IMG/VR virus record: IMGVR_UViG_2576861478_000002 | DNA length: 64,000 nucleotides | Origin: a virus | Lineage: Duplodnaviria > Heunggongvirae > Uroviricota > Caudoviricetes | Strand: one strand, 5' to 3' | Shown here: piece after piece, positions 1-64,000 of the stretch | Position numbering within the stretch: the first letter of the stretch is position 1 | Layout of the letters: the number at the start of each line of letters is the position of its first letter | The notes under the pieces: model-generated | What the model saw: the letters and a program-made list of their open reading frames with translations, nothing else | Databases searched by the model: none | What the model was told of the DNA's origin: nothing | Program-made: the position numbers and the translations under genes

Positions 1-585
1 CTATAATAGTTCATCTTGTCCAAATAACTGATTTATAGCATTAGTAGAATCTTTTTTTCTTTTTAGTTCATTGAATTCAAAATCAATAACCCTAGATATT
101 CTTTCATAAAATTCGAGATATTCACGGCCGCTTAAAATAACATGTTCATTTGTTTCAGTGTCGGTTATTTGATTTGTACTAGTTGGACTTAAATTTAGGT
201 GATATTCTCCGTTAGTATTAAGAGTCTCCTTATGATAACCCAGACTTTCTAAGAAGCTTTCAAAGAAGTTTAGGTCATCTGAAAGTTTTAGTAGTCCTTT
301 AGCGGTTTTATCGTTAAATAAACTTGGCTCCTTTTCTAAAGCCTCTACACCTCTTTCAGCAATTTTCTGTTCTATTGCTTCATGATTTACAAATAAAAAA
401 GTATCCATAGGAACATTAAGTGCCTTAGCTATATTATTCAGTACTTCAAAGGAAATTTTTCTTTTGCCGTTTTCATATTGGGAAATTGCTTGTTGAGATA
501 CTCCTATCATTTCTCCTAATACAAATGCTGAAATTCCTTTCGCCTTTCGAATTTCTTTAATTACCTTACCTATGTTTTCTTGCAT
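1..585 (-). CDS. XRE-family HTH transcriptional repressor (candidate island master repressor)
   Basis: N-terminal HTH_3 motif (KAKGISAFVLGEMIGVSQQAISQYENGKR). No LexA-like S24 motif and no ImmA partner. Divergent from the + strand operon. Confidence 0.75.
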   Translation of the reverse strand: MQENIGKVIKEIRKAKGISAFVLGEMIGVSQQAISQYENGKRKISFEVLNNIAKALNVPMDTFLFVNHEAIEQKIAERGVEALEKEPSLFNDKTAKGLLKLSDDLNFFESFLESLGYHKETLNTNGEYHLNLSPTSTNQITDTETNEHVILSGREYLEFYERISRVIDFEFNELKRKKDSTNAINQLFGQDELL

Positions 586-639
586 GTTGTTTACCCTCCT
601 TGCTTGTATTATATGGAAAAATAATAAACATTACAACTA

Positions 640-805
640 AATGAAGTAAAAATAAATAAAAACCGTTGACACAACAACTCAATGAGGTATATTATTGTCT
701 TACAACAAGAAAATACAACAAATAGTAGTAAAAATCATCAAAAGTTATGTATATCTATCATATTGAATGTTTTACTTTAAAGAACTTATTAAAAAGGAGG
801 GTGAG
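640..805. promoter_or_regulatory. divergent promoter/operator region of the island (TTGACA at 665..670 with TATATT-like -10; repeated TACAACA motifs)
   Basis: Sigma-A-like hexamers 17 nt apart. Several direct copies of (T)ACAACAA lie between the divergent repressor and the rightward operon. Confidence 0.35.
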
Positions 806-807
806 TA

Positions 808-1077
808 GTGAATTTAAAATTTGAGTTACCAGATGATACGTTGATAACTTCTCGTTCTGATTTGAAAAGTTTATTACGTGAGTTAAAAGAGGAACTGCAG
901 GAAGAAAAAATGCAAGATGATATTTTTACAATTAAGGAAGCAGCTGAATATATGAAAGTAAGTATTCCAACCGTACGATCATTAATAGCTACAAATGAAA
1001 TACCTTATTTTAAAAGGGGACAAGTTATTCGTTTGAATCGTTGGGATATCCTTGACTGGATGCGTAAGGATAAATAG
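808..1077 (+). CDS. excisionase/AlpA-like HTH DNA-binding protein
   Basis: The C-terminal IFTIKEAAEYMKVSIPTVRSLIATNEIPYFKRGQVIRLNRWDILDWM matches the excisionase-family HTH pattern. A GGAGGG RBS precedes the GTG start. Confidence 0.7.
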   Translation: MNLKFELPDDTLITSRSDLKSLLRELKEELQEEKMQDDIFTIKEAAEYMKVSIPTVRSLIATNEIPYFKRGQVIRLNRWDILDWMRKDK

Positions 1078-1218
1078 GAAACTATGAAAATATAAAAAGC
1101 TACTAATATTTTGTTGGTCAGATGGTCTATTGCGGACCGAACATAAATGCAATGTTGGAAATGATAGCTGAAAAAAAGACGGTTGCAACGTCAAATTAAA
1201 AAAATGAGGTGAATACAT

Positions 1219-1365
1219 ATGAACGGAGTATTGTCTGCAACGAGGTTAATGAAGGCGCATGAAATTGTAAAACGATGTGCTGTAGCAAGAAAAAATCCTG
1301 AGATTTTAGAAGCTATGGAGTTTGAAGCTAAGAAAAGATTATACGAAATTAACAATAGTAAATAA
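1219..1365 (+). CDS. small hypothetical protein (48 aa)
   Basis: ATG preceded by a GAGGTGAA RBS; below the ORF-track length cutoff. Confidence 0.3.
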   Translation: MNGVLSATRLMKAHEIVKRCAVARKNPEILEAMEFEAKKRLYEINNSK

Positions 1366-1379
1366 GGAGCGTTAGAAAT

Positions 1380-1706
1380 ATGGATCAATTAGTAGCAGTC
1401 AATGAACAACCAAATTTAAAAAATTTCACAAGTGAACTTGATGGTGAATTAGGATCGCTGGGAGTAAGCGTTGCGACTTTAACAGATGTAGAAGTTCTTT
1501 TAGCGCACTTAGTAGAGGATATGGATACAGCGGTATACAAAGGTGAGGAAATTTATTGTTTTCGTGGGTTTCATAGAAAGCTAAGAGTGTATTGGCGCCT
1601 GCTCAATCATACGATGAATGAATTAAATAAAGAATATGAAAGAGTAGATGAAATTAAAGATGGATTATTTAAAGAGGTAGTAAAGAATGGTGAAAAAAGA
1701 CAATAA
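1380..1706 (+). CDS. hypothetical protein
   Basis: Same-strand ORF within the operon, with an AAGGAG RBS. Confidence 0.45.
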   Translation: MDQLVAVNEQPNLKNFTSELDGELGSLGVSVATLTDVEVLLAHLVEDMDTAVYKGEEIYCFRGFHRKLRVYWRLLNHTMNELNKEYERVDEIKDGLFKEVVKNGEKRQ

Positions 1707-1807
1707 AAAAAGATATATGAACTGCGAATTCATATATCCTCAAGAACAATTATTTATCTACTTATATTTTAACATTGAGTTCGTCTTGTGACAAGGGAGG
1801 TGAGAAG

Positions 1808-4237
1808 TTGTTATCTACAGCAGCGAATTATACAGAAGCAATTAACAACATAATGCCTGGAGCGAAAATTATTAAGCTTACTGGATATGCAAAGGGCAAT
1901 CAAGAGTATCAAAAAGCAAAAACACCAGTAGGTTCTTGGAAAGTCACGCATTCATTAGATAACGATCAAATTAATGGATGGCTTGGTCAAGGTGGCTGGA
2001 TAGGGTGTGTTGTTCCAAAAGGTATTTTCATTGTCGACATTGACGATTCTAAAGAAGGTCAGTTACTAAGAGAATTACTTGAAGGAGAAAACATTCATCA
2101 CCATTTAATTAAAACTCCTAATGGCTGGCAGTTTATATTCAAAGGCGAAACGGATTTAACGAAAAAAGAAGGTCAGTATCAGAATTACGTTAATCGTTTA
2201 GGGTTAACACAAGATACACGAGCAGTGGAAAAGGGTTATATCGTATTCCCGACCGAAAATACAGAAGGGCGTCATGTTGTAACTCAAAGTCTAGAAAAAT
2301 TGGACGAGCTTCCACAGTTCTTATATAAAGCATGGAATGGTGCGAAAACACCTTCACCTATGAGTTATCCATATGAAACTAACGGTTCACGTGATGGGGA
2401 TTTTTATGATTTAGCCAGAAGGTTATTAATTTGTAAGGTGAGCAAAAAGGAAGTATTGTCCAGTCTTAAATTGGCTCACAAATACTTTGTTTCCTTCAAA
2501 AAAGGGTTTCTTATTAAGGATATTACAAAGGTTGTTAATTCGGCCTATAAGAAGGTCAATGAAGGAAAAGCGGATGAGGGAATAACAAACGATAATGAGA
2601 AAAAACAAGAGGATTCTATCATTCCTGTAAATATTCCATCTCCTTACAAAGTTAAAAATAATGCTTTATATAGAGTGGAAACTAAGGTCAAGAATGGAGA
2701 ACTTGATGAACGGGAAATCATGGTTGCTAGGCATGTTCCGATTCTAAAAAGAGAACTACATAACGTTGAACGTCAACAATTATATTATGAGTTAACCTGG
2801 AATGATAGAGGGAAGGTCGTCACCGAGATTGTTCCAGCTGGAGCATTGGTCACTAAGAGGGAGATGATGCCATTAGCAGATAAAGGGTTTCCTTCAAATG
2901 ATAATAACATAAAGCAGTTAATAGATTACTTTGATAAGGTTTTAGCGTTTACCGAGATTGATAGAGGGCTGATGGTAGACCGTTTAGGTTATGTGAAAAG
3001 TGGTTTGGCCCATCCATTACTAGCAACAGATTATGAAATACTGCCTAATGATCAAGGAGAGCAGCAACTTTTTGAATCATTCCAAGTAGCTGGGACAGTC
3101 CAAGGGTGGATAGATGAAGTATTTAATCGTATTAAAGCCCATCCGAGAGCATTATTTTTTGTATTAGCATCCTTTGCTAGTGTACTGCTTCATGATTTAA
3201 AAATAGATCCTTTCATTGTGGATCTTTCTAGCGGAACTTCAAAAGGAAAAACAAGCGTATTAAAAGTTGCAGCCAGCGTGTGGGGGACAAGTGAACTTGT
3301 AAATGAATTTAACGCAACCAAAGTTAGTATTGAACGTAAAGCATCCTTCTTAAACAGTTTTCCTTTGTTAATGGATGATAGCCGTAAAGCGGATGAAAGA
3401 TTACTTCAATCCATTGTTTATAACTTCAGTGGAGGGAAGTCTAAAGGTAGGGGTTCTCTTAGTGGTTCGCAAAGAGAAAATACATGGAAAAATATCATGT
3501 TAACTACTGGAGAAGTAAGTCTAAATGAATATGCATCTAAAGCTGGGGGAGCTGCTGCTCGAATTGTGAGTTTAAATGATAGCCCATTTGAAGGAGTAGA
3601 TTATATATTCTTCGCTGATTTATATAAGGGGCTAGAAACAAATTATGGAGTAATTGGTTTAGAGTTTTTAAAACAGTACCAAGTACGTAAGAAGGAGTTG
3701 CTCCCATCTTTTTATAAATTTAAAGATTTTTATATGAATAAAGCACAGGGAAATGAGGTTTTAACAAGATTATCCCTTTATTATGCAACAGTCCATTATG
3801 CAGGTAGACTCCTAAAAGAATTTTTCAAGGTTAGTGTAGATCTTGAGCAACTGGACAAGCTTTTTGACGAAATTGCCCAAGAAAATAAAGCAATAGATAA
3901 ACCAAAAGAACTATTGAATGAAATTTTAACTTACTTGGATAGTAATAGGGATGGTATTTATTATGACTATGCTCCCAAAAATATCAAAGCAATTTATAAG
4001 TTTAGTTCAATTTGTTTAACACCATCTTTTTTAAAAGAGTTCTTAGGACCAGAAGAAAAAAGGACTAGAAAAGAGTGGTTGAAAAGGGGATTTACTGTTC
4101 CTAATGTTTTAGATGGGAAAGCAGTTGATTATCAAAAAATTAGCCATAAAGGGCGAAAAATCAATGCTGTAACTATAAATAAAGAGATTGTCCAACAATT
4201 AGGTTTTGATTTTGAAGAAAATCCACCTAATAACTAA
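1808..4237 (+). CDS. bifunctional primase-polymerase (prim-pol) N-domain + DUF927/D5-like NTPase replication protein
   Basis: Prim-pol catalytic block (GWIGCVVPKGIFIVDIDD). C-terminal P-loop-like SSGTSKGKTS plus a Walker-B-like LLMDDS. Start is probably the TTG at 1808 after GGGAGGTG (the ORF track gives 1775). Confidence 0.75.
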   Translation: MLSTAANYTEAINNIMPGAKIIKLTGYAKGNQEYQKAKTPVGSWKVTHSLDNDQINGWLGQGGWIGCVVPKGIFIVDIDDSKEGQLLRELLEGENIHHHLIKTPNGWQFIFKGETDLTKKEGQYQNYVNRLGLTQDTRAVEKGYIVFPTENTEGRHVVTQSLEKLDELPQFLYKAWNGAKTPSPMSYPYETNGSRDGDFYDLARRLLICKVSKKEVLSSLKLAHKYFVSFKKGFLIKDITKVVNSAYKKVNEGKADEGITNDNEKKQEDSIIPVNIPSPYKVKNNALYRVETKVKNGELDEREIMVARHVPILKRELHNVERQQLYYELTWNDRGKVVTEIVPAGALVTKREMMPLADKGFPSNDNNIKQLIDYFDKVLAFTEIDRGLMVDRLGYVKSGLAHPLLATDYEILPNDQGEQQLFESFQVAGTVQGWIDEVFNRIKAHPRALFFVLASFASVLLHDLKIDPFIVDLSSGTSKGKTSVLKVAASVWGTSELVNEFNATKVSIERKASFLNSFPLLMDDSRKADERLLQSIVYNFSGGKSKGRGSLSGSQRENTWKNIMLTTGEVSLNEYASKAGGAAARIVSLNDSPFEGVDYIFFADLYKGLETNYGVIGLEFLKQYQVRKKELLPSFYKFKDFYMNKAQGNEVLTRLSLYYATVHYAGRLLKEFFKVSVDLEQLDKLFDEIAQENKAIDKPKELLNEILTYLDSNRDGIYYDYAPKNIKAIYKFSSICLTPSFLKEFLGPEEKRTRKEWLKRGFTVPNVLDGKAVDYQKISHKGRKINAVTINKEIVQQLGFDFEENPPNN

Positions 4238-4560
4238 GGGGTACCAAGAGTACTAAGAAAATAAAGTTCATTTTATAGATTTGGTACTCCTAAAAACATT
4301 GATATAGCAAGTATTCAATACGAATAGTACTAAAAGTACCAAGAGTACTAAGAAAATAAATATATATTTTATAGAAAAAACTATTCATAACTTTTTTCTA
4401 TAAAACCCATATATATGTACTTTGAAAAAACGTGGTACTTTTGGAACTTTAAGAACTGAAGTGGAGAATATGTTGATATGACAATGTTTTTGCGGAAGTA
4501 CTAAATAAGAAATGCGCTGGAACTGTCTAGAACTCTTGGTACTAATCAAATGAATAAGGA
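4238..4560. repeat. iteron cluster; candidate replication origin of the island
   Basis: A 24 bp unit TACCAAGAGTACTAAGAAAATAAA repeated directly at ~4240 and ~4338. An inverted copy GAACTCTTGGTAC at 4538..4551. Further GTAC-core half sites. Located immediately 3' of the primase gene. Confidence 0.45.
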
Positions 4561-4796
4561 TGGTAGAAATGGCAATTAAAAAAATTCCAACCGTACTAGC
4601 AATTGAACGTGATAAAAAAGGAAATCTTAGTACATGGTGTCAATACTGTGGAAAGTTTCATCATCATGGAATAGGTGAAGGACATAGAGATGCACATTGT
4701 TTTGAGGAAGATAGTCCTTATATTCGTACAGGCTATATCCTTAAAAAGATGAAATTATCGGGTAAAGAGGTTGTGAGGATGGGGGAAACCTCATGA
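4560..4796 (+). CDS. small Cys/His-rich hypothetical protein
   Basis: CxxC ... HHH ... H ... C pattern; RBS present. Confidence 0.4.
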   Translation: MVEMAIKKIPTVLAIERDKKGNLSTWCQYCGKFHHHGIGEGHRDAHCFEEDSPYIRTGYILKKMKLSGKEVVRMGETS

Positions 4797-4945
4797 ATGA
4801 AATATTAGAACGATTGAAGGAACAATTAGAAATTCATCGTGATGATGAAAAGGTAATGGTAGATCGTTTAGACCTTATGAAGCTTATACAAGAATACGAA
4901 ATAGAGACAGGTAGAAAGAAAATATGGCTAGATGAGAGGTGGTGA
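4793..4945 (+). CDS. small hypothetical protein (50 aa)
   Basis: ATG overlaps the previous stop (ATGA); GGGGGA RBS. Confidence 0.3.
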   Translation: MNEILERLKEQLEIHRDDEKVMVDRLDLMKLIQEYEIETGRKKIWLDERW

Positions 4946-4949
4946 GTAA

Positions 4950-6146
4950 ATGGCGAGTTTTTTCAATAAAATTTTTAACCGTAAAAAAGAACTGCAGAAG
5001 ACAGAAAGAGCAGATGTTATGAGCGGTGGACCAGCAATATTTACACCTTTTAGCGGTAACGCTTATGAAAGTGATATTTATAGGGCGGCTGTGGATAGCA
5101 TAGCTAGAAATGCTGCAAAGCTAAAAGGAACGCATGTAATGACATCATCAGACCGTCGGAAAAAGGGTGATTATAATTTAAATCGGATTTTACAAGTAAG
5201 ACCGAACCCTTATATGACGGCATATGATCTTATTTATAAGTTGGTTACTCATTACTATCTTTACAATAATGCTTTTGCTTACTTAGAAAAGGACGACAAA
5301 GGTAATTTAGTTGCTATATATCCATTGTCACCTCAAAGTGTGGAATACCTCACCGATCTAACAGGTGAAATGTATTGTCGTTTCTTATTTGCGAATGGTC
5401 AACAAGTCACATTGCATTTTTCAGAGGTATTTATAGTAAGACGTTTCTTTAATTCTAATGATCTATTAGGTGATACCAATACAGCTATTTTGCCAGCGTT
5501 AGATTTGGCACATACGCAAAATGAAGGGTTGAGCAATGCAATAAAATCCAATGCAACTATTAGAGGTATCTTGAAATACAATCAAGTTTTATCACCTGAG
5601 AAGCTAAAAGAAGAAAAAGAAGCTTTCACCAATGATTACTTATCCATTGGCAACAATGGTGGAATCGCAGCAATAGACAATAAATATGACTATATCCCAC
5701 TAGAAACAAAGCCGACAACTATTGATGATAAGCAGCTTGAAGCGGTGAAAAAGAAAATCTATGAGTATTTGGGTATTAGTGAATCCATTGTGAATAGCAC
5801 TTATTCAGAGGAAGACTGGGCGGCGTTTTATGAAAGTGTATTAGAGCCTTTAGCAATTCAATTCTCTTTAGAATTGACGGACAAGCTTTTCACAGAGCGT
5901 GAGCAGTCCTTTGGGAATTCTATTATTTTTGAAGCGAATAGGTTGCAGTTTGCTAGTAATGAAACAAAAACAAACATCATTAAGGAATTAATGCCGTTAG
6001 GCTTATTCACAATAAATCAAGCATTAGAAATTTTAAACCTACCACCAGTTGAGGACGGTGACAAGCGACTACAAACATTAAATGTAGTTAATGCAGCAAA
6101 AGCCGATCAATATCAACTTAAAGAACAAGGGGGTAATAACCAATGA
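4950..6146 (+). CDS. phage portal protein (HK97 family)
   Basis: Homologous to the prophage-2 portal (29422..30645). Sits in the portal position before the protease and capsid genes. Confidence 0.85.
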   Translation: MASFFNKIFNRKKELQKTERADVMSGGPAIFTPFSGNAYESDIYRAAVDSIARNAAKLKGTHVMTSSDRRKKGDYNLNRILQVRPNPYMTAYDLIYKLVTHYYLYNNAFAYLEKDDKGNLVAIYPLSPQSVEYLTDLTGEMYCRFLFANGQQVTLHFSEVFIVRRFFNSNDLLGDTNTAILPALDLAHTQNEGLSNAIKSNATIRGILKYNQVLSPEKLKEEKEAFTNDYLSIGNNGGIAAIDNKYDYIPLETKPTTIDDKQLEAVKKKIYEYLGISESIVNSTYSEEDWAAFYESVLEPLAIQFSLELTDKLFTEREQSFGNSIIFEANRLQFASNETKTNIIKELMPLGLFTINQALEILNLPPVEDGDKRLQTLNVVNAAKADQYQLKEQGGNNQ

Positions 6147-6721
6147 AAGAATTGAGAGTAGCAGAACTAAGAGCAGCCGAGCCGGCAGGTGACAGCAGCC
6201 TTATTCTAAATGGTAGACCGATTGTGTACGATCAGCCTACCACCATAAAAGCACCATTTGGGGAATATATCGAGATTATTAAAAGGGGCGCATTAGATAA
6301 AGCTGATTTATCGGATATTCGCTTACTGTATAACCATGATATGAGTAAAATCCCTTTAGCAAGAACACCTAAAACAATGTCCTTTGCGTTAGATTCGGCA
6401 GGATTAACAATGAGGGCGGAATTACCAGAAACCGAAGAGGGAAAAAGCGTTTATACGGCAGTAAGGCGCCAAGACCTATCGGGAATGTCCTTTGCTTTTA
6501 AAGTACCAGAAGGCGGCAGCCAATTTGATGCAAAGACGAACACAAGAACAATAACCAAAATTGAAAAAGTCTATGAGTTTAGTATTTGTCCATTTCCTGC
6601 ATATCCTCAAACGAGTGTGGAGGCAAGGGCAGCTATTGAAAGTTCATGGGAAATGTTGAAATCAACAGAAAGACAAGCATTAAAAATAAAAATTAATCAA
6701 TTATTAATGAGGAGAGTGTAA
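6143..6721 (+). CDS. HK97-family prohead protease
   Basis: Paralog of 30602..31186; overlaps the portal stop (ATGA coupling). Confidence 0.85.
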   Translation: MKELRVAELRAAEPAGDSSLILNGRPIVYDQPTTIKAPFGEYIEIIKRGALDKADLSDIRLLYNHDMSKIPLARTPKTMSFALDSAGLTMRAELPETEEGKSVYTAVRRQDLSGMSFAFKVPEGGSQFDAKTNTRTITKIEKVYEFSICPFPAYPQTSVEARAAIESSWEMLKSTERQALKIKINQLLMRRV

Positions 6722-6725
6722 GAAT

Positions 6726-7988
6726 ATGAAATTCACTACAGTAGCAGAGGCATTTAATTTTTATCGTAATCATTCTTTAGCAGAAATGGAAACAAGAGCA
6801 GCACAAATTAAGGGTACAGTTGATACTGATCCAAATGCAGATATTACATCTATCAATATTGAAATCGAAGGGTTGCAACAAGCAATGAATAACAGTAAAG
6901 AAAAAGAAAAACAAGCACAACAAAGTCAAACTCAAACACCACCAGCAAACGAAGGAACGGCACAACGTAGCCAATTCAATCCGATTACTGGAATGAACTT
7001 TAACCAGGGGCAACAAGTACCAACAGAAAATATTTTTGGCAGCGCAGAATACCGCAGTGCATTCTATAAAACAATGCTAGGGCAAAAGCTTACAGATATT
7101 GAAACAAGAACATTTAACCGAGCGATGGAAATTCAAGAAGCGGAACACCGAGCGGATGCATTTAACACAACAACGAATAGTGCAGCTGTATTGCCTACAA
7201 CTACGTTAAATGAGGTTATCAAGAAAGCACGTACAATGGGCGGATTAATCTCACATTGCCGTAACTTTAATATCCCAACTAATATTAGTGTACCAATCGG
7301 AACACCTTCTAGTAAGGCACAATGGCATGTAGAAGGGGCGCCAGTAGAAAGTGAAAATGTTTCAACAGCAACTGTATCATTTAAAGGCTATGAGATCATT
7401 AAAGTATTTTCTATCAGTGCTGCAGCTAAGAAAATGTCTATCCAAGCATTTGAAGCATATATGACTGATGAACTTACTAATTGTGTAATGGAAGCTATTG
7501 CAGATGCTTTAGTGAATGGTACTGGAAGTGGTCAAGGTACAGGGCTGGTAACAGGTGTTACATGGAATGATACAAATAGCTTTGAAAATACAGGGAAGTA
7601 TACAGACTTTACAAAAGCATTGGCTATGCTTAAGCGAGGATATGCAGCAGGGGCAAAATGGGCTATGAGTAACGCTACACTATACAACGAAGTATATAGC
7701 CTTGTGGATGCAAACGGACGACCTATCTTTATTGCGGATCCAAAGAATGAAAGCATTGGATACATTCTAGGTAAAGAAGTAGTTATTGATGACAATATCG
7801 AGGACGACACTATTATTCTAGGAAACTTCCAGTACATGGGTTACAACATGCCGCAAGGTGTAATGATTGAAACATCAAGAGAATCAAGCTTTAAGAGTGG
7901 ATTAGTTGATTACCGAGCAATGGCAATTGCAGATACGAAACCACTTGTACCAGAAGCATTTATTAAACTATCTAAAAAGCAAGCATAA
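6726..7988 (+). CDS. major capsid protein (HK97 fold) with N-terminal delta/scaffold domain
   Basis: Coiled-coil N-terminus followed by a region homologous to the 31203..32387 capsid. Strong terminator downstream. Confidence 0.85.
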   Translation: MKFTTVAEAFNFYRNHSLAEMETRAAQIKGTVDTDPNADITSINIEIEGLQQAMNNSKEKEKQAQQSQTQTPPANEGTAQRSQFNPITGMNFNQGQQVPTENIFGSAEYRSAFYKTMLGQKLTDIETRTFNRAMEIQEAEHRADAFNTTTNSAAVLPTTTLNEVIKKARTMGGLISHCRNFNIPTNISVPIGTPSSKAQWHVEGAPVESENVSTATVSFKGYEIIKVFSISAAAKKMSIQAFEAYMTDELTNCVMEAIADALVNGTGSGQGTGLVTGVTWNDTNSFENTGKYTDFTKALAMLKRGYAAGAKWAMSNATLYNEVYSLVDANGRPIFIADPKNESIGYILGKEVVIDDNIEDDTIILGNFQYMGYNMPQGVMIETSRESSFKSGLVDYRAMAIADTKPLVPEAFIKLSKKQA

Positions 7989-8005
7989 GCAAACTAAGTA
8001 TGAAG

Positions 8006-8040
8006 GGGTATCAGTATAGCGCTGGTATCCCTTTTATTTA
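8006..8040 (+). terminator. rho-independent terminator after capsid gene
   Basis: GGGGTATCAG..CTGGTATCCC stem followed by TTTTATTT. Confidence 0.5.
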
Positions 8041-8054
8041 AAGGAGTGAGTAAA

Positions 8055-8342
8055 TTGTTAATTAGTATCGAGGAAGCAAGGGACACAGTAAGAGTAGATG
8101 GTGAAGACAATGACGTAATCATCATTCCGTTATTAGAATCTATTCCGTCTTATCTCGAGATAACAACAGGAAGAACATGGACAGATGATACATCAGTACA
8201 TCCATTAGCACAAACAGTAACAAAGTTTCTCTTACAGTTGTGGTATGACCCACAAGATCAGGATAGTGAACGATTAAAGCGAACAATCGACAATCTATTA
8301 GCGGCATTGACTGTATTAGGTAGGAATATGAAAAATGGCTAA
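8055..8342 (+). CDS. gp6-like head-tail connector protein
   Basis: Size, position and pattern match the gp6/DNA-packaging connector family. Paralog of 32657..32929. TTG start after AAAGGAGTGAG. Confidence 0.65.
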   Translation: MLISIEEARDTVRVDGEDNDVIIIPLLESIPSYLEITTGRTWTDDTSVHPLAQTVTKFLLQLWYDPQDQDSERLKRTIDNLLAALTVLGRNMKNG

Positions 8343-8625
8343 GGATTATGCAAAATCTTTTTATAACAGTGCAACATGGCGTAAATGTAAAGATGGATTC
8401 ATGCAAAGTAAGCACTATTTATGTGAAAGATGCGGTGATATAGCCGTTATATGCCATCATAAACGCTATATTACACCACAAAATATTAATAATCCCAATA
8501 TAACGTTGAGTTGGGACAATTTAGAGGCATTATGCCAAACGTGCCATAACCAAGAACATCATAGCAGCGAGATATGCGCAAATGGATTAGCATTCGATAG
8601 CAAAGGGAATTTGATTCAAAAATAA
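8335..8625 (+). CDS. HNH endonuclease (terminase-associated)
   Basis: CxxC ... HH ... N ... CxxCH motif set. Paralogs at 26556..26858 and 61165..61500. Positioned immediately before cos/terS. Confidence 0.85.
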   Translation: MAKDYAKSFYNSATWRKCKDGFMQSKHYLCERCGDIAVICHHKRYITPQNINNPNITLSWDNLEALCQTCHNQEHHSSEICANGLAFDSKGNLIQK

Positions 8626-8630
8626 AACAT

Positions 8631-8690
8631 ACCCCCCATTAATTTAAGAAAAAGGCATGGCTCGAGGACCGAGGAGGAGCCTTTCTTTTC
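8631..8690. other. candidate cos region (C-run + GC-rich GGACCGAGGAGGAGCC motif)
   Basis: GC-rich island in AT-rich DNA between HNH and terS. A similar motif is found upstream of terS in both prophages (27236..27290, 61517..61575). Confidence 0.35.
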
Positions 8691-8751
8691 CTCTCCATGA
8701 CTTTCTATATAAAGGGAGGGATGGAAAAAAACAAAAAATGAAGGTGATTAT

Positions 8752-9099
8752 ATGAGGACTTCTAAGAAAGTTACAGCGATTTCTAGTGATATGAAAAAAC
8801 TTAAAACGATATTAAGGCAGATTCCTAAAGAGCGTTTACCGATAGCGCAGAGTTTATATAACGAGCTTGTATTTATGCAAACTACTTTAGAGGCTTTAAA
8901 AACTCAAGTAAATGAAGAAGGACCGACAGCAATGTTTAAACAAGGTAGGCAAGAATTTTTAAGGGAACATCCAGCGTTAAAAGCCTATAACACAACTGTA
9001 CAGCGTTACAGTCTTTTGTATAAGCAATTAGTTGATTTATTACCGCCAACAGATTTAAAACCAAAAGAAGATGAACTAATTGACTTTATTAAGAGGTGA
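8752..9099 (+). CDS. terminase small subunit (P27 family)
   Basis: Resembles 27349..27711 and 61651..61986. Size and position immediately upstream of terL. Confidence 0.75.
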   Translation: MRTSKKVTAISSDMKKLKTILRQIPKERLPIAQSLYNELVFMQTTLEALKTQVNEEGPTAMFKQGRQEFLREHPALKAYNTTVQRYSLLYKQLVDLLPPTDLKPKEDELIDFIKR

Positions 9100-9103
9100 T
9101 AAC

Positions 9104-18023: not shown

Positions 18024-18737
18024 ATGACTATGACAAGAGAAGCAATTGAAAAAGTATTAGAGATTGGAACGATTGAAACACATAAAATTGGGGAACAAAC
18101 TTATTCAACACAACGATTACATCTTGTGCAAGAACCGACACCAGCAGAGATTACTGTTCGTAGTTTATCTGGTTTAGTAGGTTACGTGAAATCAGAATTT
18201 GACACAACAGAAGCTGTAATGATTCATATTGTAAACCCAACAACGGTAAGATGCTTTACTGCGGTTAATGGAGATAAGGCTAGAAGTACTTATATCGAAG
18301 CACAAGCATCCATTCCACGTTTTAATTTTGGAAGCTTTTATGACAGAGAAGAATTTAATATTGCATTGCAATCAGGTTTTGTACAAAACAATCATCGAGA
18401 CATTGTTTTACAGGTAGTAGGTACGGTTGTAGAAAATGATGTTAAGGAAATTGGAGATGATGGTGTATCGCAAGCTGTAACAGTGAAAACAGGAGTTGCG
18501 AGTAGAGGGAATGCAAAAGTACCTAATCCAGTGCAATTAAGCCCGTATAGAACATTTGTTGAAGTGGAACAACCAGAAAGTAAGTTTGTGTTCAGAATGC
18601 GTGAAGGTGCACGTTGTGGTTTGTTTGAAGCTGATGGTGGGGCTTGGAAGTTAGAAGCGATGAATAACATTAAAGAGTATTTAAACGAAGCGTTGGCGCA
18701 AGAAATTGAGTCAAAAAAGGTGTTTGTTTTAGCCTAA
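18024..18737 (+). CDS. hypothetical phage protein
   Basis: 237 aa ORF with RBS; no recognisable motif. Confidence 0.45.
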   Translation: MTMTREAIEKVLEIGTIETHKIGEQTYSTQRLHLVQEPTPAEITVRSLSGLVGYVKSEFDTTEAVMIHIVNPTTVRCFTAVNGDKARSTYIEAQASIPRFNFGSFYDREEFNIALQSGFVQNNHRDIVLQVVGTVVENDVKEIGDDGVSQAVTVKTGVASRGNAKVPNPVQLSPYRTFVEVEQPESKFVFRMREGARCGLFEADGGAWKLEAMNNIKEYLNEALAQEIESKKVFVLA

Positions 18738-18952
18738 TGGATATTACAACGGTAGAAAGTACAACGAATGTCTGTATCTTTGGATTAGGGATTGTGATAC
18801 TTGCGTATGGAGTTTATAAAGGTGGTACTTTCATTGAACAAAAGTTTGATGAAAGTGATCGCTTAGAAAGGGAGGCTTTAGATAATGGGAATAGAAAGCC
18901 GAGTTCTTTCGGAACATCTAGAAAAGGCTTTGGAATTAGAAGAGGAGCGTAG
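18737..18952 (+). CDS. small membrane protein (uncertain)
   Basis: One TM segment (VCIFGLGIVILAYGVY). Its 3' end overlaps the next, better-supported ORF. Confidence 0.25.
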   Translation: MDITTVESTTNVCIFGLGIVILAYGVYKGGTFIEQKFDESDRLEREALDNGNRKPSSFGTSRKGFGIRRGA

Positions 18953-19223
18953 AGAGTGTATACAAAATCTGCATCTGTTATATAAACAAATGAACCAGGC
19001 AAATAAGGAAAGGAATAAAACTTTGTATCTTGAATTGCATAACGCTTATCAGAAGCAAAGTATAAGAGATTTAGAGATATCAAAGCAGTTATCAGCTATG
19101 TATTTTAAGAAACAGAAAAGTGATCGTGAAGCAGAAAGAGCAGAGGTTTTTCGTGTAGCAGATCGTCTTGAAAAGGTTGGTGGCAGAAAAGAAGTAGTTG
19201 AAAGAATTCGCAAGAATGCATAA
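18885..19223 (+). CDS. hypothetical coiled-coil protein
   Basis: AGGGAGG RBS; charged helical sequence. Confidence 0.45.
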   Translation: MGIESRVLSEHLEKALELEEERRECIQNLHLLYKQMNQANKERNKTLYLELHNAYQKQSIRDLEISKQLSAMYFKKQKSDREAERAEVFRVADRLEKVGGRKEVVERIRKNA

Positions 19224-19316
19224 GAGAAGAACCCGCTGCAACGGGTCCTAAAGAAAAAATAATAATACGTATTATAACAATTAATTGATGTTTTGGAAAT
19301 AGGAGAGGTAGGAAAT

Positions 19317-20270
19317 ATGGGTATTTTTCGAGTGAAAAAGGATACAAATTATTCGGTTATACACAATACGCCTTTGCGCGATGAAAATTTAAGTTGGAGG
19401 GCAAAGGGGTTATTGGCTTACATGCTTTCTTTACCGGATGATTGGACATTTCATGCTACTGAATTAAGTCAACATGCCAAGGATAGCGAGAAAACAACAA
19501 CAAGTACCCTAAAAGAGTTGAAAAAGGCAGGGTATTTGAAGAGATATCCAATCCAAAATTCAGAAACAGGGAAAATTTCACATTGGGAAACCATTGTTTA
19601 TGAGTTACCAACCATAGATACCAAAAACCATAGGGTGGATAAACCACCTAATGGTGAAACCACTGAGTGGAAAAGCCACCCTATGGATGAACCACATGAT
19701 GGTGAAACCACCGAGTGGACGAACCACCCTATGGAAAAATGCCGACTACTAAATACTAATTCTTTACTAAGTACTAATAATATACAAAATACTAATTATT
19801 ATCATGATGATAATAAAGAATCGAAATCACATGTATTAGTCGATGAAGAATTTAAAGTCAGTTATAACTTTTTAAAAGGTGAAGGAATTCCATTAAGTGA
19901 AATTGCCATTACGGAATTAGGAGAGTTTTGTGATTCGTTTGGTAGCGAATTAATTAAACATGCTGCTCACAAAGCTATTGATGAAAATAAGCCAAAATGG
20001 AATTACATTAAGGCCATTTTGAAAAGCTGGGAAAAGCAAAAAGTAAAAACATTAGATGATGTTGCTGCATTAGATAGACGCTTTGAAATGAGTAAGAACA
20101 AACGATTGAATGGTTCGGGACCAGGTCGTTCAAATAGAAAAGAAATTGTTCCAGATTGGTTACGTGAAGATGTTGAGCCAACTAAAAAAGAAATTGAAAA
20201 GCAAAACTCGCAATCTATTGATGAAGAGCGTGAGAGATTGCAAGAAGTGCTAAACAAATATAAATCATAG
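19317..20270 (+). CDS. phage replisome organizer (Phage_rep_org_N + DnaD-like C-domain)
   Basis: N-terminus MGIFRVKKDTNYSVIHNTPLRDENLSWRAKGLLAYMLSLPDDW. C-terminus KPKWNYIKAILKSWEKQKV. Start after GGAGAGGTAGG. Confidence 0.8.
   Translation: MGIFRVKKDTNYSVIHNTPLRDENLSWRAKGLLAYMLSLPDDWTFHATELSQHAKDSEKTTTSTLKELKKAGYLKRYPIQNSETGKISHWETIVYELPTIDTKNHRVDKPPNGETTEWKSHPMDEPHDGETTEWTNHPMEKCRLLNTNSLLSTNNIQNTNYYHDDNKESKSHVLVDEEFKVSYNFLKGEGIPLSEIAITELGEFCDSFGSELIKHAAHKAIDENKPKWNYIKAILKSWEKQKVKTLDDVAALDRRFEMSKNKRLNGSGPGRSNRKEIVPDWLREDVEPTKKEIEKQNSQSIDEERERLQEVLNKYKS
19629..19743. repeat. internal iterons: 2 x ~46 bp direct repeats plus an inverted half-site (candidate phage ori)
   Basis: GGTGAAACCAC(T/C)GAGTGGA..ACCACCCTATGGA twice (19650..19695, 19698..19743). 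CCATAGGGTGG at 19629 is the reverse complement of CCACCCTATGG. Confidence 0.45.
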
Positions 20271-20281
20271 GAGCGATTTAC

Positions 20282-20761
20282 ATGTTAAATCCATTTGAAG
20301 ATGTAATTGGAGAAGAGTGTTATAAATGCGAAAATCCTTATCCTGAGTCTGATATGAGTAAAATATATATTTCTGGTTTGGAAAGGACTTTATGCAAGCA
20401 GTGTAGAGAGCAGCTTGAACAGAAAGTAAAAGTGTTAGATTTTCGTGTCATTCATGACGTACTAAAGGAATTAATAAAAGGATTCGGCCGTGAGAAAGTC
20501 CGTCAATTTGATTTAGTAACTGCAAAAAGATACGTGATTGACAACGTAGTAGATCTAACGATTGAAAAACGTGGTGGCAAGTTCAATCAAGAACTTTTAG
20601 GTGAATTTGTTTCCTTATCTACTGAAGAGTTAATCACAGTCATCGAATTTTTAATGAGAAAAATGAATCCTAATCTATGGATGAATGCTGTGATAGGGAA
20701 TGTGTTAGATCAACAAATGATTATTACGCTTTCACCGATAGAAGGTGAATCAAATGACTGA
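20282..20761 (+). CDS. hypothetical protein
   Basis: ORF in the replication module; CxxC..CxxC N-terminus. Confidence 0.4.
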   Translation: MLNPFEDVIGEECYKCENPYPESDMSKIYISGLERTLCKQCREQLEQKVKVLDFRVIHDVLKELIKGFGREKVRQFDLVTAKRYVIDNVVDLTIEKRGGKFNQELLGEFVSLSTEELITVIEFLMRKMNPNLWMNAVIGNVLDQQMIITLSPIEGESND

Positions 20762-20984
20762 ACAAATCACAATAGATCATGATTTTATTTACGAGCCGCT
20801 CATAGATACATACATGGTAGATATTGTTACAGAATCAGGATTCAAATTAGAATTTTGTGAAGCTGAAACGAAAGAAGAGGCAGGATTAAAAATTCGTAAA
20901 AAATATCGTAAGAATTATAGTTTTAAGATTCGTAGTATTGAAGTTTCGAATAGATCGTTAAAAGAAATTCAAGAACTTAACTAA
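20745..20984 (+). CDS. hypothetical protein
   Basis: Overlapping coupled ORF. Confidence 0.35.
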   Translation: MNQMTEQITIDHDFIYEPLIDTYMVDIVTESGFKLEFCEAETKEEAGLKIRKKYRKNYSFKIRSIEVSNRSLKEIQELN

Positions 20985-21007
20985 CAATTGAATAGGAGAA
21001 GATACTC

Positions 21008-21565
21008 ATGCGGAATCCATATGATTATTATATAACTCCAGAAGAATATGAGGCGGCTGCAAAGAATGGAATTAGTAATGAATTACTGACACGTAGGATT
21101 AGAAATTTGGGATGGGACAAAGAAATTGCAATGACAAAACCATCAAGATATAACGCAAATAGATGGAAAAACATTAAAGAAATAGCTTTGAAAAATGGTA
21201 TCTCTCATTCAACTTATACAGCAAGAATAAAAAAAGGTTGGAGATTGATTGATGCAATCAGTAAGCCACCTATAGATAAGTATCAAGCATTAAAATTGGC
21301 GGAACAAGCCAATTCAAAATGTAAAAATAAAGTGTTAACTGATGGACAAGCGGAACAAGCTGAATTAAATGGTATTAGTTATAGTACGGCACGTGACAGA
21401 GTTAAACGTTTGAAGTGGACTGTAGAAGAAGCCATAACAACTCCAGTGTTAACACGATCAGAATGTGGAAAGAAGGCAAAAGAAGCTTCACCTTGGTCAA
21501 AGTTGGTTATACCATCAAGAGAAGAAATAATGAAGCGTAGAAAGCTAACTTATATAGCAAATTAG
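21008..21565 (+). CDS. hypothetical protein with three internal ~45-aa repeats (paralog of 54322..54786)
   Basis: Repeated NGIS..T...R...LxW..EEAxTxP modules. Confidence 0.5.
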   Translation: MRNPYDYYITPEEYEAAAKNGISNELLTRRIRNLGWDKEIAMTKPSRYNANRWKNIKEIALKNGISHSTYTARIKKGWRLIDAISKPPIDKYQALKLAEQANSKCKNKVLTDGQAEQAELNGISYSTARDRVKRLKWTVEEAITTPVLTRSECGKKAKEASPWSKLVIPSREEIMKRRKLTYIAN

Positions 21566-21603
21566 TTTGAATTCATAAATCTTGAATTAAGGAGAGATAG
21601 GGA

Positions 21604-22038
21604 ATGAATTTACAAATTGATGAAAAGAATGTAGCTGCTGGTCAATGGGTTGTATGCGAATTGAAGGATAACAAAGTTATTACACAAGTGAAACGAGTGA
21701 TTAAAGATACATTTAACAATAAAGTGGAATTATGGGGATCGTGGGGATGTGAAGGAGCAATACATGGTGATTGGGGCTACAATCATGCGAATAAATGTAG
21801 ATATGCGACAGTTGAGGAAATCAACGCAGAAAGTGTAAGACGTGTATTTGCTCAAAAAGGACGTAAGCCAAACGAGTATCGCTCAGGTGATGTTGTAACG
21901 GATGATGTGTATGCATCTCGTGTTTTACACGTAATAGATGATAGAGCAACTGTACAAATCATGAACTCGCATCAAATATATGAGGTTGCAATAGATAATT
22001 TAGAAATTCTATTTTTCGCTGAAGATATGGCTGGATAA
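21604..22038 (+). CDS. hypothetical protein
   Basis: ORF with an AAGGAGAGATAGGGA RBS. Confidence 0.45.
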   Translation: MNLQIDEKNVAAGQWVVCELKDNKVITQVKRVIKDTFNNKVELWGSWGCEGAIHGDWGYNHANKCRYATVEEINAESVRRVFAQKGRKPNEYRSGDVVTDDVYASRVLHVIDDRATVQIMNSHQIYEVAIDNLEILFFAEDMAG

Positions 22039-22096
22039 AGCAATTGCATAAATAGTTTGCTCTACTTCAAATAAAGGATAAGGAGATACATTTTAA

Positions 22097-22387
22097 ATGC
22101 GATATGCAAGAGGCACTCAATATGGTTTATATGCATGCAAGGGTAACAATAAAGATTACAAATGGTTTAAAAAAGCTAGGAAAGGTATGGGAAATATAAC
22201 TATTGAAGAGAACAAAACGTTATGGCCATACAACGAAAAACTTGATTCAACGTTTAATTGGGACAGAGTGATGGGAAGAGTTTGTTGGTCATTTGTGAAT
22301 GGGGATACGGAAACTACCATGTTTGCACTCTTAAAATATACAAAAATACCACGCTGGATTGCTGTGAGGCTAAAGAGAAAGGAGTGA
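22097..22387 (+). CDS. hypothetical protein
   Basis: ORF with an AAGGAGATA RBS. Confidence 0.4.
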   Translation: MRYARGTQYGLYACKGNNKDYKWFKKARKGMGNITIEENKTLWPYNEKLDSTFNWDRVMGRVCWSFVNGDTETTMFALLKYTKIPRWIAVRLKRKE

Positions 22388-22533
22388 TGCAATGTTCTCG
22401 TTATTTGTAGGAATTATAGTGTTTATCATGATGTTGTCATTTTTATGGATTGTAGCAGGTAAATTAGGAGTTTTTGAGTGTATTGGAAATGTAGTATTAA
22501 AAATTAAAAACATATTCAAGGAGGAAAAATAAA

Positions 22534-23325
22534 ATGAATACAAAGAAAATCGTAGGTGCAGCAGTAGTAGGATTTAGTCTTTTAACAGGTGGAATTTTAA
22601 CTGCAATGAGCGTAAAGGTGATTGACCAGGGACATGCAGGTGTTGTCTATAACAGAAGTACAGGAATTGAAAAGGAGACTTTAGGACAAGGGTGGCACTT
22701 AGTTTCACCATTTAAACGTGTAACAGCTTATCCTATTTCAACAGAAACGGTTAAAGTGGATAAATTCAGCGTACAAACCAAAGATGGTAAGCCTTTAACA
22801 GTGAGTCTATCTTATGATTACATGAATGATGCAGAGAAACTTCCTAAGATTTATAACAAGTTCAAAGGACAAGCTCCAGATGTGATTGAGAACGGGTGGT
22901 TGCAGACTCGACTTAAGAAAGCTACATTAAACGTTTTCTCTAACTATTCAGTTCTTGAGGTCTTCCAACACCAAGGGGAAATTAATGGAGCGATAGAAAA
23001 AGAGTTTAGAAAAATGGTAGACACTACTGGATTCTTAGTAGATTCCGTTACGTTAGAAGCGCCTAAACCAGACGCAAATACAGCGAAAGCGATTCAAGGA
23101 GTAGTAGACGCCCAACAAAACCTTGAAAAGGCAGAGATTGAGAAGAAGCAAGCTACAATCAATGCAGAGAAAGCCATTGAGGAAGCAAGAGGAAAAGCTG
23201 AAGCGAATGAGATTATTAAGAAGTCTTTAACTCCAGAAATTGTAGAAATTAAAAAGATAGAAAAATGGGATGGTAAGTTACCGCAAGTAAGTGGTGAAGC
23301 TAATCCGTTGGTTCAAGTTAAGTAA
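22534..23325 (+). CDS. SPFH/band-7 (prohibitin-like) membrane protein
   Basis: N-terminal TM, then SPFH-domain pattern. C-terminal coiled-coil EKAEIEKKQATINAEKAIEEARGKAEANE. Confidence 0.7.
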   Translation: MNTKKIVGAAVVGFSLLTGGILTAMSVKVIDQGHAGVVYNRSTGIEKETLGQGWHLVSPFKRVTAYPISTETVKVDKFSVQTKDGKPLTVSLSYDYMNDAEKLPKIYNKFKGQAPDVIENGWLQTRLKKATLNVFSNYSVLEVFQHQGEINGAIEKEFRKMVDTTGFLVDSVTLEAPKPDANTAKAIQGVVDAQQNLEKAEIEKKQATINAEKAIEEARGKAEANEIIKKSLTPEIVEIKKIEKWDGKLPQVSGEANPLVQVK

Positions 23326-23335
23326 ATTATATTCC

Positions 23336-23368
23336 CAGGACTTTCTGGAATGAGAGAGTCCTGGAATG
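23336..23368 (+). terminator. putative terminator
   Basis: CCAGGACT..AGTCCTGG hairpin; weak T-tract. Confidence 0.35.
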
Positions 23369-23407
23369 TTATTAAATTGGAATTTTATTAGAACAGGAGA
23401 ATGAGAG

Positions 23408-23767
23408 ATGAAAAGTATCGATAAAGGATATATGAGCTTTGCAAGTGGTTTTATTGTAGGACCAACAATGCCAGAACGTGAAGGAGGATTTCGTCAAATT
23501 GATTGGGAATTATTAAAAGCTTTCATTGAAAAAAATAAAGAAGCTTTTCAATCTGTTGAAGCTGGGCTTGCTGAAGATTGGGGATGCACATCAGGAGAAG
23601 TTTGGAATAGCGATGAAGGATATATTCCACAAAATGATACGTATGTTTATGCTTCAAGTAGATGGGCAACACCTGCTGTTTCTGTAACTTATAAAGATGG
23701 TCGTGAGGAAACTTTTGAAATGTGGAAACAAGGTGAGGATTCGGATAGCTATTTTGAAGGGATTTAA
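23408..23767 (+). CDS. hypothetical protein
   Basis: ORF with a GGAGAATGAGAG RBS. Confidence 0.45.
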   Translation: MKSIDKGYMSFASGFIVGPTMPEREGGFRQIDWELLKAFIEKNKEAFQSVEAGLAEDWGCTSGEVWNSDEGYIPQNDTYVYASSRWATPAVSVTYKDGREETFEMWKQGEDSDSYFEGI

Positions 23768-23805
23768 GACGAAATCTTTATTTGAGTAGAAAGAGAGGGA
23801 GTATC

Positions 23806-24333
23806 ATGGGTTACGCCAATAGAGGAATGTCATTTGAACTTTTATTAAACAATACATGCCGTATGTATAAAGCGGCAAATGTAGGAGTATTTAATAAGCG
23901 CCCTACACCAATAAAAGTGATAAAGACAGATAAGAAAGGCAATATAACTAAAAGTGCATGGGAAAGTAAATCTACAGTAGATTATGACGGTGTGTACAAA
24001 GGAAGAGCTGTTTATTTTGAAGCGAAATCTACTGAAAAAACCACGAGCTTCCCGTTAGATAATATAAGTAGGCACCAGATTGACTATTTAAAGGATACAC
24101 AAGAACAGGGAGCACTTTGTTTCTTTTTAATAGAATTCAGAACGGATCAGGTTATTTATTTTGTTCCTGTTTCTGTAGTAGCAGAATACTATGAAGCTAT
24201 GCTTTATGACGGAGGAAGAAAGTCTATTCCAAGAGAGGAATTTGAGAAAAGAGCGTATATAGTACCACAAACTAATAGAGCACCTGTTGATTATTTATAT
24301 CATGTAGATAAGTTAGGAATGGTTACTATATGA
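23806..24333 (+). CDS. recU: Holliday-junction resolvase RecU
   Basis: Strong similarity to B. subtilis RecU (YSNRGM..E..L; TTDYDGVYKGR..FEAK.T...SFPL.N...HQI..LK). Confidence 0.8.
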   Translation: MGYANRGMSFELLLNNTCRMYKAANVGVFNKRPTPIKVIKTDKKGNITKSAWESKSTVDYDGVYKGRAVYFEAKSTEKTTSFPLDNISRHQIDYLKDTQEQGALCFFLIEFRTDQVIYFVPVSVVAEYYEAMLYDGGRKSIPREEFEKRAYIVPQTNRAPVDYLYHVDKLGMVTI

Positions 24334-24656
24334 GTCCAAAAGAGGTGAGGATGGAAATACTAGGATTAACAGATAATCATTGCCGTCAGTGTGACAATAA
24401 ATGTTCTCGTGATTTTGTGTATTGTTGGACAAAGTGTGAAGTGGGGAAGAGATTGAATGAAATAGGGGTTGTTTTGGGTGGTAAAGTTTTTGTTAAAACA
24501 TCCATACAAAGAACAGAAGACGAATGGAATAAAATTTGTGAAGAAACCATGAAACTTAAAGAACATGGAATGAAATATATTGAAATTGCTAAAAGGTTTA
24601 ATGTGAGTTACGGGCATTTAAGAAAACAGTTAAATAAACGTAACATGAAGAAATGA
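24330..24656 (+). CDS. hypothetical Cys-rich/HTH protein
   Basis: CRQCDNKC..CW..C cluster; C-terminal HTH-like MKYIEIAKRFNVSYGHLRKQL. Confidence 0.4.
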   Translation: MSPKEVRMEILGLTDNHCRQCDNKCSRDFVYCWTKCEVGKRLNEIGVVLGGKVFVKTSIQRTEDEWNKICEETMKLKEHGMKYIEIAKRFNVSYGHLRKQLNKRNMKK

Positions 24657-24681
24657 GTTGACATGGTGAAAGAGGAAGCAG

Positions 24682-25095
24682 GTGAGCCAACCCTTGTTTG
24701 AATGGTTTAAAGATTATAAAAAGTTGGAAGATGAAATCATTTATTTAGAAAATAAATTGCATAGAAGTAAAAGAGAATTAATACGTTGGAGTGTTGGTGA
24801 TTTATCAAAGTATAAGTTAACTGCGGATTCAGATGGTGCGAAAATAGAGGAACACATATCGGCTATAGAATATGAACTAGCGAATAAGATGAACGATCAG
24901 TACGACCTCAAAATATTAATTAGTAAGTTTGAAGGGCTAGAAAATAAAATTCTATTTGGTAAGTATGTGCAACGAAAAACGTTAGAATCTATAGCTAGGG
25001 AATTAGGCTATAGTAGTAGTTATGTATATCAGAAGCATGCTGAAATTTCTAGAAGGATAAAGCTCGCTGAGGAACTTACACTTTTCTTACAGTAA
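24682..25095 (+). CDS. ArpU-family / sigma-region-4-like late transcription regulator
   Basis: Size ~137 aa. C-terminal HTH TLESIARELGYSSSYVYQKHAEISRRI. Position before the packaging genes. Confidence 0.55.
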   Translation: MSQPLFEWFKDYKKLEDEIIYLENKLHRSKRELIRWSVGDLSKYKLTADSDGAKIEEHISAIEYELANKMNDQYDLKILISKFEGLENKILFGKYVQRKTLESIARELGYSSSYVYQKHAEISRRIKLAEELTLFLQ

Positions 25096-25350
25096 GTTTT
25101 ACATATGGTATCTATTGAAAAAATGAATTATAGTAATAGCATAGAATTTTACGTAAGAGCGACTGGTGCATGGTTGCTCTTTTCTATTTTTAATAGTAAC
25201 TGTAAAATTTGAATGGGTTGGTTACCGAATAAAGCTTTATGGATGTCTGTTTGAATGAACTGGCGTTTATAGGGCGAGTAAATAATTACAAAGAGAACTT
25301 TCGAATCTAATTGTGATTATGCAGGAATACAAAAATAATTAAACGGTCCA

Positions 25351-25421
25351 TAAGGAGAGCTTTTGCTCTTCTTTGAGCTGATACGTGCCTATCTATAGTG
25401 TCGGTTCAAAGAAGAATAAAA
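25351..25421 (+). other. conserved hairpin/mini-ORF element, copy A (also at 60119..60236)
   Basis: Identical 29-mer TAAGGAGAGCTTTTGCTCTTCTTTGAGCT and 12-mer AGAAGAATAAAA in both prophages. The arms are complementary around a variable loop. The RBS-like GGAGAG is followed by a TTG mini-ORF MLFFEL... Confidence 0.3.
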
Positions 25422-25454
25422 AAATGAATATGAGTAACAAATAGCTTATATAAA

Positions 25455-25490
25455 AAAAGAGGACGCTTATATGGCGTCCTTTATGGTGTA
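25455..25490 (-). terminator. terminator for hicAB (bidirectional hairpin AGGACGC..GCGTCCT)
   Basis: Perfect 7 bp stem flanked by A and T runs. Confidence 0.5.
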
Positions 25491-25906
25491 TTCTTTTTTT
25501 CTTTATATCCTAAATGCTTTTCTAATGCTTCTACAAGCATTTCAGAGAAATTGACATTTTGATTTGCTGCATGTTCTTCCAACCAAGAAGGAAGAGTAAC
25601 ATTTTTTCTTTTGTAAACTGTACTATCTTTTTTTCTAAGTGGTGGCATCCAAACATCGATTAAAATAGAGTATTCATTTGACTCTAATTTTGGTTTTAAC
25701 CATTTTATTGACATTGGCTCTGGAAGTGTATCATTATCTTTCTCCATTTCAGATAAATGGAGTCCTAATGCTTCTCTAGCTTCTTTTAAAGCATCTTCTT
25801 GTGTATCGGCAAAAGATGTACAACCAGGGAGATCAGGAAAGTAAATACCAAAGCCATCAGAAGATTGTTCTAAGACAGCTGGATAAATATAATAGTCTTT
25901 TTTCAT
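25481..25906 (-). CDS. hicB: HicB-family antitoxin (RNase-H-like fold + C-terminal RHH)
   Basis: YPAVLEQSSDGFGIYFPDLPGCTSFADTQEDALKEAREAL signature. Sits downstream of hicA. Confidence 0.85.
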   Translation of the reverse strand: MKKDYYIYPAVLEQSSDGFGIYFPDLPGCTSFADTQEDALKEAREALGLHLSEMEKDNDTLPEPMSIKWLKPKLESNEYSILIDVWMPPLRKKDSTVYKRKNVTLPSWLEEHAANQNVNFSEMLVEALEKHLGYKEKKNTP

Positions 25907-25957
25907 AATTTGTTTTTATAACGATTTCTTGTATAATTAGGGAAAGCAAGGGGCGGT

Positions 25958-26140
25958 TTATAACCAACCCGCTTGCTTATAGATTGAGCGAAGTGTACCT
26001 TTTGGAATATCCTTGCACGGATGTTTCACGGTTACTTTGCCAATCTTAGAAGGATGTTTGAACTGATGGTGGCTGCCTTCAATGTTCACTATAAACCATC
26101 CTTCTTTTTTTAACCTCTTAATTACTTCCCTACTTGAAAT
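25958..26140 (-). CDS. hicA: HicA-family mRNA interferase toxin (no canonical start; apparent ATT start)
   Basis: Minus-strand translation gives (I)SSREVIKRLKKEGWFIVNIEGSHHQFKHPSKIGKVTVKHPCKDIPKGTLRSIYKQAGWL. AAGGAGG RBS is 8 nt before the ATT. Not in the ORF track. Confidence 0.65.
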   Translation of the reverse strand: MSSREVIKRLKKEGWFIVNIEGSHHQFKHPSKIGKVTVKHPCKDIPKGTLRSIYKQAGWL

Positions 26141-26177
26141 CGTTATTACCTCCTTTCAACTTTCTATACTTATTATA

Positions 26178-26195
26178 ACACGCATTACAATGCGT
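26178..26195. promoter_or_regulatory. palindromic operator ACGCATT-AC-AATGCGT upstream of hicAB
   Basis: Perfect 7 bp inverted repeat in the hicA promoter region. Confidence 0.35.
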
Positions 26196-26258
26196 ATCAA
26201 TAGATAAAGGTGAATTTCTCTGTTTTTTATATGTTTTTTTATGAATATATCAGTATAT

Positions 26259-26285
26259 TGAGCACCCGATTTGGGTGCTTTTTAT
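26259..26285 (+). terminator. rho-independent terminator before the late operon
   Basis: GCACCCGATTTGGGTGC followed by TTTTT. Confidence 0.5.
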
Positions 26286-26317
26286 TATGTAAAAATTACA
26301 TAGGTGGTGTTTAGCAA

Positions 26318-26539
26318 ATGACACGACATTATTTAATCGGTACATTAGTTAATTGGCGTGAAAGTGTAGAAAGGTTTCACTACAACGAATCATTACAATG
26401 TTTAAAAAATGAGTTTCAATTAAGTTGTGAAGAGGCAAAAGAAATGTATGAAGATACAATAAAAGCATTTTGGTTATCTTTCTATAAGTGGTACGAATAC
26501 AGACACCCGAAGTTACGAGAGTTATTAGGAGAATGGTAA
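26318..26539 (+). CDS. hypothetical protein
   Basis: First ORF of the late operon; RBS present. Confidence 0.4.
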   Translation: MTRHYLIGTLVNWRESVERFHYNESLQCLKNEFQLSCEEAKEMYEDTIKAFWLSFYKWYEYRHPKLRELLGEW

Positions 26540-26555
26540 AGAGTGAGCAAAGTGA

Positions 26556-26858
26556 ATGGCTAAAGAATTTGCAAAGAAGTTTTATAAATCAACGGCATGG
26601 AAGAAATGTAGAAAGTCATATATAGCCTCAACATTAGATGGTATGTGTGAGCATTGCAAAGAAGTACCTGGATATATCGTTGACCATATAGTGGAGATTA
26701 CACCAGTAAATATAAACAATCCGGATATCATATTGAACCATGAGAACTTACAATACTTATGCTTAAAATGTCATAACACTAAGACATTTAGTAAGTACAG
26801 TCCGATGAGGGAAGATGTAATGTTTAATGAGAACGGTGAATTAATTAGGAGGGATTAG
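26556..26858 (+). CDS. HNH endonuclease (terminase-associated)
   Basis: Paralog of 8335..8625; CEHCKE...HNHENLQYLCLKCHN. Confidence 0.85.
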   Translation: MAKEFAKKFYKSTAWKKCRKSYIASTLDGMCEHCKEVPGYIVDHIVEITPVNINNPDIILNHENLQYLCLKCHNTKTFSKYSPMREDVMFNENGELIRRD

Positions 26859-26860
26859 AG

Positions 26861-27256
26861 ATGCAGTGTAATGGTAAGGTGTTAAATAAAGAACAAGTAG
26901 ACAAGATACAGTTCATGCTTAATAACTATTCTAATAAGGGAATGGATATTTGTACATGTGATGTAGAGCGGGTACTAAACAAACAATATATGAAACTAAC
27001 AAAGCTAGAGAAAGCTATTGCTCTTAGCATAGTCTTTAATGCTATTGATACCAAGGAACTAGATGGACATGTAAGTAAAGAAAAATTATCGGATGTACTT
27101 AAAGTAATTGAAGCGTTAAAAGAAGAGATAGATGCAGATAAAGAGTTAGAAGAAGAAAAAGAAGCGCATCTAAATATAATTAATAAACTAATTGATAGTT
27201 TATTAGCAGAAAAGAATCAGGAACAAAAAGAACCAAGCCCCCCCTTTCAAAAATAA
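26861..27256 (+). CDS. hypothetical protein
   Basis: ORF between HNH and terS. Confidence 0.45.
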   Translation: MQCNGKVLNKEQVDKIQFMLNNYSNKGMDICTCDVERVLNKQYMKLTKLEKAIALSIVFNAIDTKELDGHVSKEKLSDVLKVIEALKEEIDADKELEEEKEAHLNIINKLIDSLLAEKNQEQKEPSPPFQK

Positions 27257-27290
27257 ATCAAGGCCCCTTAGGGGGACCGAGAGGGGAGCT
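27236..27290. other. candidate cos region (C7 run + GGCCCCTTAGGGGGACCGAGAGGGGAGC)
   Basis: Same motif architecture as 8631..8690. Confidence 0.35.
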
Positions 27291-27348
27291 TCATGTAACA
27301 CACAGGTCATTTCTATAGGGGGTGTGGTCATGGAAGGAGTGAGATTTT

Positions 27349-27711
27349 ATGAGCGATAATTTAGATATAGAAAAAGAAAAAAGAATTAAGCGAGAGATGA
27401 CACGATTAAACAGTTTATTAAAGAATTTAGAGCCTAAGAAAAAGAGAGCAGTTTCTTCACTCATAAAAAACGCTGCTTTTATGGCTGTCACTTTAGAAGA
27501 TCTGCAAGAAGATATTAATCAGAATGGTGTTACTGAACAATACCAAAACGGAGCAAATCAATTTGGAGTTAAAAAATCTTCAGCTGTTGAAGTATACAAC
27601 ACAATGATAAAAAATCATGTACAGGTAATGAAACAACTAACTGACTTGCTCCCGAAAGAACAGCCTAAAGAAGAGGATGATGGGTTTGAAGACTTCGTGA
27701 ATAGAAAATGA
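27349..27711 (+). CDS. terminase small subunit (P27 family)
   Basis: Family pattern; position before terL. Confidence 0.75.
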   Translation: MSDNLDIEKEKRIKREMTRLNSLLKNLEPKKKRAVSSLIKNAAFMAVTLEDLQEDINQNGVTEQYQNGANQFGVKKSSAVEVYNTMIKNHVQVMKQLTDLLPKEQPKEEDDGFEDFVNRK

Positions 27712-29408
27712 GTAAGCAAGTAAAAAAACAGTATCCGTTAACTTATAATCCAATCATTGAGTATTACAATCAAATCGAATCTGGACAAGTAATTGTATCC
27801 AGTAAAGTTAGGCGGATATATAAAAAGCTTGTAGATGATGTGCATGATACTTCCTCTGTATTTGAGTACGATGCAAATAAAGCGAATCACGTAATAGAAT
27901 TTATTGAGAATTTTTGCAAACACTCAAAAGGAAAATGGGGAGGTAAATCGATTGAATTAGAGCTTTGGCAAAAAGCATTTTTAGCAGCTTCTTTTGGATT
28001 TGTTCATAAAATTGATGGAACGAGAAAGTATAGAGAAGTACTCTTAATTGTGGCTCGTAAAAACGGAAAGTCAACAATCGCTTCTGGAATTGGTTTGTAT
28101 TTACAAGTTGCCGATGGTGAACCAGGTGCAGAAATATATGCAGTTGCTACTAAATTAGACCAAGCAAAATTAGTTTGGTTAGATGCCAAAAGGATGGTTA
28201 AGAAATCCCCCGTATTATTAAAACGAATTAAACCGCTTGTTCGTGAATTAAATGCAGATTTTAATGATAGTACGTTTAAACCTTTGGGAAGTGATTCAGA
28301 AACACTTGATGGTCTTAATGTTCATGGAGCGATGATGGATGAAATACATGCTTGGAAAGATAAGAATCTATATGACGTTATAGTGGATGGTACTTCTTCA
28401 AGGGAACAACCAATGATATTTATGATTACAACAGCTGGAACCATTCGTGAATCAGTTTATGATATGAAATATGAAGAAGCCGAAATGCTTTTAAATGGTT
28501 TGGACGATCCAGACGGCTATAAAGACGATCGCTTTTTACCAATCATATATGAGTTGGATAAAAGAGAGGAATGGACTGATAATACTAAATGGACAAAAGC
28601 TAATCCTGGTTTAGGTACGATAAAAAAGATAGACCAACTTGAAACAAAGGTAAACAAAGCGAAAGCAAATTCTTTGCTAGTTAAGAACTTACTAACAAAA
28701 GATTTTAATATCCGCGAAACAAGTACAGAAGCCTGGTTAACATTTGAACAATTAAATAACAAGGCTACCTTTGATGTAGCAAAATTAAAGCCTTCTTATG
28801 GGATTGGCGGTTGTGATTTATCTTCAACAACTGATTTAACCGCAGCGAAGGTTATTTTTATGCTTCCAAACGATCCGCATGTCTATGTATTACAAATGTA
28901 TTGGCTTCCTGAAGATTTGCTTGAACAAAGAAGTAAAGAAGATAAGATTCCATATAATTTATGGGCAGAACAAGGAATATTGAGAACAACACCAGGTAAT
29001 TCAGTTCATTATAAATTTGTAACACAATGGTTCTTAGAAGTCAGGGATGAACTCGGTATTTATATTCCGTGGATCGGTTATGATAGATGGTCCGCAAAAT
29101 ATTGGGTGGAGGAAATGGAAGGCTACTTTGGTAAAGAAGCAATGATTCCAGTTGCCCAAGGGAAACAAACTCTTTCTAGCCCTATGAAATTATTAGGAGC
29201 AGATTTAGAGTCTAATTTAGTAAATTACAACAATAATAGCATTGATAAATGGTGCTTATCGAATACAGCCATTGATGTGGATAAAAACCTGAATATACAG
29301 CCGAACAAAACAAATAATCAACGTAGAAGGATTGACGGAACCGCAGCGCTTTTAAATGCATATGTTGTGCTTCAAGAAAAACGTAATGATTACTTAAATA
29401 TGATTTGA
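27708..29408 (+). CDS. terminase large subunit
   Basis: Paralog of 9104..10744. Confidence 0.9.
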   Translation: MSKQVKKQYPLTYNPIIEYYNQIESGQVIVSSKVRRIYKKLVDDVHDTSSVFEYDANKANHVIEFIENFCKHSKGKWGGKSIELELWQKAFLAASFGFVHKIDGTRKYREVLLIVARKNGKSTIASGIGLYLQVADGEPGAEIYAVATKLDQAKLVWLDAKRMVKKSPVLLKRIKPLVRELNADFNDSTFKPLGSDSETLDGLNVHGAMMDEIHAWKDKNLYDVIVDGTSSREQPMIFMITTAGTIRESVYDMKYEEAEMLLNGLDDPDGYKDDRFLPIIYELDKREEWTDNTKWTKANPGLGTIKKIDQLETKVNKAKANSLLVKNLLTKDFNIRETSTEAWLTFEQLNNKATFDVAKLKPSYGIGGCDLSSTTDLTAAKVIFMLPNDPHVYVLQMYWLPEDLLEQRSKEDKIPYNLWAEQGILRTTPGNSVHYKFVTQWFLEVRDELGIYIPWIGYDRWSAKYWVEEMEGYFGKEAMIPVAQGKQTLSSPMKLLGADLESNLVNYNNNSIDKWCLSNTAIDVDKNLNIQPNKTNNQRRRIDGTAALLNAYVVLQEKRNDYLNMI

Positions 29409-29421
29409 GGGAGGTGAGGAA

Positions 29422-30645
29422 TTGGGGTTATTCAACAAAATATTCGGTAGAAAACAACCGCCTACTACGACCCGTTTTGAAATGATAAACGATAATGGAG
29501 GGGGCTTTTTCTCGTGGAATGGGAATATCTATCAAAGTGATATTATTAGGGCCTGTATACGTCCTAAAGCCAAGGCTGTTGGTAAATTAATAGCAAAGCA
29601 TATACGAGATAATACAAATGAATTTAAAGTAAATCCAGAGCCGTATATTAGATTCATTTTAGAAGAACCGAATCCATTAATGACAGGTCAAATATTCCAA
29701 GAAAAAATGACTGTACAGCTAGAGCTGAACCATAACGCCTTTGCATATATCAAACGAGATGAATTAGGAGTTCCAATTGAAATTTATCCTTTGCCATGTG
29801 TAACTGTAGAAGTTGTAGAGGGAGCTCAAGGTGATATTTTTCTTACTTTTTATTTTAAAAATGGGAAGAGAATGACCGTTCCTTATGTCGATGTTATCCA
29901 TCTTAGAAAAGATTTTAACGAAGATGATTTCTTTGGTGAACATCCAGGTAAAGCTTTATCTTCCTTAATGGATATTGTTACAACTACCGATCAGGGAATT
30001 GTGAAAGCAATTAAAAATAGTGCAGTGGTGAAATGGATATTAAAATTTAAATCGGTTTTAAAGCAAGAGGACATCGATGCACAAGTTCAAAATTTTAAGA
30101 GAAATTATTTGAGTATTGATAATGAAAATGGTGGAGCAGCTTCATCTGATCCACGTTATGATTTAGAACAAGTTAAACCAGAAGCATTTGTTCCAGATTC
30201 AAAACAAATGCAAGAAACAACACAGAGAATTTATAACTTCTTTAATACAAACGAAAAAATCATTCAAAGTAAATACAATGAGGATGAATGGAATGCTTAC
30301 TATGAATCTGAAATTGAACCGTTAGCGATGCAACTTTCTGGGGAATTTACCAGGAAGTTTTTTTCACGTAGGGAACGTGGCTTTGGGAACAAAATTATTT
30401 TCGAAGCAGCAAGCCTTCAATATGCTTCTATGCAGACTAAAATGAATTTAGTTCAAATGGTTGATAGAGGAGCAATGACACCGAATGAATGGCGTTCTAT
30501 TCTCTCTGTAGGTCCAATTGAAGGTGGCGACAAGCCGATTCGAAGACTAGATACAGCGTTAGTTAAAGACGGAAATACAACTGTTAAAGGAGGTGGGGAT
30601 AATGGACAAGACGGAAACAAGGGAAATAGTAACACAGAAGATTGA
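29422..30645 (+). CDS. phage portal protein (HK97 family)
   Basis: Paralog of 4950..6146. Confidence 0.85.
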   Translation: MGLFNKIFGRKQPPTTTRFEMINDNGGGFFSWNGNIYQSDIIRACIRPKAKAVGKLIAKHIRDNTNEFKVNPEPYIRFILEEPNPLMTGQIFQEKMTVQLELNHNAFAYIKRDELGVPIEIYPLPCVTVEVVEGAQGDIFLTFYFKNGKRMTVPYVDVIHLRKDFNEDDFFGEHPGKALSSLMDIVTTTDQGIVKAIKNSAVVKWILKFKSVLKQEDIDAQVQNFKRNYLSIDNENGGAASSDPRYDLEQVKPEAFVPDSKQMQETTQRIYNFFNTNEKIIQSKYNEDEWNAYYESEIEPLAMQLSGEFTRKFFSRRERGFGNKIIFEAASLQYASMQTKMNLVQMVDRGAMTPNEWRSILSVGPIEGGDKPIRRLDTALVKDGNTTVKGGGDNGQDGNKGNSNTED

Positions 30646-31186
30646 AATTAGAGAAGATGATAACGGAAATCGGACACTTATAGGCTATGCAGTAAAGTGG
30701 GAAAAGAAATCCGTAGTTATGGGATATTATCGTAAGTTTCGTGAGCAATTTAAAAATGGAGCATTCACAGAAACATTACAAAATGATGACCAACGTTTTT
30801 TATGGTCTCATGATACATCTAAAGTGCTGGGAAGAACAAAGAATAATACGTTACGTTTGAGCGAGGATGCCGTGGGCTTACGCTTTGAATTGGATTTACC
30901 AGATACAACTCTAGGTAATGACACTTACAAATCTATTAAGCGTGGAGATGTAGATGGTGTTTCGTTTGGGTTTAGCATGATAAGTGAAGAAATCCAAGAA
31001 CCAGATGATGATTTGATGCTACGAACTGTTACAAAAGCAAAACTATTAGAAGTTAGTGCAGTAGCTTTCCCAGCATACCCAGATTCAGAAGTAAGTGCTA
31101 GGGGATATGATCCTTATAAACATTTTACAGAAGAAAAAAAGCGCTCGGAAAAGCGCAGAAGACTATATTTACAAACATTATTATAA
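30602..31186 (+). CDS. HK97-family prohead protease
   Basis: Paralog of 6143..6721; ATG after GGAGGTGGGG. Confidence 0.85.
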   Translation: MDKTETREIVTQKIEIREDDNGNRTLIGYAVKWEKKSVVMGYYRKFREQFKNGAFTETLQNDDQRFLWSHDTSKVLGRTKNNTLRLSEDAVGLRFELDLPDTTLGNDTYKSIKRGDVDGVSFGFSMISEEIQEPDDDLMLRTVTKAKLLEVSAVAFPAYPDSEVSARGYDPYKHFTEEKKRSEKRRRLYLQTLL

Positions 31187-31202
31187 AAGGTGGACTTTGA
31201 AC

Positions 31203-32387
31203 ATGAATAAAGAACAATTATTAAAACGTAAATCTGAAATCAGTGAATTATTAAGTGATGAAACTCGCTCTATTGATAACCTTGATACAATTGAAACAGA
31301 ATTACGAGATATTAATAATCAGTTGGCAGCAATTGAGAAGCGTGAACAACTTTTAAATGAAGCACGTTCTATCAATGAAGGAAATGCAACTGGTGCTAAT
31401 AAGATTGAAACATTTAATACGGATTCATCAAATGAAAAACGTGAACTTGGTACAAATACAGTTGAATATCGTAATGCTTTTATGAATTACGTATTACGCG
31501 GTGAAGCAATTCCAACTGAATTACGTGCAAATGCTGTTACGAAAACAAGTGACATCGGTTCTGTTATCCCACAAACAGTATTAGATAAAATTATCGAAAA
31601 GATTGAAGCAGTAGGAATGATTCTACCTTTAATTACTCGTACAGCTATTAAAGGTGGCGTAACAGTACCAACTTCAGCAGTTAAACCAGTCGCAACATGG
31701 GTTGCTGAAAGCTCTGGAAGTGATAAACAAAAGAAAACTACAGGAAGCATTACTTTCAACTATCATAAATTACGTTGTGCCGTAGCGGTTTCTCTTGAAG
31801 TAGAAACAATGTCTCTTGCGGTATTTGAAACAACATTAATTAATAATATTGTGGAAGCTATGACAAAAGCGATTGAACAAGCGATTGTTAGTGGTGATGG
31901 GTCTGGTAAGCCAAAAGGGATTCTAGCGGAAACACCTGTTGACGGACAAGCATTAGATGTTGCGAAAATTAACTACAAAACGTTAACAGATGCAGAAGCG
32001 GCTTTACCACTTGAGTATGAAGCAAGCGCGATTTGGACGATGACGAAAAAGACATTTATGGAATTTTCGGCAATGACAGATGCAGACGGCCAGCCGATTG
32101 CACGTACAAATTACGGGATTTCCGGTAAACCAGAACGCATTTTATTAGGTCGTCCAGTTGTTCTATGTAATTATGTTGATAGTTTCGCAACGGCTACTGA
32201 AGGAACAACATTTGCATTCTTATTTAATTACAAGGATTATATTCTGAATACAAACTACCAAATGGGTGTTAAGAAATATGAAGACAATGAAACTGACGAT
32301 CAAGTTACAAAGGCAATTATGATTGTGGATGGTAAAGTAGTAGACAAAAACTCTTTAGTTGTTTTAAAAAAAGCTCCAGCAGCTTAA
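31203..32387 (+). CDS. major capsid protein (HK97 fold) with delta domain
   Basis: Coiled-coil N-terminus; homolog of 6726..7988. ATG at 31203 preferred over the overlapping 31095 start. Confidence 0.85.
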   Translation: MNKEQLLKRKSEISELLSDETRSIDNLDTIETELRDINNQLAAIEKREQLLNEARSINEGNATGANKIETFNTDSSNEKRELGTNTVEYRNAFMNYVLRGEAIPTELRANAVTKTSDIGSVIPQTVLDKIIEKIEAVGMILPLITRTAIKGGVTVPTSAVKPVATWVAESSGSDKQKKTTGSITFNYHKLRCAVAVSLEVETMSLAVFETTLINNIVEAMTKAIEQAIVSGDGSGKPKGILAETPVDGQALDVAKINYKTLTDAEAALPLEYEASAIWTMTKKTFMEFSAMTDADGQPIARTNYGISGKPERILLGRPVVLCNYVDSFATATEGTTFAFLFNYKDYILNTNYQMGVKKYEDNETDDQVTKAIMIVDGKVVDKNSLVVLKKAPAA

Positions 32388-32402
32388 TAAAGGAGTGATA
32401 CA

Positions 32403-32660
32403 ATGAATCATTTAGTCTTGAATGCTTTCATTGATAAAGAAACAAAAGTTGGATATTCAAAAGGCGATATGTACGAGTCAAATGATTCGGAACGTGTTGC
32501 CTTTTTAATTGAAAAAGGATTCTTAAAAGGAAATAAAGAGATTTCTACATTCCCTAAGCATACTGGCGGTGGATGGTATGAATTATCGAATGGTGAAAAA
32601 GTGCAAGGGAAAGAGGAAGCGATGTCAGCTGAACAATCATTGAGGGGTAACGAATCATGA
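32403..32660 (+). CDS. hypothetical head protein
   Basis: ORF between the capsid and connector genes. Confidence 0.4.
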   Translation: MNHLVLNAFIDKETKVGYSKGDMYESNDSERVAFLIEKGFLKGNKEISTFPKHTGGGWYELSNGEKVQGKEEAMSAEQSLRGNES

Positions 32661-32929
32661 TTTTAAAAGATATAAAAAAGGCATTGCGCATTTCTCATGA
32701 TGCCCTTGACGATGAAATAAACGATGCAATAGAGGCAGCTCGACACGATTTAATGTTGTCGGGTGTTTCTTCTATTAAAGCGAATAATGACGATGATCCG
32801 TTAATCAAAAGAGCGATAAAAGTATATTGCAAAGCAGAATTTGTTGCTGAAGCTAAAGAGGCTGAAAGATTCCAGGCATCGTATAACATGTTAAAAAATC
32901 ATCTCACTTTAGCAGGTGATTACAAATGA
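32657..32929 (+). CDS. gp6-like head-tail connector
   Basis: Family pattern; paralog of 8055..8342. Confidence 0.65.
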   Translation: MILKDIKKALRISHDALDDEINDAIEAARHDLMLSGVSSIKANNDDDPLIKRAIKVYCKAEFVAEAKEAERFQASYNMLKNHLTLAGDYK

Positions 32930-33225
32930 ATGATATTGTATTCTTTCCAGTTGTAACGACTACTACAGATGATTTAGGTCAAATAGAAGTAGCGGAAGAT
33001 TTTACAAGACAAGTATTTTGTGAGAAAAAAAGTGTTTCTCAAAATGAATTCTTTCAAGCGGGCCAAAATGGTTTTAAGCCTAAATGTGTATTAATTGTTT
33101 ACACATTGGATTATCAAGAAGAACAGAAAGTACAGTATCACAAAAAGAAATACAACATTTATCGCACATATGAAAGAGACGATGAAAGAATTGAACTCTA
33201 TTGTGAGGTGAAGACAGGTGGCTAA
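32926..33225 (+). CDS. head closure / head-tail adaptor
   Basis: Same family as 10761..11090. Confidence 0.6.
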   Translation: MNDIVFFPVVTTTTDDLGQIEVAEDFTRQVFCEKKSVSQNEFFQAGQNGFKPKCVLIVYTLDYQEEQKVQYHKKKYNIYRTYERDDERIELYCEVKTGG

Positions 33226-33574
33226 TATTGATGAATTATCCAATGAAATTGCTAGAGAACTACAAAGATATGCCAATGTAATTGAGGAAGACATGGAAGT
33301 TGCGAAGGAAGAGGTAGCGGATAATTTAGTGGGTGAATTAAAGCAAAAAAGTCCTAAAAATACAGGTAGGTATAGTAGAGGTTGGCGAAAAAAGAAGGAT
33401 GGAAACGCGATTATTGTTCATAATGCTTTAAAACCGCAGCTTACTCATTTACTGGAGAAAGGTCATGCGAAGGCAAATGGTGGACGAGTACCAGCAAAGG
33501 TTCATATTGCACCAGCTGAAGAGCATGCGATTCATGATTTTGTTGAACGTGTTGAAAGGGCGATTGGGCAATGA
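33218..33574 (+). CDS. HK97 gp10-like tail component
   Basis: Size, position and pattern. Confidence 0.55.
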   Translation: MANIDELSNEIARELQRYANVIEEDMEVAKEEVADNLVGELKQKSPKNTGRYSRGWRKKKDGNAIIVHNALKPQLTHLLEKGHAKANGGRVPAKVHIAPAEEHAIHDFVERVERAIGQ

Positions 33575-33900
33575 CATTAGGTGAATTAAAGAAAATTCTT
33601 GAGGCTACAGGTTATCCTGTGGCTTATTCGCATTTCACTGAAACACCAGGTGTTCCCGTACCTTTACCACCTTATGTTTGCTACTTTGTAGATGGATCAC
33701 CTAATATGGCCGCTGACAATAAGGCCTATCACAAAATAAATGATGTAAATATAGAACTTTATACAACTAAGAAGGATTTAGTTGCAGAAGCCAAGCTAGA
33801 ACAAGTCCTTGACGATCATGAAATTCCTTATGATTCGTATGGAACTTTTATTGAATCTGAAAAACTATTTCAAAAAATATATGAAACGAGGTTGTTGTAA
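33571..33900 (+). CDS. tail completion/terminator protein (putative)
   Basis: Position before the major tail protein. Confidence 0.4.
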   Translation: MTLGELKKILEATGYPVAYSHFTETPGVPVPLPPYVCYFVDGSPNMAADNKAYHKINDVNIELYTTKKDLVAEAKLEQVLDDHEIPYDSYGTFIESEKLFQKIYETRLL

Positions 33901-34494
33901 ATGAATGAAAACAAGGTAACATTCGGTTTAAAAAATGTACATTACGTGCCATTAGATATTAAGGATTTTTTAGTTACATTTGGTACGCCAATTCCATTAC
34001 CTGGTGGAGTGGAACTAACATTTGAGCCACGCGGTGATTTAATTGAATTCTATGCGGATGACATGCTTTATTACGCAGCAAGTAATAATCAGGGTTACGA
34101 TGGAACATTAAGTATTGCTACTATCCCAGAAAAATTTGCTATTGATGCACTTGGTGAGGAATTAGACGAAACAGATGGTGTATTGAATGAATTGGCTGAT
34201 GCAAAAGGAAAACCATTCGCATTATTATTTGAGTTTGATGGTGATGTCAATGCAACTCGACATGTTATGTATAACTGTTCAGCAAGTCGTCCAACACTTG
34301 CATCTAAAACAAAAACAAGTTCAGCTGAGCCAAATACAAATGAACTGAAGTTTGTTTCTAGTCCAATTATTTTAGCACCAGGGGGAAGACCTATGGTTAA
34401 AACAAAAACAACATCTAAAACAACGCAAGAAATTTACAAAAATTGGTACAAAGAAGTGTACGTTAAAAAACCAGCAGCACCAAAAGGAGCGTAA
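33901..34494 (+). CDS. major tail protein
   Basis: ~22 kDa; position before the chaperone pair and tape measure. Confidence 0.65.
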   Translation: MNENKVTFGLKNVHYVPLDIKDFLVTFGTPIPLPGGVELTFEPRGDLIEFYADDMLYYAASNNQGYDGTLSIATIPEKFAIDALGEELDETDGVLNELADAKGKPFALLFEFDGDVNATRHVMYNCSASRPTLASKTKTSSAEPNTNELKFVSSPIILAPGGRPMVKTKTTSKTTQEIYKNWYKEVYVKKPAAPKGA

Positions 34495-34500
34495 TAGTAA

Positions 34501-34863
34501 ATGGAAAAGACAATTACAATAGATGGAAAACAAGTCCGATTAAAAAGTACAGCAGCTACTGTTAAACGATATAAAGCACAATTCAGACGTGATTTATTTG
34601 CTGATATGTTTAAGTTAGGGATTTTGTCTCCTTCAAATCCTCAAGAGGGTTCACTAGCTACTATTGATTTAGCAAATATCGATTCAAGTAAACTGGATTT
34701 TGAAGTTATTTATGATTTAGTTTGGTTATACGCGAAAACAGCAAATCCAGAAATTGCCGAGCCAATTACATGGTTAGACGGTTTTGATGAATTCCCTATC
34801 TCAGAGATTATTCCGGAAATTATGGATATGATTCAAAGTACAATGGGCGCAAAAAAAAAATAA
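34501..34863 (+). CDS. tail assembly chaperone (gpG-like)
   Basis: Position; ends in an A10 slippery run. Confidence 0.6.
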   Translation: MEKTITIDGKQVRLKSTAATVKRYKAQFRRDLFADMFKLGILSPSNPQEGSLATIDLANIDSSKLDFEVIYDLVWLYAKTANPEIAEPITWLDGFDEFPISEIIPEIMDMIQSTMGAKKK

Positions 34864-35078
34864 ACAAAAGTAATGGAGAGCAAGGGACTTTCAGTGATGA
34901 AGAATTAACCGCTGATACGTTCCTTGCTCTTTGTTATAAAGCGAAATTAACGCATTGGGATTTGGAAGTTATGACAATTGGTGATTGCTTTGATTACATT
35001 GCTGAATTCGCTGAAATGGAGAATCCAGACAAAGAAAAAGTAAGAAAAGCAAACCAAAAAGACTTTGATTCATTCTAA
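34501..35078 (+). CDS. tail assembly chaperone -1 frameshift product (gpGT-like)
   Basis: A10 run at 34851..34860. The -1 frame is open until 35078. Confidence 0.45.
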
Positions 35079-35093
35079 GAAAGGGGTGAGAAA

Positions 35094-38000
35094 ATGGCAG
35101 GAAGAATTAAAGGTATTACGATTGAAATTAATGGTGAAACCACAGGTCTTCAAAACGCTTTAAAAGATGTAAATAAGCAGAGTGACAACTTGGCCAAAGA
35201 ATTAAAAGATGTAGAACGTCTTTTGAAATTCGATCCTGGTAATGTTGAGGCACTTTCTCAAAAACAAAAATTACTTACACAACAAATAGAAAATACAACG
35301 CAAAAGCTAGATAAATTGAAAGCAGCGGAACAACAAGTACAAGCACAATTCCAAAACGGAAAAATTTCTGAAGAACAGTACCGCGCGTTTAGGCGTGAAA
35401 TTGAATTTACACAAGGATCACTTGATGGGCTGAAAAATAAGCTTGGTAATATGAAATCTGAACAAGAGAATGTAGCGAGTTCAACAAGACAATTAGAAAC
35501 ATTGTTTAGTGCTACAGGAAAAAGCGTTGATGATTTTGCAGGCGCATTAGGTAATCGTCTTGTAAATGCAATTCGAAACGGTACAGCAACAAGTAAACAA
35601 TTAGAACAAGCAATTGGAATTATTGGACGGGAAGCATTGGGAACAGAAGCTGACATAGAAAAATTACAACGGGCTCTTCGATCTGTGGATGCTGGAAATT
35701 CAATTCAACAAGTTCGAAACGAGTTAAGGGATTTGCAACAAGAGGCTGAGAGAACGGAGAAGAAGTTTGAAGGGCTCCAAGTAGGACTCGAAAACGTCAT
35801 TGGTGGGTTGGCAGCTGGTGGTGGAATTGCAACCGCAGTTGAAAAAGCGATGGATATATCAAAGTTAAAAACAAAAATTGATGTATCTTTCGAAGTGCCG
35901 GAGTCATCTAAAAAGACAGTTGAAGAATCAGTAAGGGCTGTTACTGCGTATGGTGTTGACATAGATGAAGCTTTAGAAGGAAACCGTAGGCAGTGGGCAT
36001 TAAATAAAGATGCTTCTGACGAAACAAATGCAGCCATAGCTAAAGGTGCCGCTGGTATTGTAGCGGTTTATTCTGATATTGATTTTACCGAATTGATACA
36101 GGAAGCGAACGAAATTGGGGCAACTTTAGGAATTACAAATGAGGAAGCTTTAGGGTTAGTTCATACTCTCCTTAAAACAGGTTTTCCACCTGAGCAACTA
36201 GATATTATTGCTGAATATGGCGACCAAATGATGCAGGCAGGGTTTACAGCAAAAGAAGTACAAGGAATTATGTCGGCTGGAATTGATACGAAAACGTGGA
36301 ATATTGATAATCTTCTAGACGGTGTCAAAGAAGGACGTATCAAAATGGCGGAATTTGGTGCGGGTGTAGATAAATCTATGCAAGAGGTTTTAGATAAAAC
36401 AAAGATTTCAGCTGACCAGTTTGAAAAATGGGGTCAGGCGATTGCTGGTGGCGGTGAAAATGGACAAAAGGCGATGCTTGAAGCAACCAAGGCTTTAGCT
36501 GGTGTTGAAAATGCTACAGACAGAAATGCACTTGGCACGAAGATGTTCGGTACTCTTTGGGAAGACCAAGGAAAGAAGATCATTGATACCATTTTAAAAG
36601 CAGAAGGAAAACAAGTGGATCTAAAAAAAGGTGTAGAAGATTTAAATAACACCACCTCTAAATTAGATGCGTCTCCAGCGGCTAAAATGCAAAAAGCAAT
36701 GAATGATTTACAGAAGGCGCTTGAACCAGTGTTATTAGTGATAGCAGACCTTGTTTCGAAATTTGCAGAATGGGTTTCTAATAATCCAGAATTAGCAGCA
36801 ACGTTAGCGGCTATTGGTGTTGCTATTGGTGTAATTTCTGGTGCGGTTATGGCACTTGCTCCTATCGTTATGGCGGTCATGGGTCTGTTTGGTATCGGGG
36901 CAGGACTAGCAGCCACGTTTGTTGCTGTAGTTCCTATTATTATAGGGCTTATAGCAGCTATAGGAATTGCAATTTATAAAAATTGGGACGATATCCAAAA
37001 ATGGACCATGGAGGTATGGAATTCAATTACAGAATTTCTAACAGGAATTTGGGAAGGCATATCCCAATGGGCAACAGAAACATGGGAAAGCATTAGTGAA
37101 TCTACTTCTTCAGCATGGAATGCCATTAAAGAATTTTTAACAGAACTATGGAATGGAATCATGGAGTCTTTATCTGAAACATGGAATTCGATTGTTGAAA
37201 CTACTACGGAAACATGGAATTCGATTGTAGAGTATTTGACTGGAATATGGGATGGAGTAGTTGAAACATTATCGGAAGTTTGGAATGGCATCAGTCAAAC
37301 TACTTCTGAAGTGTGGACAGCGATTAGTGAGTTTTTCATTAACACTTGGAATGGGCTAGTTGCCTTTCTAACTCCTATCTTACAAGGAATTGCTGATTTC
37401 TTCTCCATGATTTGGAATGGCATTTCCACAGTGATTCAAACTGTATGGGGTTTTATTACTCAATACTTACAAGCAATTTGGACGGCTATTTTATACTTTG
37501 CTACGCCAATATTTGAAAGTATCAAGAATTTCATTTCTGAATGTTGGAATACCATTAGTTCTACTACAAGTTTTGTATGGGAAACAATTAAGAATTTCTT
37601 AGTTTCTTGTTGGAATGGACTTGTAGCGTTTGTTATGCCGATTTTTGAAAAAATCAAGTCCTGGATCATTGCTGTGTGGGATACAATCAGTTCAGCAACA
37701 ATGTCTGTATGGAATGCTGTTAAGAATTTCTTACAATCATGCTGGAACGGGTTAGTAGCTTTTGTAACGCCAATATTCACCTCAATAAAAGATTGGATTG
37801 TGAATACATGGAATACGATTAGTTCCACAACAAGTGCAGTATGGAATACGATTAAAAGCTATCTATCTAGCTTATGGAATGCAATTGTTTCCACAGCGAG
37901 TTCTGTATTCAATAGCATCAAAGAAGCCATTTCAACGGTTTGGAACATGATTAGTAGCACGAGCAGTAGTATTTGGAATGGTATTAAATCTACACTTTCA

Positions 38001-38738
38001 AACATTTGGGAAGGTATCAAGTCAACCGCATCTTCTGTCTGGAATGGATTAAAAGAAGCCATTATGACTCCTGTTCGTTGGGTAACAAATGCGGTTAGTG
38101 GAGCATTTGAAGGTATGAAATCAGCAGTATTAGGCGTATGGGATGGTATTAAAAGTGGTATTCGTACAGCTATCAATGGAATTATTCGTATCATAAATAA
38201 ATTTATAGATGGCTTTAATACACCAGCAGAATTACTAAACAATATACCAGGAGTTAGCGCGCCGACTATTCCGCATGTACCAATGCTTGCGAAAGGTGGA
38301 AAACCTGTAGGAGATGGCTCATTTATTACTGGAGAAAAAGGCCCCGAACTGTTTACTAAAAGAGGGAATTCTATCACAGTTACACCGTTATCTTCAAAAG
38401 AAAGATCTCTCGGTATCACTGGAACTATGAATCAACTAATGAGTGATATGAGCCGGATGATGGCTAGTTCAATGAGTCAATTATCAGGGTTAAAGAGTGT
38501 TATGAGTGGTGTGTATGGGAATATGTCAAATAGTAGACAAGCTATGGCAGCTAGTGTTGCGAATCCAGTGATTAATTATTCTTCAGGATCATCTGGCGGT
38601 GGAGTCATTCCAATGCTTGGTGGAGATTTAGTTATTGAAGTACCTGTTAATTTAGAAGGAAGAGACGTGGCACGCGGTACTTATCGCTATACAACCGAGT
38701 ATCAAGAAAGAGAAGCAAAAAGAAACTCAGACTTTTAG
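35094..38738 (+). CDS. tail tape measure protein
   Basis: 1214 aa. Coiled-coil N-terminus, TM cluster, ~11-aa-periodic Trp repeats (nt ~37010..38120). Confidence 0.9.
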   Translation: MAGRIKGITIEINGETTGLQNALKDVNKQSDNLAKELKDVERLLKFDPGNVEALSQKQKLLTQQIENTTQKLDKLKAAEQQVQAQFQNGKISEEQYRAFRREIEFTQGSLDGLKNKLGNMKSEQENVASSTRQLETLFSATGKSVDDFAGALGNRLVNAIRNGTATSKQLEQAIGIIGREALGTEADIEKLQRALRSVDAGNSIQQVRNELRDLQQEAERTEKKFEGLQVGLENVIGGLAAGGGIATAVEKAMDISKLKTKIDVSFEVPESSKKTVEESVRAVTAYGVDIDEALEGNRRQWALNKDASDETNAAIAKGAAGIVAVYSDIDFTELIQEANEIGATLGITNEEALGLVHTLLKTGFPPEQLDIIAEYGDQMMQAGFTAKEVQGIMSAGIDTKTWNIDNLLDGVKEGRIKMAEFGAGVDKSMQEVLDKTKISADQFEKWGQAIAGGGENGQKAMLEATKALAGVENATDRNALGTKMFGTLWEDQGKKIIDTILKAEGKQVDLKKGVEDLNNTTSKLDASPAAKMQKAMNDLQKALEPVLLVIADLVSKFAEWVSNNPELAATLAAIGVAIGVISGAVMALAPIVMAVMGLFGIGAGLAATFVAVVPIIIGLIAAIGIAIYKNWDDIQKWTMEVWNSITEFLTGIWEGISQWATETWESISESTSSAWNAIKEFLTELWNGIMESLSETWNSIVETTTETWNSIVEYLTGIWDGVVETLSEVWNGISQTTSEVWTAISEFFINTWNGLVAFLTPILQGIADFFSMIWNGISTVIQTVWGFITQYLQAIWTAILYFATPIFESIKNFISECWNTISSTTSFVWETIKNFLVSCWNGLVAFVMPIFEKIKSWIIAVWDTISSATMSVWNAVKNFLQSCWNGLVAFVTPIFTSIKDWIVNTWNTISSTTSAVWNTIKSYLSSLWNAIVSTASSVFNSIKEAISTVWNMISSTSSSIWNGIKSTLSNIWEGIKSTASSVWNGLKEAIMTPVRWVTNAVSGAFEGMKSAVLGVWDGIKSGIRTAINGIIRIINKFIDGFNTPAELLNNIPGVSAPTIPHVPMLAKGGKPVGDGSFITGEKGPELFTKRGNSITVTPLSSKERSLGITGTMNQLMSDMSRMMASSMSQLSGLKSVMSGVYGNMSNSRQAMAASVANPVINYSSGSSGGGVIPMLGGDLVIEVPVNLEGRDVARGTYRYTTEYQEREAKRNSDF

Positions 38739-38779
38739 GTTTGGGTTTCTTTTATTTTATAAAGAAACGGGGTGTCAAA

Positions 38780-40249
38780 ATGAGCTCTTTTACATTCAAC
38801 AATCAACGAAAAGAATATATCCAAATAGAAAAAGGATGGAGTCCACCAACATGGGCGCCTTTAAAACGTAATTTCTTAAAAACACCTGGATATCCAGGCG
38901 CGAGATTATTAGGAATGGAAACAGATCCTCGTCCACTTCCTGTTCCTGTGGGAATTATCGTTCCAGATGGAACAAATTTAGAAACGTTAAAAGAAGAAAT
39001 AGCAGCTTGGTTAATTACAGAAGAAGCAGTTGAGCTAGTTTTTGATGCAACTCCTGATAGAACATATTTAGCTGTGATTGATGAAGAGTTTGATCCTGAT
39101 GATTTCGTTACGTTAGGTAAAGGCACTTTGAAGTTTATTTGTCCGATGCCTTATAAATTAGGACCTACTCGAACAGTAGATTTTCAAACAGGTGCGCTTG
39201 GGTTAACGGCAAATGTTCAAAACAAAGGAACTGTTCATTCTAATCCTATTATTGAGATTGACATTACGAAACCAAACACTTTTTTAGATGTATGGTTTGA
39301 AGATAAATATGCAAAGGAAACGGATTATTTCCGTATTGGAATGCCATTAAAAATGGAGCAATTGCCTGTAGAAAGAAATCAACGTCTTATATGGGATGAA
39401 ATGTCTACAACTGTAGGATGGAGTAAGGTTAGTTCTATGGAAGATGGGAATCCAGTTGGTGAAATGAAAACAGATAGTTACCAATTCTATTGTTCGGACT
39501 ATGGATCAGGTAATGGATGGCATGGCGCAGCTGTTAAGAAGAGTATCCCTGGTGGGCCAGTACAAGATTTTATTATGCAAGCCCACGTTACATGTAAAAG
39601 TAAAACGATTAATGAAATGGGACGAGTTGAGATAGCGATACTCGATGAAAACAGCAAAGTTCTTTCAAAAATTGCCATGAATGACCTCTATTGGCAAGCT
39701 GAACAAAATTTTGGAACGATGGTAATTGGATATGATAATAAACCTGGAAAAACAGGTTTAATTTATGAGAGTGGTGATTATCCGAATACATGGAATCAGT
39801 ATTATGGCAGGTTGTGGATCGCTAGAACCGGTAACGATTGGGAGGCTTATATTTCAAAATTTCTTCCTGGAACAGAAAAAGATGATTCAGAACGCTTTGC
39901 AAGGTGGACTGATAAAGACAATAAACATATGGAAAAAGCAGCTCAAATACAGATTAGTATCATGCAGTGGCAAGATGTTCCGCCAGTAGAAGCGATGACA
40001 GTTTCTGATTTGAAATTTTGGAAAGTGAATTTAAATAATCAAAATACACCGCCTTATATAGTCGATGTTGGTGACAAAGTCGTGATTGATACAGAAAACA
40101 GTCGTGTCAGTATTGAAGGGAAAAACGCTATTAACATAAAAGATATTTTTAGTAATTTTCCTGTTATCAATAAAGGTATGAATAAACTTGAAATTATTCC
40201 TTCTGATATAGGAACAGCAAAGGTGAAATATAGGGAGCGATTTAGATGA
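38780..40249 (+). CDS. distal tail protein (Dit), long form
   Basis: MSSFTFNN... Dit-like N-terminus; follows the tape measure gene. Confidence 0.65.
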   Translation: MSSFTFNNQRKEYIQIEKGWSPPTWAPLKRNFLKTPGYPGARLLGMETDPRPLPVPVGIIVPDGTNLETLKEEIAAWLITEEAVELVFDATPDRTYLAVIDEEFDPDDFVTLGKGTLKFICPMPYKLGPTRTVDFQTGALGLTANVQNKGTVHSNPIIEIDITKPNTFLDVWFEDKYAKETDYFRIGMPLKMEQLPVERNQRLIWDEMSTTVGWSKVSSMEDGNPVGEMKTDSYQFYCSDYGSGNGWHGAAVKKSIPGGPVQDFIMQAHVTCKSKTINEMGRVEIAILDENSKVLSKIAMNDLYWQAEQNFGTMVIGYDNKPGKTGLIYESGDYPNTWNQYYGRLWIARTGNDWEAYISKFLPGTEKDDSERFARWTDKDNKHMEKAAQIQISIMQWQDVPPVEAMTVSDLKFWKVNLNNQNTPPYIVDVGDKVVIDTENSRVSIEGKNAINIKDIFSNFPVINKGMNKLEIIPSDIGTAKVKYRERFR

Positions 40250-43200
40250 GGACACCAAGTGGGATACTTCATGTTGTTGATTTTCAAACAGAACAAATTG
40301 TTTCTACTATCCAATCTAAAGATTATTGGGATGATAAACGGCATTGGGAAATCAAGAACAATATTGATAAGTTTGATTTTACAACGGCTGATGGTACAGA
40401 ACAAGCAGCTACACTCTTGCAACAAAACTTAGTGTTAAAAGAAGTGCGTAGCGGTGTTATTGTACCGTATGTAATTACGGAAGCTGAAAAAGTTTCTAAT
40501 GATAGATCCGTAATTACTTATGCATCTGGTGAGTGGATTTTATTAGCAAAAGCAGGTGTTATCAATCCTCAACGAATTGAAGGGAAAACGGTCAATGAGT
40601 TTATTGACATAGCTTTAACAGGGACAAAGTGGAAACGAGGTCGTACAGAATACTCTGGTTTTCATACAATGACTATCAATGAACCTATAGATCCGCTTAA
40701 ATTATTAAAGGATATCGCTTCTCTTTTTGATTTGGAAATTGTGTATCGTGCTGAAGTTGTTGGTAATCAATTCGTTGGTCGTTATGTGGATATGATTAAG
40801 AAGCGTGGTCGAGAAATAGGTAAAGAAGTAACTCTTGGTAAAGATTTAATGGGAATCAAACGTATTGAAAACTCTCAAAATGTCTGTACAGCGCTTATAG
40901 GGTTCGTTAAAGGTGAAGGAGATAAGATAGTTACAGTTGAGAGTATTAATAATGGTCTGCCGTACATCGTAGATAATGATGCGTTCCAGCGCTGGAATGA
41001 AAAAGGAAAGCATAAATTCGGATTCTATACTCCAGAGACAGAACAAGATATCACTCCAGGCCGTTTAATGACTCTTATGAAAACGGAGATGAAAAAACGT
41101 GTAAACACATCTGTTTCTTATGAAGTTGAAGCACAATCAATCGGTCGTGTGTTTGGATTGGCACATGAGTTAATTAATGAAGGTGATACAATCCGAATCA
41201 AAGATACTGGATTTACACCCAAGTTATACCTTGAAGCACGAGCAATCGCTGGAGATGAGTCATTTAAAGATCCGATGCAAGATAAATATGTATTTGGTGA
41301 TTACCGTGAAATTGTTGATCCAAACGAGGAATTACGCAAGCTCTATAATAAAGTCCTGGCTTCATTAGGTAGTAAACAAGAAATTTTAGATCAGCTAGAT
41401 AAGTTGGTTAAAGAGACTGCTGAAAAAGCAAATGATGCTCAAAAAGAATCTGAATCCGCTAAGAAAATTGCTGAAAAGGTTCAGGAAAACCTGAAAAATA
41501 ATACGGTAAATATTGTTGAAGCTAAAAACCCACCAATTGATAATCTTATAGTAGGTAAAACATTATGGCGAGATATTAGTAACGGTAAACCTGGTATTTT
41601 AAAAGTGTGGAATGGTAAAGGGTGGGAGCTTCTTATTCCTGATGTGGAATCTATTAAAAAAGATACACTGGAGCAGGTTAATAAGGATATTAAACTTACA
41701 AAAGAAGAATTAAATAAGAAAGTGGAAGAAGCGCAAGAAGAAGCAACTGGGCAATTTAATACAGTAACAGAGGGTCTTTCAAAAGTTACAAGAACTATTT
41801 CTGATGTACAAAGAGATCAAGGTGAAATTGATAAAAAAGTAACTCAGGTTGAACAGGATTCTGAGAAATTTAAATTGTCTATTGAAACATTAACGAAAAA
41901 TAGTACTGATACTACAAGTAAAATCAATACATTAGAAAGTGATGTGGACGGAAATAAGAAAGTTATTTCAGCAGTTAAAGAAAGTGTAGCGAACATTAAT
42001 GACGATGTAAGAAACTTGTTAATCGGTTCTAAATCTTTTGATGGCGCTTTGACCTTTGCGCAAGCAGACAATCGTTGGTGGCTTAAATCAGCAGATAAAG
42101 TTAAAATTTCGAAGGATGTTTTTCAAGGTAATGCAGTCGTAGAAACTCAAACATCATGGACTGCTTTAGCTTATAACTTCAAGGATTTAGTAGATCGAAA
42201 AGTTGTAAAAGTAGGAGATAAAGTAACCTATTCAATTTTTACTCGTGTAAAAGGTTTGCCGAATGGCCAAGATCTACAACACACTTTCTATTTTGCTGCA
42301 GGTGCTACTGGCATCCGTCCAAATAAATCTACTAATCAATGGCAGCGTGTAATTGTTTCATTCGTAGTGACAGTGGGTATGATGGCATCAACGGGAACGG
42401 ATAACGAGAGTCATTTTCGTATAGAACCTGACGTAAATCCTCCTGCTGGTTGTTGGTATCAGCAGAGTTCACCACAATTGACTATAGGCAGTAAAGATTA
42501 TTCGTGGAGACCTGCTCCTGAAGATATTGCAGATGGTAATGTTTTCACCAAGATAACAACCGAAATCAAAGAAGAGGCTGGGAGAATCTCTAAAAAATTG
42601 GAGCAGGTTGAATCTCGTACAGTGGGCGTTGAAAACTGGCTAATCAATACTGGGCGAAATCAAAAGCCACAAACAATTGGAATGTCTGGAGGCGCACTAG
42701 TCAACAAAGCTACTCAATCATTCACTGAGGATTACATGATTGTAGAATGTACAGATCATACCGACTCTTTCTACCAATTCCATCTAGATAATACTAAGAT
42801 GGGTGACTACGAAAAAGAGAAAGATATGACATTTAGTATCGATATGCAAAACGATGTTCCTATTGATTTACTTGTATTCCAATTTATTAATGGAGTTTGG
42901 GCAGAAAACTTGTACAATAGATTCTCTGTCGCTAATTGGTCTAGAAGATCATTTACATTTAAAATTGATGCGCGGGCAACTGGATGGGGATTACGATTAA
43001 GATTTGAAAGAAACGAAAATTCAAAGGGTAAGAAATTTCGTTTCAAGAAACCTAAACTAGAAAAAGGTTCTGTTCCTACGGGTTTTACAAAATCGACTTA
43101 TGAGTTGGAACAAAGTTTCGAGGGTGTAAAAGAGCGTATTGAAAAAACGGAATCTATCATTAATGATGCTGGTGATCGTAACTATGTACGGAACGGAGAT

Positions 43201-44745
43201 TTCACACACTATTGGGCCGATAACGACCTGCAATGGGATAAGAACCTAAACGGTAATTTGCGCGCTGGTAATTGGGCAACAGGTTATAACGCTGGAACAA
43301 CAGATCCTACAAAGGGTTATCATATGCACGTTAATGACAAAAAGTTTGGGTATCCTGTAGTTGCTGTTATTAACAAAAATGGTCAATTCGGTCAAGGTAA
43401 AAGGTGGCTTGGAATGCCTCAAGAAATGCCAGCTAGTTTCCGAAATGATTTCCAGCCAGGTGATACGTACACGATCGCTTTAGATGTATGGACGGAAACA
43501 GTAAATAACAAAATAGCGGTAGGATTACACCACTTTATTGAGGGTAACACTTCAATGGGCTTTCATAGTGGGGGTACGCCAGAATTAAAGATTGAACCTG
43601 TTAAAAAGTGGGTTCGCCTGTATACAACAATGAAATTACATGATAAATCAGATATGAAAAAAGGTTTTAGCTTGTATATTTATGGCGATCGTTCTGCCGA
43701 TGGTAGTGAGTGCTACTTCAAAAATGTATCTGTGTTAAAAGGATCTATGCCGAAAGCATTCGCTCCGTCTCCGGAAGATGGGGTAAAAGAAAATGTATTC
43801 AGCCAGAAAGTAACGGAGATTACGAAGAACGCCGAAGGGATAACAAGTGATGTAAAAAAAATACAGGAAATACAAACTCAGCAAGGGCAAACACTGACTG
43901 AAGCTACTACAACGATCCTGCAACAATCTGAAGAATTGAAGCTAGCAATGAAAAAGAAAGATGTTGAAGCTTATGTAGGTGGTTTAGGTACTGTCAACGA
44001 GTTGCGTGATGCTAATTTTACGTTAGGACAGAAATATTGGTTTTGGAATAGCGGTAATGGGGCTACTGGTGCTGTTGATACGAGTTTAAAATACAAAGGG
44101 ATTAATACATTTGTAATTACTGTTGCTGGCCAGACGCAAGATCGTTGGTGGGGACTTACAAGTCAATTCATTGAGTGTCAGGTTAACGAAGAGTTTGTTG
44201 CATCAGGTTATTTCAATACTGATGGGAAAACACCTATTGATAGTGGCGGTGCATTTATTGAAATGGAATGGTGGACTGCTGACAAAAAAACTCGTATTAA
44301 GACAGCTAGAACGAATATCACTGTTGTAAATCATACATGGGTTCGTGCTGTATGCACAGATAAAGCACCAGCTAATGCATCGTTTGTGAGATGGCGTTAT
44401 TACGTGACAAGAAATGGGCGTTTATGGTGTGCTGCACCTATGTTACAACGTGGCACTATAGCTACAGAATTTTGGTTACATCCGAAAGATCAAACGGATG
44501 CTGACAAAATGATAGAGGATATTGCTAATAGAGTAGCAACTAAAGATTACGATAAAAAAGTAACCGAATTGGAAAGAAGTATCGCTACTAATGAAGAAGG
44601 CGTTACTATCATTTCAAAAAAACAGGAAAGTTTTATTAATGAGACCTATAATGCCTATGTAAAGAAAACAGAATCGAAGTTACAGGTATTAGATGAAGGG
44701 ATGCTTAGCACAAATTTTAAAAGACGGTATCATTACTTCTATTAA
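40246..44745 (+). CDS. tail-associated lysin/tip protein (Tal; prophage-tail endopeptidase N-domain + long coiled-coil + C-terminal binding region)
   Basis: 1499 aa; N-terminal Prophage_tail-like region; position after Dit. Confidence 0.75.
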   Translation: MRTPSGILHVVDFQTEQIVSTIQSKDYWDDKRHWEIKNNIDKFDFTTADGTEQAATLLQQNLVLKEVRSGVIVPYVITEAEKVSNDRSVITYASGEWILLAKAGVINPQRIEGKTVNEFIDIALTGTKWKRGRTEYSGFHTMTINEPIDPLKLLKDIASLFDLEIVYRAEVVGNQFVGRYVDMIKKRGREIGKEVTLGKDLMGIKRIENSQNVCTALIGFVKGEGDKIVTVESINNGLPYIVDNDAFQRWNEKGKHKFGFYTPETEQDITPGRLMTLMKTEMKKRVNTSVSYEVEAQSIGRVFGLAHELINEGDTIRIKDTGFTPKLYLEARAIAGDESFKDPMQDKYVFGDYREIVDPNEELRKLYNKVLASLGSKQEILDQLDKLVKETAEKANDAQKESESAKKIAEKVQENLKNNTVNIVEAKNPPIDNLIVGKTLWRDISNGKPGILKVWNGKGWELLIPDVESIKKDTLEQVNKDIKLTKEELNKKVEEAQEEATGQFNTVTEGLSKVTRTISDVQRDQGEIDKKVTQVEQDSEKFKLSIETLTKNSTDTTSKINTLESDVDGNKKVISAVKESVANINDDVRNLLIGSKSFDGALTFAQADNRWWLKSADKVKISKDVFQGNAVVETQTSWTALAYNFKDLVDRKVVKVGDKVTYSIFTRVKGLPNGQDLQHTFYFAAGATGIRPNKSTNQWQRVIVSFVVTVGMMASTGTDNESHFRIEPDVNPPAGCWYQQSSPQLTIGSKDYSWRPAPEDIADGNVFTKITTEIKEEAGRISKKLEQVESRTVGVENWLINTGRNQKPQTIGMSGGALVNKATQSFTEDYMIVECTDHTDSFYQFHLDNTKMGDYEKEKDMTFSIDMQNDVPIDLLVFQFINGVWAENLYNRFSVANWSRRSFTFKIDARATGWGLRLRFERNENSKGKKFRFKKPKLEKGSVPTGFTKSTYELEQSFEGVKERIEKTESIINDAGDRNYVRNGDFTHYWADNDLQWDKNLNGNLRAGNWATGYNAGTTDPTKGYHMHVNDKKFGYPVVAVINKNGQFGQGKRWLGMPQEMPASFRNDFQPGDTYTIALDVWTETVNNKIAVGLHHFIEGNTSMGFHSGGTPELKIEPVKKWVRLYTTMKLHDKSDMKKGFSLYIYGDRSADGSECYFKNVSVLKGSMPKAFAPSPEDGVKENVFSQKVTEITKNAEGITSDVKKIQEIQTQQGQTLTEATTTILQQSEELKLAMKKKDVEAYVGGLGTVNELRDANFTLGQKYWFWNSGNGATGAVDTSLKYKGINTFVITVAGQTQDRWWGLTSQFIECQVNEEFVASGYFNTDGKTPIDSGGAFIEMEWWTADKKTRIKTARTNITVVNHTWVRAVCTDKAPANASFVRWRYYVTRNGRLWCAAPMLQRGTIATEFWLHPKDQTDADKMIEDIANRVATKDYDKKVTELERSIATNEEGVTIISKKQESFINETYNAYVKKTESKLQVLDEGMLSTNFKRRYHYFY

Positions 44746-44746
44746 T

Positions 44747-45805
44747 ATGTCACCTGGTAAGATTATAATCGATGCTGAGAAACTGAATATTAATGCCGAT
44801 ACAATGGTGAAATGGTTAACTGCAAAAGGCATTGATACGAATCTTATTAGAATTGATGGTGATAAGATAACCATTGATAAAGATGGTGTAACTGTTAAAA
44901 TGCTAGACTTCCTATTCCAAGACGAATGGGGCACAAAAACAACTGCGGTATCAAGACGAAACCTAATAGCAGATCCAGACTTTTCTAGTGTTACAAAGAA
45001 AAACATTGGCCATAACGATTATTATGGATTTGAAGGTGGATATGGCCTTACTTGGAAGTCCTGGGGAAATGTCGTAATAGAAAAGAATACACATATATTC
45101 GATTACGAGCAGATGGTGAATGCTGCAAGGGTAGATATGTATAACTATCCAGAAGCAATCGTGAATAATGGGATACATCCTGGTAACGAATATACAGTTT
45201 CTGCTCACTTTAGAACGTCTATGATAAATGGTGTACGTAAAACAGGAAAACCACGTTTACAAGTATGCTGCGTTAAATTCCGAGACAATGTAAGTTACGA
45301 TATATGGAATGAACAAAAAATGGACTTTCCTGAACCGTCGACATTTTATGGAGAAATCAGAAGATACTCTTTCACTTTCAAAGTGCCGACAAACTATATT
45401 CCACAACAACACGCATTGATTATTAAAGTTTGTTCTGGAAATGCTGACATGAGACAAGGGACAGCGATTTGTGTAAGTGGTGTAACGCTATACAGTGGCA
45501 AATATGCATCTATGTATAATTGGGATCGTGCCGCAGCAGAAAGAGCAGATGGTATTCAGCCGTTTAACGCAATCGCTATAGGTGGTGTGAATAACAATAT
45601 AGCTCCAGCACCAGACGGACAAACGTTTGATATAAGTACTGAAAAAGAAGTGAAAATCTTTAGGAATATACGAGCAATGCAGGGAATTAACTTAGGTGGC
45701 GGTGGATTCCAACAATGGGGTCATATTCGCTTTACAGACGGTAATATGGGATCGGGTTTTTATGCGAGTACTCCAAGTGGTTGGAAATTTAACGCACTTG
45801 GATAG
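44747..45805 (+). CDS. putative receptor-binding/tail fiber protein
   Basis: Position after Tal; start uncertain (44693 in the ORF track). Confidence 0.4.
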   Translation: MSPGKIIIDAEKLNINADTMVKWLTAKGIDTNLIRIDGDKITIDKDGVTVKMLDFLFQDEWGTKTTAVSRRNLIADPDFSSVTKKNIGHNDYYGFEGGYGLTWKSWGNVVIEKNTHIFDYEQMVNAARVDMYNYPEAIVNNGIHPGNEYTVSAHFRTSMINGVRKTGKPRLQVCCVKFRDNVSYDIWNEQKMDFPEPSTFYGEIRRYSFTFKVPTNYIPQQHALIIKVCSGNADMRQGTAICVSGVTLYSGKYASMYNWDRAAAERADGIQPFNAIAIGGVNNNIAPAPDGQTFDISTEKEVKIFRNIRAMQGINLGGGGFQQWGHIRFTDGNMGSGFYASTPSGWKFNALG

Positions 45806-45821
45806 AAAGGAAGGATTAAAC

Positions 45822-46199
45822 ATGGATATTAACTACATGATGCCTTTTCAAGAAGGTGAAATGCTTCCTTATATGGGAAGAATAGTAGATGTAAAGCGAA
45901 CGGAAACAGGAGTCTTTATACAAGTACCTGCTGACATGTTAGATAATGCAGGGGTTTCCAATGATACGAGTAAAGTTGAGGTGTGGAGGGACATGTCTGA
46001 CGGAACTATTGGTTTTAGGGTTTTAACGAAATGTGAGTTATGTGGTTGTGGAGCCAAATTATATGAATTGAACTTAGGAGTTGCTAAAAGGAACATTTGT
46101 GCAAATGATTATTTTAAACTTACAGGGAATTACCCATCTCAAGAACCGCCAGCATCAACTAATGAAAATAACACACAAACAGAGCAGGAGCAGCCATAA
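45822..46199 (+). CDS. hypothetical protein (pre-lysis cassette)
   Basis: ATG after AAGGAAGGA. Confidence 0.45.
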   Translation: MDINYMMPFQEGEMLPYMGRIVDVKRTETGVFIQVPADMLDNAGVSNDTSKVEVWRDMSDGTIGFRVLTKCELCGCGAKLYELNLGVAKRNICANDYFKLTGNYPSQEPPASTNENNTQTEQEQP

Positions 46200-46211
46200 G
46201 CTGGTCTTTTT

Positions 46212-46481
46212 TTGTTGCCTAAAAAGGAGATGAGAAGATTGCCCGAACATGAAAACCATGACGATTTCACAAAAGTAATTATTGGATTAACAAGGGTGGA
46301 AACAAAAATTGATGGTCTCGGTAATGTTAGAGAACTCGCAATCGAAGCGCAACAGTCGGCAAAAAGCGCTCATTTACGTGTAGATCGATTGGATAAACTT
46401 GTGTTTTGGATGGGAACAACAGTTGTCGGTTCTCTTATAGCTGGAGGAATAGCACTACTTTTTAAATTCGTAGGGAAGTGA
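46212..46481 (+). CDS. xhlA: XhlA-family protein (coiled-coil + C-terminal TM)
   Basis: C-terminal TM VFWMGTTVVGSLIAGGIALLF. Start uncertain (TTG at 46212/46239 or ATG at 46230). Confidence 0.55.
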   Translation: MLPKKEMRRLPEHENHDDFTKVIIGLTRVETKIDGLGNVRELAIEAQQSAKSAHLRVDRLDKLVFWMGTTVVGSLIAGGIALLFKFVGK

Positions 46482-46506
46482 TCGTATATACGGTCACTTT
46501 TTTTAT
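46479..46506 (+). terminator. rho-independent terminator (intron target stem)
   Basis: GTGATCGTATATACGGTCAC then T7; the intron 5' GTGTG begins 9 nt later. Confidence 0.6.
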
Positions 46507-48362
46507 GTGTGCCAGGCATGGCAACTATCTAGGTGGTGGAAGTCCACTGTGGGGGTACACATCGACCAACCACTAAGGAAGCGCAAGGTACTTACCGTGA
46601 GGTTAGGGCTGGAGGAAGCGTGGAATAAAATCTTGGCTCGACGAACAGAAACCTGATATGAAGGCTTTATAAAGGGATGAGGCTCCATAACAAGTTAAAG
46701 TCCAAAAGATGTGCGTAACTTTGTAGAGTAAATCAGGCGAGTAAAAGAGGAAAGATAGTTGCCTTACCCTGGGAGATCTTGCGGATGTACTAACAGTACA
46801 GTCGAAAATGGTTAACCGCAAGAAGTCAGCCGAAGCCATAGTAGTGGAACAAATTCATGAAGGGCCGAACAGTTTATAGTGTTTCAACGCCATGAATGCG
46901 TAAGTGACATACTCCGAATATGTTAATGATGAAAGTATGAGCGTATCTCAAAGGATAATCAAAATGGAGTTGTCACTTACTACGTGAAGGGAAAGGAGAA
47001 ACGAGTGTGGAACTCTTAGAAGCAATTTTAAGCAACAAAAATATGAATGAAGCCTACTTACGCGTTTATAAAAACAAAGGTGTTAGTGGAGTTGATGGTG
47101 TAACAGTCGAAGAACTAAAGCAATATCTGAAAGAGCACAAGGACGAGCTACGTCAGCGCATTAGAACAAGGAAATACCAACCACAAGCTGCCTTAAGAGT
47201 GGAAATCCCAAAAGAGAATGGCAAGATGCGCAAGCTGGGAATACCAACAGTAGTGGATAGAGTCGTTCAACAAGCCATTCATCAAATACTCAGCCCGATA
47301 TTTGAGAAGCAGTTCAGTGAATTCAGTTATGGTTTTAGACCAAAAAGAAGTTGTGAGATGGCAATTGTTAAAAGCTTGGAATTTCTAAACAACGGATATG
47401 ATTGGATAGTAGATATTGATTTGGAGAGATTCTTTGACACAGTTCATCACGATAAATTGATGCGAATTATATCTAACTCAATACATGACGGAGACGTCAT
47501 CTCTCTCATAAGAAAGTATCTAGTCAGTGGAGTTATGGTGAATGGGAAATATGAAGAAACACCAGTCGGAACTCCGCAAGGAGGCAATCTCAGCCCTTTA
47601 CTGAGTAACATTATGTTGAACGAACTGGATAAGGAACTCGAGGGTAGAGGACTTCAATTTGTGAGATACGCTGATGACGCTCTTATCTTTGTGAGGAGTG
47701 AGAAGGCAGCGGGCAGAGTGATGAAATCAATCGTGAGATTCATAGAAAAGAAACTAGGCTTGATAGTCAATACAGAAAAGAGTAAAATCTCTCGGCCAAA
47801 AGATTTAAAATTTTTAGGGTTTGGATATTATTACACCCTCAAGGATAAGAGATATCAAACGAAACCACATCCAATCTCGGTACAAAAATTTCAAAGAAAA
47901 TTGCACCAACTGACAAAACGAAGCTGGAGTGTACCGTTAGACTATCGAATATTGAAACTTAAACAAGTGATATTTGGATGGGTCAATTACTTCAGGAGTA
48001 CAAATATGAAAGGTGTTCTGGAGCGAGTAGACCAGAAGCTCCGCTCCAGAATTAGGGTGATTATCTGGAAGCAATGGAAAGTACCGAAGAAACAAATCAA
48101 ATCGCTTGTTCAACTAGGGATTCCGGAGGAAGAAGCGAAGGGATTAACCTACTGTCGAAAGGGCTTCCGATATATAGGGTTATCGAAAGTTGTTCAAAGA
48201 GCCATCTCAAATCAAAGACTAAAGAAGAGGGGAGTCCCTTCTTCTTTAGAACGCTATCTAAAAGTTCACACTGTAATATAAACTGAACCGCCGTATACGG
48301 AACCGTATGTACGGTGGTGTGAGAGGGGCGAGAATAATTACTTTATTTTCCCTCTACTCGAT
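46507..48362 (+). mobile_element. group II intron, bacterial class C (IIC) type
   Basis: 5' GUGUG directly after a terminator. ~500 nt GC-rich domain I-III region. RT/maturase ORF in domain IV. Domain V-like ACCGCCGUAUACGGAACCGUAUGUACGGUGGU at 48286..48317. Domain VI with a bulged A ~48356. 3' end is +/-5 nt. Confidence 0.8.
47007..48281 (+). CDS. group II intron reverse transcriptase/maturase (no En domain)
   Basis: RT blocks 0-7 incl. YADD (FVRYADDALIF). X/maturase region present. Ends at domain V. Confidence 0.9.
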   Translation: MELLEAILSNKNMNEAYLRVYKNKGVSGVDGVTVEELKQYLKEHKDELRQRIRTRKYQPQAALRVEIPKENGKMRKLGIPTVVDRVVQQAIHQILSPIFEKQFSEFSYGFRPKRSCEMAIVKSLEFLNNGYDWIVDIDLERFFDTVHHDKLMRIISNSIHDGDVISLIRKYLVSGVMVNGKYEETPVGTPQGGNLSPLLSNIMLNELDKELEGRGLQFVRYADDALIFVRSEKAAGRVMKSIVRFIEKKLGLIVNTEKSKISRPKDLKFLGFGYYYTLKDKRYQTKPHPISVQKFQRKLHQLTKRSWSVPLDYRILKLKQVIFGWVNYFRSTNMKGVLERVDQKLRSRIRVIIWKQWKVPKKQIKSLVQLGIPEEEAKGLTYCRKGFRYIGLSKVVQRAISNQRLKKRGVPSSLERYLKVHTVI

Positions 48363-48379
48363 TGAGAGGAGGTGAGAGT

Positions 48380-48610
48380 ATGAGAAACTTTGATGCAGCT
48401 TCAATTAGTCGCTATGTCGTATTGGTGATTGCTGTGATTAATAGTGTCTTAAATCTTGTGGGATACCAAGCGATTGATGACAAAATTACAAACGATTTAG
48501 TAGCTGTGATTACAGGAGCATTCACTTTGTATATGGCTTGGAAGAACAACTATTTGAGCAACAAAGGATTACAACAAAAAGATGTATTAGAAAAAAATGA
48601 CTTACACTAA
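48380..48610 (+). CDS. phage holin
   Basis: Two TM segments; directly upstream of the endolysin. ATG after GAGAGGAGGTGAG. Confidence 0.7.
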   Translation: MRNFDAASISRYVVLVIAVINSVLNLVGYQAIDDKITNDLVAVITGAFTLYMAWKNNYLSNKGLQQKDVLEKNDLH

Positions 48611-48627
48611 AAGGGAGATGTTCAATA

Positions 48628-49560
48628 ATGGAAATCAGAAAAAAATTAGTTGATTCAAGTAAATATGGTACAAAGTGTCCTTATACAATGAATCCGGAAT
48701 TTATTACAGTCCACAATACTTACAACGATGCTACAGCAGAAAACGAAGTAGCTTATATGATTCGTAATGATAACCAAGTTTCATTTCATGTTGCGGTAGA
48801 TGATAAAGAAGCTGTACAAGGTCTGCCTTTAGAGCGTAATGCATGGGCTTGTGGTGATGGAAACGGTTCAGGTAATCGAGAGTCTATTAGTGTAGAAATC
48901 TGTTATTCTTTAAGTGGTGGAGAGAGATATTATAAAGCGGAAGACAATGCAACTATCGTTGTAGCTCAACTAATGAAACAGTACAATATTCCAATTCATA
49001 AAGTCCGTACACATCAATCATGGAGTGGGAAGTACTGTCCTCACCGTATGTTGGCAGAAGGACGTTGGACTAACTTTATTGAAAGAGTCCAAAATGCATG
49101 CAATGGAGATGGTAAAGTAACTCCTACGCTTATTCCACCGTCAAATAATGGGACAGGTATTGCGTATATTGAGGGGAATGGCATTAACCTTCGTAAAGGT
49201 CCAGGTACTGGATATGGCGTTATTCGTCAATTAGGTAAAGGTGAGGCCTACGAAGTATGGGGCCAATCAAATGGATGGTTAAACCTTGGTGGCGATCAGT
49301 GGATTTATAATGATTCATCATACATTCGTTATACAGGAGGAAAAGTACCAGCATCTTCTAAACCTTTAAATGATGGCGTTGGTGTAGTGACTATTACAAC
49401 TGATGTATTACGTGTTCGTAAAGGTCCAGGAACTAACTATGGCATCGTGAAAAAAGTGTATCAAGGTGAAAAATATCAAACGTGGGGATATAGAGACGGT
49501 TGGTATAATGTTGGAGGCGACCAATGGGTTTCTGGTGAATATGTGAAGTTTGAAAAATAA
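48628..49560 (+). CDS. endolysin: N-acetylmuramoyl-L-alanine amidase (PGRP/amidase_2) + two SH3b-like wall-binding repeats
   Basis: Amidase_2 motifs in the N-terminal ~160 aa. Duplicated GNGINLRKGPGTGYGV..WxxxNGWxNxGGDQW modules. Confidence 0.9.
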   Translation: MEIRKKLVDSSKYGTKCPYTMNPEFITVHNTYNDATAENEVAYMIRNDNQVSFHVAVDDKEAVQGLPLERNAWACGDGNGSGNRESISVEICYSLSGGERYYKAEDNATIVVAQLMKQYNIPIHKVRTHQSWSGKYCPHRMLAEGRWTNFIERVQNACNGDGKVTPTLIPPSNNGTGIAYIEGNGINLRKGPGTGYGVIRQLGKGEAYEVWGQSNGWLNLGGDQWIYNDSSYIRYTGGKVPASSKPLNDGVGVVTITTDVLRVRKGPGTNYGIVKKVYQGEKYQTWGYRDGWYNVGGDQWVSGEYVKFEK

Positions 49561-49720
49561 AACATATTACTGTATAAAAGAATAGTTTTATAAAAAATAT
49601 TATCTGATTCTATAGGTAGGTACGTATATCTTGACTATTATATTTGCAAATGTTACCATAAATGTACACCGTTTCTTATTTTTATATTTATGGTAAGTAT
49701 CCGTAAAATTAACCTAAAAA

Positions 49721-49765
49721 ATCCCCTCTTGCACTCATATGCAGAAGGGGATTTTTATTTTAATT
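49721..49765. terminator. bidirectional terminator
   Basis: AAAAATCCCCTCTTGCACTCATATGCAGAAGGGGATTTTTATTTT. Confidence 0.55.
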
Positions 49766-49835
49766 TGCTTTTAATATAGGGTTTATGATTGGAGCCTATG
49801 TGTATGTGAAATAGGGAATAGAAAAAAAGCATTCG

Positions 49836-49868
49836 TCCCCAAGAATGCTTTTTTTCAATAGATTTATC
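49836..49868 (+). terminator. terminator
   Basis: AAGCATTC..GAATGCTT followed by TTTTTT. Confidence 0.45.
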
Positions 49869-50172
49869 ATAAAAGGAGAAAAAATCACTGTCCATTTTAT
49901 TATATGTAGGTACACCGTGTAATATGCGAAAAAGACACCTTCCCCAGTTGAAGCTGTCTTTTTCGTGTTGAAAGTTCTTTAGATGTCAATTATAGAGTAT
50001 GCAGTTTACATACACTATATTCCACAATACCCCATGCGCTCCCCTGATAAACACAGTTATGTCATAAAAGTTGTTGGCAATCGCCCGATCTTTCACAAGT
50101 TGTGGGATGTGTAAACCAAGTTTTGCGCGTGGGTGATTATTTTATATCTTCCTGTGTATCTCGTCAAGTTGT

Positions 50173-50373
50173 TTAGAATAACGAGAGTTGTTCACCTTCT
50201 ATTTGTTGAACGTCTATTTGCCATTGGTATAGGTTACCCATTCTTCTTTTTAATTCAGTTTCTATTCCGTGTTTTGCATGCTCAACTGTTGGTGCGTAAA
50301 TTTCAATAAACTTTTCTTTGTATTGTTGCCCACTGGGAGAGAAAACACTATAAACGATTTGATATTTTTTCAT
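50173..50373 (-). CDS. hypothetical protein
   Basis: Isolated minus-strand ORF with an AGGTGATACAGC-like RBS. Confidence 0.3.
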   Translation of the reverse strand: MKKYQIVYSVFSPSGQQYKEKFIEIYAPTVEHAKHGIETELKRRMGNLYQWQIDVQQIEGEQLSLF

Positions 50374-50743
50374 GCTGTATCACCTCGAAAGTTGTATAGA
50401 TAGCAGTATAGCAACTGTATTGTTAGTATGGTAAAGAGATGTGGTTTTTAACAACCTATTGGAAAAAGAAAAAACACCTCATTATGAAGTGTCTTTTCCT
50501 GTGTTTCAATCCAAAAGAAAGATGACAGAACTACAATTCTTGTAAGACACCAAAAGGGAACTACAGAGATGTATTCTCAATAAGGGTATATAACAGCACA
50601 TAGAGTAGGGCAAGTATTACTAAGATATTCCCGGGCAACAAATTGGAGAAGTAAATCGTCGTATTAATGATAACCGAAATCGTTTTAAAGATACTGTAGA
50701 TATTATTGATATTAGGGCTAATGGGTTTGAGCCATTAGGTCGA

Positions 50744-51310
50744 TTGGCTGGATATACAAAACAATCATTTAATCAATCGAAGAACATCTACCTCCTCTCC
50801 GAACGAGGATACGCAAAGCTTTTAAAAATCCTTGAAGATGATACAGCATGGGAATTATACGATCAGTTTGTAGATGGATATTTCAATATGAGAGAACAGA
50901 AACAAATCCCTACAGACCCAATGAGTATTTTAAAACTAACATTTGATGCGTTAGAAGGACAAAAGCAAGAACTCCAGCACATCAAATCAGATGTCAAAGA
51001 CTTACGAGAAAACGCACCATTATTCGCAGTAGAGTGCGATGAAATATCCAATGCAGTAAAACGTTATGGTGTTGTATTACTTGGTGGTAAGAATTCTAAT
51101 GCTTATCAAGACCGTGGTTTGAGATCAAAAGTTTATAAAGACATCTATAGACAGTTGTATAGAGAGTTTGGAGTAACAAGTCATAAAGCGATTAAACGTG
51201 GTCATTTGGAGTTAGCATCAAAAATCGTTGAAGAATACACATTACCAATTGTATTAAGTGAAGAAATTACTTTTGTAAATTCACAAATAAATATGGCGGT
51301 AGTTCAGTAG
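50744..51310 (+). pseudogene. N-terminally truncated antirepressor (KilA-C/ORF6C domain only); duplicate of the ant 3' part
   Basis: ~520 bp ~90% identical to 16830..17348. Homology continues upstream in frame, without a start and with a stop at 50621. No RBS. Confidence 0.5.
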
Positions 51311-51322
51311 GAGGAAAAGAAA

Positions 51323-51520
51323 ATGAAAGAAACTAAATATTTTGTACTTCATAACAGAGGATATGGTTTAAACGCTTACGAGTGTGAATCAAAAATTGAA
51401 GCGAGTCGTATGATTAAGGGGTTAATAGAAGATGGTGAACCAGCATCTTCTATTATACTTACACAACAAGTTGCATTAAAAACAAAGATTCAAAGTGTAA
51501 TAGTTGAGATTGATGACTAA
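51323..51520 (+). CDS. hypothetical protein
   Basis: GGAGGAAAAG RBS; positional homolog of 17357..17545. Confidence 0.4.
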   Translation: MKETKYFVLHNRGYGLNAYECESKIEASRMIKGLIEDGEPASSIILTQQVALKTKIQSVIVEIDD

Positions 51521-51704
51521 TCATACGCTAAGTTTATTCAGAAGGGGAAGTGATTTAGTGGAAGATACAACATCGTTAGTAGTATTCGCAATGTTTATCG
51601 CATGCAGTGCATTGTTGCTTTACATTACTTACGAACCAATAAAACGATGGGCATGGAGTGATGTTGAACAAAAGGAAAAGACCCAAGGCAATGGGTCCCT
51701 TTAG
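51504..51704 (+). CDS. small membrane protein (putative)
   Basis: TM segment VVFAMFIACSALLLYI. Confidence 0.3.
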   Translation: MRLMTNHTLSLFRRGSDLVEDTTSLVVFAMFIACSALLLYITYEPIKRWAWSDVEQKEKTQGNGSL

Positions 51705-51750
51705 AAAAACACTTGATGTTAGTATACCACGGAAAGTAGGGAAATAGTAC

Positions 51751-51927
51751 ATGGATTTAATTGAATATCAAGTGCTATTACCTAATGAGTTTTGGGACTT
51801 AGCAAAAAGCAACGATGAATTAATGCAAATGATTGAACAGTATTTCAGTGTTGGTTATCCACATTATGAAATTCAAAGAATTATCAAAAGCGGACAAGCA
51901 TATGTGGCGGTTTGTTCAAGGAGGTAA
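51751..51927 (+). CDS. small hypothetical protein (58 aa)
   Basis: ATG ORF below the track cutoff. Confidence 0.25.
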   Translation: MDLIEYQVLLPNEFWDLAKSNDELMQMIEQYFSVGYPHYEIQRIIKSGQAYVAVCSRR

Positions 51928-51933
51928 ATATTT

Positions 51934-52650
51934 ATGTCAAACGTAGTAACTGAAATTGGTGGGTTAAATTTCAAAGGTAATGTGGTAGATCATGAATGGT
52001 TTAATTACATCACTTTTAGTAATGGTAAGCCTCACATTGTAGCGATTATGGTATTGAGTGAAATTGTTTATTGGTATCGTCCTACAGTTATTCGAGATGA
52101 AATAGATGGGAAAGTAACTTACAAGAAAAAATTTAAAGCGGACAAGTTGCAAAAAAATTATCAACAGTTAGCCGATACTTTTGGATTTACAAAATTACAA
52201 GTGAAAAGAGCATGTGATTTATTAACTGATATGCTACTTGTCAAAATCGAGTTTAGGACTATTAGCGCTGATGGGAAAATTTTGAATAACGTAATGTTTG
52301 TGGAACCTGTACCAACAGAAATAAGGAAAATTTCTAGTATGTATCAAGAGATAAAAGAAGACCCTGGTTACTTAGAAGTAAATAGGGTGGTTACTTCTAA
52401 ATCAAGACCCTCTTCACTTACAAGTAAGGAGTCTCCTAACTTCAAAGTAAAGACAAATACAGAGATTACTACAAAGAGTACTACAGAGAATGTAAGTAGT
52501 AGTAGCATCTTCTCTTTCTACGAAAATAATTTCGGTATTTTAAATTCATTCATAGCCGAAAGTCTTTCGCAATGGGTAAATGAGACAAGCGAAGAACTTG
52601 TACTAGCAGCAATGGAACGTGCTTTGAACCCGCAGAAGAAATGGAATTAG
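51934..52650 (+). CDS. DnaD-domain replication initiation protein
   Basis: C-terminal DnaD-like region LSQWVNETSEELVLAAMERALN; AGGAGG RBS. Confidence 0.7.
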   Translation: MSNVVTEIGGLNFKGNVVDHEWFNYITFSNGKPHIVAIMVLSEIVYWYRPTVIRDEIDGKVTYKKKFKADKLQKNYQQLADTFGFTKLQVKRACDLLTDMLLVKIEFRTISADGKILNNVMFVEPVPTEIRKISSMYQEIKEDPGYLEVNRVVTSKSRPSSLTSKESPNFKVKTNTEITTKSTTENVSSSSIFSFYENNFGILNSFIAESLSQWVNETSEELVLAAMERALNPQKKWN

Positions 52651-52759
52651 GCTGAGGGCATTTTAAAGCAGTGGGTTAATAAAAATATTCGTCCTTTAGC
52701 TGATGTTACGGCAGCAGAAATAGAGTTTAAAAACAAAGGTAAAAAAGGAGCGAAACGAA

Positions 52760-53635
52760 ATGGCAACACCAATGAAAAAGCTGGCAGAATCCCTGGAATT
52801 GAAGGTGAATTACCATTCTGATCAATGTATGAATCACTCTTATGAAATAGGTGGACAAAAAATCATTAAGCCAGTTCAAATGATTGAATACAGAGGACAA
52901 GTTGTTTGCCCTAGATGCGTAGTTGAACAAAACAACAAAGTTTTAGAAGAACAGGCTAATGCTCACTATAAAAAAATTAACCGTTTGCAAAAATTTAACA
53001 TGCTGGAAAAGGCTAGTGTTATTACAAATAAGAAAATTCCTCTTTCAAGATTATCTGATTACAGAACCGGGTGTGATGAAACGATTAGTCACAAGAAAGC
53101 TATAGAAGAAACTTTGGAGGATTTAAAGAACGGAGAAATTAGAAAAGTTGTATTTACAGGAAATCAAGGGACGGCAAAGAGTTTCTTAGCATACAGCATG
53201 CTTCATGAATTAAATCAATATTTCTGGGATATCAGTCAGGGAGAAGAAAACTATCATCTTATGAAAAGTTGTTTATATGTGGAATTAGAAGCAATAACAA
53301 GGATGATTATGGATTCTTTCGATGATAAGAGCAGTAAATATACACTTCAATATTTTGTTCAATTAATTGGCCAAGCTGATTTTGTAGTGTTGGATGATCT
53401 TGGGGCGGAAAGTGGTTCGACAGATTCAAATAGACAAGCTTCAGATTTCATCCAACGTCTTTTATATGCGGTATCAAATGCTAGACAAGGAATGAGTACC
53501 TTTACCACTACAAACTTTACTGGAAAACAACTTTTTAATAAATATGATGCTAAAACCGTTAGTCGCTTATTAGGTGATTCAAAGGTTTTGAAATTCACCA
53601 CAGCGGATCAAAGACTTGCAAATTTAGGTTTCTAA
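52760..53635 (+). CDS. DnaC/DnaI-like helicase loader ATPase with N-terminal zinc ribbon
   Basis: CxxH..CPRC N-terminus. P-loop-like GNQGTAKS. Walker B VVLDDLG. Confidence 0.7.
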   Translation: MATPMKKLAESLELKVNYHSDQCMNHSYEIGGQKIIKPVQMIEYRGQVVCPRCVVEQNNKVLEEQANAHYKKINRLQKFNMLEKASVITNKKIPLSRLSDYRTGCDETISHKKAIEETLEDLKNGEIRKVVFTGNQGTAKSFLAYSMLHELNQYFWDISQGEENYHLMKSCLYVELEAITRMIMDSFDDKSSKYTLQYFVQLIGQADFVVLDDLGAESGSTDSNRQASDFIQRLLYAVSNARQGMSTFTTTNFTGKQLFNKYDAKTVSRLLGDSKVLKFTTADQRLANLGF

Positions 53636-53650
53636 GAAGGAGGAATAATC

Positions 53651-53845
53651 ATGTGTGTATTATGTCGTGATAAAGGAATTATTCGTAAAGAAATTTATTC
53701 AGGTGTAACTCTAACGGAAGGTTGTAACTGTGAAGTAGCAAAGCAACAACAAGAAGAAAATGATAAGCGTTGGAAAGCGTACTTAATTAAATTTGAGGCA
53801 ATGAAGCAAGATTTACAACTTAATCAGCAACAAAAAGTTAGCTAA
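53651..53845 (+). CDS. Cys-rich hypothetical protein
   Basis: CVLCRDKG..CNC; AAGGAGG RBS. Confidence 0.4.
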   Translation: MCVLCRDKGIIRKEIYSGVTLTEGCNCEVAKQQQEENDKRWKAYLIKFEAMKQDLQLNQQQKVS

Positions 53846-54058
53846 CAAGAAAAAGGGGGATATCAGTCGTATGAAGCCTACGAAAGTTGAAATCGATGTT
53901 AATGATAATAAAATTTACGTGGTCAAAAATGGTGAAGTTACTCCGCTGAATCCTCCAGCAACAGGATTTGGTGAACAAATCATTACGTGGCAAAGTGGGA
54001 AGGTTGATCGCGTATCAACTACGTATACGGAAAAAATCAAATAACTGGAGATGCGATT

Positions 54059-54313
54059 ATGAAGCAATTATCGATTGATGATGTAATAGGGAGTTTTTGC
54101 TACAACGCCATAAGCACCAGTGAAAAGTTTTTAAATCCAAGTTTTGAAGTGCATTTTTACGATAAAGAAGAACGACAAAAAATGGATTGTTTTGATGCTA
54201 AAACTGAAGTGGAAGCTTGGAATGCAGCGTTAGAAGAGCACGGCAAGTGTATTCAGAAGATTAGGATAACTCATTCAAATCGTACTAGGACAGAATTTTT
54301 GGCACTCGATTAG
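54059..54313 (+). CDS. hypothetical protein
   Basis: ORF with RBS. Confidence 0.4.
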   Translation: MKQLSIDDVIGSFCYNAISTSEKFLNPSFEVHFYDKEERQKMDCFDAKTEVEAWNAALEEHGKCIQKIRITHSNRTRTEFLALD

Positions 54314-54321
54314 GAGGGAGA

Positions 54322-54786
54322 ATGGTGGCGGCTTTAAATCGATGGTTAACCGATGAAGAATATGCAAGGGCTTTATCTAATGGAATTAGTAGGAAAACGT
54401 TACATTATCGTGTTTATGAAGCGGATTGGGATTTAGAAGAAGCATTAACAGCACCGCCAGGAAGCGTAAGACATAACAAGTTTGAGGGAGTGCACACGAA
54501 ATGGCGTAGAATCGCTGAGGCGAATGGGATAAACGCAGCTACATTTTACAGTAGATTAAATAGCGGTTGGGGATATCAAGAGGCCTCTACGAAACCAGCT
54601 ATAAAAAGAAAAGGTTTGGGAAAAGTGTGGTTAGAACGAGCTAAGCCCAATGGAATTGGCTATTGCACGTTTATGACAAGAGTAATCACTAGAAAATGGG
54701 ATATAGAAAAGGCTGTAACAACACCAGTAATTAGAACTGGAAAAAATGCCTCAGTACGATTCGAGAAATCGATTGTGAGAAACTGA
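54322..54786 (+). CDS. hypothetical repeat protein (paralog of 21008..21565)
   Basis: Three NGI..T...R...W..E.A.TxP repeats. Confidence 0.5.
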   Translation: MVAALNRWLTDEEYARALSNGISRKTLHYRVYEADWDLEEALTAPPGSVRHNKFEGVHTKWRRIAEANGINAATFYSRLNSGWGYQEASTKPAIKRKGLGKVWLERAKPNGIGYCTFMTRVITRKWDIEKAVTTPVIRTGKNASVRFEKSIVRN

Positions 54787-54812
54787 AGGAATTAGAAAAG
54801 GAGCTGGAGATA

Positions 54813-55025
54813 ATGAAGGAAGTAATCAAGGAATATATAAATCAATTGCAACAATCAGCGATGGAAAACAGAAAGGAATCAGACAAAGCGTATGAAGTTG
54901 GAGATTTAGGTTTATCAGGTTACTATCGTGGTCAATGGATTGCGAATGAGGGAACAGCAATTGCATTAGAGACTATCTTAAATCAACACAGAGGGAAAAG
55001 TGTGGATTCAGATCTATTAAAGTAA
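54813..55025 (+). CDS. hypothetical protein
   Basis: AAAAGGAG RBS. Confidence 0.4.
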   Translation: MKEVIKEYINQLQQSAMENRKESDKAYEVGDLGLSGYYRGQWIANEGTAIALETILNQHRGKSVDSDLLK

Positions 55026-55063
55026 GACCAAATTTGAATTTTGTTAAGAAATGAGGAATCGTA

Positions 55064-55255
55064 GTGAAAATGGTACGTAGACGTGCGGTTATTCGTTTAG
55101 AAAAGCAACGAAAAAGCGAAGATAGATTCAGTGTGATTAGATGGGAAGTACACATAAATTTAGGTAAACGTAATTATAAGACTAAAGATATATTAGGTGC
55201 GTATCAAGATATGCAAGCCACCATGAACAAAGTGGAAAGCATAATGATGGATTAG
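55064..55255 (+). CDS. hypothetical protein
   Basis: GAGGAA RBS; GTG/ATG start. Confidence 0.35.
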   Translation: MKMVRRRAVIRLEKQRKSEDRFSVIRWEVHINLGKRNYKTKDILGAYQDMQATMNKVESIMMD

Positions 55256-55306
55256 TTTTATAACAAAAGCGTTATTTGAATAAAAAACAAAGGGGAGGAA
55301 TTAGAG

Positions 55307-55705
55307 GTGGAAGCGTTAGACTTAGGCGGACTTAAAAGCAATTGGAGAGCATTTAAAGAATTACTGGAAAGTAAACACCAAGATTATTTAACGGAGTATT
55401 ACTTTGTCTTTAGAGAAGATGATTGTGGGGATGAAGCATATGCATTCACGAGTCATACTGATTTAGATGAATGGTTATCTAAAAAGTTTTGGGAATGGGA
55501 GCGTTATGATACTAGGAATATTGAAGAATCAATGAATGACATATTTGTATGGAAACTAATTTCTGAAAGTGATTTTAAACGTTTAAGTTCTTTATATAAG
55601 GGTGCAAGAAAAACGGGAATTGAGATCGATGGGGAAAGATACTACCGAAAGTTGATACCAGTGAGTGTAGAACCTACAGTAGTTGTTTCAACTAATTTTT
55701 ATTAA
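55307..55705 (+). CDS. hypothetical protein
   Basis: AAAGGGGAGG RBS. Confidence 0.45.
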   Translation: MEALDLGGLKSNWRAFKELLESKHQDYLTEYYFVFREDDCGDEAYAFTSHTDLDEWLSKKFWEWERYDTRNIEESMNDIFVWKLISESDFKRLSSLYKGARKTGIEIDGERYYRKLIPVSVEPTVVVSTNFY

Positions 55706-55729
55706 AAAGGATCGAAAAGGGGAACGGAA

Positions 55730-56152
55730 ATGAAACCTACATTTGAAATGATAAAGAATGAACATGGTGGGGTTGAGATGACTTATACAACGAGTGGAGG
55801 GAAGCAATCTTCCACTTACTTCCCTGGTCCTCCAGAAGATATAGATCATGTTTGCTTGGACTATATGAAAGGTCGCTTTGCAAACGTTAGAACGTTGAAG
55901 CAAGTAGAATTTATAAAACGAAAATATAAAGAAGCTTATCAAACAGTATTCGGTGCAATGGAAGAATTAAAAGCAGGTGACAAGGTAGTGATGCACACTT
56001 GCTTAGAAGCGAAGCGTTATGAGGGAAAAGTTTGGACTTGTAGAACAGATCAATTTAAAGCAAATAGTGGTTCGCAAGTGGTGTTTTTAGAAGGATTTAG
56101 TGGTTACTTCTCAGTTAAGTATTTGCAGCGTATTAGCTTGTTAGAAAACTAA
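55730..56152 (+). CDS. hypothetical protein
   Basis: AAAAGGGGAACGGAA RBS. Confidence 0.45.
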   Translation: MKPTFEMIKNEHGGVEMTYTTSGGKQSSTYFPGPPEDIDHVCLDYMKGRFANVRTLKQVEFIKRKYKEAYQTVFGAMEELKAGDKVVMHTCLEAKRYEGKVWTCRTDQFKANSGSQVVFLEGFSGYFSVKYLQRISLLEN

Positions 56153-56327
56153 ACAAAATAGTTATTTGAATAGAAAGGGAGAAAATATGGAACCTTCAAT
56201 AGAATCAATTAAGGCTAAATGTGACGAAGCTGTTGAAAATGCATTTACTAGTAACCCTTTAGTGATGTTAGAAGTAGATACAATTTATTGGTTAATTGAA
56301 AAGGCACAAGAAAAAGGAGAATAAGAT

Positions 56328-56594
56328 ATGGAATTTTATAAAATGTCTTTTGGCGGAGATCAGGATATAAAAGTTATCCTGGCCAATAGCAAATATGAAG
56401 CTGCAGGATATTATTTAATGCATTGTCATAATGGATGCGGATATATGGATGACGTGGTGTTAGAAACAATGCATCCAGATGAAAAAATTGAAGTTTCTTG
56501 TGTCGGATTTCCAGTATATCAAACATTAGAAGAATTATATAAAGAGAAAGAATTTGGTGATACACCATGCGTTATTGTCGGATTAGCAAATTAG
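56328..56594 (+). CDS. hypothetical protein
   Basis: AAAAAGGAGAA RBS. Confidence 0.4.
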   Translation: MEFYKMSFGGDQDIKVILANSKYEAAGYYLMHCHNGCGYMDDVVLETMHPDEKIEVSCVGFPVYQTLEELYKEKEFGDTPCVIVGLAN

Positions 56595-56631
56595 AAAACT
56601 AAACAAAATTCTTATTTTGGAGGGAAACGGA

Positions 56632-57030
56632 ATGGAAATAAAAGTGAATGAGCAAGCTCAACGTTTTTATCTAGCATTTGATGAATGGGTACCTGCAGTT
56701 GGTCATGAAATTAAAGTGGGAAAATATCGTTTTTGTGCTATTCCATTAAGTAAATCTATTAATATTTCAGAAGTAACATCTGGTGTACATGCTATGAGCA
56801 TTCCGATTGATTTTAGGATTTGGATGGCAACAAGTACTAAGGAAGATACAATGAGGTTTTTAGAAAAAGCAGGTGAAGGTTTAAAGCGAATCCTTAAAAG
56901 ACAAAGTAATTTAGATGAATTACTTAAAAAAAATAAAAAGATAGCATTTGATCGTTTGGGAGAAATGCCACCAATTGAAGATGTTGATACGGATTGGATA
57001 ACTGCTGAGATTAGTGATGTGACTCATTAA
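56632..57030 (+). CDS. hypothetical protein
   Basis: ATG after TTGGAGGGAAACGGA. Confidence 0.4.
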   Translation: MEIKVNEQAQRFYLAFDEWVPAVGHEIKVGKYRFCAIPLSKSINISEVTSGVHAMSIPIDFRIWMATSTKEDTMRFLEKAGEGLKRILKRQSNLDELLKKNKKIAFDRLGEMPPIEDVDTDWITAEISDVTH

Positions 57031-57316
57031 GTAATACAAAATCTTTATTTGAGAGGGGAACGAAATCGTGAAATATGATAAACAAGAATGTCCGAAATGT
57101 AGCAAGCCAGTTAAAACTTTATATAGACCATCAATGAGTCATAAAGGCCCAAATCTTTGCTATTGGTGTAATAAGAAACGTGTTAAAGAAGAAAAAGCAA
57201 TGAGCGCACAAAAATAATACAAAATCTCTATTTGAAAAACGAACAAAAAGCACTACTGGATCCAGTGATAGTTCGTGATTTAATACAAAATCGTTATTTG
57301 AAAGGAAGAATGAGGG

Positions 57317-57535
57317 ATGGATTTACAAAAGTTGCAAGAACTGAATGATCTTAGACTCACAATAGAAATGTACAACGATTTAATGGATAAATACGATGAT
57401 GAAGATTTCGTTTTAGAAAACTTAGATAACATTTTAAATGTTTTTCATTCAGTGCCACGTCTGGTTGAAGAAATTACATTATTACGGGAAGAGAATCAGC
57501 AATTGCAGTATGAGTTAAAAGAAGAAAGAATTTGA
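57317..57535 (+). CDS. hypothetical coiled-coil protein
   Basis: ORF with RBS. Confidence 0.35.
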   Translation: MDLQKLQELNDLRLTIEMYNDLMDKYDDEDFVLENLDNILNVFHSVPRLVEEITLLREENQQLQYELKEERI

Positions 57536-57570
57536 ACAAAAACGCTATTTTAGTATAAAATATTTAAAAA

Positions 57571-57605
57571 GAAGGACCCACATTAAGGGGGTGGGTCCTT
57601 TTAAC
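57571..57605. terminator. bidirectional terminator
   Basis: GGACCCAC..GTGGGTCC stem followed by TTTT. Confidence 0.5.
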
Positions 57606-57715
57606 AAAGCTAAGCATATAGAGATTAACTATATATTACTAAAAACGGATTGGGATTTCTATGTGTTAATTGTTGAGAAATAATTAATAAAAATTTCATT
57701 TTGTAGAAAAGGAGA

Positions 57716-57904
57716 ATGGATATGGTCATAGATCCACCAGAACCATACAAGCATAAAAATGGCACGGTTGTTCATTTAATGGAGGTTAATCCGAATGATT
57801 GGTACTGTTGGGCTAAATTTCCCGACGGTTACATCAAACCGGTATCAGAAGATGTTTTCTTTAGAGATTTTGAACCATTAAAAAGAGCAGCTAGCAAAAG
57901 CTAA
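57716..57904 (+). CDS. hypothetical protein
   Basis: AAAAGGAGAATGG RBS. Confidence 0.35.
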   Translation: MDMVIDPPEPYKHKNGTVVHLMEVNPNDWYCWAKFPDGYIKPVSEDVFFRDFEPLKRAASKS

Positions 57905-58154
57905 CTGTTCGGCTGGTTCTCCAAGGGGGAACAAGGAGAAAGTAACTTAATGGGTTGTCTACAGTATTGACGGAATATTGAGTTTTATTCAAGGGAGGAA
58001 GAAGAAATGAGTAAAGAACAAATATTAAAAAAAGAAATAATTAAATGGGTGAAAACTATGAATAGTGATGACCCAGAACAATTTAATTCATGTGTAATGG
58101 AATTGGAAGATATGTTGTTAGGATATATTGAGAAAAATATGGAGGTAGAGGGAA

Positions 58155-58358
58155 ATGAGAGCAAGATATTTTGAGTATATGGTTTCTTATACTTTTGGAA
58201 GTTATAAAGGAAACGGAAATGGGAGCATAATTTTAAAGTTTAATAGAAGGATAAATGGGCGCATGTTAAAAAAAGCAAAAGATCACATAGAAATGAACAA
58301 TAAATTTCAAAACGTTGTTATACAAAATTATAAATTATTAAGGGAATGTAGAAGTTAA
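58155..58358 (+). CDS. hypothetical protein
   Basis: GAGGTAGAGGGAA RBS. Confidence 0.35.
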   Translation: MRARYFEYMVSYTFGSYKGNGNGSIILKFNRRINGRMLKKAKDHIEMNNKFQNVVIQNYKLLRECRS

Positions 58359-58402
58359 AACCAAACAAAATAATCCTTTGAATAGAAAGTGAGGTTGGGA
58401 AA

Positions 58403-58684
58403 ATGGGAATGAGTGTAGAAGGTGTGAAATTCTATTTAGAAACACCCGATGGAGAAAGCGTGGAAATAAAGGGTGGTGTTGATTGGGCGGATACTTCTCC
58501 TGGTGAAACAGGTAATTATGATTTTGACTTTACTAAAGAAATAAGTGTGCCGTGCACTTTTGAAGAACCGCAAAATATAAAAGATCTGCAAGATATAGGT
58601 TTTACACCACCACAAGCATGGAATATTCATTTGCACAAAGGTGAGAGTTGGAAAGAAAACTCAAAAGCAAGTCTTTTAAAGTAA
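58403..58684 (+). CDS. hypothetical protein
   Basis: AGTGAGGTTGGG RBS. Confidence 0.4.
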   Translation: MGMSVEGVKFYLETPDGESVEIKGGVDWADTSPGETGNYDFDFTKEISVPCTFEEPQNIKDLQDIGFTPPQAWNIHLHKGESWKENSKASLLK

Positions 58685-58799
58685 ATTAAAAATCAATATT
58701 GTCCGGCTAGAAAACTAGAGGACACCAATTCACTAAAGCAGCAATTAAAGCTGTTTTAGGAATAGGTGTCCTGTTTATTTTGAAAAGGGAGAGGGGGAA

Positions 58800-59144
58800 A
58801 TGAAGGTGTTAAAGGATCAGCTGCGTGAATGGAAAAAGCAATCGAATCAAGCAAAGAAGAAAAAGAAGAAAAAACGAAAAGAGAAATTAAGTACTCGTGA
58901 AATTGAGGATTTAATGGGGATGCATAGACCTTGCTATGAACGAAGACGTGGAGCAATAAGACAAAGAGATATTATTTATAAACGTTATTTAGAAGAAGAG
59001 GACGTATGTGATTACATGGTTTATAACGAAATAGGGATGTCAGAGCGTACTTATCGCCGTTGGAAATCTAAAGCATTTTATAAGCTTGCTTTTGCACTTG
59101 GATTAGAAGTTTATGAGACAGAAGAGACTGGAGGTAATGAATAA
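58800..59144 (+). CDS. ArpU-like late transcription regulator
   Basis: C-terminal HTH MSERTYRRWKSKAFYKLAFAL; Lys/Arg-rich linker. Confidence 0.55.
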   Translation: MKVLKDQLREWKKQSNQAKKKKKKKRKEKLSTREIEDLMGMHRPCYERRRGAIRQRDIIYKRYLEEEDVCDYMVYNEIGMSERTYRRWKSKAFYKLAFALGLEVYETEETGGNE

Positions 59145-59686
59145 TGAATTTTGTTCAGCCGATACGTGATCCAGAAGAAATACAGCAGCTAAAAGAATAT
59201 TTTAAAGAAAAGAGCTTACGTAATTACATTCTCTTCATTATGGGAATCAATACAGGCCTGAGAATCTCAGACATTTTGAAATTGAAGGTTGGAGATGTCA
59301 AAGGTAGTCATATATCTATGAGAGAAAAGAAAACAGGGAAACAGAAACGAATACAAATTACTGCAGCACTGAAAAGAGAACTTAAATGGTTTATTGAAGA
59401 AAGAGAAGATAATGAGTATTTATTACAAAGTAGACAAGGGAAGAATCGTCCTATCGGGCGTAGCATGGCATATAAGATATTAAGTGGAGCAGCGGCAGAG
59501 TTTGGATTAGATGAAATAGGAACACATACACTGAGAAAGACGTATGGGTATCATATGTACATGCAAACAAAAAACATAGCATTACTCATGGAGATATTCA
59601 ATCATTCGTCAGAGAAGGTCACGTTACGTTATATAGGCGTAAACCAAGATGCAATGGATAAAGCAATGACTAGGTTTAAAATCTAA
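59144..59686 (+). CDS. tyrosine recombinase, catalytic domain only (180 aa)
   Basis: GLRISD (R), HTLRKT (HxxR), LRYIG (Y). No N-terminal core-binding domain. ATGA-coupled to the upstream regulator. Confidence 0.75.
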   Translation: MNFVQPIRDPEEIQQLKEYFKEKSLRNYILFIMGINTGLRISDILKLKVGDVKGSHISMREKKTGKQKRIQITAALKRELKWFIEEREDNEYLLQSRQGKNRPIGRSMAYKILSGAAAEFGLDEIGTHTLRKTYGYHMYMQTKNIALLMEIFNHSSEKVTLRYIGVNQDAMDKAMTRFKI

Positions 59687-60118
59687 GCATTGCTTTTTCT
59701 TTTTAAATCTATACAGTTACTCATAAATTTCGTACTGTGTAACTCAAAAGGGAAAGTTTAATTAAGTCAATAATATCAAGGGATTTGGCGAAGGGGTCAG
59801 TTACACACAATACAAGATATGGGTAACTCATTGGAGAAAGAACAGGGGAGATAAGCGGTTGCCAAAAACCACTGATTTGGGCAAAACAGTTGCAAAGAAT
59901 AAGTGAGGATATTGATAAGAAAAAATAAGTGGCAGAGTCGTGACCGCTTTTTGGCAGGATATGTACCGGTTGTTTTGGAAATACCGTGTTATATTTGTAT
60001 TGTGAGAAGTGGCGGAAAACACAACTCACTATGTTGTTTCTAAATTTCTAAACGATTCGTAATGATGGCACATAAAATCCGAAACCAGCAGATGGTACTG
60101 ATTAAGCGATACCGTTAT

Positions 60119-60236
60119 TAAGGAGAGCTTTTGCTCTTCTTTGAGCTAACAACATCCTAGGTAGACGGAATGAGGAGACCTGATAAGTCGGACAAGAGTT
60201 TCTGTCGTGGTTGTTAGTTGAGAGAAGAATAAAACT
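60119..60236 (+). other. conserved hairpin/mini-ORF element, copy B
   Basis: Shares its 29-mer and 12-mer with 25351..25421. Long complementary arms GCTCTTCTTTGAGCTAACAAC / GTTGTTAGTTGAGAGAAGAA. Mini-ORF MLFFELTTS. Confidence 0.3.
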
Positions 60237-60322
60237 TCATTTACCGTATGCGAATTTATTGTAAATAATAACGTTCTCTATACATTTGAAATTATATATC
60301 GATAAAAGGATGTTGTGTTTAT

Positions 60323-60622
60323 TTGTCGAAATATAGAATGATGGGAAGGGGGTGTGTAAGTATGGCTAGAACATTACATACAAAAGTTATTATGGACAGT
60401 GGTAAAGAATATGACCTTGATGTTCATCCAGAAGACTTTATGAGTCGTATCTCAAATGAAAAAGGGGAATTGTATAAGGGATTTGTTCATTTTTTTAACC
60501 TTTCAATAAATCCTCTACATGTATCTTCAATTGAGACCGTAGAAGTGAAAGTTGATGGAAGTTCAGGAGTTACTGCAAAGTATGTGCTTGAACCATTTGT
60601 TACAGGGATTAAAAGAGATTAG
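60323..60622 (+). CDS. hypothetical protein
   Basis: ORF with a GGGAAGGGGG RBS. Confidence 0.4.
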   Translation: MSKYRMMGRGCVSMARTLHTKVIMDSGKEYDLDVHPEDFMSRISNEKGELYKGFVHFFNLSINPLHVSSIETVEVKVDGSSGVTAKYVLEPFVTGIKRD

Positions 60623-60763
60623 GGAATAGTTAATATCTGAACAGTCGCTATCGATATAGATAGCGGCTTTTTATTTTGGAGGAGGATGAAGGGTGGATAA
60701 ACATTACGTAGAGCGGAATCTATAGATTCTATTAAATGTCGAGCAATTAAGGAGTGAGGATAG

Positions 60764-61168
60764 ATGTGTAATGTTTCTAGATGTTGTTTAGCTTGTGACT
60801 ATCAAATTAAAACTTATCAAGCGCCAGAAGATGAATATCAAGAAGTAACTGTTTGTCCGAAATGTAATGGTGCGTTTGTAGATATGTTTAAGTTAGAGAA
60901 GTACAAACAATCTAACGAGACTGTAGAACCTTTATTAACAATTACATTAACAGATATAGATGCTAAACCTATAGTTCATTACAAAGGTAAACAGATAGAT
61001 AGAAAGTTACGTGTTGCATTTGATTGGGAATCACAATCGATTGATAGGATTAATCGGACATACATTCATATTGAACATGTACCAGCTGATAATAAGCAAT
61101 TCAATACTGAAGTTATTCAGCACAATCATCCTATTGTGGAAGACCAAGTGGAGCTTTATCGGTTATGA
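60764..61168 (+). CDS. hypothetical zinc-ribbon protein
   Basis: CCLACDY..CPKCNG. Confidence 0.4.
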   Translation: MCNVSRCCLACDYQIKTYQAPEDEYQEVTVCPKCNGAFVDMFKLEKYKQSNETVEPLLTITLTDIDAKPIVHYKGKQIDRKLRVAFDWESQSIDRINRTYIHIEHVPADNKQFNTEVIQHNHPIVEDQVELYRL

Positions 61169-61500
61169 AAGAATACAAAACCAAACAACAGAAGCGTAAG
61201 TTCTATGACAGGGGTGAGTGGAAGAGTATACGAGAGCAAGTAAAGAAGAGAGACAACTATGAGTGCCAAGAGTGTAAACGTAACGGTCGAGTACAAACAG
61301 ATACCAATGAGTACAGTGAGAGTGCAAAGCGTAAGAAGATACAGCTCGTCGTCCATCATAAAAAAGAACTAGAACATCATCCAGAACTCGCATTGGAAAT
61401 AGACAATCTTGAAACAGTCTGTGTGGATTGCCATAATAAAGAACACGGTAGAACATTCGAAAAGAAACCGAATAAATGGGAAAACGATGAAAAGTGGTAA
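61165..61500 (+). CDS. HNH endonuclease (terminase-associated)
   Basis: CQECKRNG...HHKKELEHH...CVDCHNKEH. Confidence 0.85.
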   Translation: MKEYKTKQQKRKFYDRGEWKSIREQVKKRDNYECQECKRNGRVQTDTNEYSESAKRKKIQLVVHHKKELEHHPELALEIDNLETVCVDCHNKEHGRTFEKKPNKWENDEKW

Positions 61501-61516
61501 AACTGATTCAGAAACA

Positions 61517-61575
61517 ATCCCCCCCTTAAAATATTTCAATCTTTTTCGGGGAACGAGGCACCGGGGAGGGGGTCG
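61517..61575. other. candidate cos region (C7 run + CGGGGAACGAGGCACCGGGGAGGGGGTCG)
   Basis: Same architecture as the other two elements. Confidence 0.3.
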
Positions 61576-61650
61576 ATTTTTCAAATTTAGAACCAAATTC
61601 GCGCGTTATATTAAATTGGAAAACGATGTAAATCAGAAGGGAGGGATATT

Positions 61651-61986
61651 GTGGCTAGAGGGAAGCGTGAAACAATGAGAAAAAGGATTGAAAAGGATCT
61701 AACAAATCAATTAAAAGAAAAAAAGATTGTAGGTAATCATTATACTGACTTAATTCAAGACTATTTATCGTTGTGGGATTTAAAGTGTGTTCTTGTTGAT
61801 GATATTGAAGAAACAGGAATAAAAGTATCTGGCATGCATGGTCCGAAATCCAATCCTTCTATTAATGATTTACATAAAACAAATGATCGAATGATAAAGA
61901 TTTTAGATGCACTTGGATTAGAAGCATCGGCAGAAGAAAAGAAAGTTCCTTCAAAACCTGTGCGCTCAGTTAAAGATTTAACATGA
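61651..61986 (+). CDS. terminase small subunit (P27 family)
   Basis: Family pattern. Confidence 0.75.
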   Translation: MARGKRETMRKRIEKDLTNQLKEKKIVGNHYTDLIQDYLSLWDLKCVLVDDIEETGIKVSGMHGPKSNPSINDLHKTNDRMIKILDALGLEASAEEKKVPSKPVRSVKDLT

Positions 61987-63641
61987 TTCAAAATAATTAT
62001 GTCACTGAATATATTGAGATGTATCGCGCAGGGAAAATTAAGCTGAATAAAGAGCGCATAATGCTAATTGAGTACCTGGAGAAATACATTTTAATACGCG
62101 ATGATTTGTATTTCGATAATGAAATGCATGAGGACTATATAAAATTCACTGAGAAATGGTACTTTGAATTGCAAGCATTTCAAAAGTTCCTAACAGCATT
62201 CGTTTTTCTTTTCTATAAAGAAGATGATTCTGTTTTTTACGAGCAATTTTTAATTATGATGGCTCGTGGTGGTGGTAAAAACGGTTTAATTTCATCATTA
62301 TGCCATTTCTTTATTAGTCCGCTGCACGGAATAGATCGATACAATGTTTCAATTGTGGCGAACAACGAGAAACAGGCCAAAGTTTCTTTTCGTGAAGTCT
62401 ATGATGCTATTAAAGGAAAAGAAATACTAGAAGATATGTTTTATCGAACCAAGGTAGAGATACTGAGTAACGATACGCAAAGCATTATTCAATATCATAC
62501 ATCTAATGCTGGTTCTAAGGATGGACTTCGTGACGGTTGTGTTATTTACGATGAAATACATCGATATGAAAACTTTGATGTAGTAAATGTATTCTCTAGT
62601 GGACTTGGAAAAGTGCCAAATGCTAGAGAATTTTTTATTGGTACAGATGGCTTTGTCCGCGATGGATTCCTGGACAAAACAAAAGAGCGGGCGATGAATA
62701 TTCTAAAGGGGAAAGATTTAGAAGATCCATTATTCCCTTTCATTTGCAAGATAGATAATCCAGAAGAAATTGATAATCCTGATGTATGGGAAAAAGCGAA
62801 TCCGATGTTTAGCGAGCCGAGAAGTTCTTATGCTAAACAATTATTTAAAAAGGTATTAACTCAATATAAACAATTAGAAAATAATCCTTCAAACCGTGAA
62901 GAATTCATAACAAAACGTATGAATTATCCTGAAACAGATTTAACAAAGTCTGTAGCTTCATGGGAAGAAATCATGCGTACTGGTTTTGAAGAAGATGGGG
63001 AAACGCTCAGAGAGGTTCCAGATTTAAAACATAAAGTAGCTGTAGGCGGACTCGACTTCGCCAGCATTAAAGACTTTGCTGCGGTTGGTCTACTCTTTAA
63101 ACATGGTGAAGATTATATATGGAAAGGTCATTCATTTGTACGTAAAGGATTTTTGGACAAGGTGAAATTAAAAGCACCTATATATGAATGGGCTGAAAAT
63201 GGCTTACTAACTATTGTGGATGAACCAGTTATTAATATCTCTCACATTGTAGATTGGTTTGTAAAAATGCGTGAGTTATACGGTGTTAATACGATTGTAG
63301 CCGATACATTCCGCCTTGATCTTGTCAAAACGGCACTTGAAGCTGAAGGATTTATATTGTTGTATATCCGTAATCCAAAGGCAATACATTCTCTTTTAGC
63401 ACCAAGAGTTGAAACGTTGTTTGCAAACAATCGCATTATTTTTGGAGATAATCCATTGATGCGTTGGTACACTAACAACGTCTACGTCCACATCAAAAAA
63501 GACGGCAACAAAGAGTATCTGAAAAAAGATGAATTTAAGCGTAAAACAGATGGATTTCAAGCTTTTATTCATGCGCTATGGCAAGCGGATAACATTCTTG
63601 TGGATGAATTCGACTTTATGCTAGATGGTATTAAATTCTAA
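61983..63641 (+). CDS. terminase large subunit
   Basis: Paralog of the other two terL genes. Confidence 0.9.
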   Translation: MIQNNYVTEYIEMYRAGKIKLNKERIMLIEYLEKYILIRDDLYFDNEMHEDYIKFTEKWYFELQAFQKFLTAFVFLFYKEDDSVFYEQFLIMMARGGGKNGLISSLCHFFISPLHGIDRYNVSIVANNEKQAKVSFREVYDAIKGKEILEDMFYRTKVEILSNDTQSIIQYHTSNAGSKDGLRDGCVIYDEIHRYENFDVVNVFSSGLGKVPNAREFFIGTDGFVRDGFLDKTKERAMNILKGKDLEDPLFPFICKIDNPEEIDNPDVWEKANPMFSEPRSSYAKQLFKKVLTQYKQLENNPSNREEFITKRMNYPETDLTKSVASWEEIMRTGFEEDGETLREVPDLKHKVAVGGLDFASIKDFAAVGLLFKHGEDYIWKGHSFVRKGFLDKVKLKAPIYEWAENGLLTIVDEPVINISHIVDWFVKMRELYGVNTIVADTFRLDLVKTALEAEGFILLYIRNPKAIHSLLAPRVETLFANNRIIFGDNPLMRWYTNNVYVHIKKDGNKEYLKKDEFKRKTDGFQAFIHALWQADNILVDEFDFMLDGIKF

Positions 63642-63658
63642 TAAAGGGGGTGATAATC

Positions 63659-64000
63659 ATTGGATGGCTAGATGCAGTATTTAAAAGAAATAGTGAAGTA
63701 GGATTTATGTTTGATGTGGAAATGTTTATTGAGAAAGCCAATAGAGTACACATGAAGCGACTGGCGATTGATACCTGTATATCCTTTTTAGGGAGAACAA
63801 TTAGTCAGTCAGAATTTAGAGTGAAAAATGGTGAAGAATTTGAAAAGGATGAGCTTTACTATCGATTAAATGTCAGACCGAATAAGAATATGACAGCAAG
63901 TACCTTTTGGGAGAGTTTCATTTACAAACTTATTTATGATAATGAAGCTTTGATTATACAAGCGGATGATGGTGATTTACTTATTGCTGATGACTTTGAA
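63659..64000 (+). CDS. phage portal protein, 5' part (apparent ATT start)
   Basis: MGWLDAVFKRN aligns with MGLFNKIFGRK of the prophage-2 portal. The NVRPN.NMTA block is conserved. AAAGGGGG RBS lies 8 nt before the ATT. Runs off the window. Confidence 0.65.
   Translation, partial: MGWLDAVFKRNSEVGFMFDVEMFIEKANRVHMKRLAIDTCISFLGRTISQSEFRVKNGEEFEKDELYYRLNVRPNKNMTASTFWESFIYKLIYDNEALIIQADDGDLLIADDFE

What the first reader, a model, noticed from the sequence alone, without database searches (positions are those of the whole stretch)
4238..4560. Iteron cluster immediately 3' of the prim-pol gene: candidate island replication origin
A 24 bp unit repeats twice directly, an inverted copy (GAACTCTTGGTAC) lies 200 bp on, and GTACT/AGTAC half sites are scattered in an AT-rich 320 bp gap. 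This is the arrangement seen for SaPI-type ori sites placed after pri-rep. The ORF track explains none of it.
Basis: seen in the sequence. Interest (0 to 1): 0.5.

Follow-up and report, generated by a model that had tools for sequence, protein, structure and literature searches.

The report
SaPI-type replication origin of a Bacillus satellite
The repeat-filled gap after the primase-helicase gene is very probably the replication origin of a ~12 kb phage-satellite island of the Bacillus cereus group, built like the known origins of Staphylococcus pathogenicity islands; it is a new example of a known kind.

Summary
The gap 4238-4559 holds an exact 25-nt direct repeat (4241, 4336), an inverted copy (4528-4543) and 10 GTAC sites, against 0.9 expected per 323 bp. 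The repeats resolve into about 14 nine-bp units (core GTACYA). Seven lie left of a 76-bp AT-rich centre and point mostly rightward; seven lie right and point mostly leftward. The whole gap is an imperfect dyad, and its centre is the least stable duplex in the 64 kb window.

The upstream gene is a fused primase-Rep. Residues 276-816 are a full-length homolog of the SaPIbov1 Rep initiator-helicase (PDB 8tch, E 1.5e-89), including a winged-helix C-terminal domain.

In 24 of 25 homologous loci from more than 10 Bacillales genera, and in S. aureus PT1028, the same layout follows the stop codon, but the core hexamer differs between lineages. Natural domain and cassette swaps show that iteron type follows the Rep C-terminus, not the primase domain or the neighbouring genes.

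The element is a cf-PICI-type satellite, a kind already reported in Bacillus, so this is a new member of a known kind. Binding and replication remain untested.

The parts
1808..4237 (+). Fused primase-Rep gene (809 aa from the ATG at 1808; the open frame starts at TTG 1775). It has an N-terminal AEP Prim-Pol domain with PriCT, followed by a DUF927 initiator-helicase.
   Evidence: Pfam hits: Prim-Pol 1.2e-07, DUF927 1.4e-41, PriCT_1 weak. PHROG 8841 'DNA primase/helicase' 1e-210. P0001 at 98% identity is called from the equivalent ATG.
2600..4222 (+). The part of the gene homologous to the whole SaPIbov1 Rep (residues 276-816 in 820-aa numbering): Rep N-domain, AAA+ helicase core and CTD.
   Evidence: phmmer against 8tch 1.5e-89 covering chain residues 26-573 of 580. 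Profile search 3e-127. Foldseek of the AF2 model gives E 1.4e-37, TMt 0.69, and names 8tch as the SaPIbov1 replication initiator.
3872..4234 (+). C-terminal winged-helix-like domain, the proposed iteron reader. The last ~60 residues discriminate iteron classes best.
   Evidence: The CTD-only AF2 model has pLDDT above 94 over its core. It matches the SaPIbov1 Rep CTD at E 8.5e-10 and the TcpK wHTH-oriT DNA complex 5vfx at TM 0.73-0.75. Within-class minus between-class identity is 0.17 for residues 761-820 against 0.05 for the ATPase core. MI/H peaks in residues 781-800.
4241..4258 (+). Outer left iterons: two tandem 9-bp units, GTACCAAGA and GTACTAAGA, starting 4 nt after the stop codon.
   Evidence: PWM 15.8 and 14.8 bits. 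The same position and orientation is seen in other loci.
4279..4287 (-). Single outward-pointing iteron of the left arm (GTACCAAAT on the minus strand).
   Evidence: 7.9 bits. A reversed unit at this position is conserved across loci and in PT1028.
4292..4312 (.). Left 'box' (AAAAACATTGATATAGCAAGT), which pairs with 4471-4491. Its role is unknown.
   Evidence: Inverted repeat I3, 19 nt, 84% complementary. It is positionally conserved in related gaps.
4318..4353 (+). Inner left iterons: four tandem 9-bp units, ATACGAATA (degenerate), GTACTAAAA, GTACCAAGA and GTACTAAGA, pointing at the AT-rich centre.
   Evidence: D2; TRF period 9.
4354..4429 (.). AT-rich centre, the proposed melting site (DUE), with an imperfect 31-nt inverted repeat (4350-4380 / 4392-4422). 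The dyad axis lies near 4392.
   Evidence: It is the least stable 60- and 80-bp duplex of the whole 64 kb window: -58.9 kcal/mol against a mean of -75.1, sd 4.1. The DNA hairpin scores z = -4.9. An AT-rich block sits between the opposed iterons in about 20 loci.
4430..4456 (-). Inner right iterons: three tandem 9-bp units on the minus strand, GTACCACGT, GTTCCAAAA and GTTCTTAAA (degenerate), pointing at the centre.
   Evidence: 5.6 and 7.9 bits; the third unit has 2 mismatches. They mirror 4327-4353.
4471..4491 (.). Right 'box' (ATGTTGATATGACAATGTTTT), the partner of 4292-4312.
   Evidence: I3.
4498..4506 (+). Single outward-pointing iteron of the right arm (GTACTAAAT).
   Evidence: 6.9 bits. 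It mirrors 4279-4287, and the position is conserved.
4525..4542 (-). Outer right iterons: GTTCTAGAC (degenerate) and GTACCAAGA on the minus strand.
   Evidence: I4, I6; 15.8 bits.
4569..4796 (+). First gene after the origin: a small Cys/His-rich protein (MAIKK...), preceded by the RBS AAGGATGG. It is not part of the origin and marks its right boundary.
   Evidence: It is 72-92% identical in islands whose iterons differ, so it is not the specificity determinant. It has no Pfam or PHROG family.

Best explanation
The gap 4238-4559 is the replication origin (ori) of a ~12.2 kb capsid-forming phage satellite (cf-PICI type) of the Bacillus cereus group. Its cognate initiator is the fused primase-Rep protein encoded immediately upstream.

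Inferred mechanism, by homology with SaPIbov1 Rep:
1. After induction the Rep protein is made.
2. Its C-terminal winged-helix domains read the 9-bp iterons, which have an invariant (A)GT followed by the lineage-specific ACY.
3. About seven sites in each arm are arranged as a dyad, so two hexamers assemble on either side of the 76-bp AT-rich centre.
4. The centre, the easiest-melting DNA in the region, opens without DnaA.
5. The two helicase rings load on single strands and move apart.
6. The N-terminal AEP primase domain lays the first primers, and host polymerase takes over.

Shown here: the anatomy, the homology, the co-variation and the melting propensity. Inferred: binding, double-hexamer loading, melting and priming.
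For: Anatomy:
- There are 10 strong and 4 degenerate 9-bp units in a dyad layout around an AT-rich centre.
- The whole gap aligns to its own reverse complement at 66% over 319 nt, E 3e-15.
- The centre is the least stable duplex in 64 kb, about 4 sd from the mean. The runner-up lies beside the iteron array of a neighbouring prophage, which acts as an internal positive control.

Initiator:
- Residues 276-816 are a full-length homolog of the SaPIbov1 Rep, PDB 8tch.
- The CTD is a winged-helix fold.

Conservation:
- 24 of 25 homolog loci have one hexamer at 4-12 copies against 0.02-0.6 expected in the 400 bp after the stop codon.
- The layout '>> < >>> AT << > <<' recurs in about 20 loci.
- It also appears downstream of the Rep of S. 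aureus PT1028, which is 96% identical to the SaPIbov1 Rep.

Co-variation through natural swaps:
- Window and L005 have unrelated N-terminal domains (17% identity), C-termini 94-100% identical, and the same iterons.
- P0005 and P0080 have N-termini 83% identical, C-termini 37-57% identical, and different iterons.
- L007 and L011 have flanking genes 87-98% identical but different Rep C-termini and different iterons.
- L003 carries the same iteron family in a phage-like context with unrelated neighbours.

Literature: SaPI/PICI origins are defined by exactly this arrangement and are read by the Rep CTD (PMC9371898, PMC7581432, PMC6092414).
Against: - There is no experimental evidence for binding, melting or replication of this element.
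- The Rep C-terminus and the gap are physically adjacent, so co-inheritance by linkage contributes to the co-variation. The L007/L011 and L003 cases show that the cassette has boundaries on both sides, but they do not prove contact.
- Iteron classes defined by hexamer are coarse. L015, L020 and L027 share the GTAC core with the window, yet their last 60 residues are only 42-49% identical to the window's.
- The central hairpin is not universal: z is about 0 in L006-L009.
- The two 'box' elements are unexplained by the model.
Confidence: 0.86

Rival explanations
1. The repeats are operator sites for a transcription factor that controls the downstream packaging operon (portal-protease-capsid-terminase), not an origin.
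For: The gap sits directly upstream of the first gene of the packaging operon. Short repeats in dyad arrangement are also typical of operators. The CTD fold also weakly resembles MarR/ArsR-type regulators.
Against: Sigma-70-like promoters are not above chance: 1 found against 2.7 expected. The same architecture follows the Rep gene in islands and in a phage-like contig that have no packaging operon downstream (L003, L006, L008, L009, L010). Iteron type does not follow the repressor, xis, upstream or downstream genes. Fourteen sites spanning 300 bp around the least stable DNA of the region is not an operator layout.
Confidence: 0.04
2. The repeats are Rep-binding sites used mainly for copy-number or incompatibility control, or for segregation (handcuffing or centromere-like), while initiation occurs elsewhere.
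For: Iterons in theta plasmids have such dual roles (established knowledge; PMC4980987 reviews iteron replicons). A weak structural match of the CTD to TubR centromere-binding proteins exists (E 0.17, low probability).
Against: No other iteron cluster or comparably unstable AT-rich block exists in the island. The homologous SaPIbov1-type element uses this position as the ori (PMC9371898, PMC6092414). A satellite that replicates only after induction has little need for partition.
Confidence: 0.04
3. The gap is a packaging recognition site (cos or pac) for the island's HNH-TerS-TerL machinery.
For: The island encodes its own HNH (8335-8625), a probable TerS (8752-9099) and TerL (9080-10744), so a cis packaging site must exist somewhere in the island.
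Against: The same architecture is kept in relatives without any terminase genes (L006, L008, L009, L010). It co-varies with Rep rather than with packaging genes. From general knowledge, not tested here, cos sites of HNH-dependent systems usually lie next to terS.
Confidence: 0.02
4. The gap encodes something: the 54-aa antisense ORF (4385-4549, minus strand) or a small RNA. On this view the repeats are incidental.
For: An ORF of 54 aa is open in the window and in L005, and tblastn finds weak similarity in L003 and L006.
Against: Between the window and L005 the DNA is 91% identical but the peptide only 76%, so nearly every substitution changes the peptide and there is no coding constraint. The start codon is TTG, and the ORF frame and length differ in L001. 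Rfam finds nothing at E up to 1. No terminator is found.
Confidence: 0.02

Closest known systems
SaPIbov1 Rep-ori replicon (Staphylococcus aureus pathogenicity island; Rep structure PDB 8tch)
   Same: The Rep homology is full-length (E 1.5e-89) and includes the CTD. The ori lies directly after the stop codon. Short iterons sit in a 9-bp register with an invariant AGT. Two opposed sets flank an AT-rich centre. The near-identical PT1028 element shows the same '>> < >> AT << > <<' layout.
   Different: The iteron core is GTACYA here and GTTCCC in PT1028. Rep identity is only about 30%. Here the primase is fused to Rep, whereas in PT1028 the gene before Rep is separate. The host is Bacillus, and the island makes its own capsids.
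SaPI5 PriRep5 and SaPI1 Rep1 (cryo-EM; PMC9371898)
   Same: Functionally the same: a self-loading initiator-helicase with a CTD winged helix that reads iterons downstream of its gene. SaPI5 also has pri fused to rep.
   Different: They belong to a different helicase family (D5_N / Primase_Cterm type, PMC7581432). They are not detected by sequence and only weakly by fold (7pds and 7ola, E 7e-05 to 4e-04, TM about 0.2-0.3).
SCCmec Cch (DUF927 helicase, PDB 5dgk) and the Cch2 origin
   Same: Cch is a DUF927 helicase core homolog (E 4e-12 by sequence, 2.5e-21 by fold). For Cch2, CTD binding to direct repeats downstream of its gene has been shown (PMC7581432).
   Different: Only three iterons were found for Cch2, and no dyad of about 14 sites. 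SCC replication in vivo has not been shown.
Gram-negative PICI origins (e.g. EcCICFT073; PMC6092414)
   Same: Two iteron sets flank an AT-rich region immediately 3' of rep, and pri-rep-ori has been shown to drive plasmid replication.
   Different: The Rep family is unrelated or distant, and the iterons differ. I did not compare these sequences here.
Viral double-hexamer initiators (SV40 large T antigen, papillomavirus E1)
   Same: A dyad-symmetric origin with multiple short sites flanks an easily melted centre, and the initiator is itself the helicase. These are weak fold matches of the helicase core (4gdf, 2v9p).
   Different: In those proteins the origin-binding domain is N-terminal (PMC7581432), and they are not sequence homologs.
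Iteron plasmids (pPS10, R6K, RK2, F type theta replicons; reviewed in PMC4980987)
   Same: Repeated initiator-binding sites lie beside an AT-rich unwinding element.
   Different: From general knowledge, those iterons are about 17-22 bp direct repeats in one orientation, the origins carry DnaA boxes, and a WH1-WH2 Rep recruits the host DnaB. Here the units are 9 bp in opposed sets, there is no DnaA box, and the initiator is itself a helicase.

Membership tests
SaPI/PICI-type Rep-ori replicon | The ori lies immediately 3' of the replication initiator gene. | tested here: met
   The first iteron starts 4 nt after the TAA at 4235-4237. In 22 of the 23 loci with a mapped iteron core, the first core hit lies within 43 nt of the stop codon.
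SaPI/PICI-type Rep-ori replicon | Six to twelve (or more) short penta- or hexanucleotide iterons. | tested here: met
   There are 11 matches to the GTACYA core on both strands, and 10 PWM units of at least 5 bits plus 4 degenerate units in register, against 0.3-0.6 expected.
SaPI/PICI-type Rep-ori replicon | An AT-rich region near the centre, with iterons on both sides. | tested here: met
   The centre is 4354-4429, with 88% A+T in the richest 60 bp. It is the least stable duplex of the 64 kb window.
SaPI/PICI-type Rep-ori replicon | [quoted passage not shown] | tested here: met
   Three to four '+' units at 4318-4353 face three '-' units at 4430-4456. The outer pairs at 4241-4258 (+) and 4525-4542 (-) do the same. 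The gap is a global dyad.
SaPI/PICI-type Rep-ori replicon | The adjacent gene encodes a Rep initiator-helicase with a C-terminal winged-helix domain. | tested here: met
   It is a full-length homolog of the SaPIbov1 Rep 8tch. The CTD model matches the 8tch CTD and a wHTH-DNA complex.
SaPI/PICI-type Rep-ori replicon | Rep binds its cognate iterons specifically. | not testable with these tools
   Support is indirect only: iteron class co-varies with the Rep C-terminus through natural swaps. An EMSA or footprint is needed.
SaPI/PICI-type Rep-ori replicon | The pri-rep-ori segment drives autonomous replication. | not testable with these tools
   This has been shown for SaPIbov1, SaPI1, EfCIV583 and EcCICFT073 (PMC6092414), but not for this element.
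Capsid-forming PICI (cf-PICI), Firmicutes group 1 | int, a divergent repressor, xis and pri-rep-ori, then portal-protease-capsid first, then connectors and HNH-TerS-TerL. No tail or lysis genes. Size about 10-15 kb. | tested here: met
   The integrase lies just off-window and is seen in L001 and L029/L030. The full element is about 12.2 kb. The gene order matches the Bacillus/Clostridium/Staphylococcus group in bioRxiv 10.1101/2022.09.08.507074.
Capsid-forming PICI (cf-PICI), Firmicutes group 1 | Induction by, and tail-dependence on, a helper phage. | not testable with these tools
   Two prophage-like elements lie in the same window (13.6-49.6 kb and from about 50 kb), but no functional link can be inferred.
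Classical iteron theta plasmids | Direct 17-22 bp iterons in one orientation, DnaA boxes, and a non-helicase WH1-WH2 Rep. | tested here: not met
   The units are 9 bp in opposed sets. There is no DnaA box, even with one mismatch to TTATCCACA. The initiator is an AAA+ helicase.
Lambda-type origin inside the initiator gene | The iteron array is embedded in the coding sequence of the initiator. | tested here: not met
   The array is intergenic. By contrast, the two other elements of the window do have arrays inside DnaB_2-family genes.

The most novel reading that the evidence does not exclude
The comparison suggests a more precise and possibly general origin 'grammar' for the DUF927/SaPIbov1 Rep family than the summaries I could read.
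- Each arm has about seven 9-bp sites: two outer, one outward-facing, a palindromic 'box', and three to four inner.
- Each site has an invariant (A)GT plus a 3-4 nt specificity code.
- That code appears to be read by the last ~60 residues of Rep.
- The Rep C-terminus and ori are exchanged as one cassette between satellites and phages, independently of the type of primase domain.

If the code is simple, it would allow prediction of incompatibility groups among satellites and the design of orthogonal self-loading replicons. The conserved outward-facing site and the box may mark a step in double-hexamer assembly that has not been described.
Probability: 0.3. Interest if true: 0.5.

Novelty: new member of a known kind. 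Interest (0 to 1): 0.3.

Why it matters
It places the origin of a Bacillus cereus-group phage satellite to within about 300 bp and names its initiator, so replication of these poorly studied Bacillus cf-PICIs can be tested directly. The set of about 25 Rep-ori pairs, with seven iteron classes and several natural domain swaps, is a ready-made resource for working out how SaPIbov1-type self-loading helicases recognise their origins. For genome annotation, it explains a 320-bp stretch that gene callers leave blank. It also gives a simple rule for finding such origins: look directly after DUF927 Rep genes for opposed 9-bp AGT-type units around the local stability minimum.

Tried and rejected
- Megablast of the island against the phage collection found no match.
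- The first genome-contig scan with the single protein found no confirmed relative. It was repeated with an alignment.
- Generic dispersed repeat: rejected. The 25-mer occurs only in two IMG/VR copies of the same island. The 17-mer gave 25 metagenome hits; 23 of them are singletons with no Rep homolog and no iteron cluster, so they are chance.
- L039 and L045 have 10-11 GTACYA units but no Rep. There the motif lies inside a 62-aa ORF and encodes STKSTK repeats, which is a coincidence.
- Known RNA family: none found. Terminator: none; promoters are at or below chance.
- Antisense 54-aa ORF: no coding constraint.
- Central hairpin as a universal feature: rejected. It is significant in the window, L003 and L011 but absent in L006-L009.
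- Flanking small proteins (up1, up2, xis, dn1, dn2, repressor) as the iteron readers: rejected by the L007/L011 and window/L009/L010 comparisons.
- N-terminal primase domain as the specificity determinant: rejected.
- DnaA boxes: none.
- The weak motif hits at 52309 and 52469 belong to a different 12-bp array inside a DnaB_2-family gene of another element.
- The original SaPIbov1 ori papers (PMC1964853, PMC3804134) are not held, so the experimental SaPIbov1 iteron map could not be compared directly. PT1028, whose Rep is 96% identical, was used as a proxy.

Full report
**1. The observation**

The gap between the stop codon of the large gene (TAA at 4235-4237) and the next gene (RBS and ATG at 4555-4569) is about 320 bp with GC 0.25-0.29. 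It contains:
- An exact 25-nt direct repeat at 4241-4265 and 4336-4360.
- An inverted copy at 4528-4543, 94% complementary.

The enrichment is far beyond chance:
- The 15-mer with up to 3 mismatches occurs 8 times in 64 kb against 1.27 expected, and 6 of the 8 are in the gap.
- GTAC occurs 10 times in 323 bp against a window mean of 0.9, and the next-best peak is 4.
- Six of the seven exact GTACYAARA sites in the window are here.
- Tandem Repeats Finder independently reports a 9-bp period array at 4326-4353.

The refinement is that the 25-mer consists of two tandem 9-bp units plus an A-rich tail.

**2. Anatomy**

A PWM scan gives 10 units of at least 5 bits, against 0.6 expected. Four more degenerate units lie in the same 9-bp register.
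- Left arm: two '+' units at 4241-4258, one '-' unit at 4279-4287, a 'box' at 4292-4312, and four '+' units at 4318-4353.
- AT-rich centre: 4354-4429.
- Right arm, a mirror image: three '-' units at 4430-4456, a box at 4471-4491, one '+' unit at 4498-4506, and two '-' units at 4525-4542.

The whole gap aligns to its own reverse complement at 66% identity over 319 nt, E 3e-15. The dyad axis lies near 4392, and side peaks at shifts of 9 bp reflect the register.

The centre is the least stable 60- or 80-bp duplex of the whole 64 kb window: -58.9 kcal/mol against a mean of -75.1, sd 4.1. The second least stable segment (19747) lies next to another iteron array (19636-19739), which sits inside a DnaB_2/HTH replication gene of the neighbouring prophage. 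That makes it a useful internal positive control.

The gap has no DnaA box, no Rfam match, no terminator, and no excess of promoter-like sites.

**3. The neighbouring gene**

The gene at 1808-4237 encodes an 809-aa protein with an N-terminal AEP Prim-Pol domain, PriCT and DUF927.
- Residues 276-816 align end to end with PDB 8tch (E 1.5e-89; profile 3e-127). The fold-search library names 8tch as the replication initiator with helicase activity of SaPIbov1.
- The AF2 model has mean pLDDT 82.5. It matches 8tch at E 1.4e-37 with TMt 0.69, and the SCCmec Cch helicase 5dgk next.
- A separate model of the last 145 residues has pLDDT above 94 over its core. It matches the 8tch CTD (E 8.5e-10), then the winged-helix protein TcpK bound to oriT DNA (5vfx, TM 0.73-0.75), and then, weakly, MarR/ArsR/TubR-type winged helices.

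The protein is therefore a pri-rep fusion of the SaPIbov1 Rep family with a winged-helix CTD.

**4. The element**

The genes around the gap are:
- an HTH repressor (1-585, minus strand) and an HTH_17 excisionase-like gene (808-1077);
- pri-rep and the gap;
- portal, protease and capsid;
- a head-tail adaptor, HNH, a probable TerS, TerL, and a head-completion protein.

There are no tail or lysis genes before guaA (12023-13570). The near-identical island in B. cereus BAG6X1-2 has its integrase next to groEL. Two IMG/VR contigs of 12.18 kb are the same element at 92-96% identity. They show that window position 1 corresponds to position 1228 of the island.

This matches the Firmicutes group of capsid-forming PICIs, which have already been reported in Bacillus (bioRxiv 10.1101/2022.09.08.507074).

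**5. Comparative test**

I fetched 25 loci encoding homologs at 98-40% identity from Bacillus, Domibacillus, Niallia, Planococcus, Peribacillus, Sporosarcina, Priestia, Virgibacillus, Metabacillus and other genera.

All ten loci with gene calls have an uncalled gap of 310-470 bp directly after the stop codon. A blind enrichment analysis of the 400 bp after the stop finds one hexamer family at 4-12 copies, against 0.02-0.6 expected, in 24 of 25 loci. The core differs between lineages:

| Core | Loci |
|---|---|
| GTACYA | window, L001, L003, L005, L015, L020, L027 |
| GTAACC | L006 |
| GTAATA | L007, L009, L010 |
| GTAGGA | L008, L018 |
| GTTACA | seven loci |
| GTAACA | L022, L023 |
| TACAAA | L017, L019 |

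The layout '>> < ... >>> [AT-rich] << ... > <<' recurs in about 20 loci. A multiple alignment of eight gaps shows an invariant AGT at the start of each unit, followed by the lineage-specific bases.

The S. aureus record PT1028 shows the same layout with an AGTTCCC core. Its Rep is 96% identical to the SaPIbov1 Rep, and 14 of the 16 differences fall in the last ~65 residues.

**6. Which protein reads the iterons?**

Natural swaps answer this as far as sequence can.
- Window and L005 have unrelated N-terminal domains (17% identity; L005 has an NrS-1-polymerase-like domain) but C-terminal parts 94-100% identical. Their iterons are the same.
- P0005 and P0080 share the N-terminus (79-83%) but differ in the C-terminus (37-57%). 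Their iterons differ.
- Window and P0007 are 72% identical in the N-terminus and 43-61% in the C-terminus. Their iterons differ.
- L007 and L011 are otherwise the same island (flanking genes 87-98% identical) but carry different Rep C-termini and different iterons. Rep-CTD plus ori therefore behaves as an exchangeable cassette bounded on both sides.
- The small Cys/His protein after the gap is 87-88% identical between the window and L009/L010, although their iterons differ.
- L003 has the window's iteron family in a phage-like context with unrelated neighbours.

Over all loci, the last 60 residues separate iteron classes best: within-class minus between-class identity is 0.17, against 0.05 for the ATPase core. 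Mutual information normalised by entropy peaks at residues 781-800.

The caveat is that the C-terminus and the gap are adjacent, so linkage contributes to this pattern. However, the concerted change of 10 or more sites per lineage itself argues for selection by a common binder.

**7. Comparison with what is known**

PMC9371898 summarises SaPI origins as follows:
- six to twelve penta- or hexanucleotide iterons lie immediately downstream of rep;
- the centre is AT-rich, with half the iterons on each side;
- at least two iterons per side point in opposite directions;
- the Rep CTD winged helix recognises them;
- melting is ATP-independent;
- two hexamers probably load, one on each side;
- in SaPI5, pri and rep are fused.

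PMC7581432 states that DUF927-containing Cch is related to the SaPIbov1 Rep, and that Rep uses its CTD to recognise the downstream origin. PMC6092414 states that the region immediately 3' of rep is the origin in PICIs, always with two iteron sets flanking an AT-rich region, and that pri-rep-ori segments drive plasmid replication.

All the sequence-level criteria are met here. The functional ones, binding and replication, cannot be tested with these tools. Classical iteron plasmids and lambda-type in-gene origins were considered, and their defining features are not met.

**8. Rivals**

An operator for the packaging operon, copy-control or partition sites, a cos/pac site, and a small ORF or sRNA were each considered. 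Each is contradicted by the distribution of the architecture, by what it co-varies with, and by the lack of coding or RNA signals. Together they receive about 0.12.

**9. Verdict**

The finding is a new member of a known kind: a SaPIbov1-type Rep-ori replicon in a Bacillus cf-PICI. A specialist would not be surprised.

The modest added value is the conserved two-arm grammar, the AGT-plus-specificity-triplet structure of the iterons, the cassette exchange between satellites and phages, and the set of natural swaps pointing to the last ~60 residues of Rep as the specificity determinant. Two things remain unexplained: the two 'box' elements, and the single outward-facing unit in each arm.

Noticed in passing
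window 4569-4796 (+): A small Cys/His-rich protein (CxxC...HHH...H...C, about 75 aa) directly follows the origin in 8 of the 10 gene-called loci. It stays 72-92% identical among the Bacillus-group islands (41-52% to the Domibacillus copy, L006), even where Rep and the iterons differ. It has no Pfam or PHROG family, and its function is unknown.
   Followed up: partly
window 4292-4312 and 4471-4491: A palindromic 'box' (TTGATAT..CAA) occurs once per origin arm, at a conserved position between the outward-facing iteron and the inner iterons. It is partly shared between lineages whose iteron cores differ (window, L003, L006). It is not explained by the iteron model.
   Followed up: partly
window 19636-19799: The prophage at about 13.6-49.6 kb has its own iteron-like arrays (16/32/48-bp periods, AAACCACC-type) inside a DnaB_2/HTH_36 replication gene (19293-20270). 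They are followed by an 18-bp array and by the second least stable duplex of the window. This is probably a lambda-style in-gene origin.
   Followed up: partly
window 52458-52489: A 12-bp tandem array (TACAGAGAGTAC, 2.7 copies) lies inside a DnaB_2-family gene (51934-52650) of a third phage-like region (about 50-64 kb, with an ORF6C protein, a 180-aa integrase-family protein at 59144-59686 and TerL at 61983-63641). It explains the weak motif hits at 52309 and 52469.
   Followed up: partly
window 47007-48281 (+): A group II intron reverse transcriptase/maturase (RVT_1 plus GIIM) lies within the late region of the prophage, just upstream of the amidase endolysin (48628-49560).
   Followed up: no
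window 1-13570; L001: The satellite sits between groEL (seen in L001) and guaA (12023-13570), and a second integrase (13636-14733, minus strand) starts a prophage right after guaA. From my own knowledge, not checked here, groEL and guaA 3' ends are also SaPI attachment regions in S. aureus.
   Followed up: no
L005 3249-5780; L011 5001-7556; proteins P0078-P0113: Within this Rep family the N-terminal priming domain is exchanged between an AEP Prim-Pol type and an NrS-1-polymerase-like type (PF22763), while the Rep/CTD/ori part stays the same. The recombination joint lies near residue 290.
   Followed up: partly
L012 7434-7900: The Metabacillus homolog (41% identity) is the only locus without enriched repeats. 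Its gap starts like an L017-type origin (ATTACAAAAAGGTTA...) for about 25 nt and then becomes unrelated sequence. This suggests an origin deletion in a decaying island.
   Followed up: partly
L039 1623-1811; L045: Metagenome contigs carry the same 17-mer twice and 10-11 GTACYA motifs, but inside a 62-aa basic ORF where the motif encodes STKSTK repeats. They have no Rep homolog. This is a coincidental match, worth remembering when searching for iterons by pattern.
   Followed up: yes

What the first reader, a model, noticed from the sequence alone, without database searches (positions are those of the whole stretch)
8631..8690. Shared GC-rich cos-like motif upstream of terS in all three elements
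Between each HNH gene and terS lies a run of 6-7 C, followed 20-30 nt later by a GC-rich block. The blocks are GGACCGAGGAGGAGCC (island, 8659..8681), GGACCGAGAGGGGAGC (prophage 2, 27262..27289) and GAACGAGGCACCGGGGAGGGGG (prophage 3, 61547..61575). These are the expected positions of cohesive-end sites for HNH-dependent HK97-like terminases. Their similarity raises the question of whether the island packages itself with its own terminase at a related but distinct cos, or can be cross-packaged.
Basis: seen in the sequence. Interest (0 to 1): 0.5.

Follow-up and report, generated by a model that had tools for sequence, protein, structure and literature searches.

The report
Cos packaging sites of three phage elements
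The three C-run plus GC-block motifs are the DNA-cutting (cos) sites where two prophages and a small capsid-encoding satellite island have their genomes cut for packaging; this is a known kind of site, and one of the three matches a published phage's ends exactly.

Summary
The window has only three runs of six or more C, on either strand. Each lies 20-30 nt upstream of one of its five most GC-rich 24-mers, just upstream of a terS-terL pair.

The cos interpretation is supported.
- **Prophage 2:** its block contains, base for base, the published 14-nt 3' cohesive end of Bacillus phage B13 (GGACCGAGAGGGGA, window 27274-27287).
- **Prophage 3:** the GenBank ends of phage PHBA67-J fall at 61561|61562, inside the block.
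- **Island:** it is a capsid-forming PICI-type satellite with its own HNH, TerS and TerL (TerL 50% identical to prophage 2's). Its site keeps B13's register. The layout is conserved across about 30 diverged relatives, and three metagenomic contigs of relatives end exactly at the predicted nicks.

The same layout occurs at annotated cos ends of Listeria PSA, Psychrobacillus Spoks and Staphylococcus phiSLT: a C5-7 run, a 32-39 bp spacer, a CG-led purine-rich overhang, then T-rich and G-rich boxes.

One correction: in prophage 2 a 131-aa ORF sits between HNH and the site, and the C-run lies inside that ORF.

Cross-packaging between island and prophage 2 is unresolved. This is an ordinary feature, correctly read, in a mildly interesting setting.

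The parts
8335..8625 (+). Island HNH endonuclease gene, last gene before the site
   Evidence: Pfam HNH PF01844, 28.6 bits. It is 39% identical to prophage 2 HNH.
8632..8637 (+). Island C6 run, upstream flank of cos. It would sit about 30 bp from the right end of the packaged genome.
   Evidence: One of only three C>=6 runs in the window. Invariant or near-invariant columns in 32 relatives. 39 of 51 unique core+box sites have a C5+ run 25-29 nt upstream, against a background of 0.15 runs per kb.
8666..8679 (+). Island predicted cohesive-end segment (cosN). It reads GGACCGAGGAGGAG in the B13 register. The overhang could instead be only CGAGGAGGAG (8670-8679) in the PSA/Spoks register. The near-invariant core ACCG is at 8668-8671.
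   Evidence: 10 of 14 positions match the B13 overhang, with the same spacing from the C-run. The ACCG core is 90-100% conserved. Right nick 8679|8680: contigs L036 and L029 start at this aligned position. Left nick in the AC|CG register: contig L179 ends there.
8680..8720 (+). Island conserved downstream boxes, candidate TerS-binding (cosB-like) region: CTTTCTTTTCCTCTCCATG (8681-8699), TTTCTATA (8702-8709), GGGAGGG (8714-8720).
   Evidence: Near-invariant columns in alignment A2. TTTCTATA sits at +23..+30 from the right nick in both the island and prophage 2. By analogy, HK97 TerS binds +15..+29 downstream of cos cleavage (PMC11331095). The two C-rich/G-rich boxes show no covariation beyond shuffles.
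8752..10744 (+). Island terS (8752-9099) and terL (9080-10744)
   Evidence: TerS: PHROG 1066 and a weak small-terminase PHROG; 32% identical to prophage 2 TerS. TerL: PF03354 + PF20441; 50% identical to prophage 2 TerL.
26556..26858 (+). Prophage 2 HNH endonuclease gene, separated from cos by the 131-aa ORF 26861-27256
   Evidence: Pfam HNH 24.1 bits. The B13 homologue is annotated HNH endonuclease.
27238..27244 (+). Prophage 2 C7 run, inside the 3' end of ORF 26861-27256
   Evidence: The identical run is present at the right end of the B13 record.
27274..27287 (+). Prophage 2 cos cohesive-end sequence GGACCGAGAGGGGA (3' overhang)
   Evidence: Identical to the feature '3'-cos overhang sequence' at 1..14 of B13 OP066531.2, whose base 1 aligns to window 27274. 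PhageTerm plus restriction evidence is in PMC9610010.
27310..27327 (+). Prophage 2 downstream boxes TTTCTATA + GGGGGTGTGG
   Evidence: Same offset from the right nick as in the island. Similar boxes occur in L116 and L117.
27349..29408 (+). Prophage 2 terS (27349-27711) and terL (27708-29408)
   Evidence: Pfam Terminase_4 (weak) and PF03354 + PF20441. B13 annotation.
61165..61500 (+). Prophage 3 HNH endonuclease gene
   Evidence: Pfam HNH 34.7 bits.
61519..61525 (+). Prophage 3 C7 run
   Evidence: PHBA67-J has C6 at the same place, followed by a spacer of different sequence but the same 36-nt length.
61562..61572 (+). Prophage 3 predicted cohesive-end segment CGGGGAGGGGG. The left boundary is supported; the length of 10-11 nt is inferred.
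   Evidence: The PHBA67-J record termini join at GGCAC|CGG, which is 61561|61562. The register and composition match Spoks CGGTAGGGGGA and PSA CGGGGGAGAG, both annotated as 3' overhangs.
61651..63641 (+). Prophage 3 terS (61651-61986) and terL (61983-63641)
   Evidence: Pfam Terminase_4 33.9 bits; PF03354 + PF20441. TerS relatives include PSA and phiCD6356 TerS.

Best explanation
Each motif is the cos site of a packaging module built from an HNH endonuclease, a small terminase (TerS) and an HK97-type large terminase (TerL).

**Proposed mechanism**
1. Concatemeric DNA is recognised by TerS at the conserved T-rich and G-rich boxes between the GC block and terS. This step is inferred by analogy with HK97.
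2. TerL, helped by HNH, makes two staggered nicks in the purine-rich GC block. This leaves a 10-14-nt 3' overhang that starts at or just before a conserved (A/C)CG. It is supported by PhageTerm and restriction data for B13 (prophage 2), is suggested by record ends for prophage 3, and is inferred for the island.
3. DNA is then packaged rightward from terS. The C-run ends up about 30-40 bp inside the right end of the packaged genome.
4. The C-run's constant distance, constant strand and variable surrounding sequence suggest a flanking cos subsite used when the motor arrives at the terminal cos, positionally like lambda cosQ. This role is inference only.

**The island**
The island is a capsid-forming PICI-type satellite. 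It most likely cuts and packages its own DNA at its own site using its own HNH, TerS and TerL. That site is a diverged homologue of the cos of the neighbouring B13-like prophage.
For: **Non-random occurrence**
- The three sites hold the only three C>=6 runs in the window, next to three of the five most GC-rich 24-mers. The pattern is expected 0 times by chance.

**Direct matches to phage ends**
- B13 base 1 aligns to window 27274, and its 14-nt overhang is identical to the window sequence. The ends rest on PhageTerm and a HindIII annealed-end fragment (PMC9610010).
- The PHBA67-J record ends fall at 61561|61562.

**Same layout at other annotated cos ends**
- Listeria PSA: C6, 38 nt, then CGGGGGAGAG.
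- Psychrobacillus Spoks: C5, 39 nt, then CGGTAGGGGGA.
- Staphylococcus phiSLT: C6, 34 nt, then CCGGAGAGGC, annotated 'cos'.
- A spacer table for nine of these elements is; phiSLT was measured.

**Island-specific evidence**
- TerL is 50%, TerS 32%, HNH 39% and portal 36% identical to prophage 2's proteins.
- 32 relatives conserve the C-run, a length-fixed but sequence-variable spacer, the ACCG core and the downstream boxes.
- 39 of 51 unique sites chosen without reference to the C-run have a C5+ run 25-29 nt upstream. About 0.4 would be expected.
- Contigs L036 and L029 begin exactly after the predicted overhang. Contig L179 ends exactly before it. This is what blunt-ended virion DNA with 3' overhangs would give.

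**Satellite identity**
- The island has a primase/helicase, portal, protease, major capsid protein, Ad1 adaptor, HNH, TerS, TerL and Hc1 head-closure protein, and no tail genes.
- This gene order matches the one reported for Bacillus, Clostridium and Staphylococcus cf-PICIs (bioRxiv 10.1101/2022.09.08.507074).
Against: - No virion DNA data exist for this island or any close relative. The contig-end evidence comes from relatives whose TerS is only about 50-60% identical, and contig ends can arise for other reasons.
- The island region has no DNA match in the phage collection.
- A metagenome scan for the island's downstream box found 32 loci, none ending at the site.
- The left nick position is ambiguous by 4 nt between the B13 register and the PSA/Spoks register.
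- How the PHBA67-J record ends were determined is unknown, and no paper was found.
- The roles assigned to the C-run and the downstream boxes are positional analogies, not tested.
Confidence: 0.88

Rival explanations
1. The island's site works mainly as a mimic of the helper phage's cos. On this view the B13-like prophage's terminase cuts and packages the island, or the island's terminase cuts the prophage, as in cos-type SaPIs such as SaPIbov5 or in P4, which carry the helper's cos.
For: - The island and prophage 2 share the C-run, nearly the same spacer length (32 vs 33 nt to the CG) and the first 8 nt of the overhang (GGACCGAG; 10 of 14 overall).
- They also share a TTTCTATA + G-rich box at the same +23..+30 offset.
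- The two elements sit on either side of guaA in the same chromosome.
- Satellites that carry a helper cos are documented (PMC5052747).
Against: - The island encodes a complete HNH-TerS-TerL set, unlike SaPIbov5-type islands.
- Its TerS is only 32% identical to the prophage's.
- 4 of 14 overhang positions differ, as does the +1..+22 region.
- The island-type site travels with island-type TerS across many relatives from varied sources.
- In the prototype cf-PICI, phage and satellite packaging were mutually exclusive.
Confidence: 0.12
2. The C-run and GC block are transcript-level signals rather than DNA cutting sites. Examples would be a terminator or attenuator between HNH and terS, or a structured 5' leader controlling terS translation.
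For: - The GC block is followed by a T-rich stretch in the island (GAGCCTTTCTTTT).
- The downstream C-rich box (CCTCTCC) and G-rich box (GGGAGGG) can pair in 85% of alignment cells.
- In PSA and Spoks the G-rich box doubles as the terS ribosome-binding site.
Against: - No + strand terminator-like site was found at any of the three places.
- No Rfam family matched there.
- Pairing of the two boxes is no better than in shuffled or slid controls: 85.1% observed against 85.5% shuffled, with covariation equal to the shuffles.
- Phage genome ends map precisely inside the blocks.
Confidence: 0.03
3. The elements package by a headful (pac) mechanism, and the motif is only a pac-like initiation site.
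For: None specific. The terminase type alone does not prove the mechanism.
Against: - All three TerLs are of the PF03354/PF20441 type. The B13 paper places the B13 TerL with those of the 3'-cos phages HK97, HK022 and 16-3.
- B13 gives fixed termini and an annealed end fragment.
- PSA, Spoks and phiSLT records carry defined cohesive ends at the same motif.
Confidence: 0.02

Closest known systems
cos site of Bacillus phage B13 (Bunatrivirus; OP066531.2; PMC9610010)
   Same: The prophage 2 site matches B13's closely: the 14-nt overhang GGACCGAGAGGGGA is identical, as are the C7 run and the flanks, apart from two substitutions in the immediate flanks shown. The terS side is 97.9% identical. The structural module is 89.6% identical over 69% of the query. 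The island site keeps B13's spacing and the first 8 nt of the overhang.
   Different: The island differs from B13 at 4 of 14 overhang positions and in the +1..+22 flank. It belongs to a tail-less 12-13-kb satellite, not a phage. Prophage 3 has a different TerS lineage, a longer spacer (36 nt) and probably a shorter overhang.
cos sites of HNH-dependent 3'-cos phages of Bacillota: Staphylococcus phiSLT/phi12, Listeria PSA, Psychrobacillus Spoks
   Same: They share the layout: a C5-7 run on the terS-sense strand, a 34-39-nt spacer, a purine-rich 10-11-nt 3' overhang starting (C)CG, then a T-rich stretch and a G-rich box before terS. The HNH gene is at or near the other genome end. Prophage 3's TerS is 34-37% identical to those of PSA and phiCD6356.
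   Different: The sequences of the spacers and overhangs differ. The island and B13 use a shorter spacer (32-33 nt to the CG) and, by PhageTerm, a longer overhang (14 nt).
HK97 cos and terminase (gp1 TerS, gp2 TerL, gp74 HNH)
   Same: HK97 has the same TerL Pfam families, HNH-stimulated cleavage and a 10-nt 3' overhang. Its TerS site lies 15-29 bp downstream of the cut. The HK97 record also ends ...GAC+CGCCGCCAAA, with a G9 run 42 nt before the end.
   Different: HK97 is a Gram-negative phage with no detectable DNA similarity to these sites. Its homopolymer run is G, not C, on the terS-sense strand. Its TerS is not detectably related to the island's.
Capsid-forming PICIs (cf-PICIs; prototype EcCIEDL933)
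   Same: The island has the PICI-type regulatory and replication genes plus portal, protease, capsid, connectors and HNH-TerS-TerL, and no tail genes. Its gene order is the one described for Bacillus, Clostridium and Staphylococcus cf-PICIs.
   Different: No Bacillus cf-PICI cos site or helper came up in the papers I searched. Induction, tail hijacking and exclusive packaging are untested here.
lambda cos (cosQ-cosN-cosB)
   Same: The order of subsites is the same relative to packaging direction: an upstream flanking element (the C-run, compared with cosQ), a nicking site, then a downstream terminase-binding region next to the small terminase gene.
   Different: Lambda makes 5' overhangs, has no HNH, and its TerS and sites are unrelated. 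The cosQ-like role of the C-run is only a positional analogy.

Membership tests
3'-cos site of an HNH + TerS + HK97-type TerL packaging module | Lies immediately upstream of terS-terL, at the junction with the distal end of the genome where the HNH gene sits | tested here: met
   The island and prophage 3 have HNH, then the site, then terS. Prophage 2 has HNH, a 131-aa ORF, the site, then terS.
3'-cos site of an HNH + TerS + HK97-type TerL packaging module | TerL of the Terminase_1 type (PF03354 ATPase + PF20441 nuclease) | tested here: met
   All three TerLs match both domains, with E-values from 1e-11 to 1e-39.
3'-cos site of an HNH + TerS + HK97-type TerL packaging module | Virion DNA has fixed ends with a 3' single-stranded extension that map to the site | tested here: inconclusive
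   - Prophage 2: met through B13 (identical overhang; PhageTerm plus restriction).
- Prophage 3: the PHBA67-J record ends lie inside the block, but the method is unknown.
- Island: only contig ends of relatives L029, L036 and L179. There are no virion data.
3'-cos site of an HNH + TerS + HK97-type TerL packaging module | Cleavage depends on TerS, TerL and HNH | not testable with these tools
   This needs genetics or in vitro cleavage. It is known for HK97 and phiSLT/phi12 from the literature.
Capsid-forming PICI (cf-PICI) | Encodes capsid-forming and packaging proteins (portal, protease, major capsid, connectors, HNH, TerS, TerL) but no tail or lysis genes | tested here: met
   PHROG and Pfam hits for 4950-11090. 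The next features to the right are a purine riboswitch and guaA.
Capsid-forming PICI (cf-PICI) | PICI-type left arm: integrase, divergent repressor, small HTH/excisionase-like gene, primase-replicase | tested here: inconclusive
   An HTH_3 repressor-like ORF at 1-585(-), an HTH_17 ORF at 808-1077 and a primase/helicase at 1775-4237 were found. The integrase and att sites would lie left of the window and were not seen.
Capsid-forming PICI (cf-PICI) | Gene order of the Bacillus/Clostridium/Staphylococcus group: portal-protease-capsid first in the operon | tested here: met
   The order is portal 4950, protease 6143, capsid 6726, Ad1 8046, HNH 8335, terS 8752, terL 9080, Hc1 10761. This is compared with the description.
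Capsid-forming PICI (cf-PICI) | Helper-phage induction, use of helper tails, exclusive self-packaging into small capsids | not testable with these tools
   No helper could be inferred. The island's connector proteins have no tblastn hit in prophages 2 or 3.
Helper-cos-carrying satellite (SaPIbov5 / P4 type) | Carries the helper's cos and relies on the helper's terminase, with no terminase of its own | tested here: not met
   The island has its own HNH, TerS and TerL. Its overhang segment differs from the neighbouring prophage's at 4 of 14 positions.
Intrinsic terminator or known structured RNA | GC-rich hairpin plus T-run on the coding strand, or a match to an Rfam family | tested here: not met
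   No + strand terminator-like site. No Rfam hit at the sites. No covariation in the candidate helix.

The most novel reading that the evidence does not exclude
The C-run may be a distinct functional cos subsite, shared by HNH-dependent 3'-cos phages and capsid-forming satellites across Bacillota. It is strand-specific and sits at a fixed distance of 32-39 bp upstream of the cut, with a spacer of free sequence. It would be read by a conserved partner (TerL, HNH or the stalled motor) rather than by the fast-diverging TerS, for example as a termination or pausing signal like lambda cosQ.

A corollary concerns this window. The island and the adjacent B13-like prophage share this subsite and half of the cohesive end. 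Their specificity would then rest only on the TerS-proximal flank, leaving room for partial cross-cutting or interference.
Probability: 0.3. Interest if true: 0.5.

Novelty: new member of a known kind. Interest (0 to 1): 0.3.

Why it matters
**Annotation.** The result fixes the genome ends of two B. cereus-group prophages and of a widespread satellite island. The island's exact TerS is indexed in 468 blocks of the assembly collection.

**Testable predictions.** It gives predicted nick positions that run-off sequencing of induced particles could check directly.

**Biology.** A cf-PICI-type satellite lies next to a prophage whose cos is a diverged homologue of the satellite's. That makes a convenient natural pair for asking how satellites keep packaging specificity apart from phages.

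**Wider use.** The C-run / fixed spacer / CG-purine layout could serve as a sequence signature for locating cos sites in Bacillota phages and satellites. If functional, it could identify a termination-type subsite in HK97-like systems.

None of this changes current understanding of cos packaging.

Tried and rejected
1. **DNA search of the island site (8100-9300) against 50,697 phage records:** no match. No phage end could be transferred directly to the island.
2. **IMG/VR scan with island HNH,** looking for contigs that stop at the left nick: 47 loci, none ending there.
3. **Metagenome scan for the island's downstream box CTTTCTTTTCCYCTCCATG:** 32 loci, none with a contig end at the motif.
4. 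**Exact-protein look-up of island TerS:** only chromosomal copies were shown, which says nothing about ends.
5. **Hairpin between CCTCTCC and GGGAGGG:** pairing and covariation were no better than shuffled or slid controls. Rejected as a supported structure.
6. **Terminator and promoter scans and Rfam:** nothing at the sites.
7. **Helper inference from connector proteins:** no similarity between the island's Ad1, Hc1 or 69-aa proteins and prophages 2 or 3.
8. **Literature:**
   - No paper on PHBA67-J was found.
   - Quiles-Puchalt 2014 (PMC4000808) is not held.
   - Searches for a described C-run in cos sites found nothing relevant. I cannot say whether it has been described elsewhere.
9. **Records not opened at cos:** iA2 and PK5.2 start after HNH or at the terS ribosome-binding site. 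They show the motif internally but give no nick positions.

Full report
**1. The observation**

| Element | C-run | GC block |
|---|---|---|
| Island | C6, 8632-8637 | GGACCGAGGAGGAGCC, 8666-8681 |
| Prophage 2 | C7, 27238-27244 | GGACCGAGAGGGGAGC, 27274-27289 |
| Prophage 3 | C7, 61519-61525 | GAACGAGGCACCGGGGAGGGGG, 61551-61572 |

The window is 35.6% GC. These are its only runs of six or more C, and there are no runs of six or more G. The 24-mers holding the blocks rank 1st, 3rd and 5th for GC content. The pattern CCCCCC-N20-40-GGACCGAG is expected 0.00 times in shuffles, and it hits the island and prophage 2.

Each site lies just upstream of a small ORF followed by a large terminase with PF03354 and PF20441 domains. 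HNH genes lie upstream.

One correction is needed. In prophage 2 the ORF next to the site (26861-27256) is a protein of unknown function. The HNH gene is the one before it, 26556-26858. The C-run lies within the last codons of the 131-aa ORF.

In related elements the C-run is sometimes intergenic and sometimes inside the end of the HNH gene. It is therefore kept as DNA sequence, not as coding sequence.

**2. Prophage 2 is B13-like, and its block contains a published cohesive end**

A search of the phage collection shows that the linear record of Bacillus phage B13 (OP066531.2) begins at window 27274. It continues at 97.9% identity through terS. The structural module matches over B13 1-19131 at 89.6% identity.

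The record annotates bases 1-14 as '3'-cos overhang sequence'. Those bases are GGACCGAGAGGGGA, identical to window 27274-27287. The record's other end carries the same C7 run and spacer.

The B13 paper derived this end with PhageTerm. It supported the result with a HindIII fragment formed by the annealed end fragments, and it placed the TerL with HK97-type 3'-cos terminases (PMC9610010).

**3. Prophage 3**

Phage PHBA67-J (PP858851.1) is 98.9% identical on the terS side. Its record ends join as ...GGGGCAC|CGGAGGAGGGGGTCG. That places a terminus at window 61561|61562, inside the block.

The 36-nt spacer between the C-run and this point differs in sequence between the two phages but not in length. 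No paper on PHBA67-J was found, so how its ends were set is unknown.

The register is the same as in two phages whose 3' overhangs are annotated:
- Listeria PSA: C6, 38 nt, then CGGGGGAGAG.
- Psychrobacillus Spoks: C5, 39 nt, then CGGTAGGGGGA, annotated at both ends.

Prophage 3's TerS is 34-37% identical to the TerS of PSA and phiCD6356. I therefore predict a 10-11-nt overhang, CGGGGAGGGG(G), at 61562-61572.

**4. What the island is**

The island's ORFs match the following:

| Coordinates | Match |
|---|---|
| 1-585 (-) | HTH repressor-like protein |
| 808-1077 | HTH_17 protein |
| 1775-4237 | primase/helicase |
| 4950-6146 | portal |
| 6143-6721 | head maturation protease |
| 6726-7988 | major head protein |
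| 8046-8342 | Ad1 head-tail adaptor |
| 8335-8625 | HNH |
| 8752-9099 | TerS |
| 9080-10744 | TerL |
| 10761-11090 | Hc1 head closure protein |

There are no tail or lysis genes. To the right come a purine riboswitch (11766-11867) and GMP synthase (12023-13570).

This is the gene content of a capsid-forming PICI. The order, portal-protease-capsid first, is the one reported for Bacillus, Clostridium and Staphylococcus members (bioRxiv 10.1101/2022.09.08.507074). The integrase would lie left of the window.

The island's packaging proteins are homologous to prophage 2's but diverged: TerL 50%, HNH 39%, portal 36% and TerS 32% identical. They are much further from prophage 3's (TerL 23%, TerS with no hit).

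**5. Evidence that the island motif is its cos**

There is no phage DNA match. The case rests on three independent lines.

*(a) Register.*
- The island has C6, 28 nt, then GGACCGAGGAGGAG. B13 has C7, 29 nt, then GGACCGAGAGGGGA. The two segments agree at 10 of 14 positions.
- A TTTCTATA + G-rich box follows at the same +23..+30 offset from the right nick in both.

*(b) Conservation.*
- IMG/VR scans with island TerS and HNH returned 116 loci, many from 11-15-kb contigs.
- In 32 distinct relatives, the following are conserved: the C-run, a spacer of fixed length and free sequence, the ACCG core (window 8668-8671), CCyCTCCATG, a TAT-containing stretch and a GGGrGG box. The rest varies.
- I picked sites by core plus downstream box only. 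Of 51 unique sites, 39 have a C5+ run 25-29 nt upstream. The background is 0.15 such runs per kb.

*(c) Physical ends.*
- Contig L036 begins exactly at CCTTTCTTTTCC. Its relative L037 reads ...GACCGGCGCGGGTA|CCTTTCTTTTCC.
- Contig L029 ends exactly at CCTCTGAAAACC. Its relative L033 reads ...ACCACGTGCCCA|CCTCTGAAAACC.
- Contig L179 ends at ...CCCCGGAGAC|, just before the CG at which its relatives continue.
- For DNA with 3' overhangs that has been blunted for library preparation, the left end should start right after the overhang. The right end should stop right before it. That is what these three contigs show.

These three contigs come from relatives with roughly 50-60% TerS identity, not from this island. 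The right nick (8679|8680) is the better-supported boundary. The left nick is either 8665|8666 (B13 register) or 8669|8670 (PSA/Spoks register).

**6. A general layout**

The same arrangement is present at the annotated cos of Staphylococcus phage phiSLT. This is the phage group in which HNH-dependent cos packaging of SaPIbov5 was described. It reads C6, 34 nt, then CCGGAGAGGC, followed by TTTTTCATGAAAGGGGG and terS.

The arrangement also occurs internally in Geobacillus PK5.2, C. difficile phiCD6356 and Lactobacillus iA2.

There are two spacing classes, measured from the C-run to the CG:
- 32-33 nt: island, B13, iA2.
- 35-39 nt: prophage 3, PHBA67-J, PSA, Spoks, PK5.2, phiCD6356, phiSLT.

The three motifs in the window therefore resemble each other because they belong to one broad family of cos sites. 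The island and prophage 2 are the closer pair.

**7. How it most likely works**

- *Supported by published mapping (PhageTerm and restriction analysis):* the staggered cut in the purine-rich block, for B13 and hence prophage 2.
- *Inferred by homology and position:* the same cut for the island and prophage 3.
- *Inferred by analogy with HK97:* TerS binding in the conserved boxes between the cut and terS. In HK97, TerS binds +15..+29 downstream of the cut, stalls the incoming motor, and gp74 HNH stimulates cleavage (PMC11331095 and PMC9410871).
- *Inference only:* the function of the C-run. It lies about 30-40 bp inside the right genome end, on a constant strand and at a constant distance, across lineages whose TerS proteins are not detectably related. 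That points to a flanking subsite read by a conserved component or by the arriving motor. It is positionally like lambda cosQ.

**8. Rivals**

*Transcript-level element.* This is not supported.
- There are no + strand terminators and no Rfam match.
- The C-rich/G-rich box pair shows no covariation beyond controls.

*Headful packaging.* This is unlikely given the TerL type and the fixed ends in B13, PSA, Spoks and phiSLT.

*Cross-packaging.* This is the live question.
- The island and the neighbouring prophage share the C-run, half the cohesive end and a downstream box.
- They differ in the rest of the overhang, in the +1..+22 flank and in TerS.
- The island's full HNH-TerS-TerL set argues for self-packaging.
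- So does the co-inheritance of island-type site and island-type TerS.
- So does the mutually exclusive packaging reported for the prototype cf-PICI.
- Partial cross-cutting cannot be excluded from sequence.

**9. Novelty and verdict**

- The prophage 2 site is already published as the B13 cos.
- The prophage 3 site and the island site are new members of a known kind.
- I did not find the conserved C-run and fixed spacer described in the papers I could search. That is weak evidence of novelty, because key papers are not held.
- Interest is modest. This is a correct and useful annotation with a testable side question, not a surprise.

Noticed in passing
window 1-11400: The 'island' is a capsid-forming PICI-type satellite. 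It has a repressor-like HTH, an HTH_17 protein, a primase/helicase, portal, protease, major capsid, Ad1 adaptor, HNH, TerS, TerL and Hc1, and no tail genes. Its exact TerS sequence is indexed in 468 blocks of the assembly collection, including multi-megabase chromosomes.
   Followed up: partly
window 11766-13570 and 13636-14733: A purine riboswitch (Rfam RF00167, 84 bits) precedes GMP synthase guaA (12023-13570). The satellite lies just upstream of this unit. The tyrosine integrase of prophage 2 (13636-14733, minus strand) lies just after guaA's 3' end, so two mobile elements flank one housekeeping gene.
   Followed up: no
window 46591-48362: A group II intron sits inside prophage 2, between the tail genes and the lysis region. 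The evidence is Rfam D1-D4 and domain V/VI matches, plus a reverse transcriptase/maturase ORF at 47007-48281. The window segment 27274-49574 is about 3.2 kb longer than the matching B13 segment 1-19131, which fits an insertion absent from B13 but was not checked directly.
   Followed up: partly
L244 (HK97 NC_002167 39200-39732) and L246: The HK97 record ends ...GGCAGGGGGGGGGATC-N-ATGAC CGCCGCCAAA. It has a G9 run 42 nt before the end and a GAC|CG-like junction 10 nt before the end. This resembles the Bacillota layout, but with the homopolymer on the opposite strand. The overhang sequence itself was not verified.
   Followed up: partly
L060, L062, L064, L065, L067, L071, L072, L179 (IMG/VR loci): A more distant clade of TerS relatives (47-50% identity, GC-richer metagenomes) keeps the GGGA(A/C)CGGCG core. 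It has GGGGTAGGGGGG, a G-run, about 30 nt upstream instead of a C-run.
   Followed up: no
window 8714-8751: In PSA and Spoks the G-rich box downstream of cos is the terS ribosome-binding site. In the island family the same box (GGGAGGG, 8714-8720) lies 30-60 nt upstream of terS, which has its own GAAGGTGA site. In this window the box is followed by a 6-codon mini-ORF (ATGGAAAAAAACAAAAAATGA) that is not conserved in relatives.
   Followed up: partly
window 61526-61561 vs PHBA67-J (L004 1-40): Between two phages that are about 99% identical in the flanking genes, the 36-nt spacer between the C-run and the cut is heavily diverged in sequence but identical in length. The same pattern is seen across the island family.
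   Followed up: partly

Follow-up and report, generated by a model that had tools for sequence, protein, structure and literature searches.

Why do two distantly related prophages (TerL identity 23%), between whose late regulators no similarity is detectable, each carry one copy of the same hairpin-forming sequence, and what might it do there? Both prophages lie in a 64,000-nt stretch of DNA, here called the window, for which a sequence-only reading had reported an identical 29-mer and an identical 12-mer, once per prophage. Both repeats are as described: the 29-mer TAAGGAGAGCTTTTGCTCTTCTTTGAGCT has two exact + strand sites (25351-25379 and 60119-60147), still two when 3 mismatches are allowed, with 0 expected from shuffles, and the 12-mer AGAAGAATAAAA has two exact sites (25410-25421 and 60223-60234; 0.12 expected). 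The variable stretch between them spans 75 nt in copy B, as had been stated, and 30 nt (25380-25409) rather than 27 in copy A. The flanks are indeed complementary, and on the + strand both copies fold into long hairpins (-29.5 kcal/mol, z = -4.7 for copy A; -35.8 kcal/mol, z = -2.1 for copy B), the minus strands folding much more weakly (-16.4 and -26.5 kcal/mol, respectively). The proposed compensatory extension is likewise present, in the form of extra stem pairs that differ between the copies on both sides (GCUGAUAC/GUGUCGGU versus GCUAACAAC/GUUGUUAGU). Each copy sits between a late regulator and the packaging genes, a placement that stands; as for the ArpU-like nature of the regulators, neither matched an ArpU family in a Pfam scan, and both matched PHROGs for phage transcription regulator/sigma factor and transcriptional activator. 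Copy B also lies 3' of a small tyrosine recombinase gene (59144-59686), in the position described.

The element recurs in related phages: 21 records of Bacillus phages contain it, as do more than 119 contigs of IMG/VR. A covariance model finds one sense match per locus across 99 sources and two in the whole window (copy A, 25342-25441, 53.7 bits; copy B, 60110-60261, 78.8 bits). Invariably the element is found 3' of a late regulator and in the same orientation as the HNH/terminase genes. The hairpin first noticed is its core only; the element as a whole reaches about 125 nt upstream and on to a downstream terminator. Its order is late-regulator gene, direct repeats and a predicted promoter with a weak -35 and an extended -10, 5' domain, seg1 (AAGGAGAGC), a UUUU loop, seg2 (GCUCUUCUU), a variable stem-loop that we call V, seg3 (AAGAAGAAUAAAA, plus seg4, CUUC), intrinsic terminator and, usually, the RBS of the first late gene. 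At uninterrupted loci the predicted promoter and the terminator are 280-310 nt apart. Just 2 of the 119 loci picked by an upstream anchor lack the hairpin. At three loci (L130, L281 and L288) the 5' domain is joined directly to the terminator; either the hairpin is dispensable there or these prophages are decaying.

A 17-mer scan of 596 Gb of genome contigs gave six records with the element, three of them labelled Bacillus sp., Bacillus cereus and Paenibacillus sp. 102, nearly all of the 120 matches being due to chance because the pattern is too short. The scan tells little about taxonomic range. At gathering thresholds, the matches of Rfam 15 in the window all lie elsewhere (a purine riboswitch and group II intron domains), and in permissive scans of 25250-25520 and 60000-60370 no family, EAR included, was recognized, the best hits (E = 0.11-0.43) falling far under gathering scores. 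Searches of the literature on ArpU and late genes, antitermination and RNA motifs returned no description of the element and no printed copy of its core sequences. The element is new to RNA family databases and is a candidate for an Rfam family.

Comparison of the loci shows a conserved structure at the RNA level, fixed in position and orientation. The long hairpin is 96.2% paired, compared with 90.1% in shuffles (0/500 as good) and 34-57% in slid controls, and it has two-sided changes at 10 pairs (118 cells), which, since the loci all come from closely related hosts, rest on about 5-7 stem classes and not on many independent events. Pairing in V is kept while its sequence changes: the outer stem is 96.3% paired, and 9 of its 13 pairs change on both sides. 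Mismatches in the stems are far more often G·U (197) than A·C (11), which points to plus-strand RNA and not to a DNA inverted repeat; covariance model scores run from 54 to 153 bits in sense and from 35 to 53 bits in antisense.

Within the core, seg1:seg2 is paired in 99.6% of cells over 91 distinct sequences, with changes that are all one-sided and keep the pair, and the seg1-loop-seg2 20-mer is exact in 96/119 loci located via an independent upstream anchor. Seg1 variants (GGAAGAGC, GGGGAGC and AGAGAGAGC) match a Shine-Dalgarno (SD) sequence less well and retain their pairing with seg2. Seg2 can alternatively pair with seg3 (about 90% canonical), extending V to a nearly perfect helix of 26-33 bp, and seg3 can pair with seg4 (90.5% paired, covarying from GAAG/CUUC to GAGG/CCUC). 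The seg1:seg2 and seg2:seg3 conformations are predicted to be near iso-energetic, with a mean difference of 1.1 +/- 2.5 kcal/mol (-34.3 versus -35.8 kcal/mol in copy B, -26.6 versus -26.7 kcal/mol in copy A), and the three segments may switch between the two pairings.

Upstream of the core, the two TGGCAG repeats of prophage B are likely to be the binding sites of the late activator. Eleven loci carry 3-4 GCGAACTAT repeats in their place, and the type of repeat co-varies with the ArpU-like and small integrase-like proteins, next to a promoter core and a leader that do not change. Such swapping of repeats together with regulators fits the repeat-dependent Ltr/ArpU activators; in the Ltr/ArpU study, activation requires direct repeats adjoining the ltr gene (PMC3753634). 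The predicted promoter core of prophage B is invariant in type-B loci, and a consensus scan found no canonical -35 in it, as expected for an activator-dependent promoter; transcription would start at about 59997-60003. The 5' domain that follows has proposed pairs that are 92.7% compatible with the alignment, versus 33-59% when slid, and column shuffles did as well in 42/500 cases, so its fold is plausible but statistically unsupported. Short motifs (CCGAA-hairpin-GAUUGAAUGA and CUAAACGG) are common to the type-A and type-B 5' domains.

Table 1. Features around the two copies of the element, with their coordinates in the window.
Prophage	Feature	Position	Strand	Details
A	Late regulator gene	24682-25095		Pfam scan, PHROG match
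A	Tail-plus-terminator module	25128-25184 (terminator 25155-25184)	+	After regulator gene; terminator scan
A	Predicted promoter, extended -10 TGTAAAAT	25201-25208	+	Predicted, like the start site (about 25215)
A	Type-A 5' domain	within 25201-25351	+	Alignment with 10 type-A/C loci
A	5' domain motif ACCGAA	25224-25229	+	
A	5' domain hairpin AUAAAGCUUUAU	25229-25240	+	
A	5' domain motif GUUUGAAUGAAC	25249-25260	+	
A	5' domain motif UAAACGGUCC	25340-25349	+	
A	Switch core	25352-25421	+	seg1 25352-25360, loop 25361-25364, seg2 25365-25373
A	V, class 3	arms 25374-25384 / 25398-25408	+	13-nt loop
A	seg3 AAGAAGAAUAAAA	25409-25421	+	seg4 absent
A	hicBA toxin-antitoxin cassette	25460-26089	-	hicB 25481-25906, hicA 25958-26089, terminator 25460-25480
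A	Canonical leader terminator GAGCACCCGAUUUGGGUGCUUUUUAUU	26260-26286	+	Terminator scan; -13.5 kcal/mol, z = -4.7
A	Late genes	from 26318		HNH 26556-26858; TerL 27708-29408
B	Late regulator gene	58800-59144		Pfam scan, PHROG match
B	Two TGGCAG direct repeats	59930-59935, 59952-59957	+	In 91/120 loci
B	Predicted late promoter core	59987-60003	+	Extended -10 TGTTATATT 59987-59995, then -10-like TATTGT 59998-60003
B	Leader 5' domain	60002-60119	+	Highly conserved in >100 loci
B	5'-terminal hairpin	60002-60029	+	-8.8 kcal/mol, z = -3.6
B	5' domain motif CUAAACGA	60048-60055	+	
B	Long irregular hairpin, P1	60063-60068 / 60112-60117	+	UGAUGG / CCGUUA
B	Irregular hairpin, inner parts	60079-60086; 60084-60096	+	CCGAAACC; P3 ACCAGCAGAUGGU
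B	Irregular hairpin, motif GAUUAAGCG	60100-60108	+	Consensus GAUUGAAUG
B	seg1 AAGGAGAGC / UUUU / seg2 GCUCUUCUU	60120-60128 / 60129-60132 / 60133-60141	+	1:2 hairpin -11.8 kcal/mol
B	V, class 2	arms UGAGCUAACAAC 60142-60153, GUUGUUAGUUGA 60210-60221	+	Structured 56-nt apical domain
B	seg3 GAGAAGAAUAAAA	60222-60234	+	Pairs with seg2 or seg4
B	seg4 CUUC and conserved tail CUUCAUUUACCGUA	60235-60248	+	
B	99-aa ORF (phrog_21701)	60323-60622	+	Inserted between hairpin/tail and leader terminator
B	Leader intrinsic terminator	60643-60677	+	Terminator scan; -17.1 kcal/mol, z = -5.2

Downstream, an intrinsic terminator is present in 123/129 loci; it stands 30-80 nt beyond the hairpin in most and begins 100-200 nt after the start of seg1 in 91. 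About 54 loci have an SD motif 6-13 nt past the terminator stem, and in prophage B GGAGGAGG, the RBS of the next gene, is directly 3' of the leader terminator. An RBS so near the terminator leaves no room for a separate late-gene promoter. This arrangement of terminator, then RBS, is general. In prophage A an inserted hicBA cassette (Pfam HicB_lk_antitox 8.9e-18, HicA_toxin 1.3e-15), which runs opposite to the leader, separates the hairpin from the canonical leader terminator, and the latter is homologous to the terminator directly 3' of the element in other loci. The module that follows the regulator gene of prophage A is also homologous to the tail and terminator found 3' of the element elsewhere (local alignment score 55, shuffle maximum 28).

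We propose, at a probability of about 45%, that the element is a late leader RNA which, in B. cereus-group phages, acts in cis to control whether transcription passes the leader terminator (antitermination), and we infer the antitermination function from the architecture of the loci. A leader or antitermination-type cis RNA had been among the suggestions of the sequence-only reading, and it is the most plausible of them, although not in the form of a leader-peptide attenuator, for which we find no support. The leader would be transcribed from the activator-dependent late promoter of these temperate phages, with the two copies in the window forming the central switch region of a structured RNA in which the purine-rich seg3 can displace seg1 and lengthen V. 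By acting in cis on the polymerase that transcribes it, either unaided or together with a factor from phage or host, the leader could carry transcription past the leader terminator, and past insertions like hicBA, to the genes for packaging, morphogenesis and lysis.

The mechanism would not be that of a classical attenuator, because no leader segments complementary to the terminator arms were seen by eye in the locus alignments; helices 1:2, 2:3 and 3:4 are alternatives to one another, and none of the three is the terminator. As for a protein partner, a Pfam scan of 10 neighbouring proteins contained no ConAn1-like PF17362 protein, no N- or Q-like protein was identified, and a comparison of stem class with neighbouring proteins, made in search of an N/boxB-like binder, returned only an unconvincing, lineage-like link between an 84-aa ORF and class 1. 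The late operon of prophage A has 12 terminator-like sites versus 9.3 +/- 3.8 by chance; with no excess, a need for long-range processivity is not evident. It is possible, but we hold it as a distinctly more tentative claim, that the element forms a class of its own among antiterminator RNAs that act in cis, following put, EAR and conAn2, and that it licenses late transcription in temperate phages of Gram-positive hosts. The part of the late regulator would then be confined to initiation, whereas the bistable seg1/seg2/seg3 switch and V would make RNA polymerase resistant to the leader terminator and to those of inserted morons, possibly with the help of a phage protein or of a Nus factor from the host.

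Read-through control competes with several other explanations, of which an RNA processing or stability signal fares best, although we consider it unlikely. RNase III or another nuclease would cut the long seg2:seg3+V helix and so split the leader from the late mRNA, and the purine-rich seg1 or seg3, together with the 5'-terminal hairpin, would then serve as 5' stabilisers of the kind reportedly present in phage SP82 early RNA and in the B. thuringiensis cry3A STAB-SD element. An extended helix of 26-33 nearly perfect bp, a V in which pairing and not sequence is conserved, polypurine SD-like segments on both sides and a predicted start that bears the 5'-terminal hairpin all agree with this. Seg1 (AAGGAGAG) fits STAB-SD by sequence, but one of the two conformations has it bound to seg2. 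Its variants GGAAGAGC and GGGGAGC are less complementary to 16S rRNA and keep the pairing with seg2, which may argue against an SD-type stabiliser. Processing also leaves unexplained both the strong terminator ahead of the first late gene and the near-invariant sequences of seg1, seg2 and seg3.

A less probable alternative is a gene for a trans-acting sRNA of about 300 nt, from promoter to terminator, whose C/U-rich seg2 would pair with the RBSs of host or phage mRNAs. The element does form a self-contained unit, equipped with a promoter-like sequence of its own and with a strong terminator, its sequence is highly conserved in otherwise dissimilar phages, and it contains an invariant pyrimidine-rich segment; Gram-positive sRNAs use such segments as seeds. 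However, the unit always stands directly before the late genes and in their orientation, these genes have no promoter of their own and often have an RBS within about 10 nt of the terminator, seg2 is paired in both predicted conformations, and the morons between hairpin and terminator in both prophages of the window would drastically alter the 3' end of an sRNA.

Somewhat less probable again is a riboswitch-like sensor, whose 5' domain would respond to temperature or to a bound ligand (a metabolite, an ion, a tRNA or a protein) and would time the late genes by setting the equilibrium between seg1:seg2 and seg2:seg3. This would account for the invariant internal-loop motifs (CCGAAAC, GAUUGAAUG and CUAAACGG) in three otherwise different types of 5' domain and for mutually exclusive, near iso-energetic helices placed after that domain. 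But the switch helices overlap neither the terminator nor any genuine gene's RBS, which leaves the sensor without an evident expression platform; types A, B and C have very different 5' domains, the 5' domain fold is without covariation support, and nothing in Rfam resembles the element.

We regard a site acting at the DNA level, whether a target of the small tyrosine recombinase (invertible or att-like), a cos or pac site or a mobile repeat (MITE, bcr-type), as very improbable. The imperfect 20-bp inverted repeats, the recombinase gene about 430 bp from copy B, the identical sequence in two unrelated prophages and the location between regulator and HNH/terminase genes, where the cos sites of HNH phages lie, could suggest such a site, and a recombination site had indeed been considered in the sequence-only reading. 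It does not fit the strand asymmetry of the mismatches (G·U 197 versus A·C 11), nor the far better folding of the + strand, and type A/C loci, copy A of the window among them, have no recombinase. An invertible switch is rejected on these asymmetric repeats, on a recombinase that is not always adjacent and on the lack of inverted variants, the apical segment being inverted in 0/20 class-2 loci. A cos site is rejected because the record of phage B13 ends 1.6 kb downstream, past HNH and one ORF, which places the genome end elsewhere; gene order speaks against it too, since in Athena, as in the window, other genes separate the element from terS. The record of phiCM3 does end inside the hairpin, but this is better explained by about 83 nt apparently missing at the record junction and is not a clue to cos. 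A dispersed MITE or bcr repeat is disfavoured by copy number: there are two in 64 kb, a single one at the same functional position in each prophage, and neither copies scattered elsewhere nor target duplications are present.

Least probable of all is the leader-peptide attenuator, in which translation from a UUG after GGAGAG would melt the hairpin and so regulate downstream expression. The peptide readings given for it (MLFFELIRAYL and MLFFELTTS) are correct, SD-like AAGGAGAG and UUG occur together in 95/99 loci, and ORFs of 9-19 codons are common, but comparison has largely refuted it already: the UUG (25363-25365) starts 3 nt after GGAGAG, or 5 nt if counted from the GGAG core, where 7 nt had been stated, a spacing of only 3-5 nt; it lies within the loop of the conserved 9-bp hairpin and is lost in 3/99 non-redundant loci (UCG or CCG), with further loop variants among anchor-selected loci; ORF length varies between 4 and more than 30 codons, the stop is not conserved, and conserved residues are confined to those fixed by seg2; seg1 variants have a weaker SD and still pair; and stem substitutions are compensatory for pairing and not synonymous.

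Late control in Gram-positive temperate phages has so far been explained by protein activators (RinA, Ltr and ArpU) at promoter repeats. In a large group of phages of B. cereus, B. anthracis and B. thuringiensis, a conserved RNA structure and a terminator are found in addition, before the first late gene. If this RNA controls read-through, as we propose, packaging and lysis would be subject to a second checkpoint, at the level of RNA. This would add an RNA step to the Ltr/ArpU model and a further example to the rare RNA-based antiterminators, and it would affect phage-mediated gene transfer as well as phage losses in B. thuringiensis fermentations. The element is also a precise marker of the late-operon start for prophage annotation, and the spacer between hairpin and terminator is a defined site where morons such as hicBA integrate.

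Several known systems resemble parts of this arrangement. The late promoters of the Ltr/RinA/ArpU type share with it the order of regulator gene, terminator, direct repeats, late promoter and packaging genes (PMC3753634, PMC3152322). These studies deal with protein-DNA activation only, and the passages searched mention neither a structured leader RNA nor a leader terminator downstream of the promoter. Lambda N/nut (boxA-boxB) is similar in that a sequence-variable hairpin adjoins a short invariant pyrimidine-rich element. The UGCUCUU of seg2 matches, by eye, the first 7 nt of the E. coli rrn boxA. Unlike in nut, the boxA-like segment is paired in both conformations, there is a single site per phage, and no N-like protein was identified.

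The overall layout is that of a Q-type system, with a predicted promoter, a short leader, an intrinsic terminator and late genes without a promoter of their own. As with lambda PR', the 194-nt 6S RNA and tR', the promoter is just 3' of the late-regulator gene, and the short leader runs into a strong intrinsic terminator that stands immediately ahead of the first late gene, which makes late expression dependent on read-through. Lambda Q uses a sigma-dependent pause at a -10-like hexamer, and the TATTGT of prophage B, right after the -10, recalls that pause. The differences are that activators of the Ltr/ArpU type, described as acting on initiation, take the place of Q, of which no homologue was identified, that the hosts are Gram-positive and that the leader itself is conserved and structured, whereas the lambda 6S RNA is not known to have a structural role.

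With HK022 put and Bacillus EAR the element shares the position of a structured cis RNA early in a long transcription unit. Those RNAs cause polymerase to ignore downstream terminators and need stem-loops with conserved stem bases for their function. There is no similarity in sequence or structure between them and the element, which is larger (about 250-300 nt) and has mutually exclusive helices. Another parallel is conAn, which consists of the ConAn1 protein (PF17362) and the conAn2 RNA of Gram-positive conjugative plasmids (PMC8191782). conAn2 too is a large RNA, of several hundred nt, with essential stem-loops, and on a Firmicute mobile element it heads an operon of great length, which has embedded terminators as well as embedded toxin-antitoxin genes whose expression differs with and without antitermination (PMC8191782). 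But conAn serves conjugation and not a phage late operon, PF17362 is not encoded nearby, and the 20-bp inverted repeats that flank conAn2 are dispensable (PMC8191782), whereas the equivalent stem here is the best conserved feature. conAn2 is a precedent for large antiterminator RNAs at the head of long operons of Gram-positive mobile elements (PMC8191782).

Comparison across loci established that the late transcription unit begins, at its 5' end, with a conserved structured RNA, and that a strong predicted terminator follows this RNA and abuts the ribosome binding site of the first late gene. Because of this arrangement, the late genes seem to need read-through of the terminator. The most economical reading is that the leader would act in cis, promoting or regulating read-through of its own terminator. 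Of the ideas in the sequence-only reading, a leader with an antitermination role is the best supported, and the element is more substantial than was described there. It is best seen as the core of a candidate new RNA family, whose members are leaders of late operons in temperate phages of the B. cereus group. This family is new to the resources searched (an Rfam search at both element sites found no family, and the core sequences were not found in print in the literature searched); phage leader RNAs that regulate in cis and carry a terminator are themselves a known kind of system.

The 29-mer TAAGGAGAGCTTTTGCTCTTCTTTGAGCT and the 12-mer AGAAGAATAAAA, earlier reported as shared by the two prophages, each occur exactly twice in the window, the former at 25351-25379 and 60119-60147, both on the + strand (still two copies with 3 mismatches permitted; chance expectation 0), and the latter at 25410-25421 and 60223-60234 (0.12 expected). 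This identity does not stem from general relatedness, since the large terminases of prophages A and B are 23% identical and similarity between the regulators encoded upstream of it was undetectable. The claimed hairpin also stands: the + strand folds at -29.5 kcal/mol (z = -4.7) in copy A and -35.8 kcal/mol (z = -2.1) in copy B, with far weaker minus-strand folds. Two measurements needed correction, as the variable stretch of copy A is 30 nt rather than 27, and UUG begins 3 nt after GGAGAG rather than 7.

Related phages carry the element as well. BLAST against phage records found it in 21 Bacillus cereus-group phages, including B13, BMBtp1, phiCM3, Athena, MY192, PfEFR-4/5, phBC6A52 and BtCS33, and exact-pattern scans of IMG/VR returned at least 118-120 contigs per scan. 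In the three records inspected (phiCM3, Athena, B13) it is unannotated and flanked by the late regulator and HNH/terminase genes, with a small integrase beside the regulator present or absent. A dispersed repeat was rejected, since each prophage has one copy, in a constant position, as was a cos site, the B13 record ending 1.6 kb downstream of the element, past HNH and one ORF. The linear phiCM3 record (KF296718; L001/L004) has its end within the hairpin (…GCTCTTCTTCCAGTTACTTAATATTGTTGATGCG) and its beginning at the leader terminator; set against close relatives, it apparently lacks ~83 nt at the junction, and this record end probably reflects an assembly or linearisation artefact, not the true genome end.

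In the locus alignment, the canonical unit opens with direct repeats, followed by an extended -10 TGnTATATT that lacks a good -35, ~125 nt of 5' domain, seg1 AAGGAGAGC, a UUUU loop, seg2 GCUCUUCUU, the variable stem-loop V, seg3 AAGAAGAAUAAAA, seg4 CUUC with the tail (A)yrUACCGUAAUU, an AU-rich stretch of ~25 nt, an intrinsic terminator (consensus AAAGCAUCCAUUCGGGUGCUUUUUAUUUU) and, immediately 3' of it, GGAGGAGG and the first late ORF. The predicted start lies 280-310 nt from the terminator. Among the matches listed, a downstream terminator is predicted in 123 of 129 non-redundant loci, beginning 100-200 nt past the seg1 start in 91 and followed by a Shine-Dalgarno motif 6-13 nt beyond its stem in ~54; of the 119 loci listed for an anchor independent of the core, 96 have the exact 20-mer. 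The leader terminators in the window have energies of -13.5 (A) and -17.1 (B) kcal/mol.

A covariance model trained on 30 ungapped class-1 sequences and run on 99 sources had exactly two sense-strand matches in the window, at 60110-60261 (78.8 bits) and 25342-25441 (53.7 bits), and a single sense hit per locus elsewhere. The exception is L028, where one prophage carries a tandem pair of hairpin modules that belong to different stem classes and are ~230 nt apart (4110-4234 and 4461-4610, - strand of the locus), the second with a different upstream flank (AAGAGAAAATAAGAAGAGC). Sense scores were 54-153 bits, against 35-53 bits for quasi-palindromic antisense hits. Across the 92 best hits, all sense strand, the long hairpin is 96.2% paired, compared with 90.1% in column shuffles (0/500 as high) and 34-57% in slid controls, with both-side changes in 10 pairs (118 cells). 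Covariation across related prophages, proposed earlier as a check, is strong only in V: there, both partners have changed in 9 of 13 pairs (for example CG/UA, UA/CG, CG/AU and UA/AU/GC). V stem classes include CCAGUUACUUAAU/AUUAGGUGAUUGG, UGAGCUAACAAC/GUUGUUAGCUGA, UGAGCUGAUAC/GUGUCGGUUCA, UCAAUCGCUGAC/GUCAGCGAUUGA and CCAAUCACUG/CGGUGAUUGG, and others exist. As the alignment is fitted to the model and its members are related, the independent evidence amounts to ~5-7 stem classes, not 90 events. Mismatches in V are G·U in 197 cases and A·C in 11, which argues for a + strand RNA structure rather than DNA inverted repeats. That such a hairpin serves as an RNase III processing or stability element is the strongest of the alternatives, yet an unlikely one.

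The core segments can pair in more than one way. Seg1 and seg2 form a 9-bp hairpin (-11.8 kcal/mol) that is 99.6% paired, its natural variation being all one-sided and pair-preserving; seg2:seg3 pairing (~90% canonical) lengthens V to 26-33 bp; and in seg3:seg4, GAAG/CUUC changes jointly to GAGG/CCUC. In constrained folding of the 92 sequences the two states differ by a mean of 1.1 +/- 2.5 kcal/mol (in the window, -34.3 vs -35.8 for B and -26.6 vs -26.7 for A). These modelled energies are compatible with a bistable switch, although their near-equality is partly built in, two purine segments being complementary to one pyrimidine segment, seg2. UGCUCUU, seg2 with its preceding U (60132-60139 and 25364-25371, +), matches by eye all of the opening 7 nt in E. 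coli rrn boxA UGCUCUUUAACAA, and UUCUUUGA, which follows it in the window copies, presumably resembles Gram-positive boxA. A trans-acting sRNA working through the C/U-rich seg2 seems improbable, and a sensor of a ligand or factor slightly more so.

A DNA-level site is very unlikely. The sequence-only reading had raised a recombination site, but inverted apical segments occur in 0/20 loci, mismatches are strand-asymmetric, and loci whose 5' domain is of type A or C lack the small tyrosine-recombinase gene. Least probable of all is the mini-ORF encoding a leader peptide: UUG is lost in 3/99 loci (loop variants UUUC and UUCC abolish it), the ORF runs from 4 to >30 codons, its peptide is conserved only over seg2, and the seg1 variants GGAAGAGC, GGGGAGC, GAGGGC and GAGU keep seg2 pairing and weaken the Shine-Dalgarno match.

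Type-B loci, including window copy B, have in common a highly conserved 5' domain made up of a 5'-terminal hairpin, CUAAACGG and a long irregular hairpin containing CCGAAACC, ACCA/UGGU and GAUUGAAUG. Type A (window copy A) and type C (phage B13) have 5' domains that differ from it and preserve CCGAA-hairpin-G(A/U)UUGAAUGA and CUAAACGG as short motifs. The proposed fold reaches 92.7% compatibility, where slid controls give 33-59%, but it does no better than column shuffles (42/500), so it is offered as a hypothesis.

Two interchangeable kinds of repeat occur upstream of the promoter, two TGGCAG (as at window 59930-59957, +) or three to four GCGAACTAT; the loci concerned also include L017, L028, L037, L043, L080, L092 and L114. 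With them co-vary the ArpU-like late regulator (identity 84% within a kind, 31% between) and the small integrase-like protein (92% and 55%), while the -10 region and leader are unchanged. This swap of repeat and regulator appears to be a modular exchange of activator specificity. According to PMC3753634, Ltr/ArpU activators require direct repeats adjoining their gene; the co-variation matches this behaviour and supports a predicted transcription start upstream of the element. Judged by eye, the recombinase-like protein of prophage B lacks a distinct N-terminal domain and retains R, HxxR, H and Y motifs. Such proteins, encoded by one of the three upstream ORFs in 47 type-B loci, could be either co-regulators or recombinases acting on the repeats. 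A -10-like hexamer, TATTGT (59998-60003, +), preceded by TG, lies 2 nt past the predicted extended -10 and recalls sigma-dependent promoter-proximal pause elements.

Features around the two copies of the element
Feature	Position	Strand	Remark
Prophage A regulator gene	24682-25095		phrog_36, sigma-like
Prophage A terminator after regulator	25155-25184
Prophage A element	25352-25421	+
Prophage A hicB/hicA toxin-antitoxin cassette	25481-26089	-	25460-26089 with terminator
hicBA own strong promoter	26200-26172	-
Prophage A leader terminator	26260-26286	+	homologous to canonical leader terminator
Prophage A HNH	26556-26858		late gene
Prophage A TerL	27708-29408		late gene
Prophage B activator-like gene	58800-59144		phrog_248
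Prophage B tyrosine-recombinase-like gene	59144-59686	+	180 aa; Phage_integrase 1.1e-23
Prophage B non-coding DNA	between recombinase-like gene and element		~430 nt
Prophage B element	60120-60248	+
Prophage B ORF	60323-60622	+	phrog_21701; function not assigned
Prophage B leader terminator	60643-60677	+	further ORFs follow
Prophage B HNH	61165-61500
Prophage B TerL	61983-63641

Both window copies are interrupted between hairpin and terminator, by hicBA in A and by the phrog_21701 ORF in B. The hicBA cassette sits antiparallel inside the late leader, past the switch hairpin and ahead of the canonical leader terminator, and late transcription of prophage A would run antisense through it. Extra genes (morons) have repeatedly been inserted into the spacer from hairpin and tail to terminator, which at other loci holds other inserts or a terminator of a second type. 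The terminator region behind the prophage A regulator gene, 25128-25196 (+), has homology to a tail-plus-terminator module found 3' of the leader hairpin in other phages (alignment score 55, shuffle maximum 28); one module is therefore used in two positions. Elsewhere in the window, a full-length purine riboswitch aptamer (RF00167, 84.2 bits) lies at 11766-11867 (+), outside the prophages, and group II intron domains D1-D4 and the D5/D6 region at 46591-46865 and 48286-48362 (+; 128.5, 45.5 and 44.6 bits) are so placed as to indicate an intron of ~1.8 kb in or near prophage B.

For a leader that acts in cis on read-through, transcription in prophage A would also have to cross the hicBA cassette and its terminator. 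Against such a leader stand the few loci without the hairpin (L130, L281 and L288), in which the type-B 5' domain is fused directly to an intrinsic terminator with neither V nor seg3/seg4 (example junction …GCCGUUGAGUGGAAAGAGCAUCUUUAAAGAUGCUCUUUAUUUU). By eye, the leader showed no complementarity to the terminator, and neither a ConAn1-like protein (PF17362) near the element nor enrichment of terminators inside the late operon was found. The layout of leader and terminator is analogous to that of lambda PR'-6S RNA-tR', and the proposed leader is analogous in principle to put, EAR and conAn2 (PMC8191782).

Follow-up and report, generated by a model that had tools for sequence, protein, structure and literature searches.

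The 64,000-nucleotide viral sequence analyzed here (the window; IMG/VR record IMGVR_UViG_2576861478_000002) carries on its minus strand a hicAB toxin-antitoxin pair whose toxin gene appears to start at AUU. The explanation that best fits our observations, and one that we hold to be moderately probable as a whole, is that hicAB is a functional type II toxin-antitoxin cassette, a self-contained moron of a temperate siphophage of the Bacillus cereus group, that it is transcribed from a promoter of the sigma-A type, and that HicA is held low at the level of translation by an AUU start codon and a predicted fold-back helix in the mRNA. Because the toxin gene comes first in the operon, toxin output must stay below that of the antitoxin. 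The pair itself is not new, as the family is known and NCBI annotates the gene as a HicA family toxin.

Identity and conservation of the hicAB pair

The hicA coding sequence (25958..26140, minus strand) comprises 60 codons and a TAA stop (25960-25958), exactly the span given in the original prediction. Its product matches Pfam HicA_toxin (PF07927, COG1724; E = 1.6e-22), with profile positions 1 to 58 of 58 aligned to residues 3 to 59 as numbered from the ATT, and PHROG 353, annotated "toxin" (5.2e-22). It also aligns over its whole length to HicA structures in the PDB (4c26 at 1.5e-16 and 6g26 at 2.8e-16). His24, part of a Gly-Ser-His-His motif, is invariant across 14 alleles and aligns opposite the alanine of the H24A variant chain in 4c26; from the literature, we take His24 of Burkholderia pseudomallei HicA to be the catalytic residue. 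The adjacent hicB (25481..25906, minus strand) encodes 141 aa with an N-terminal HicB-like domain and a C-terminal ribbon-helix-helix (RHH). It matches Pfam HicB_lk_antitox (PF15919; 8.9e-18) and PHROG 497, and its residues 29 to 134 align to the HicB chain 9svk_B in the PDB at 3e-14, including a C-terminal RHH-like segment. These matches bear out the earlier identification of the locus as hicAB.

The hicA reading frame is intact in all 14 alleles, one of which stops one codon early. At least 12 of the 28 changes among them are synonymous, against an expectation of 20% (P = 0.0056), and the most diverged pairs have a dN/dS of 0.25 to 0.33, pointing to purifying selection. The exact HicA protein of the window is present on several hundred contigs in public databases, and the clade is carried by prophages of B. 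cereus, B. thuringiensis, B. toyonensis, and B. paranthracis.

Genomic setting of the cassette

The window comes from a siphophage or prophage of the B. cereus group, with 97% identity to Bacillus phage B13 in the packaging and head genes. By PHROG and Pfam assignment, the neighbors of hicBA on one side are a RecU-type resolvase and two transcription regulators (phrog_3910 and phrog_36), and those on the packaging side are terminase genes, an HNH endonuclease, and an unknown gene, in agreement with the location first proposed, between a regulator and the packaging operon. The strand of hicBA is opposite to that of the flanking genes. Among B. cereus-group relatives the genes flanking hicAB differ from strain to strain, and in the B. 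subtilis phage phi105 hicAB occupies the same slot, between a transcriptional activator and HNH/terminase genes; together these observations make the proposed moron slot a reasonable reading. B13 itself lacks this hicAB clade. A megablast comparison of the hicAB region with sequenced phages returned only a 38-bp match, the clade being absent from that phage collection.

The slot beside hicA appears to be a hotspot for accessory or counter-defense genes. In one relative (L001), a 55-aa gene directly upstream of hicA (2666-2833, minus strand) has a weak Pfam match to Acb2_Tad1_hairpin, an anti-CBASS/anti-Thoeris sponge family, and the equivalent place in the window holds a different, 73-aa gene (26318-26539, phrog_27184).

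The arrangement is that of an operon: hicA lies directly 5' of hicB on the same strand with a 51-nt spacer, there is a single promoter and a single terminator, and the gene order is kept in all relatives. The terminator is a predicted intrinsic one located after hicB (AGGACGCCATATAAGCGTCCT plus a T-run; 25452..25480, minus strand). We also noted a strong intrinsic terminator on the plus strand (GAGCACCCGATTTGGGTGCTT plus a T-run; 26260-26290); it separates the hicA promoter from the first gene on the packaging side (26318) and would stop rightward antisense transcription through hicBA. With the hicB terminator, it would leave the cassette transcriptionally insulated on both sides.

The hicAB promoter (26172..26200, minus strand) consists of a -35 element TTGATA (26200-26195), a 17-nt spacer, and a TG-extended -10 element TATAAT (26177-26172). 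It matches the consensus at 11 of 12 positions and is the sole strong minus-strand match in the region, and its layout is kept in relatives and in phi105, consistent with a sigma-A-type promoter. Its spacer contains a putative HicB operator, the inverted repeat ACGCATT-gt-AATGCGT (26180..26195, minus strand). This repeat had been described as a perfect palindrome in the promoter; the position stands and the arms are 7 bp long, but the 2-nt center is not palindromic. Across 23 haplotypes the sequence reads [A/G]CGCAT-N4-ATGCGT, and it is the combination of conserved arms with a freely varying 4-nt center that makes it operator-like. At the same place in its promoter, phi105 has ACGTATTATAATACGT. 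HicB proteins of the RHH type bind such inverted repeats (PMC11594946), and HicB probably autorepresses this promoter via the ACGCAT-N4-ATGCGT repeat.

In some B. cereus-group genomes and an IMG/VR prophage (L089, positions 1-1500; L094; L096), an IS110-family element encoding a 397-aa DEDD transposase sits directly upstream of the hicA Shine-Dalgarno (SD) sequence. The insertion replaces promoter and operator, leaving ...catacGAGGAGGtaataacgATT, and may silence hicAB or re-drive it. A 76-aa "HicA" called by NCBI (P0127) reads out of this element.

A conserved ATT at the proposed start of hicA

The hicA frame opens only after an in-frame TGA (26158-26156) and reads AAG GAG GTA ATA ACG ATT TCA AGT AGG GAA, on to the TAA. 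Between this TGA and the conserved HicA domain we found no ATG, GTG, or TTG, as had been noted before. The first canonical start is a GTG at 26089, and the mechanical list of open reading frames therefore gives just a 43-aa fragment. The claim that the toxin gene had been missed thus holds for that list, which admits ATG, GTG, and TTG only, and does not extend to NCBI, which annotates the protein. The proposed initiation codon, ATT (26138..26140, minus strand), lies 8 nt after GGAGG and aligns with the Met of homologues; the Pfam alignment, complete from residue 3 onward, puts it at the usual Met position. Upstream is an extended SD sequence, GAAAGGAGGT (26148..26157, minus strand), about 9 nt from the predicted mRNA 5' end and conserved in all close loci. 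Ten consecutive nucleotides of it (GAAAGGAGGU) pair with the 3' end of 16S rRNA at -17.0 kcal/mol, which makes the ribosome binding site 8 nt before the ATT stronger than originally described. It is unpaired in the predicted fold of the transcript.

We defined as close loci those with at least 85% aa identity; the 33 that qualified come from isolate genomes, IMG/VR prophages, and the more distant Bacillus sp. BP-3 (85% aa identity). All 33, representing 23 haplotypes, have ATT in the pattern [A/G]AGGAGG-TA[A/G]TAACG-ATT, and the ATT, the SD sequence, and the 8-nt spacer show little or no variation. No ATG-start variant was found among them. In 93 of 96 distinct distant homologues, an ATG, GTG, or TTG occurs at this position or immediately upstream of it, and the other three have no canonical start. 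The nearest database proteins are 62, 54, and 72 aa long, and every one contains "TISSREVI."

Initiation of hicA at AUU is the best-supported reading of these sequences, given the conservation of the ATT, the failure of rival codons (see below), the purifying selection on the gene, the exceptional SD sequence, and precedent in Firmicutes. Conserved AUU and AUA starts with extended SD sequences yield about 10% of AUG output in Staphylococcus aureus and are shared with B. subtilis (PMC13009471), and B. subtilis infC initiates at AUU (PMC1865079). The original prediction had left the choice between rare AUU initiation and a start-codon mutation; conserved AUU initiation is supported, and a recent mutation is excluded. 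Our literature search found no report of a noncanonical start for hicA or any type II toxin, nor did it turn up an AUU-start hicA or, for any type II toxin-antitoxin mRNA, a long-range helix. A review of HicAB contains no mention of start codons or SD sequences (PMC11594946), and a 2025 paper on the B. thuringiensis phages B450T and B450C describes hicAB and does not comment on the start.

A second Firmicute-like HicA lineage without a canonical start, one of the exceptions among the distant homologues, was observed on two IMG/VR metagenome viral contigs (L130/L131, around 1390-1700; 62% HicA identity). These read TATAAT-...-AAAGGAG-ttgaaac-ATT-ATA-TCC, in which an in-frame TGA precedes the ATT (TGA-AAC-ATT-ATA), with the same promoter/SD layout, an ACGTAT-N5-ATACGT operator, and a hicB that has its own SD sequence. 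This suggests that AUU/AUA toxin starts arose more than once in Firmicute phage hicAB. In addition, two metagenome-assembled genomes (MAGs) from Nitrospinota and Methylococcaceae (L025 and L079; start region at about 1490-1503) have ATA at this place: in L079 it stands at the aligned start with no upstream in-frame canonical start, and in L025 it stands where the close relative L029 has ATG. Additional noncanonical hicA starts or MAG errors could explain these two cases.

A predicted long-range helix and an SD-less hicB

Two features go beyond what had been predicted for this locus: a long-range helix that would sequester the hicA start and the absence of an SD sequence from hicB. Folding of the predicted transcript, beginning at about 26166 and ending shortly after the hicB AUG, gave an energy of -73.8 kcal/mol, versus -49.4 ± 4.6 kcal/mol for shuffled sequences (z = -5.3), and the helix was present in both the minimum free energy and centroid structures. 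Its 5' arm (26126..26146, minus strand) comprises AUAACGAUUUC (26146-26136), which covers the spacer, the AUU, and 2 nt more, followed by GU and AGGGAA (26131-26126). Its 3' arm (25918..25944, minus strand) comprises UUCCCU (25944-25939) and GAAAUCGUUAU (25928-25918); it lies in the hicA-hicB spacer and ends 11 nt before the hicB AUG. AUAACGAUUUC is perfectly complementary to GAAAUCGUUAU over 11 nt, and GU/AC and AGGGAA/UUCCCU add eight further pairs, an extension through which the helix would enclose the whole hicA ORF.

Opening the region from -18 to +12 around the hicA start is predicted to cost about 15 kcal/mol in the full-length mRNA and about 4.5 kcal/mol in nascent RNA of 60 to 200 nt; for hicB in the full-length mRNA the figure is 8.0 to 11.4 kcal/mol. 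For the start codon alone, the predicted cost is 7.6 kcal/mol for hicA and 0.4 to 1.7 kcal/mol for hicB.

The hicB AUG has no SD sequence upstream, its anti-SD duplex reaching just -2.3 kcal/mol. In other Firmicute lineages the hicB SD sequence pairs at -10 to -14 kcal/mol, and hicB is SD-less solely in this clade. Since those lineages retain an SD sequence for hicB, three derived traits co-occur in the clade, namely, a putative AUU start, a helix predicted to mask it, and a hicB without an SD sequence. No internal promoter for hicB alone, comparable to E. coli P2, was flagged on the minus strand, and neither a -35 element nor a TG motif accompanies a TATAAA that ends 8 nt upstream of the hicB ATG. 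HicB might be made from an unstructured A-rich leader, through coupling to the opening of the helix, by sharing of the SD sequence across the helix base, or from a hicB-only transcript.

In BP-3 (L004/L006, 3270-3600), hicB is called at 108 aa, with residues 4 to 12 out of register and a truncated C terminus that lacks the RHH. Every frameshift lies in an A-run; the -10 element is TATGAT, and the operator is degenerate. This copy represents either a homopolymer assembly error or a decaying locus.

In our estimate, the helix is about as likely to be functional as not. The alternative deserves serious weight, although we think it somewhat improbable: the long-range complementarity would have arisen by chance or as a by-product, AUU and the SD sequence alone would set the toxin level, and hicB would be translated from the A-rich leader or from another transcript, internal or leaderless; the TATAAA before hicB could in principle provide a near-leaderless 5' end. 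The statistics of the pairing can be read both ways. A perfect complement of at least 11 nt between these regions arose in 17 of 20,000 shuffles (p ≈ 8.5e-4) and in about 0.15% of genomic windows, so about one shuffle in a thousand reaches the same length. Against chance stand the perfection of the 11- to 12-bp complement together with its eight additional pairs, and a pair probability of about 1.0 in all 17 transcript haplotypes. The core is 12 bp long in most relatives, 11 bp in the window, and 10 bp in BP-3.

Comparative evidence is similarly divided. Comparable start-to-intergenic pairing is absent from 94 distinct distant hicAB loci, including L130/L131 and phi105, where the longest complement is 4 to 9 nt and thus never reaches 10. 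This argues against a chance or by-product match, as does the co-occurrence of the helix with two other clade-specific traits, but it also leaves the helix without independent phylogenetic support. Moreover, the L130/L131 lineage combines an ATT/ATA start with no such helix, which we count against our preferred explanation. The outermost pair moves through A-U (15 haplotypes), G-U (one), and G-C (one), which speaks against a chance match. However, the whole fold contains just two compensatory pairs, both from BP-3, the copy with hicB frameshifts; 3 of 500 shuffles reach that number, and we estimate that about 0.5 would be expected by chance at the divergence of BP-3. Most helix pairs never vary, and covariation thus backs the helix weakly. 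Conservation of both arms also has other causes: the 5' arm would be constrained in any case by its role in translation initiation and coding, and the 3' arm falls within a block beside the hicB start that is conserved beyond the limits of the helix. An Rfam scan of 25400-26350 gave just subthreshold chance matches.

Proposed mechanism of toxin limitation

Our preferred reading, in which toxin synthesis is limited by the AUU start and the helix, can be set out as follows. The operon would be transcribed from its own sigma-A promoter and repressed by HicB bound to the inverted repeat. The conserved AUU would be recognized solely thanks to the unusually long SD sequence at the optimal 8-nt spacing, and this combination would yield roughly a tenth of AUG output, as it does in Firmicutes. 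Once the mRNA has grown to at least about 230 nt, the spacer and AUU would pair with the sequence just upstream of hicB, and an interrupted stem of about 20 bp would close round the hicA ORF, masking the toxin start and leaving the hicB AUG single-stranded. The 5'-proximal SD sequence would stay exposed and may shield the mRNA 5' end from RNase J1 in the fashion of a STAB-SD. From conserved sequence and predicted structure we infer AUU initiation, formation and function of the helix in vivo, binding of HicB to the repeat, and the mode of translation of the SD-less hicB.

It is also conceivable, though we consider it unlikely, that the hicAB mRNA switches translation by changing conformation, a type of control that has not been described for type II toxin-antitoxin systems. 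The nascent mRNA, with SD sequence and AUU exposed, would then give a brief, weak pulse of HicA until transcription of the 3' arm allows the helix to lock the AUU. The exposed 5' SD sequence would thereafter serve the SD-less hicB through STAB-SD-like stabilization of the mRNA. Alternatively, the helix base would bring the SD sequence within about 13 nt of the hicB AUG as a split ribosome binding site, for which T4 gene 38 provides a precedent. As IF3 polices the use of AUU, toxin synthesis from such a switch would rise when the initiation fidelity of the host drops; more toxin would be made during, for example, translational stress or phage attack.

Other readings of the hicA start

It is improbable, in our judgment, that hicA is an untranslated, start-less relic whose RNA acts as a structured, ribosome-protected leader of hicB, with HicB as an orphan regulator or antitoxin. 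Such a reading would account for the lack of a canonical start codon, for a start region predicted to be locked in a stable helix, and for the disagreement of annotation pipelines over the start, and it would sit well with the damaged hicB of BP-3 and with the genomes in which an IS110-family element replaces the promoter. Nevertheless, the intact ORF, the excess of synonymous change, and the low dN/dS described above are those of a translated gene, and constraint on RNA structure alone would lower synonymous change rather than favor it. The catalytic His and the Gly-Ser-His-His motif have been kept, and the 10-nt SD sequence is held at optimal spacing from an invariant near-cognate codon.

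We regard translation from another codon as less probable still, and indeed very unlikely, although public annotation of identical DNA contains four different calls. NCBI most commonly starts the protein at the ATT at 26140 (60 aa; 307 contigs), and otherwise at a downstream ATT (54 aa; 84 contigs), at the ATA (62 aa; 66 contigs), or at the GTG at 26089 (43 aa; 16 contigs, e.g., B. thuringiensis kurstaki HD73 and YBT-1520). In two genomes with identical DNA, the call is the ATA in one and the downstream ATT in the other. At ten loci with the 60-aa call, we confirmed that the DNA reads ATT and not ATG. The rival candidates are thus the ATA, the ACG, the downstream ATT, and the GTG; two of them, the ATA and the ACG, are near-cognate and lie in the open frame. 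However, just 2 nt separate the ATA from GGAGG, and several haplotypes, BP-3 among them, have GTA instead. The ACG is 5 nt from GGAGG, and ACG is a very poor initiator in bacteria. The downstream ATT has no SD sequence and would cost the protein six conserved residues. The GTG, at codon 18, also lacks an SD sequence and is replaced in other alleles by GCG, ACG, or GAG; starting there would delete the N-terminal helix that the Pfam profile includes. A 72-aa call from an upstream ATG in Bacillus sp. BP-3 was rejected as well: this ATG lies inside the -10 hexamer (TATGAT), and an in-frame TGA precedes in all other haplotypes.

A sequencing error or a start-codon mutation private to the window genome, both raised with the original prediction, can be set aside, as an identical ATT is present at 33/33 close loci (23 haplotypes) from independent isolate assemblies and IMG/VR prophages.

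That identical DNA carries four public N termini (60, 62, 54, and 43 aa) has a practical consequence. ORF callers limited to ATG, GTG, and TTG miss or truncate the toxin, and surveys of toxin-antitoxin and defense systems in this group will undercount or mis-size hicA.

Comparison with known systems

The pair resembles canonical HicAB systems (E. coli, B. pseudomallei, Yersinia pestis HicA3B3, Streptococcus pneumoniae, and phi105 gp49/gp48) in its toxin-first order, its HicA of about 60 aa with a catalytic His, its HicB with an N-terminal HicB-like domain and a C-terminal RHH, and the inverted repeat in its promoter. The likeness to phi105 gp49/gp48 extends to the genomic slot and to the promoter-operator-SD layout. 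It differs from all of these in that their hicA starts with ATG or GTG, whereas the window has a putative AUU start, a predicted start-masking helix, and an SD-less hicB. In phi105 (L005, 1440-1503), the hicA ATG lies 13 nt after AAAGGAGA and hicB starts with TTG, which may represent a different tuning of the toxin/antitoxin translation ratio within the same cassette architecture; hicA is unannotated in the older phi105 records (NC_004167 and AB016282).

With genes known to start at AUU or AUA, such as E. coli infC and pcnB, B. subtilis infC, and S. aureus cvfC1 and ccpN, hicA shares a conserved near-cognate codon, an extended SD sequence, and proper spacing. Output from such starts is about 10% of that from AUG, and they are expected to be IF3 sensitive (PMC13009471, PMC1865079). 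None of these genes is a type II toxin, and the start in the window, if AUU is indeed used, is also predicted to be base-paired. The STAB-SD of B. thuringiensis cry3A, from the same host group, is a GAAAGGAGG-type sequence near the mRNA 5' end that binds the 30S subunit and blocks RNase J1 (PMC4113751); the hicA SD sequence has the same core, about 9 nt from the predicted 5' end. With a plausible start codon 8 nt on, the hicA SD sequence probably does direct translation, which a STAB-SD by definition does not, and a stabilizing role for it is speculative.

Among type I systems, hok mRNA reportedly contains an fbi element that mediates fold-back inhibition. The predicted hicAB fold resembles this and the SD-sequestered toxins of B. 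subtilis prophages, txpA and bsrG, in that a toxin start would be occluded by pairing with a distant downstream sequence and would be open only transiently, limiting toxin synthesis. Type I systems differ in their antisense RNA antitoxins and 3' processing, whereas the window holds a protein-antitoxin operon with the 3' arm between the cistrons and no known antisense RNA or processing. Some toxins are known to use noncanonical starts or unusually strong SD sequences, the examples being type I (PMC10643148).

In E. coli hicAB, a second promoter produces a hicB-only mRNA, and this is the sole mechanism of toxin limitation understood for toxin-first operons (PMC11594946). No second promoter is evident in the window. 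With its fixed AUU, strong SD sequence, predicted start-masking helix, and SD-less antitoxin gene, the clade would instead offer a purely translational alternative to the two promoters of E. coli, a toxin-limiting design that, in a known toxin-antitoxin family, appears to be previously undescribed for hicAB.
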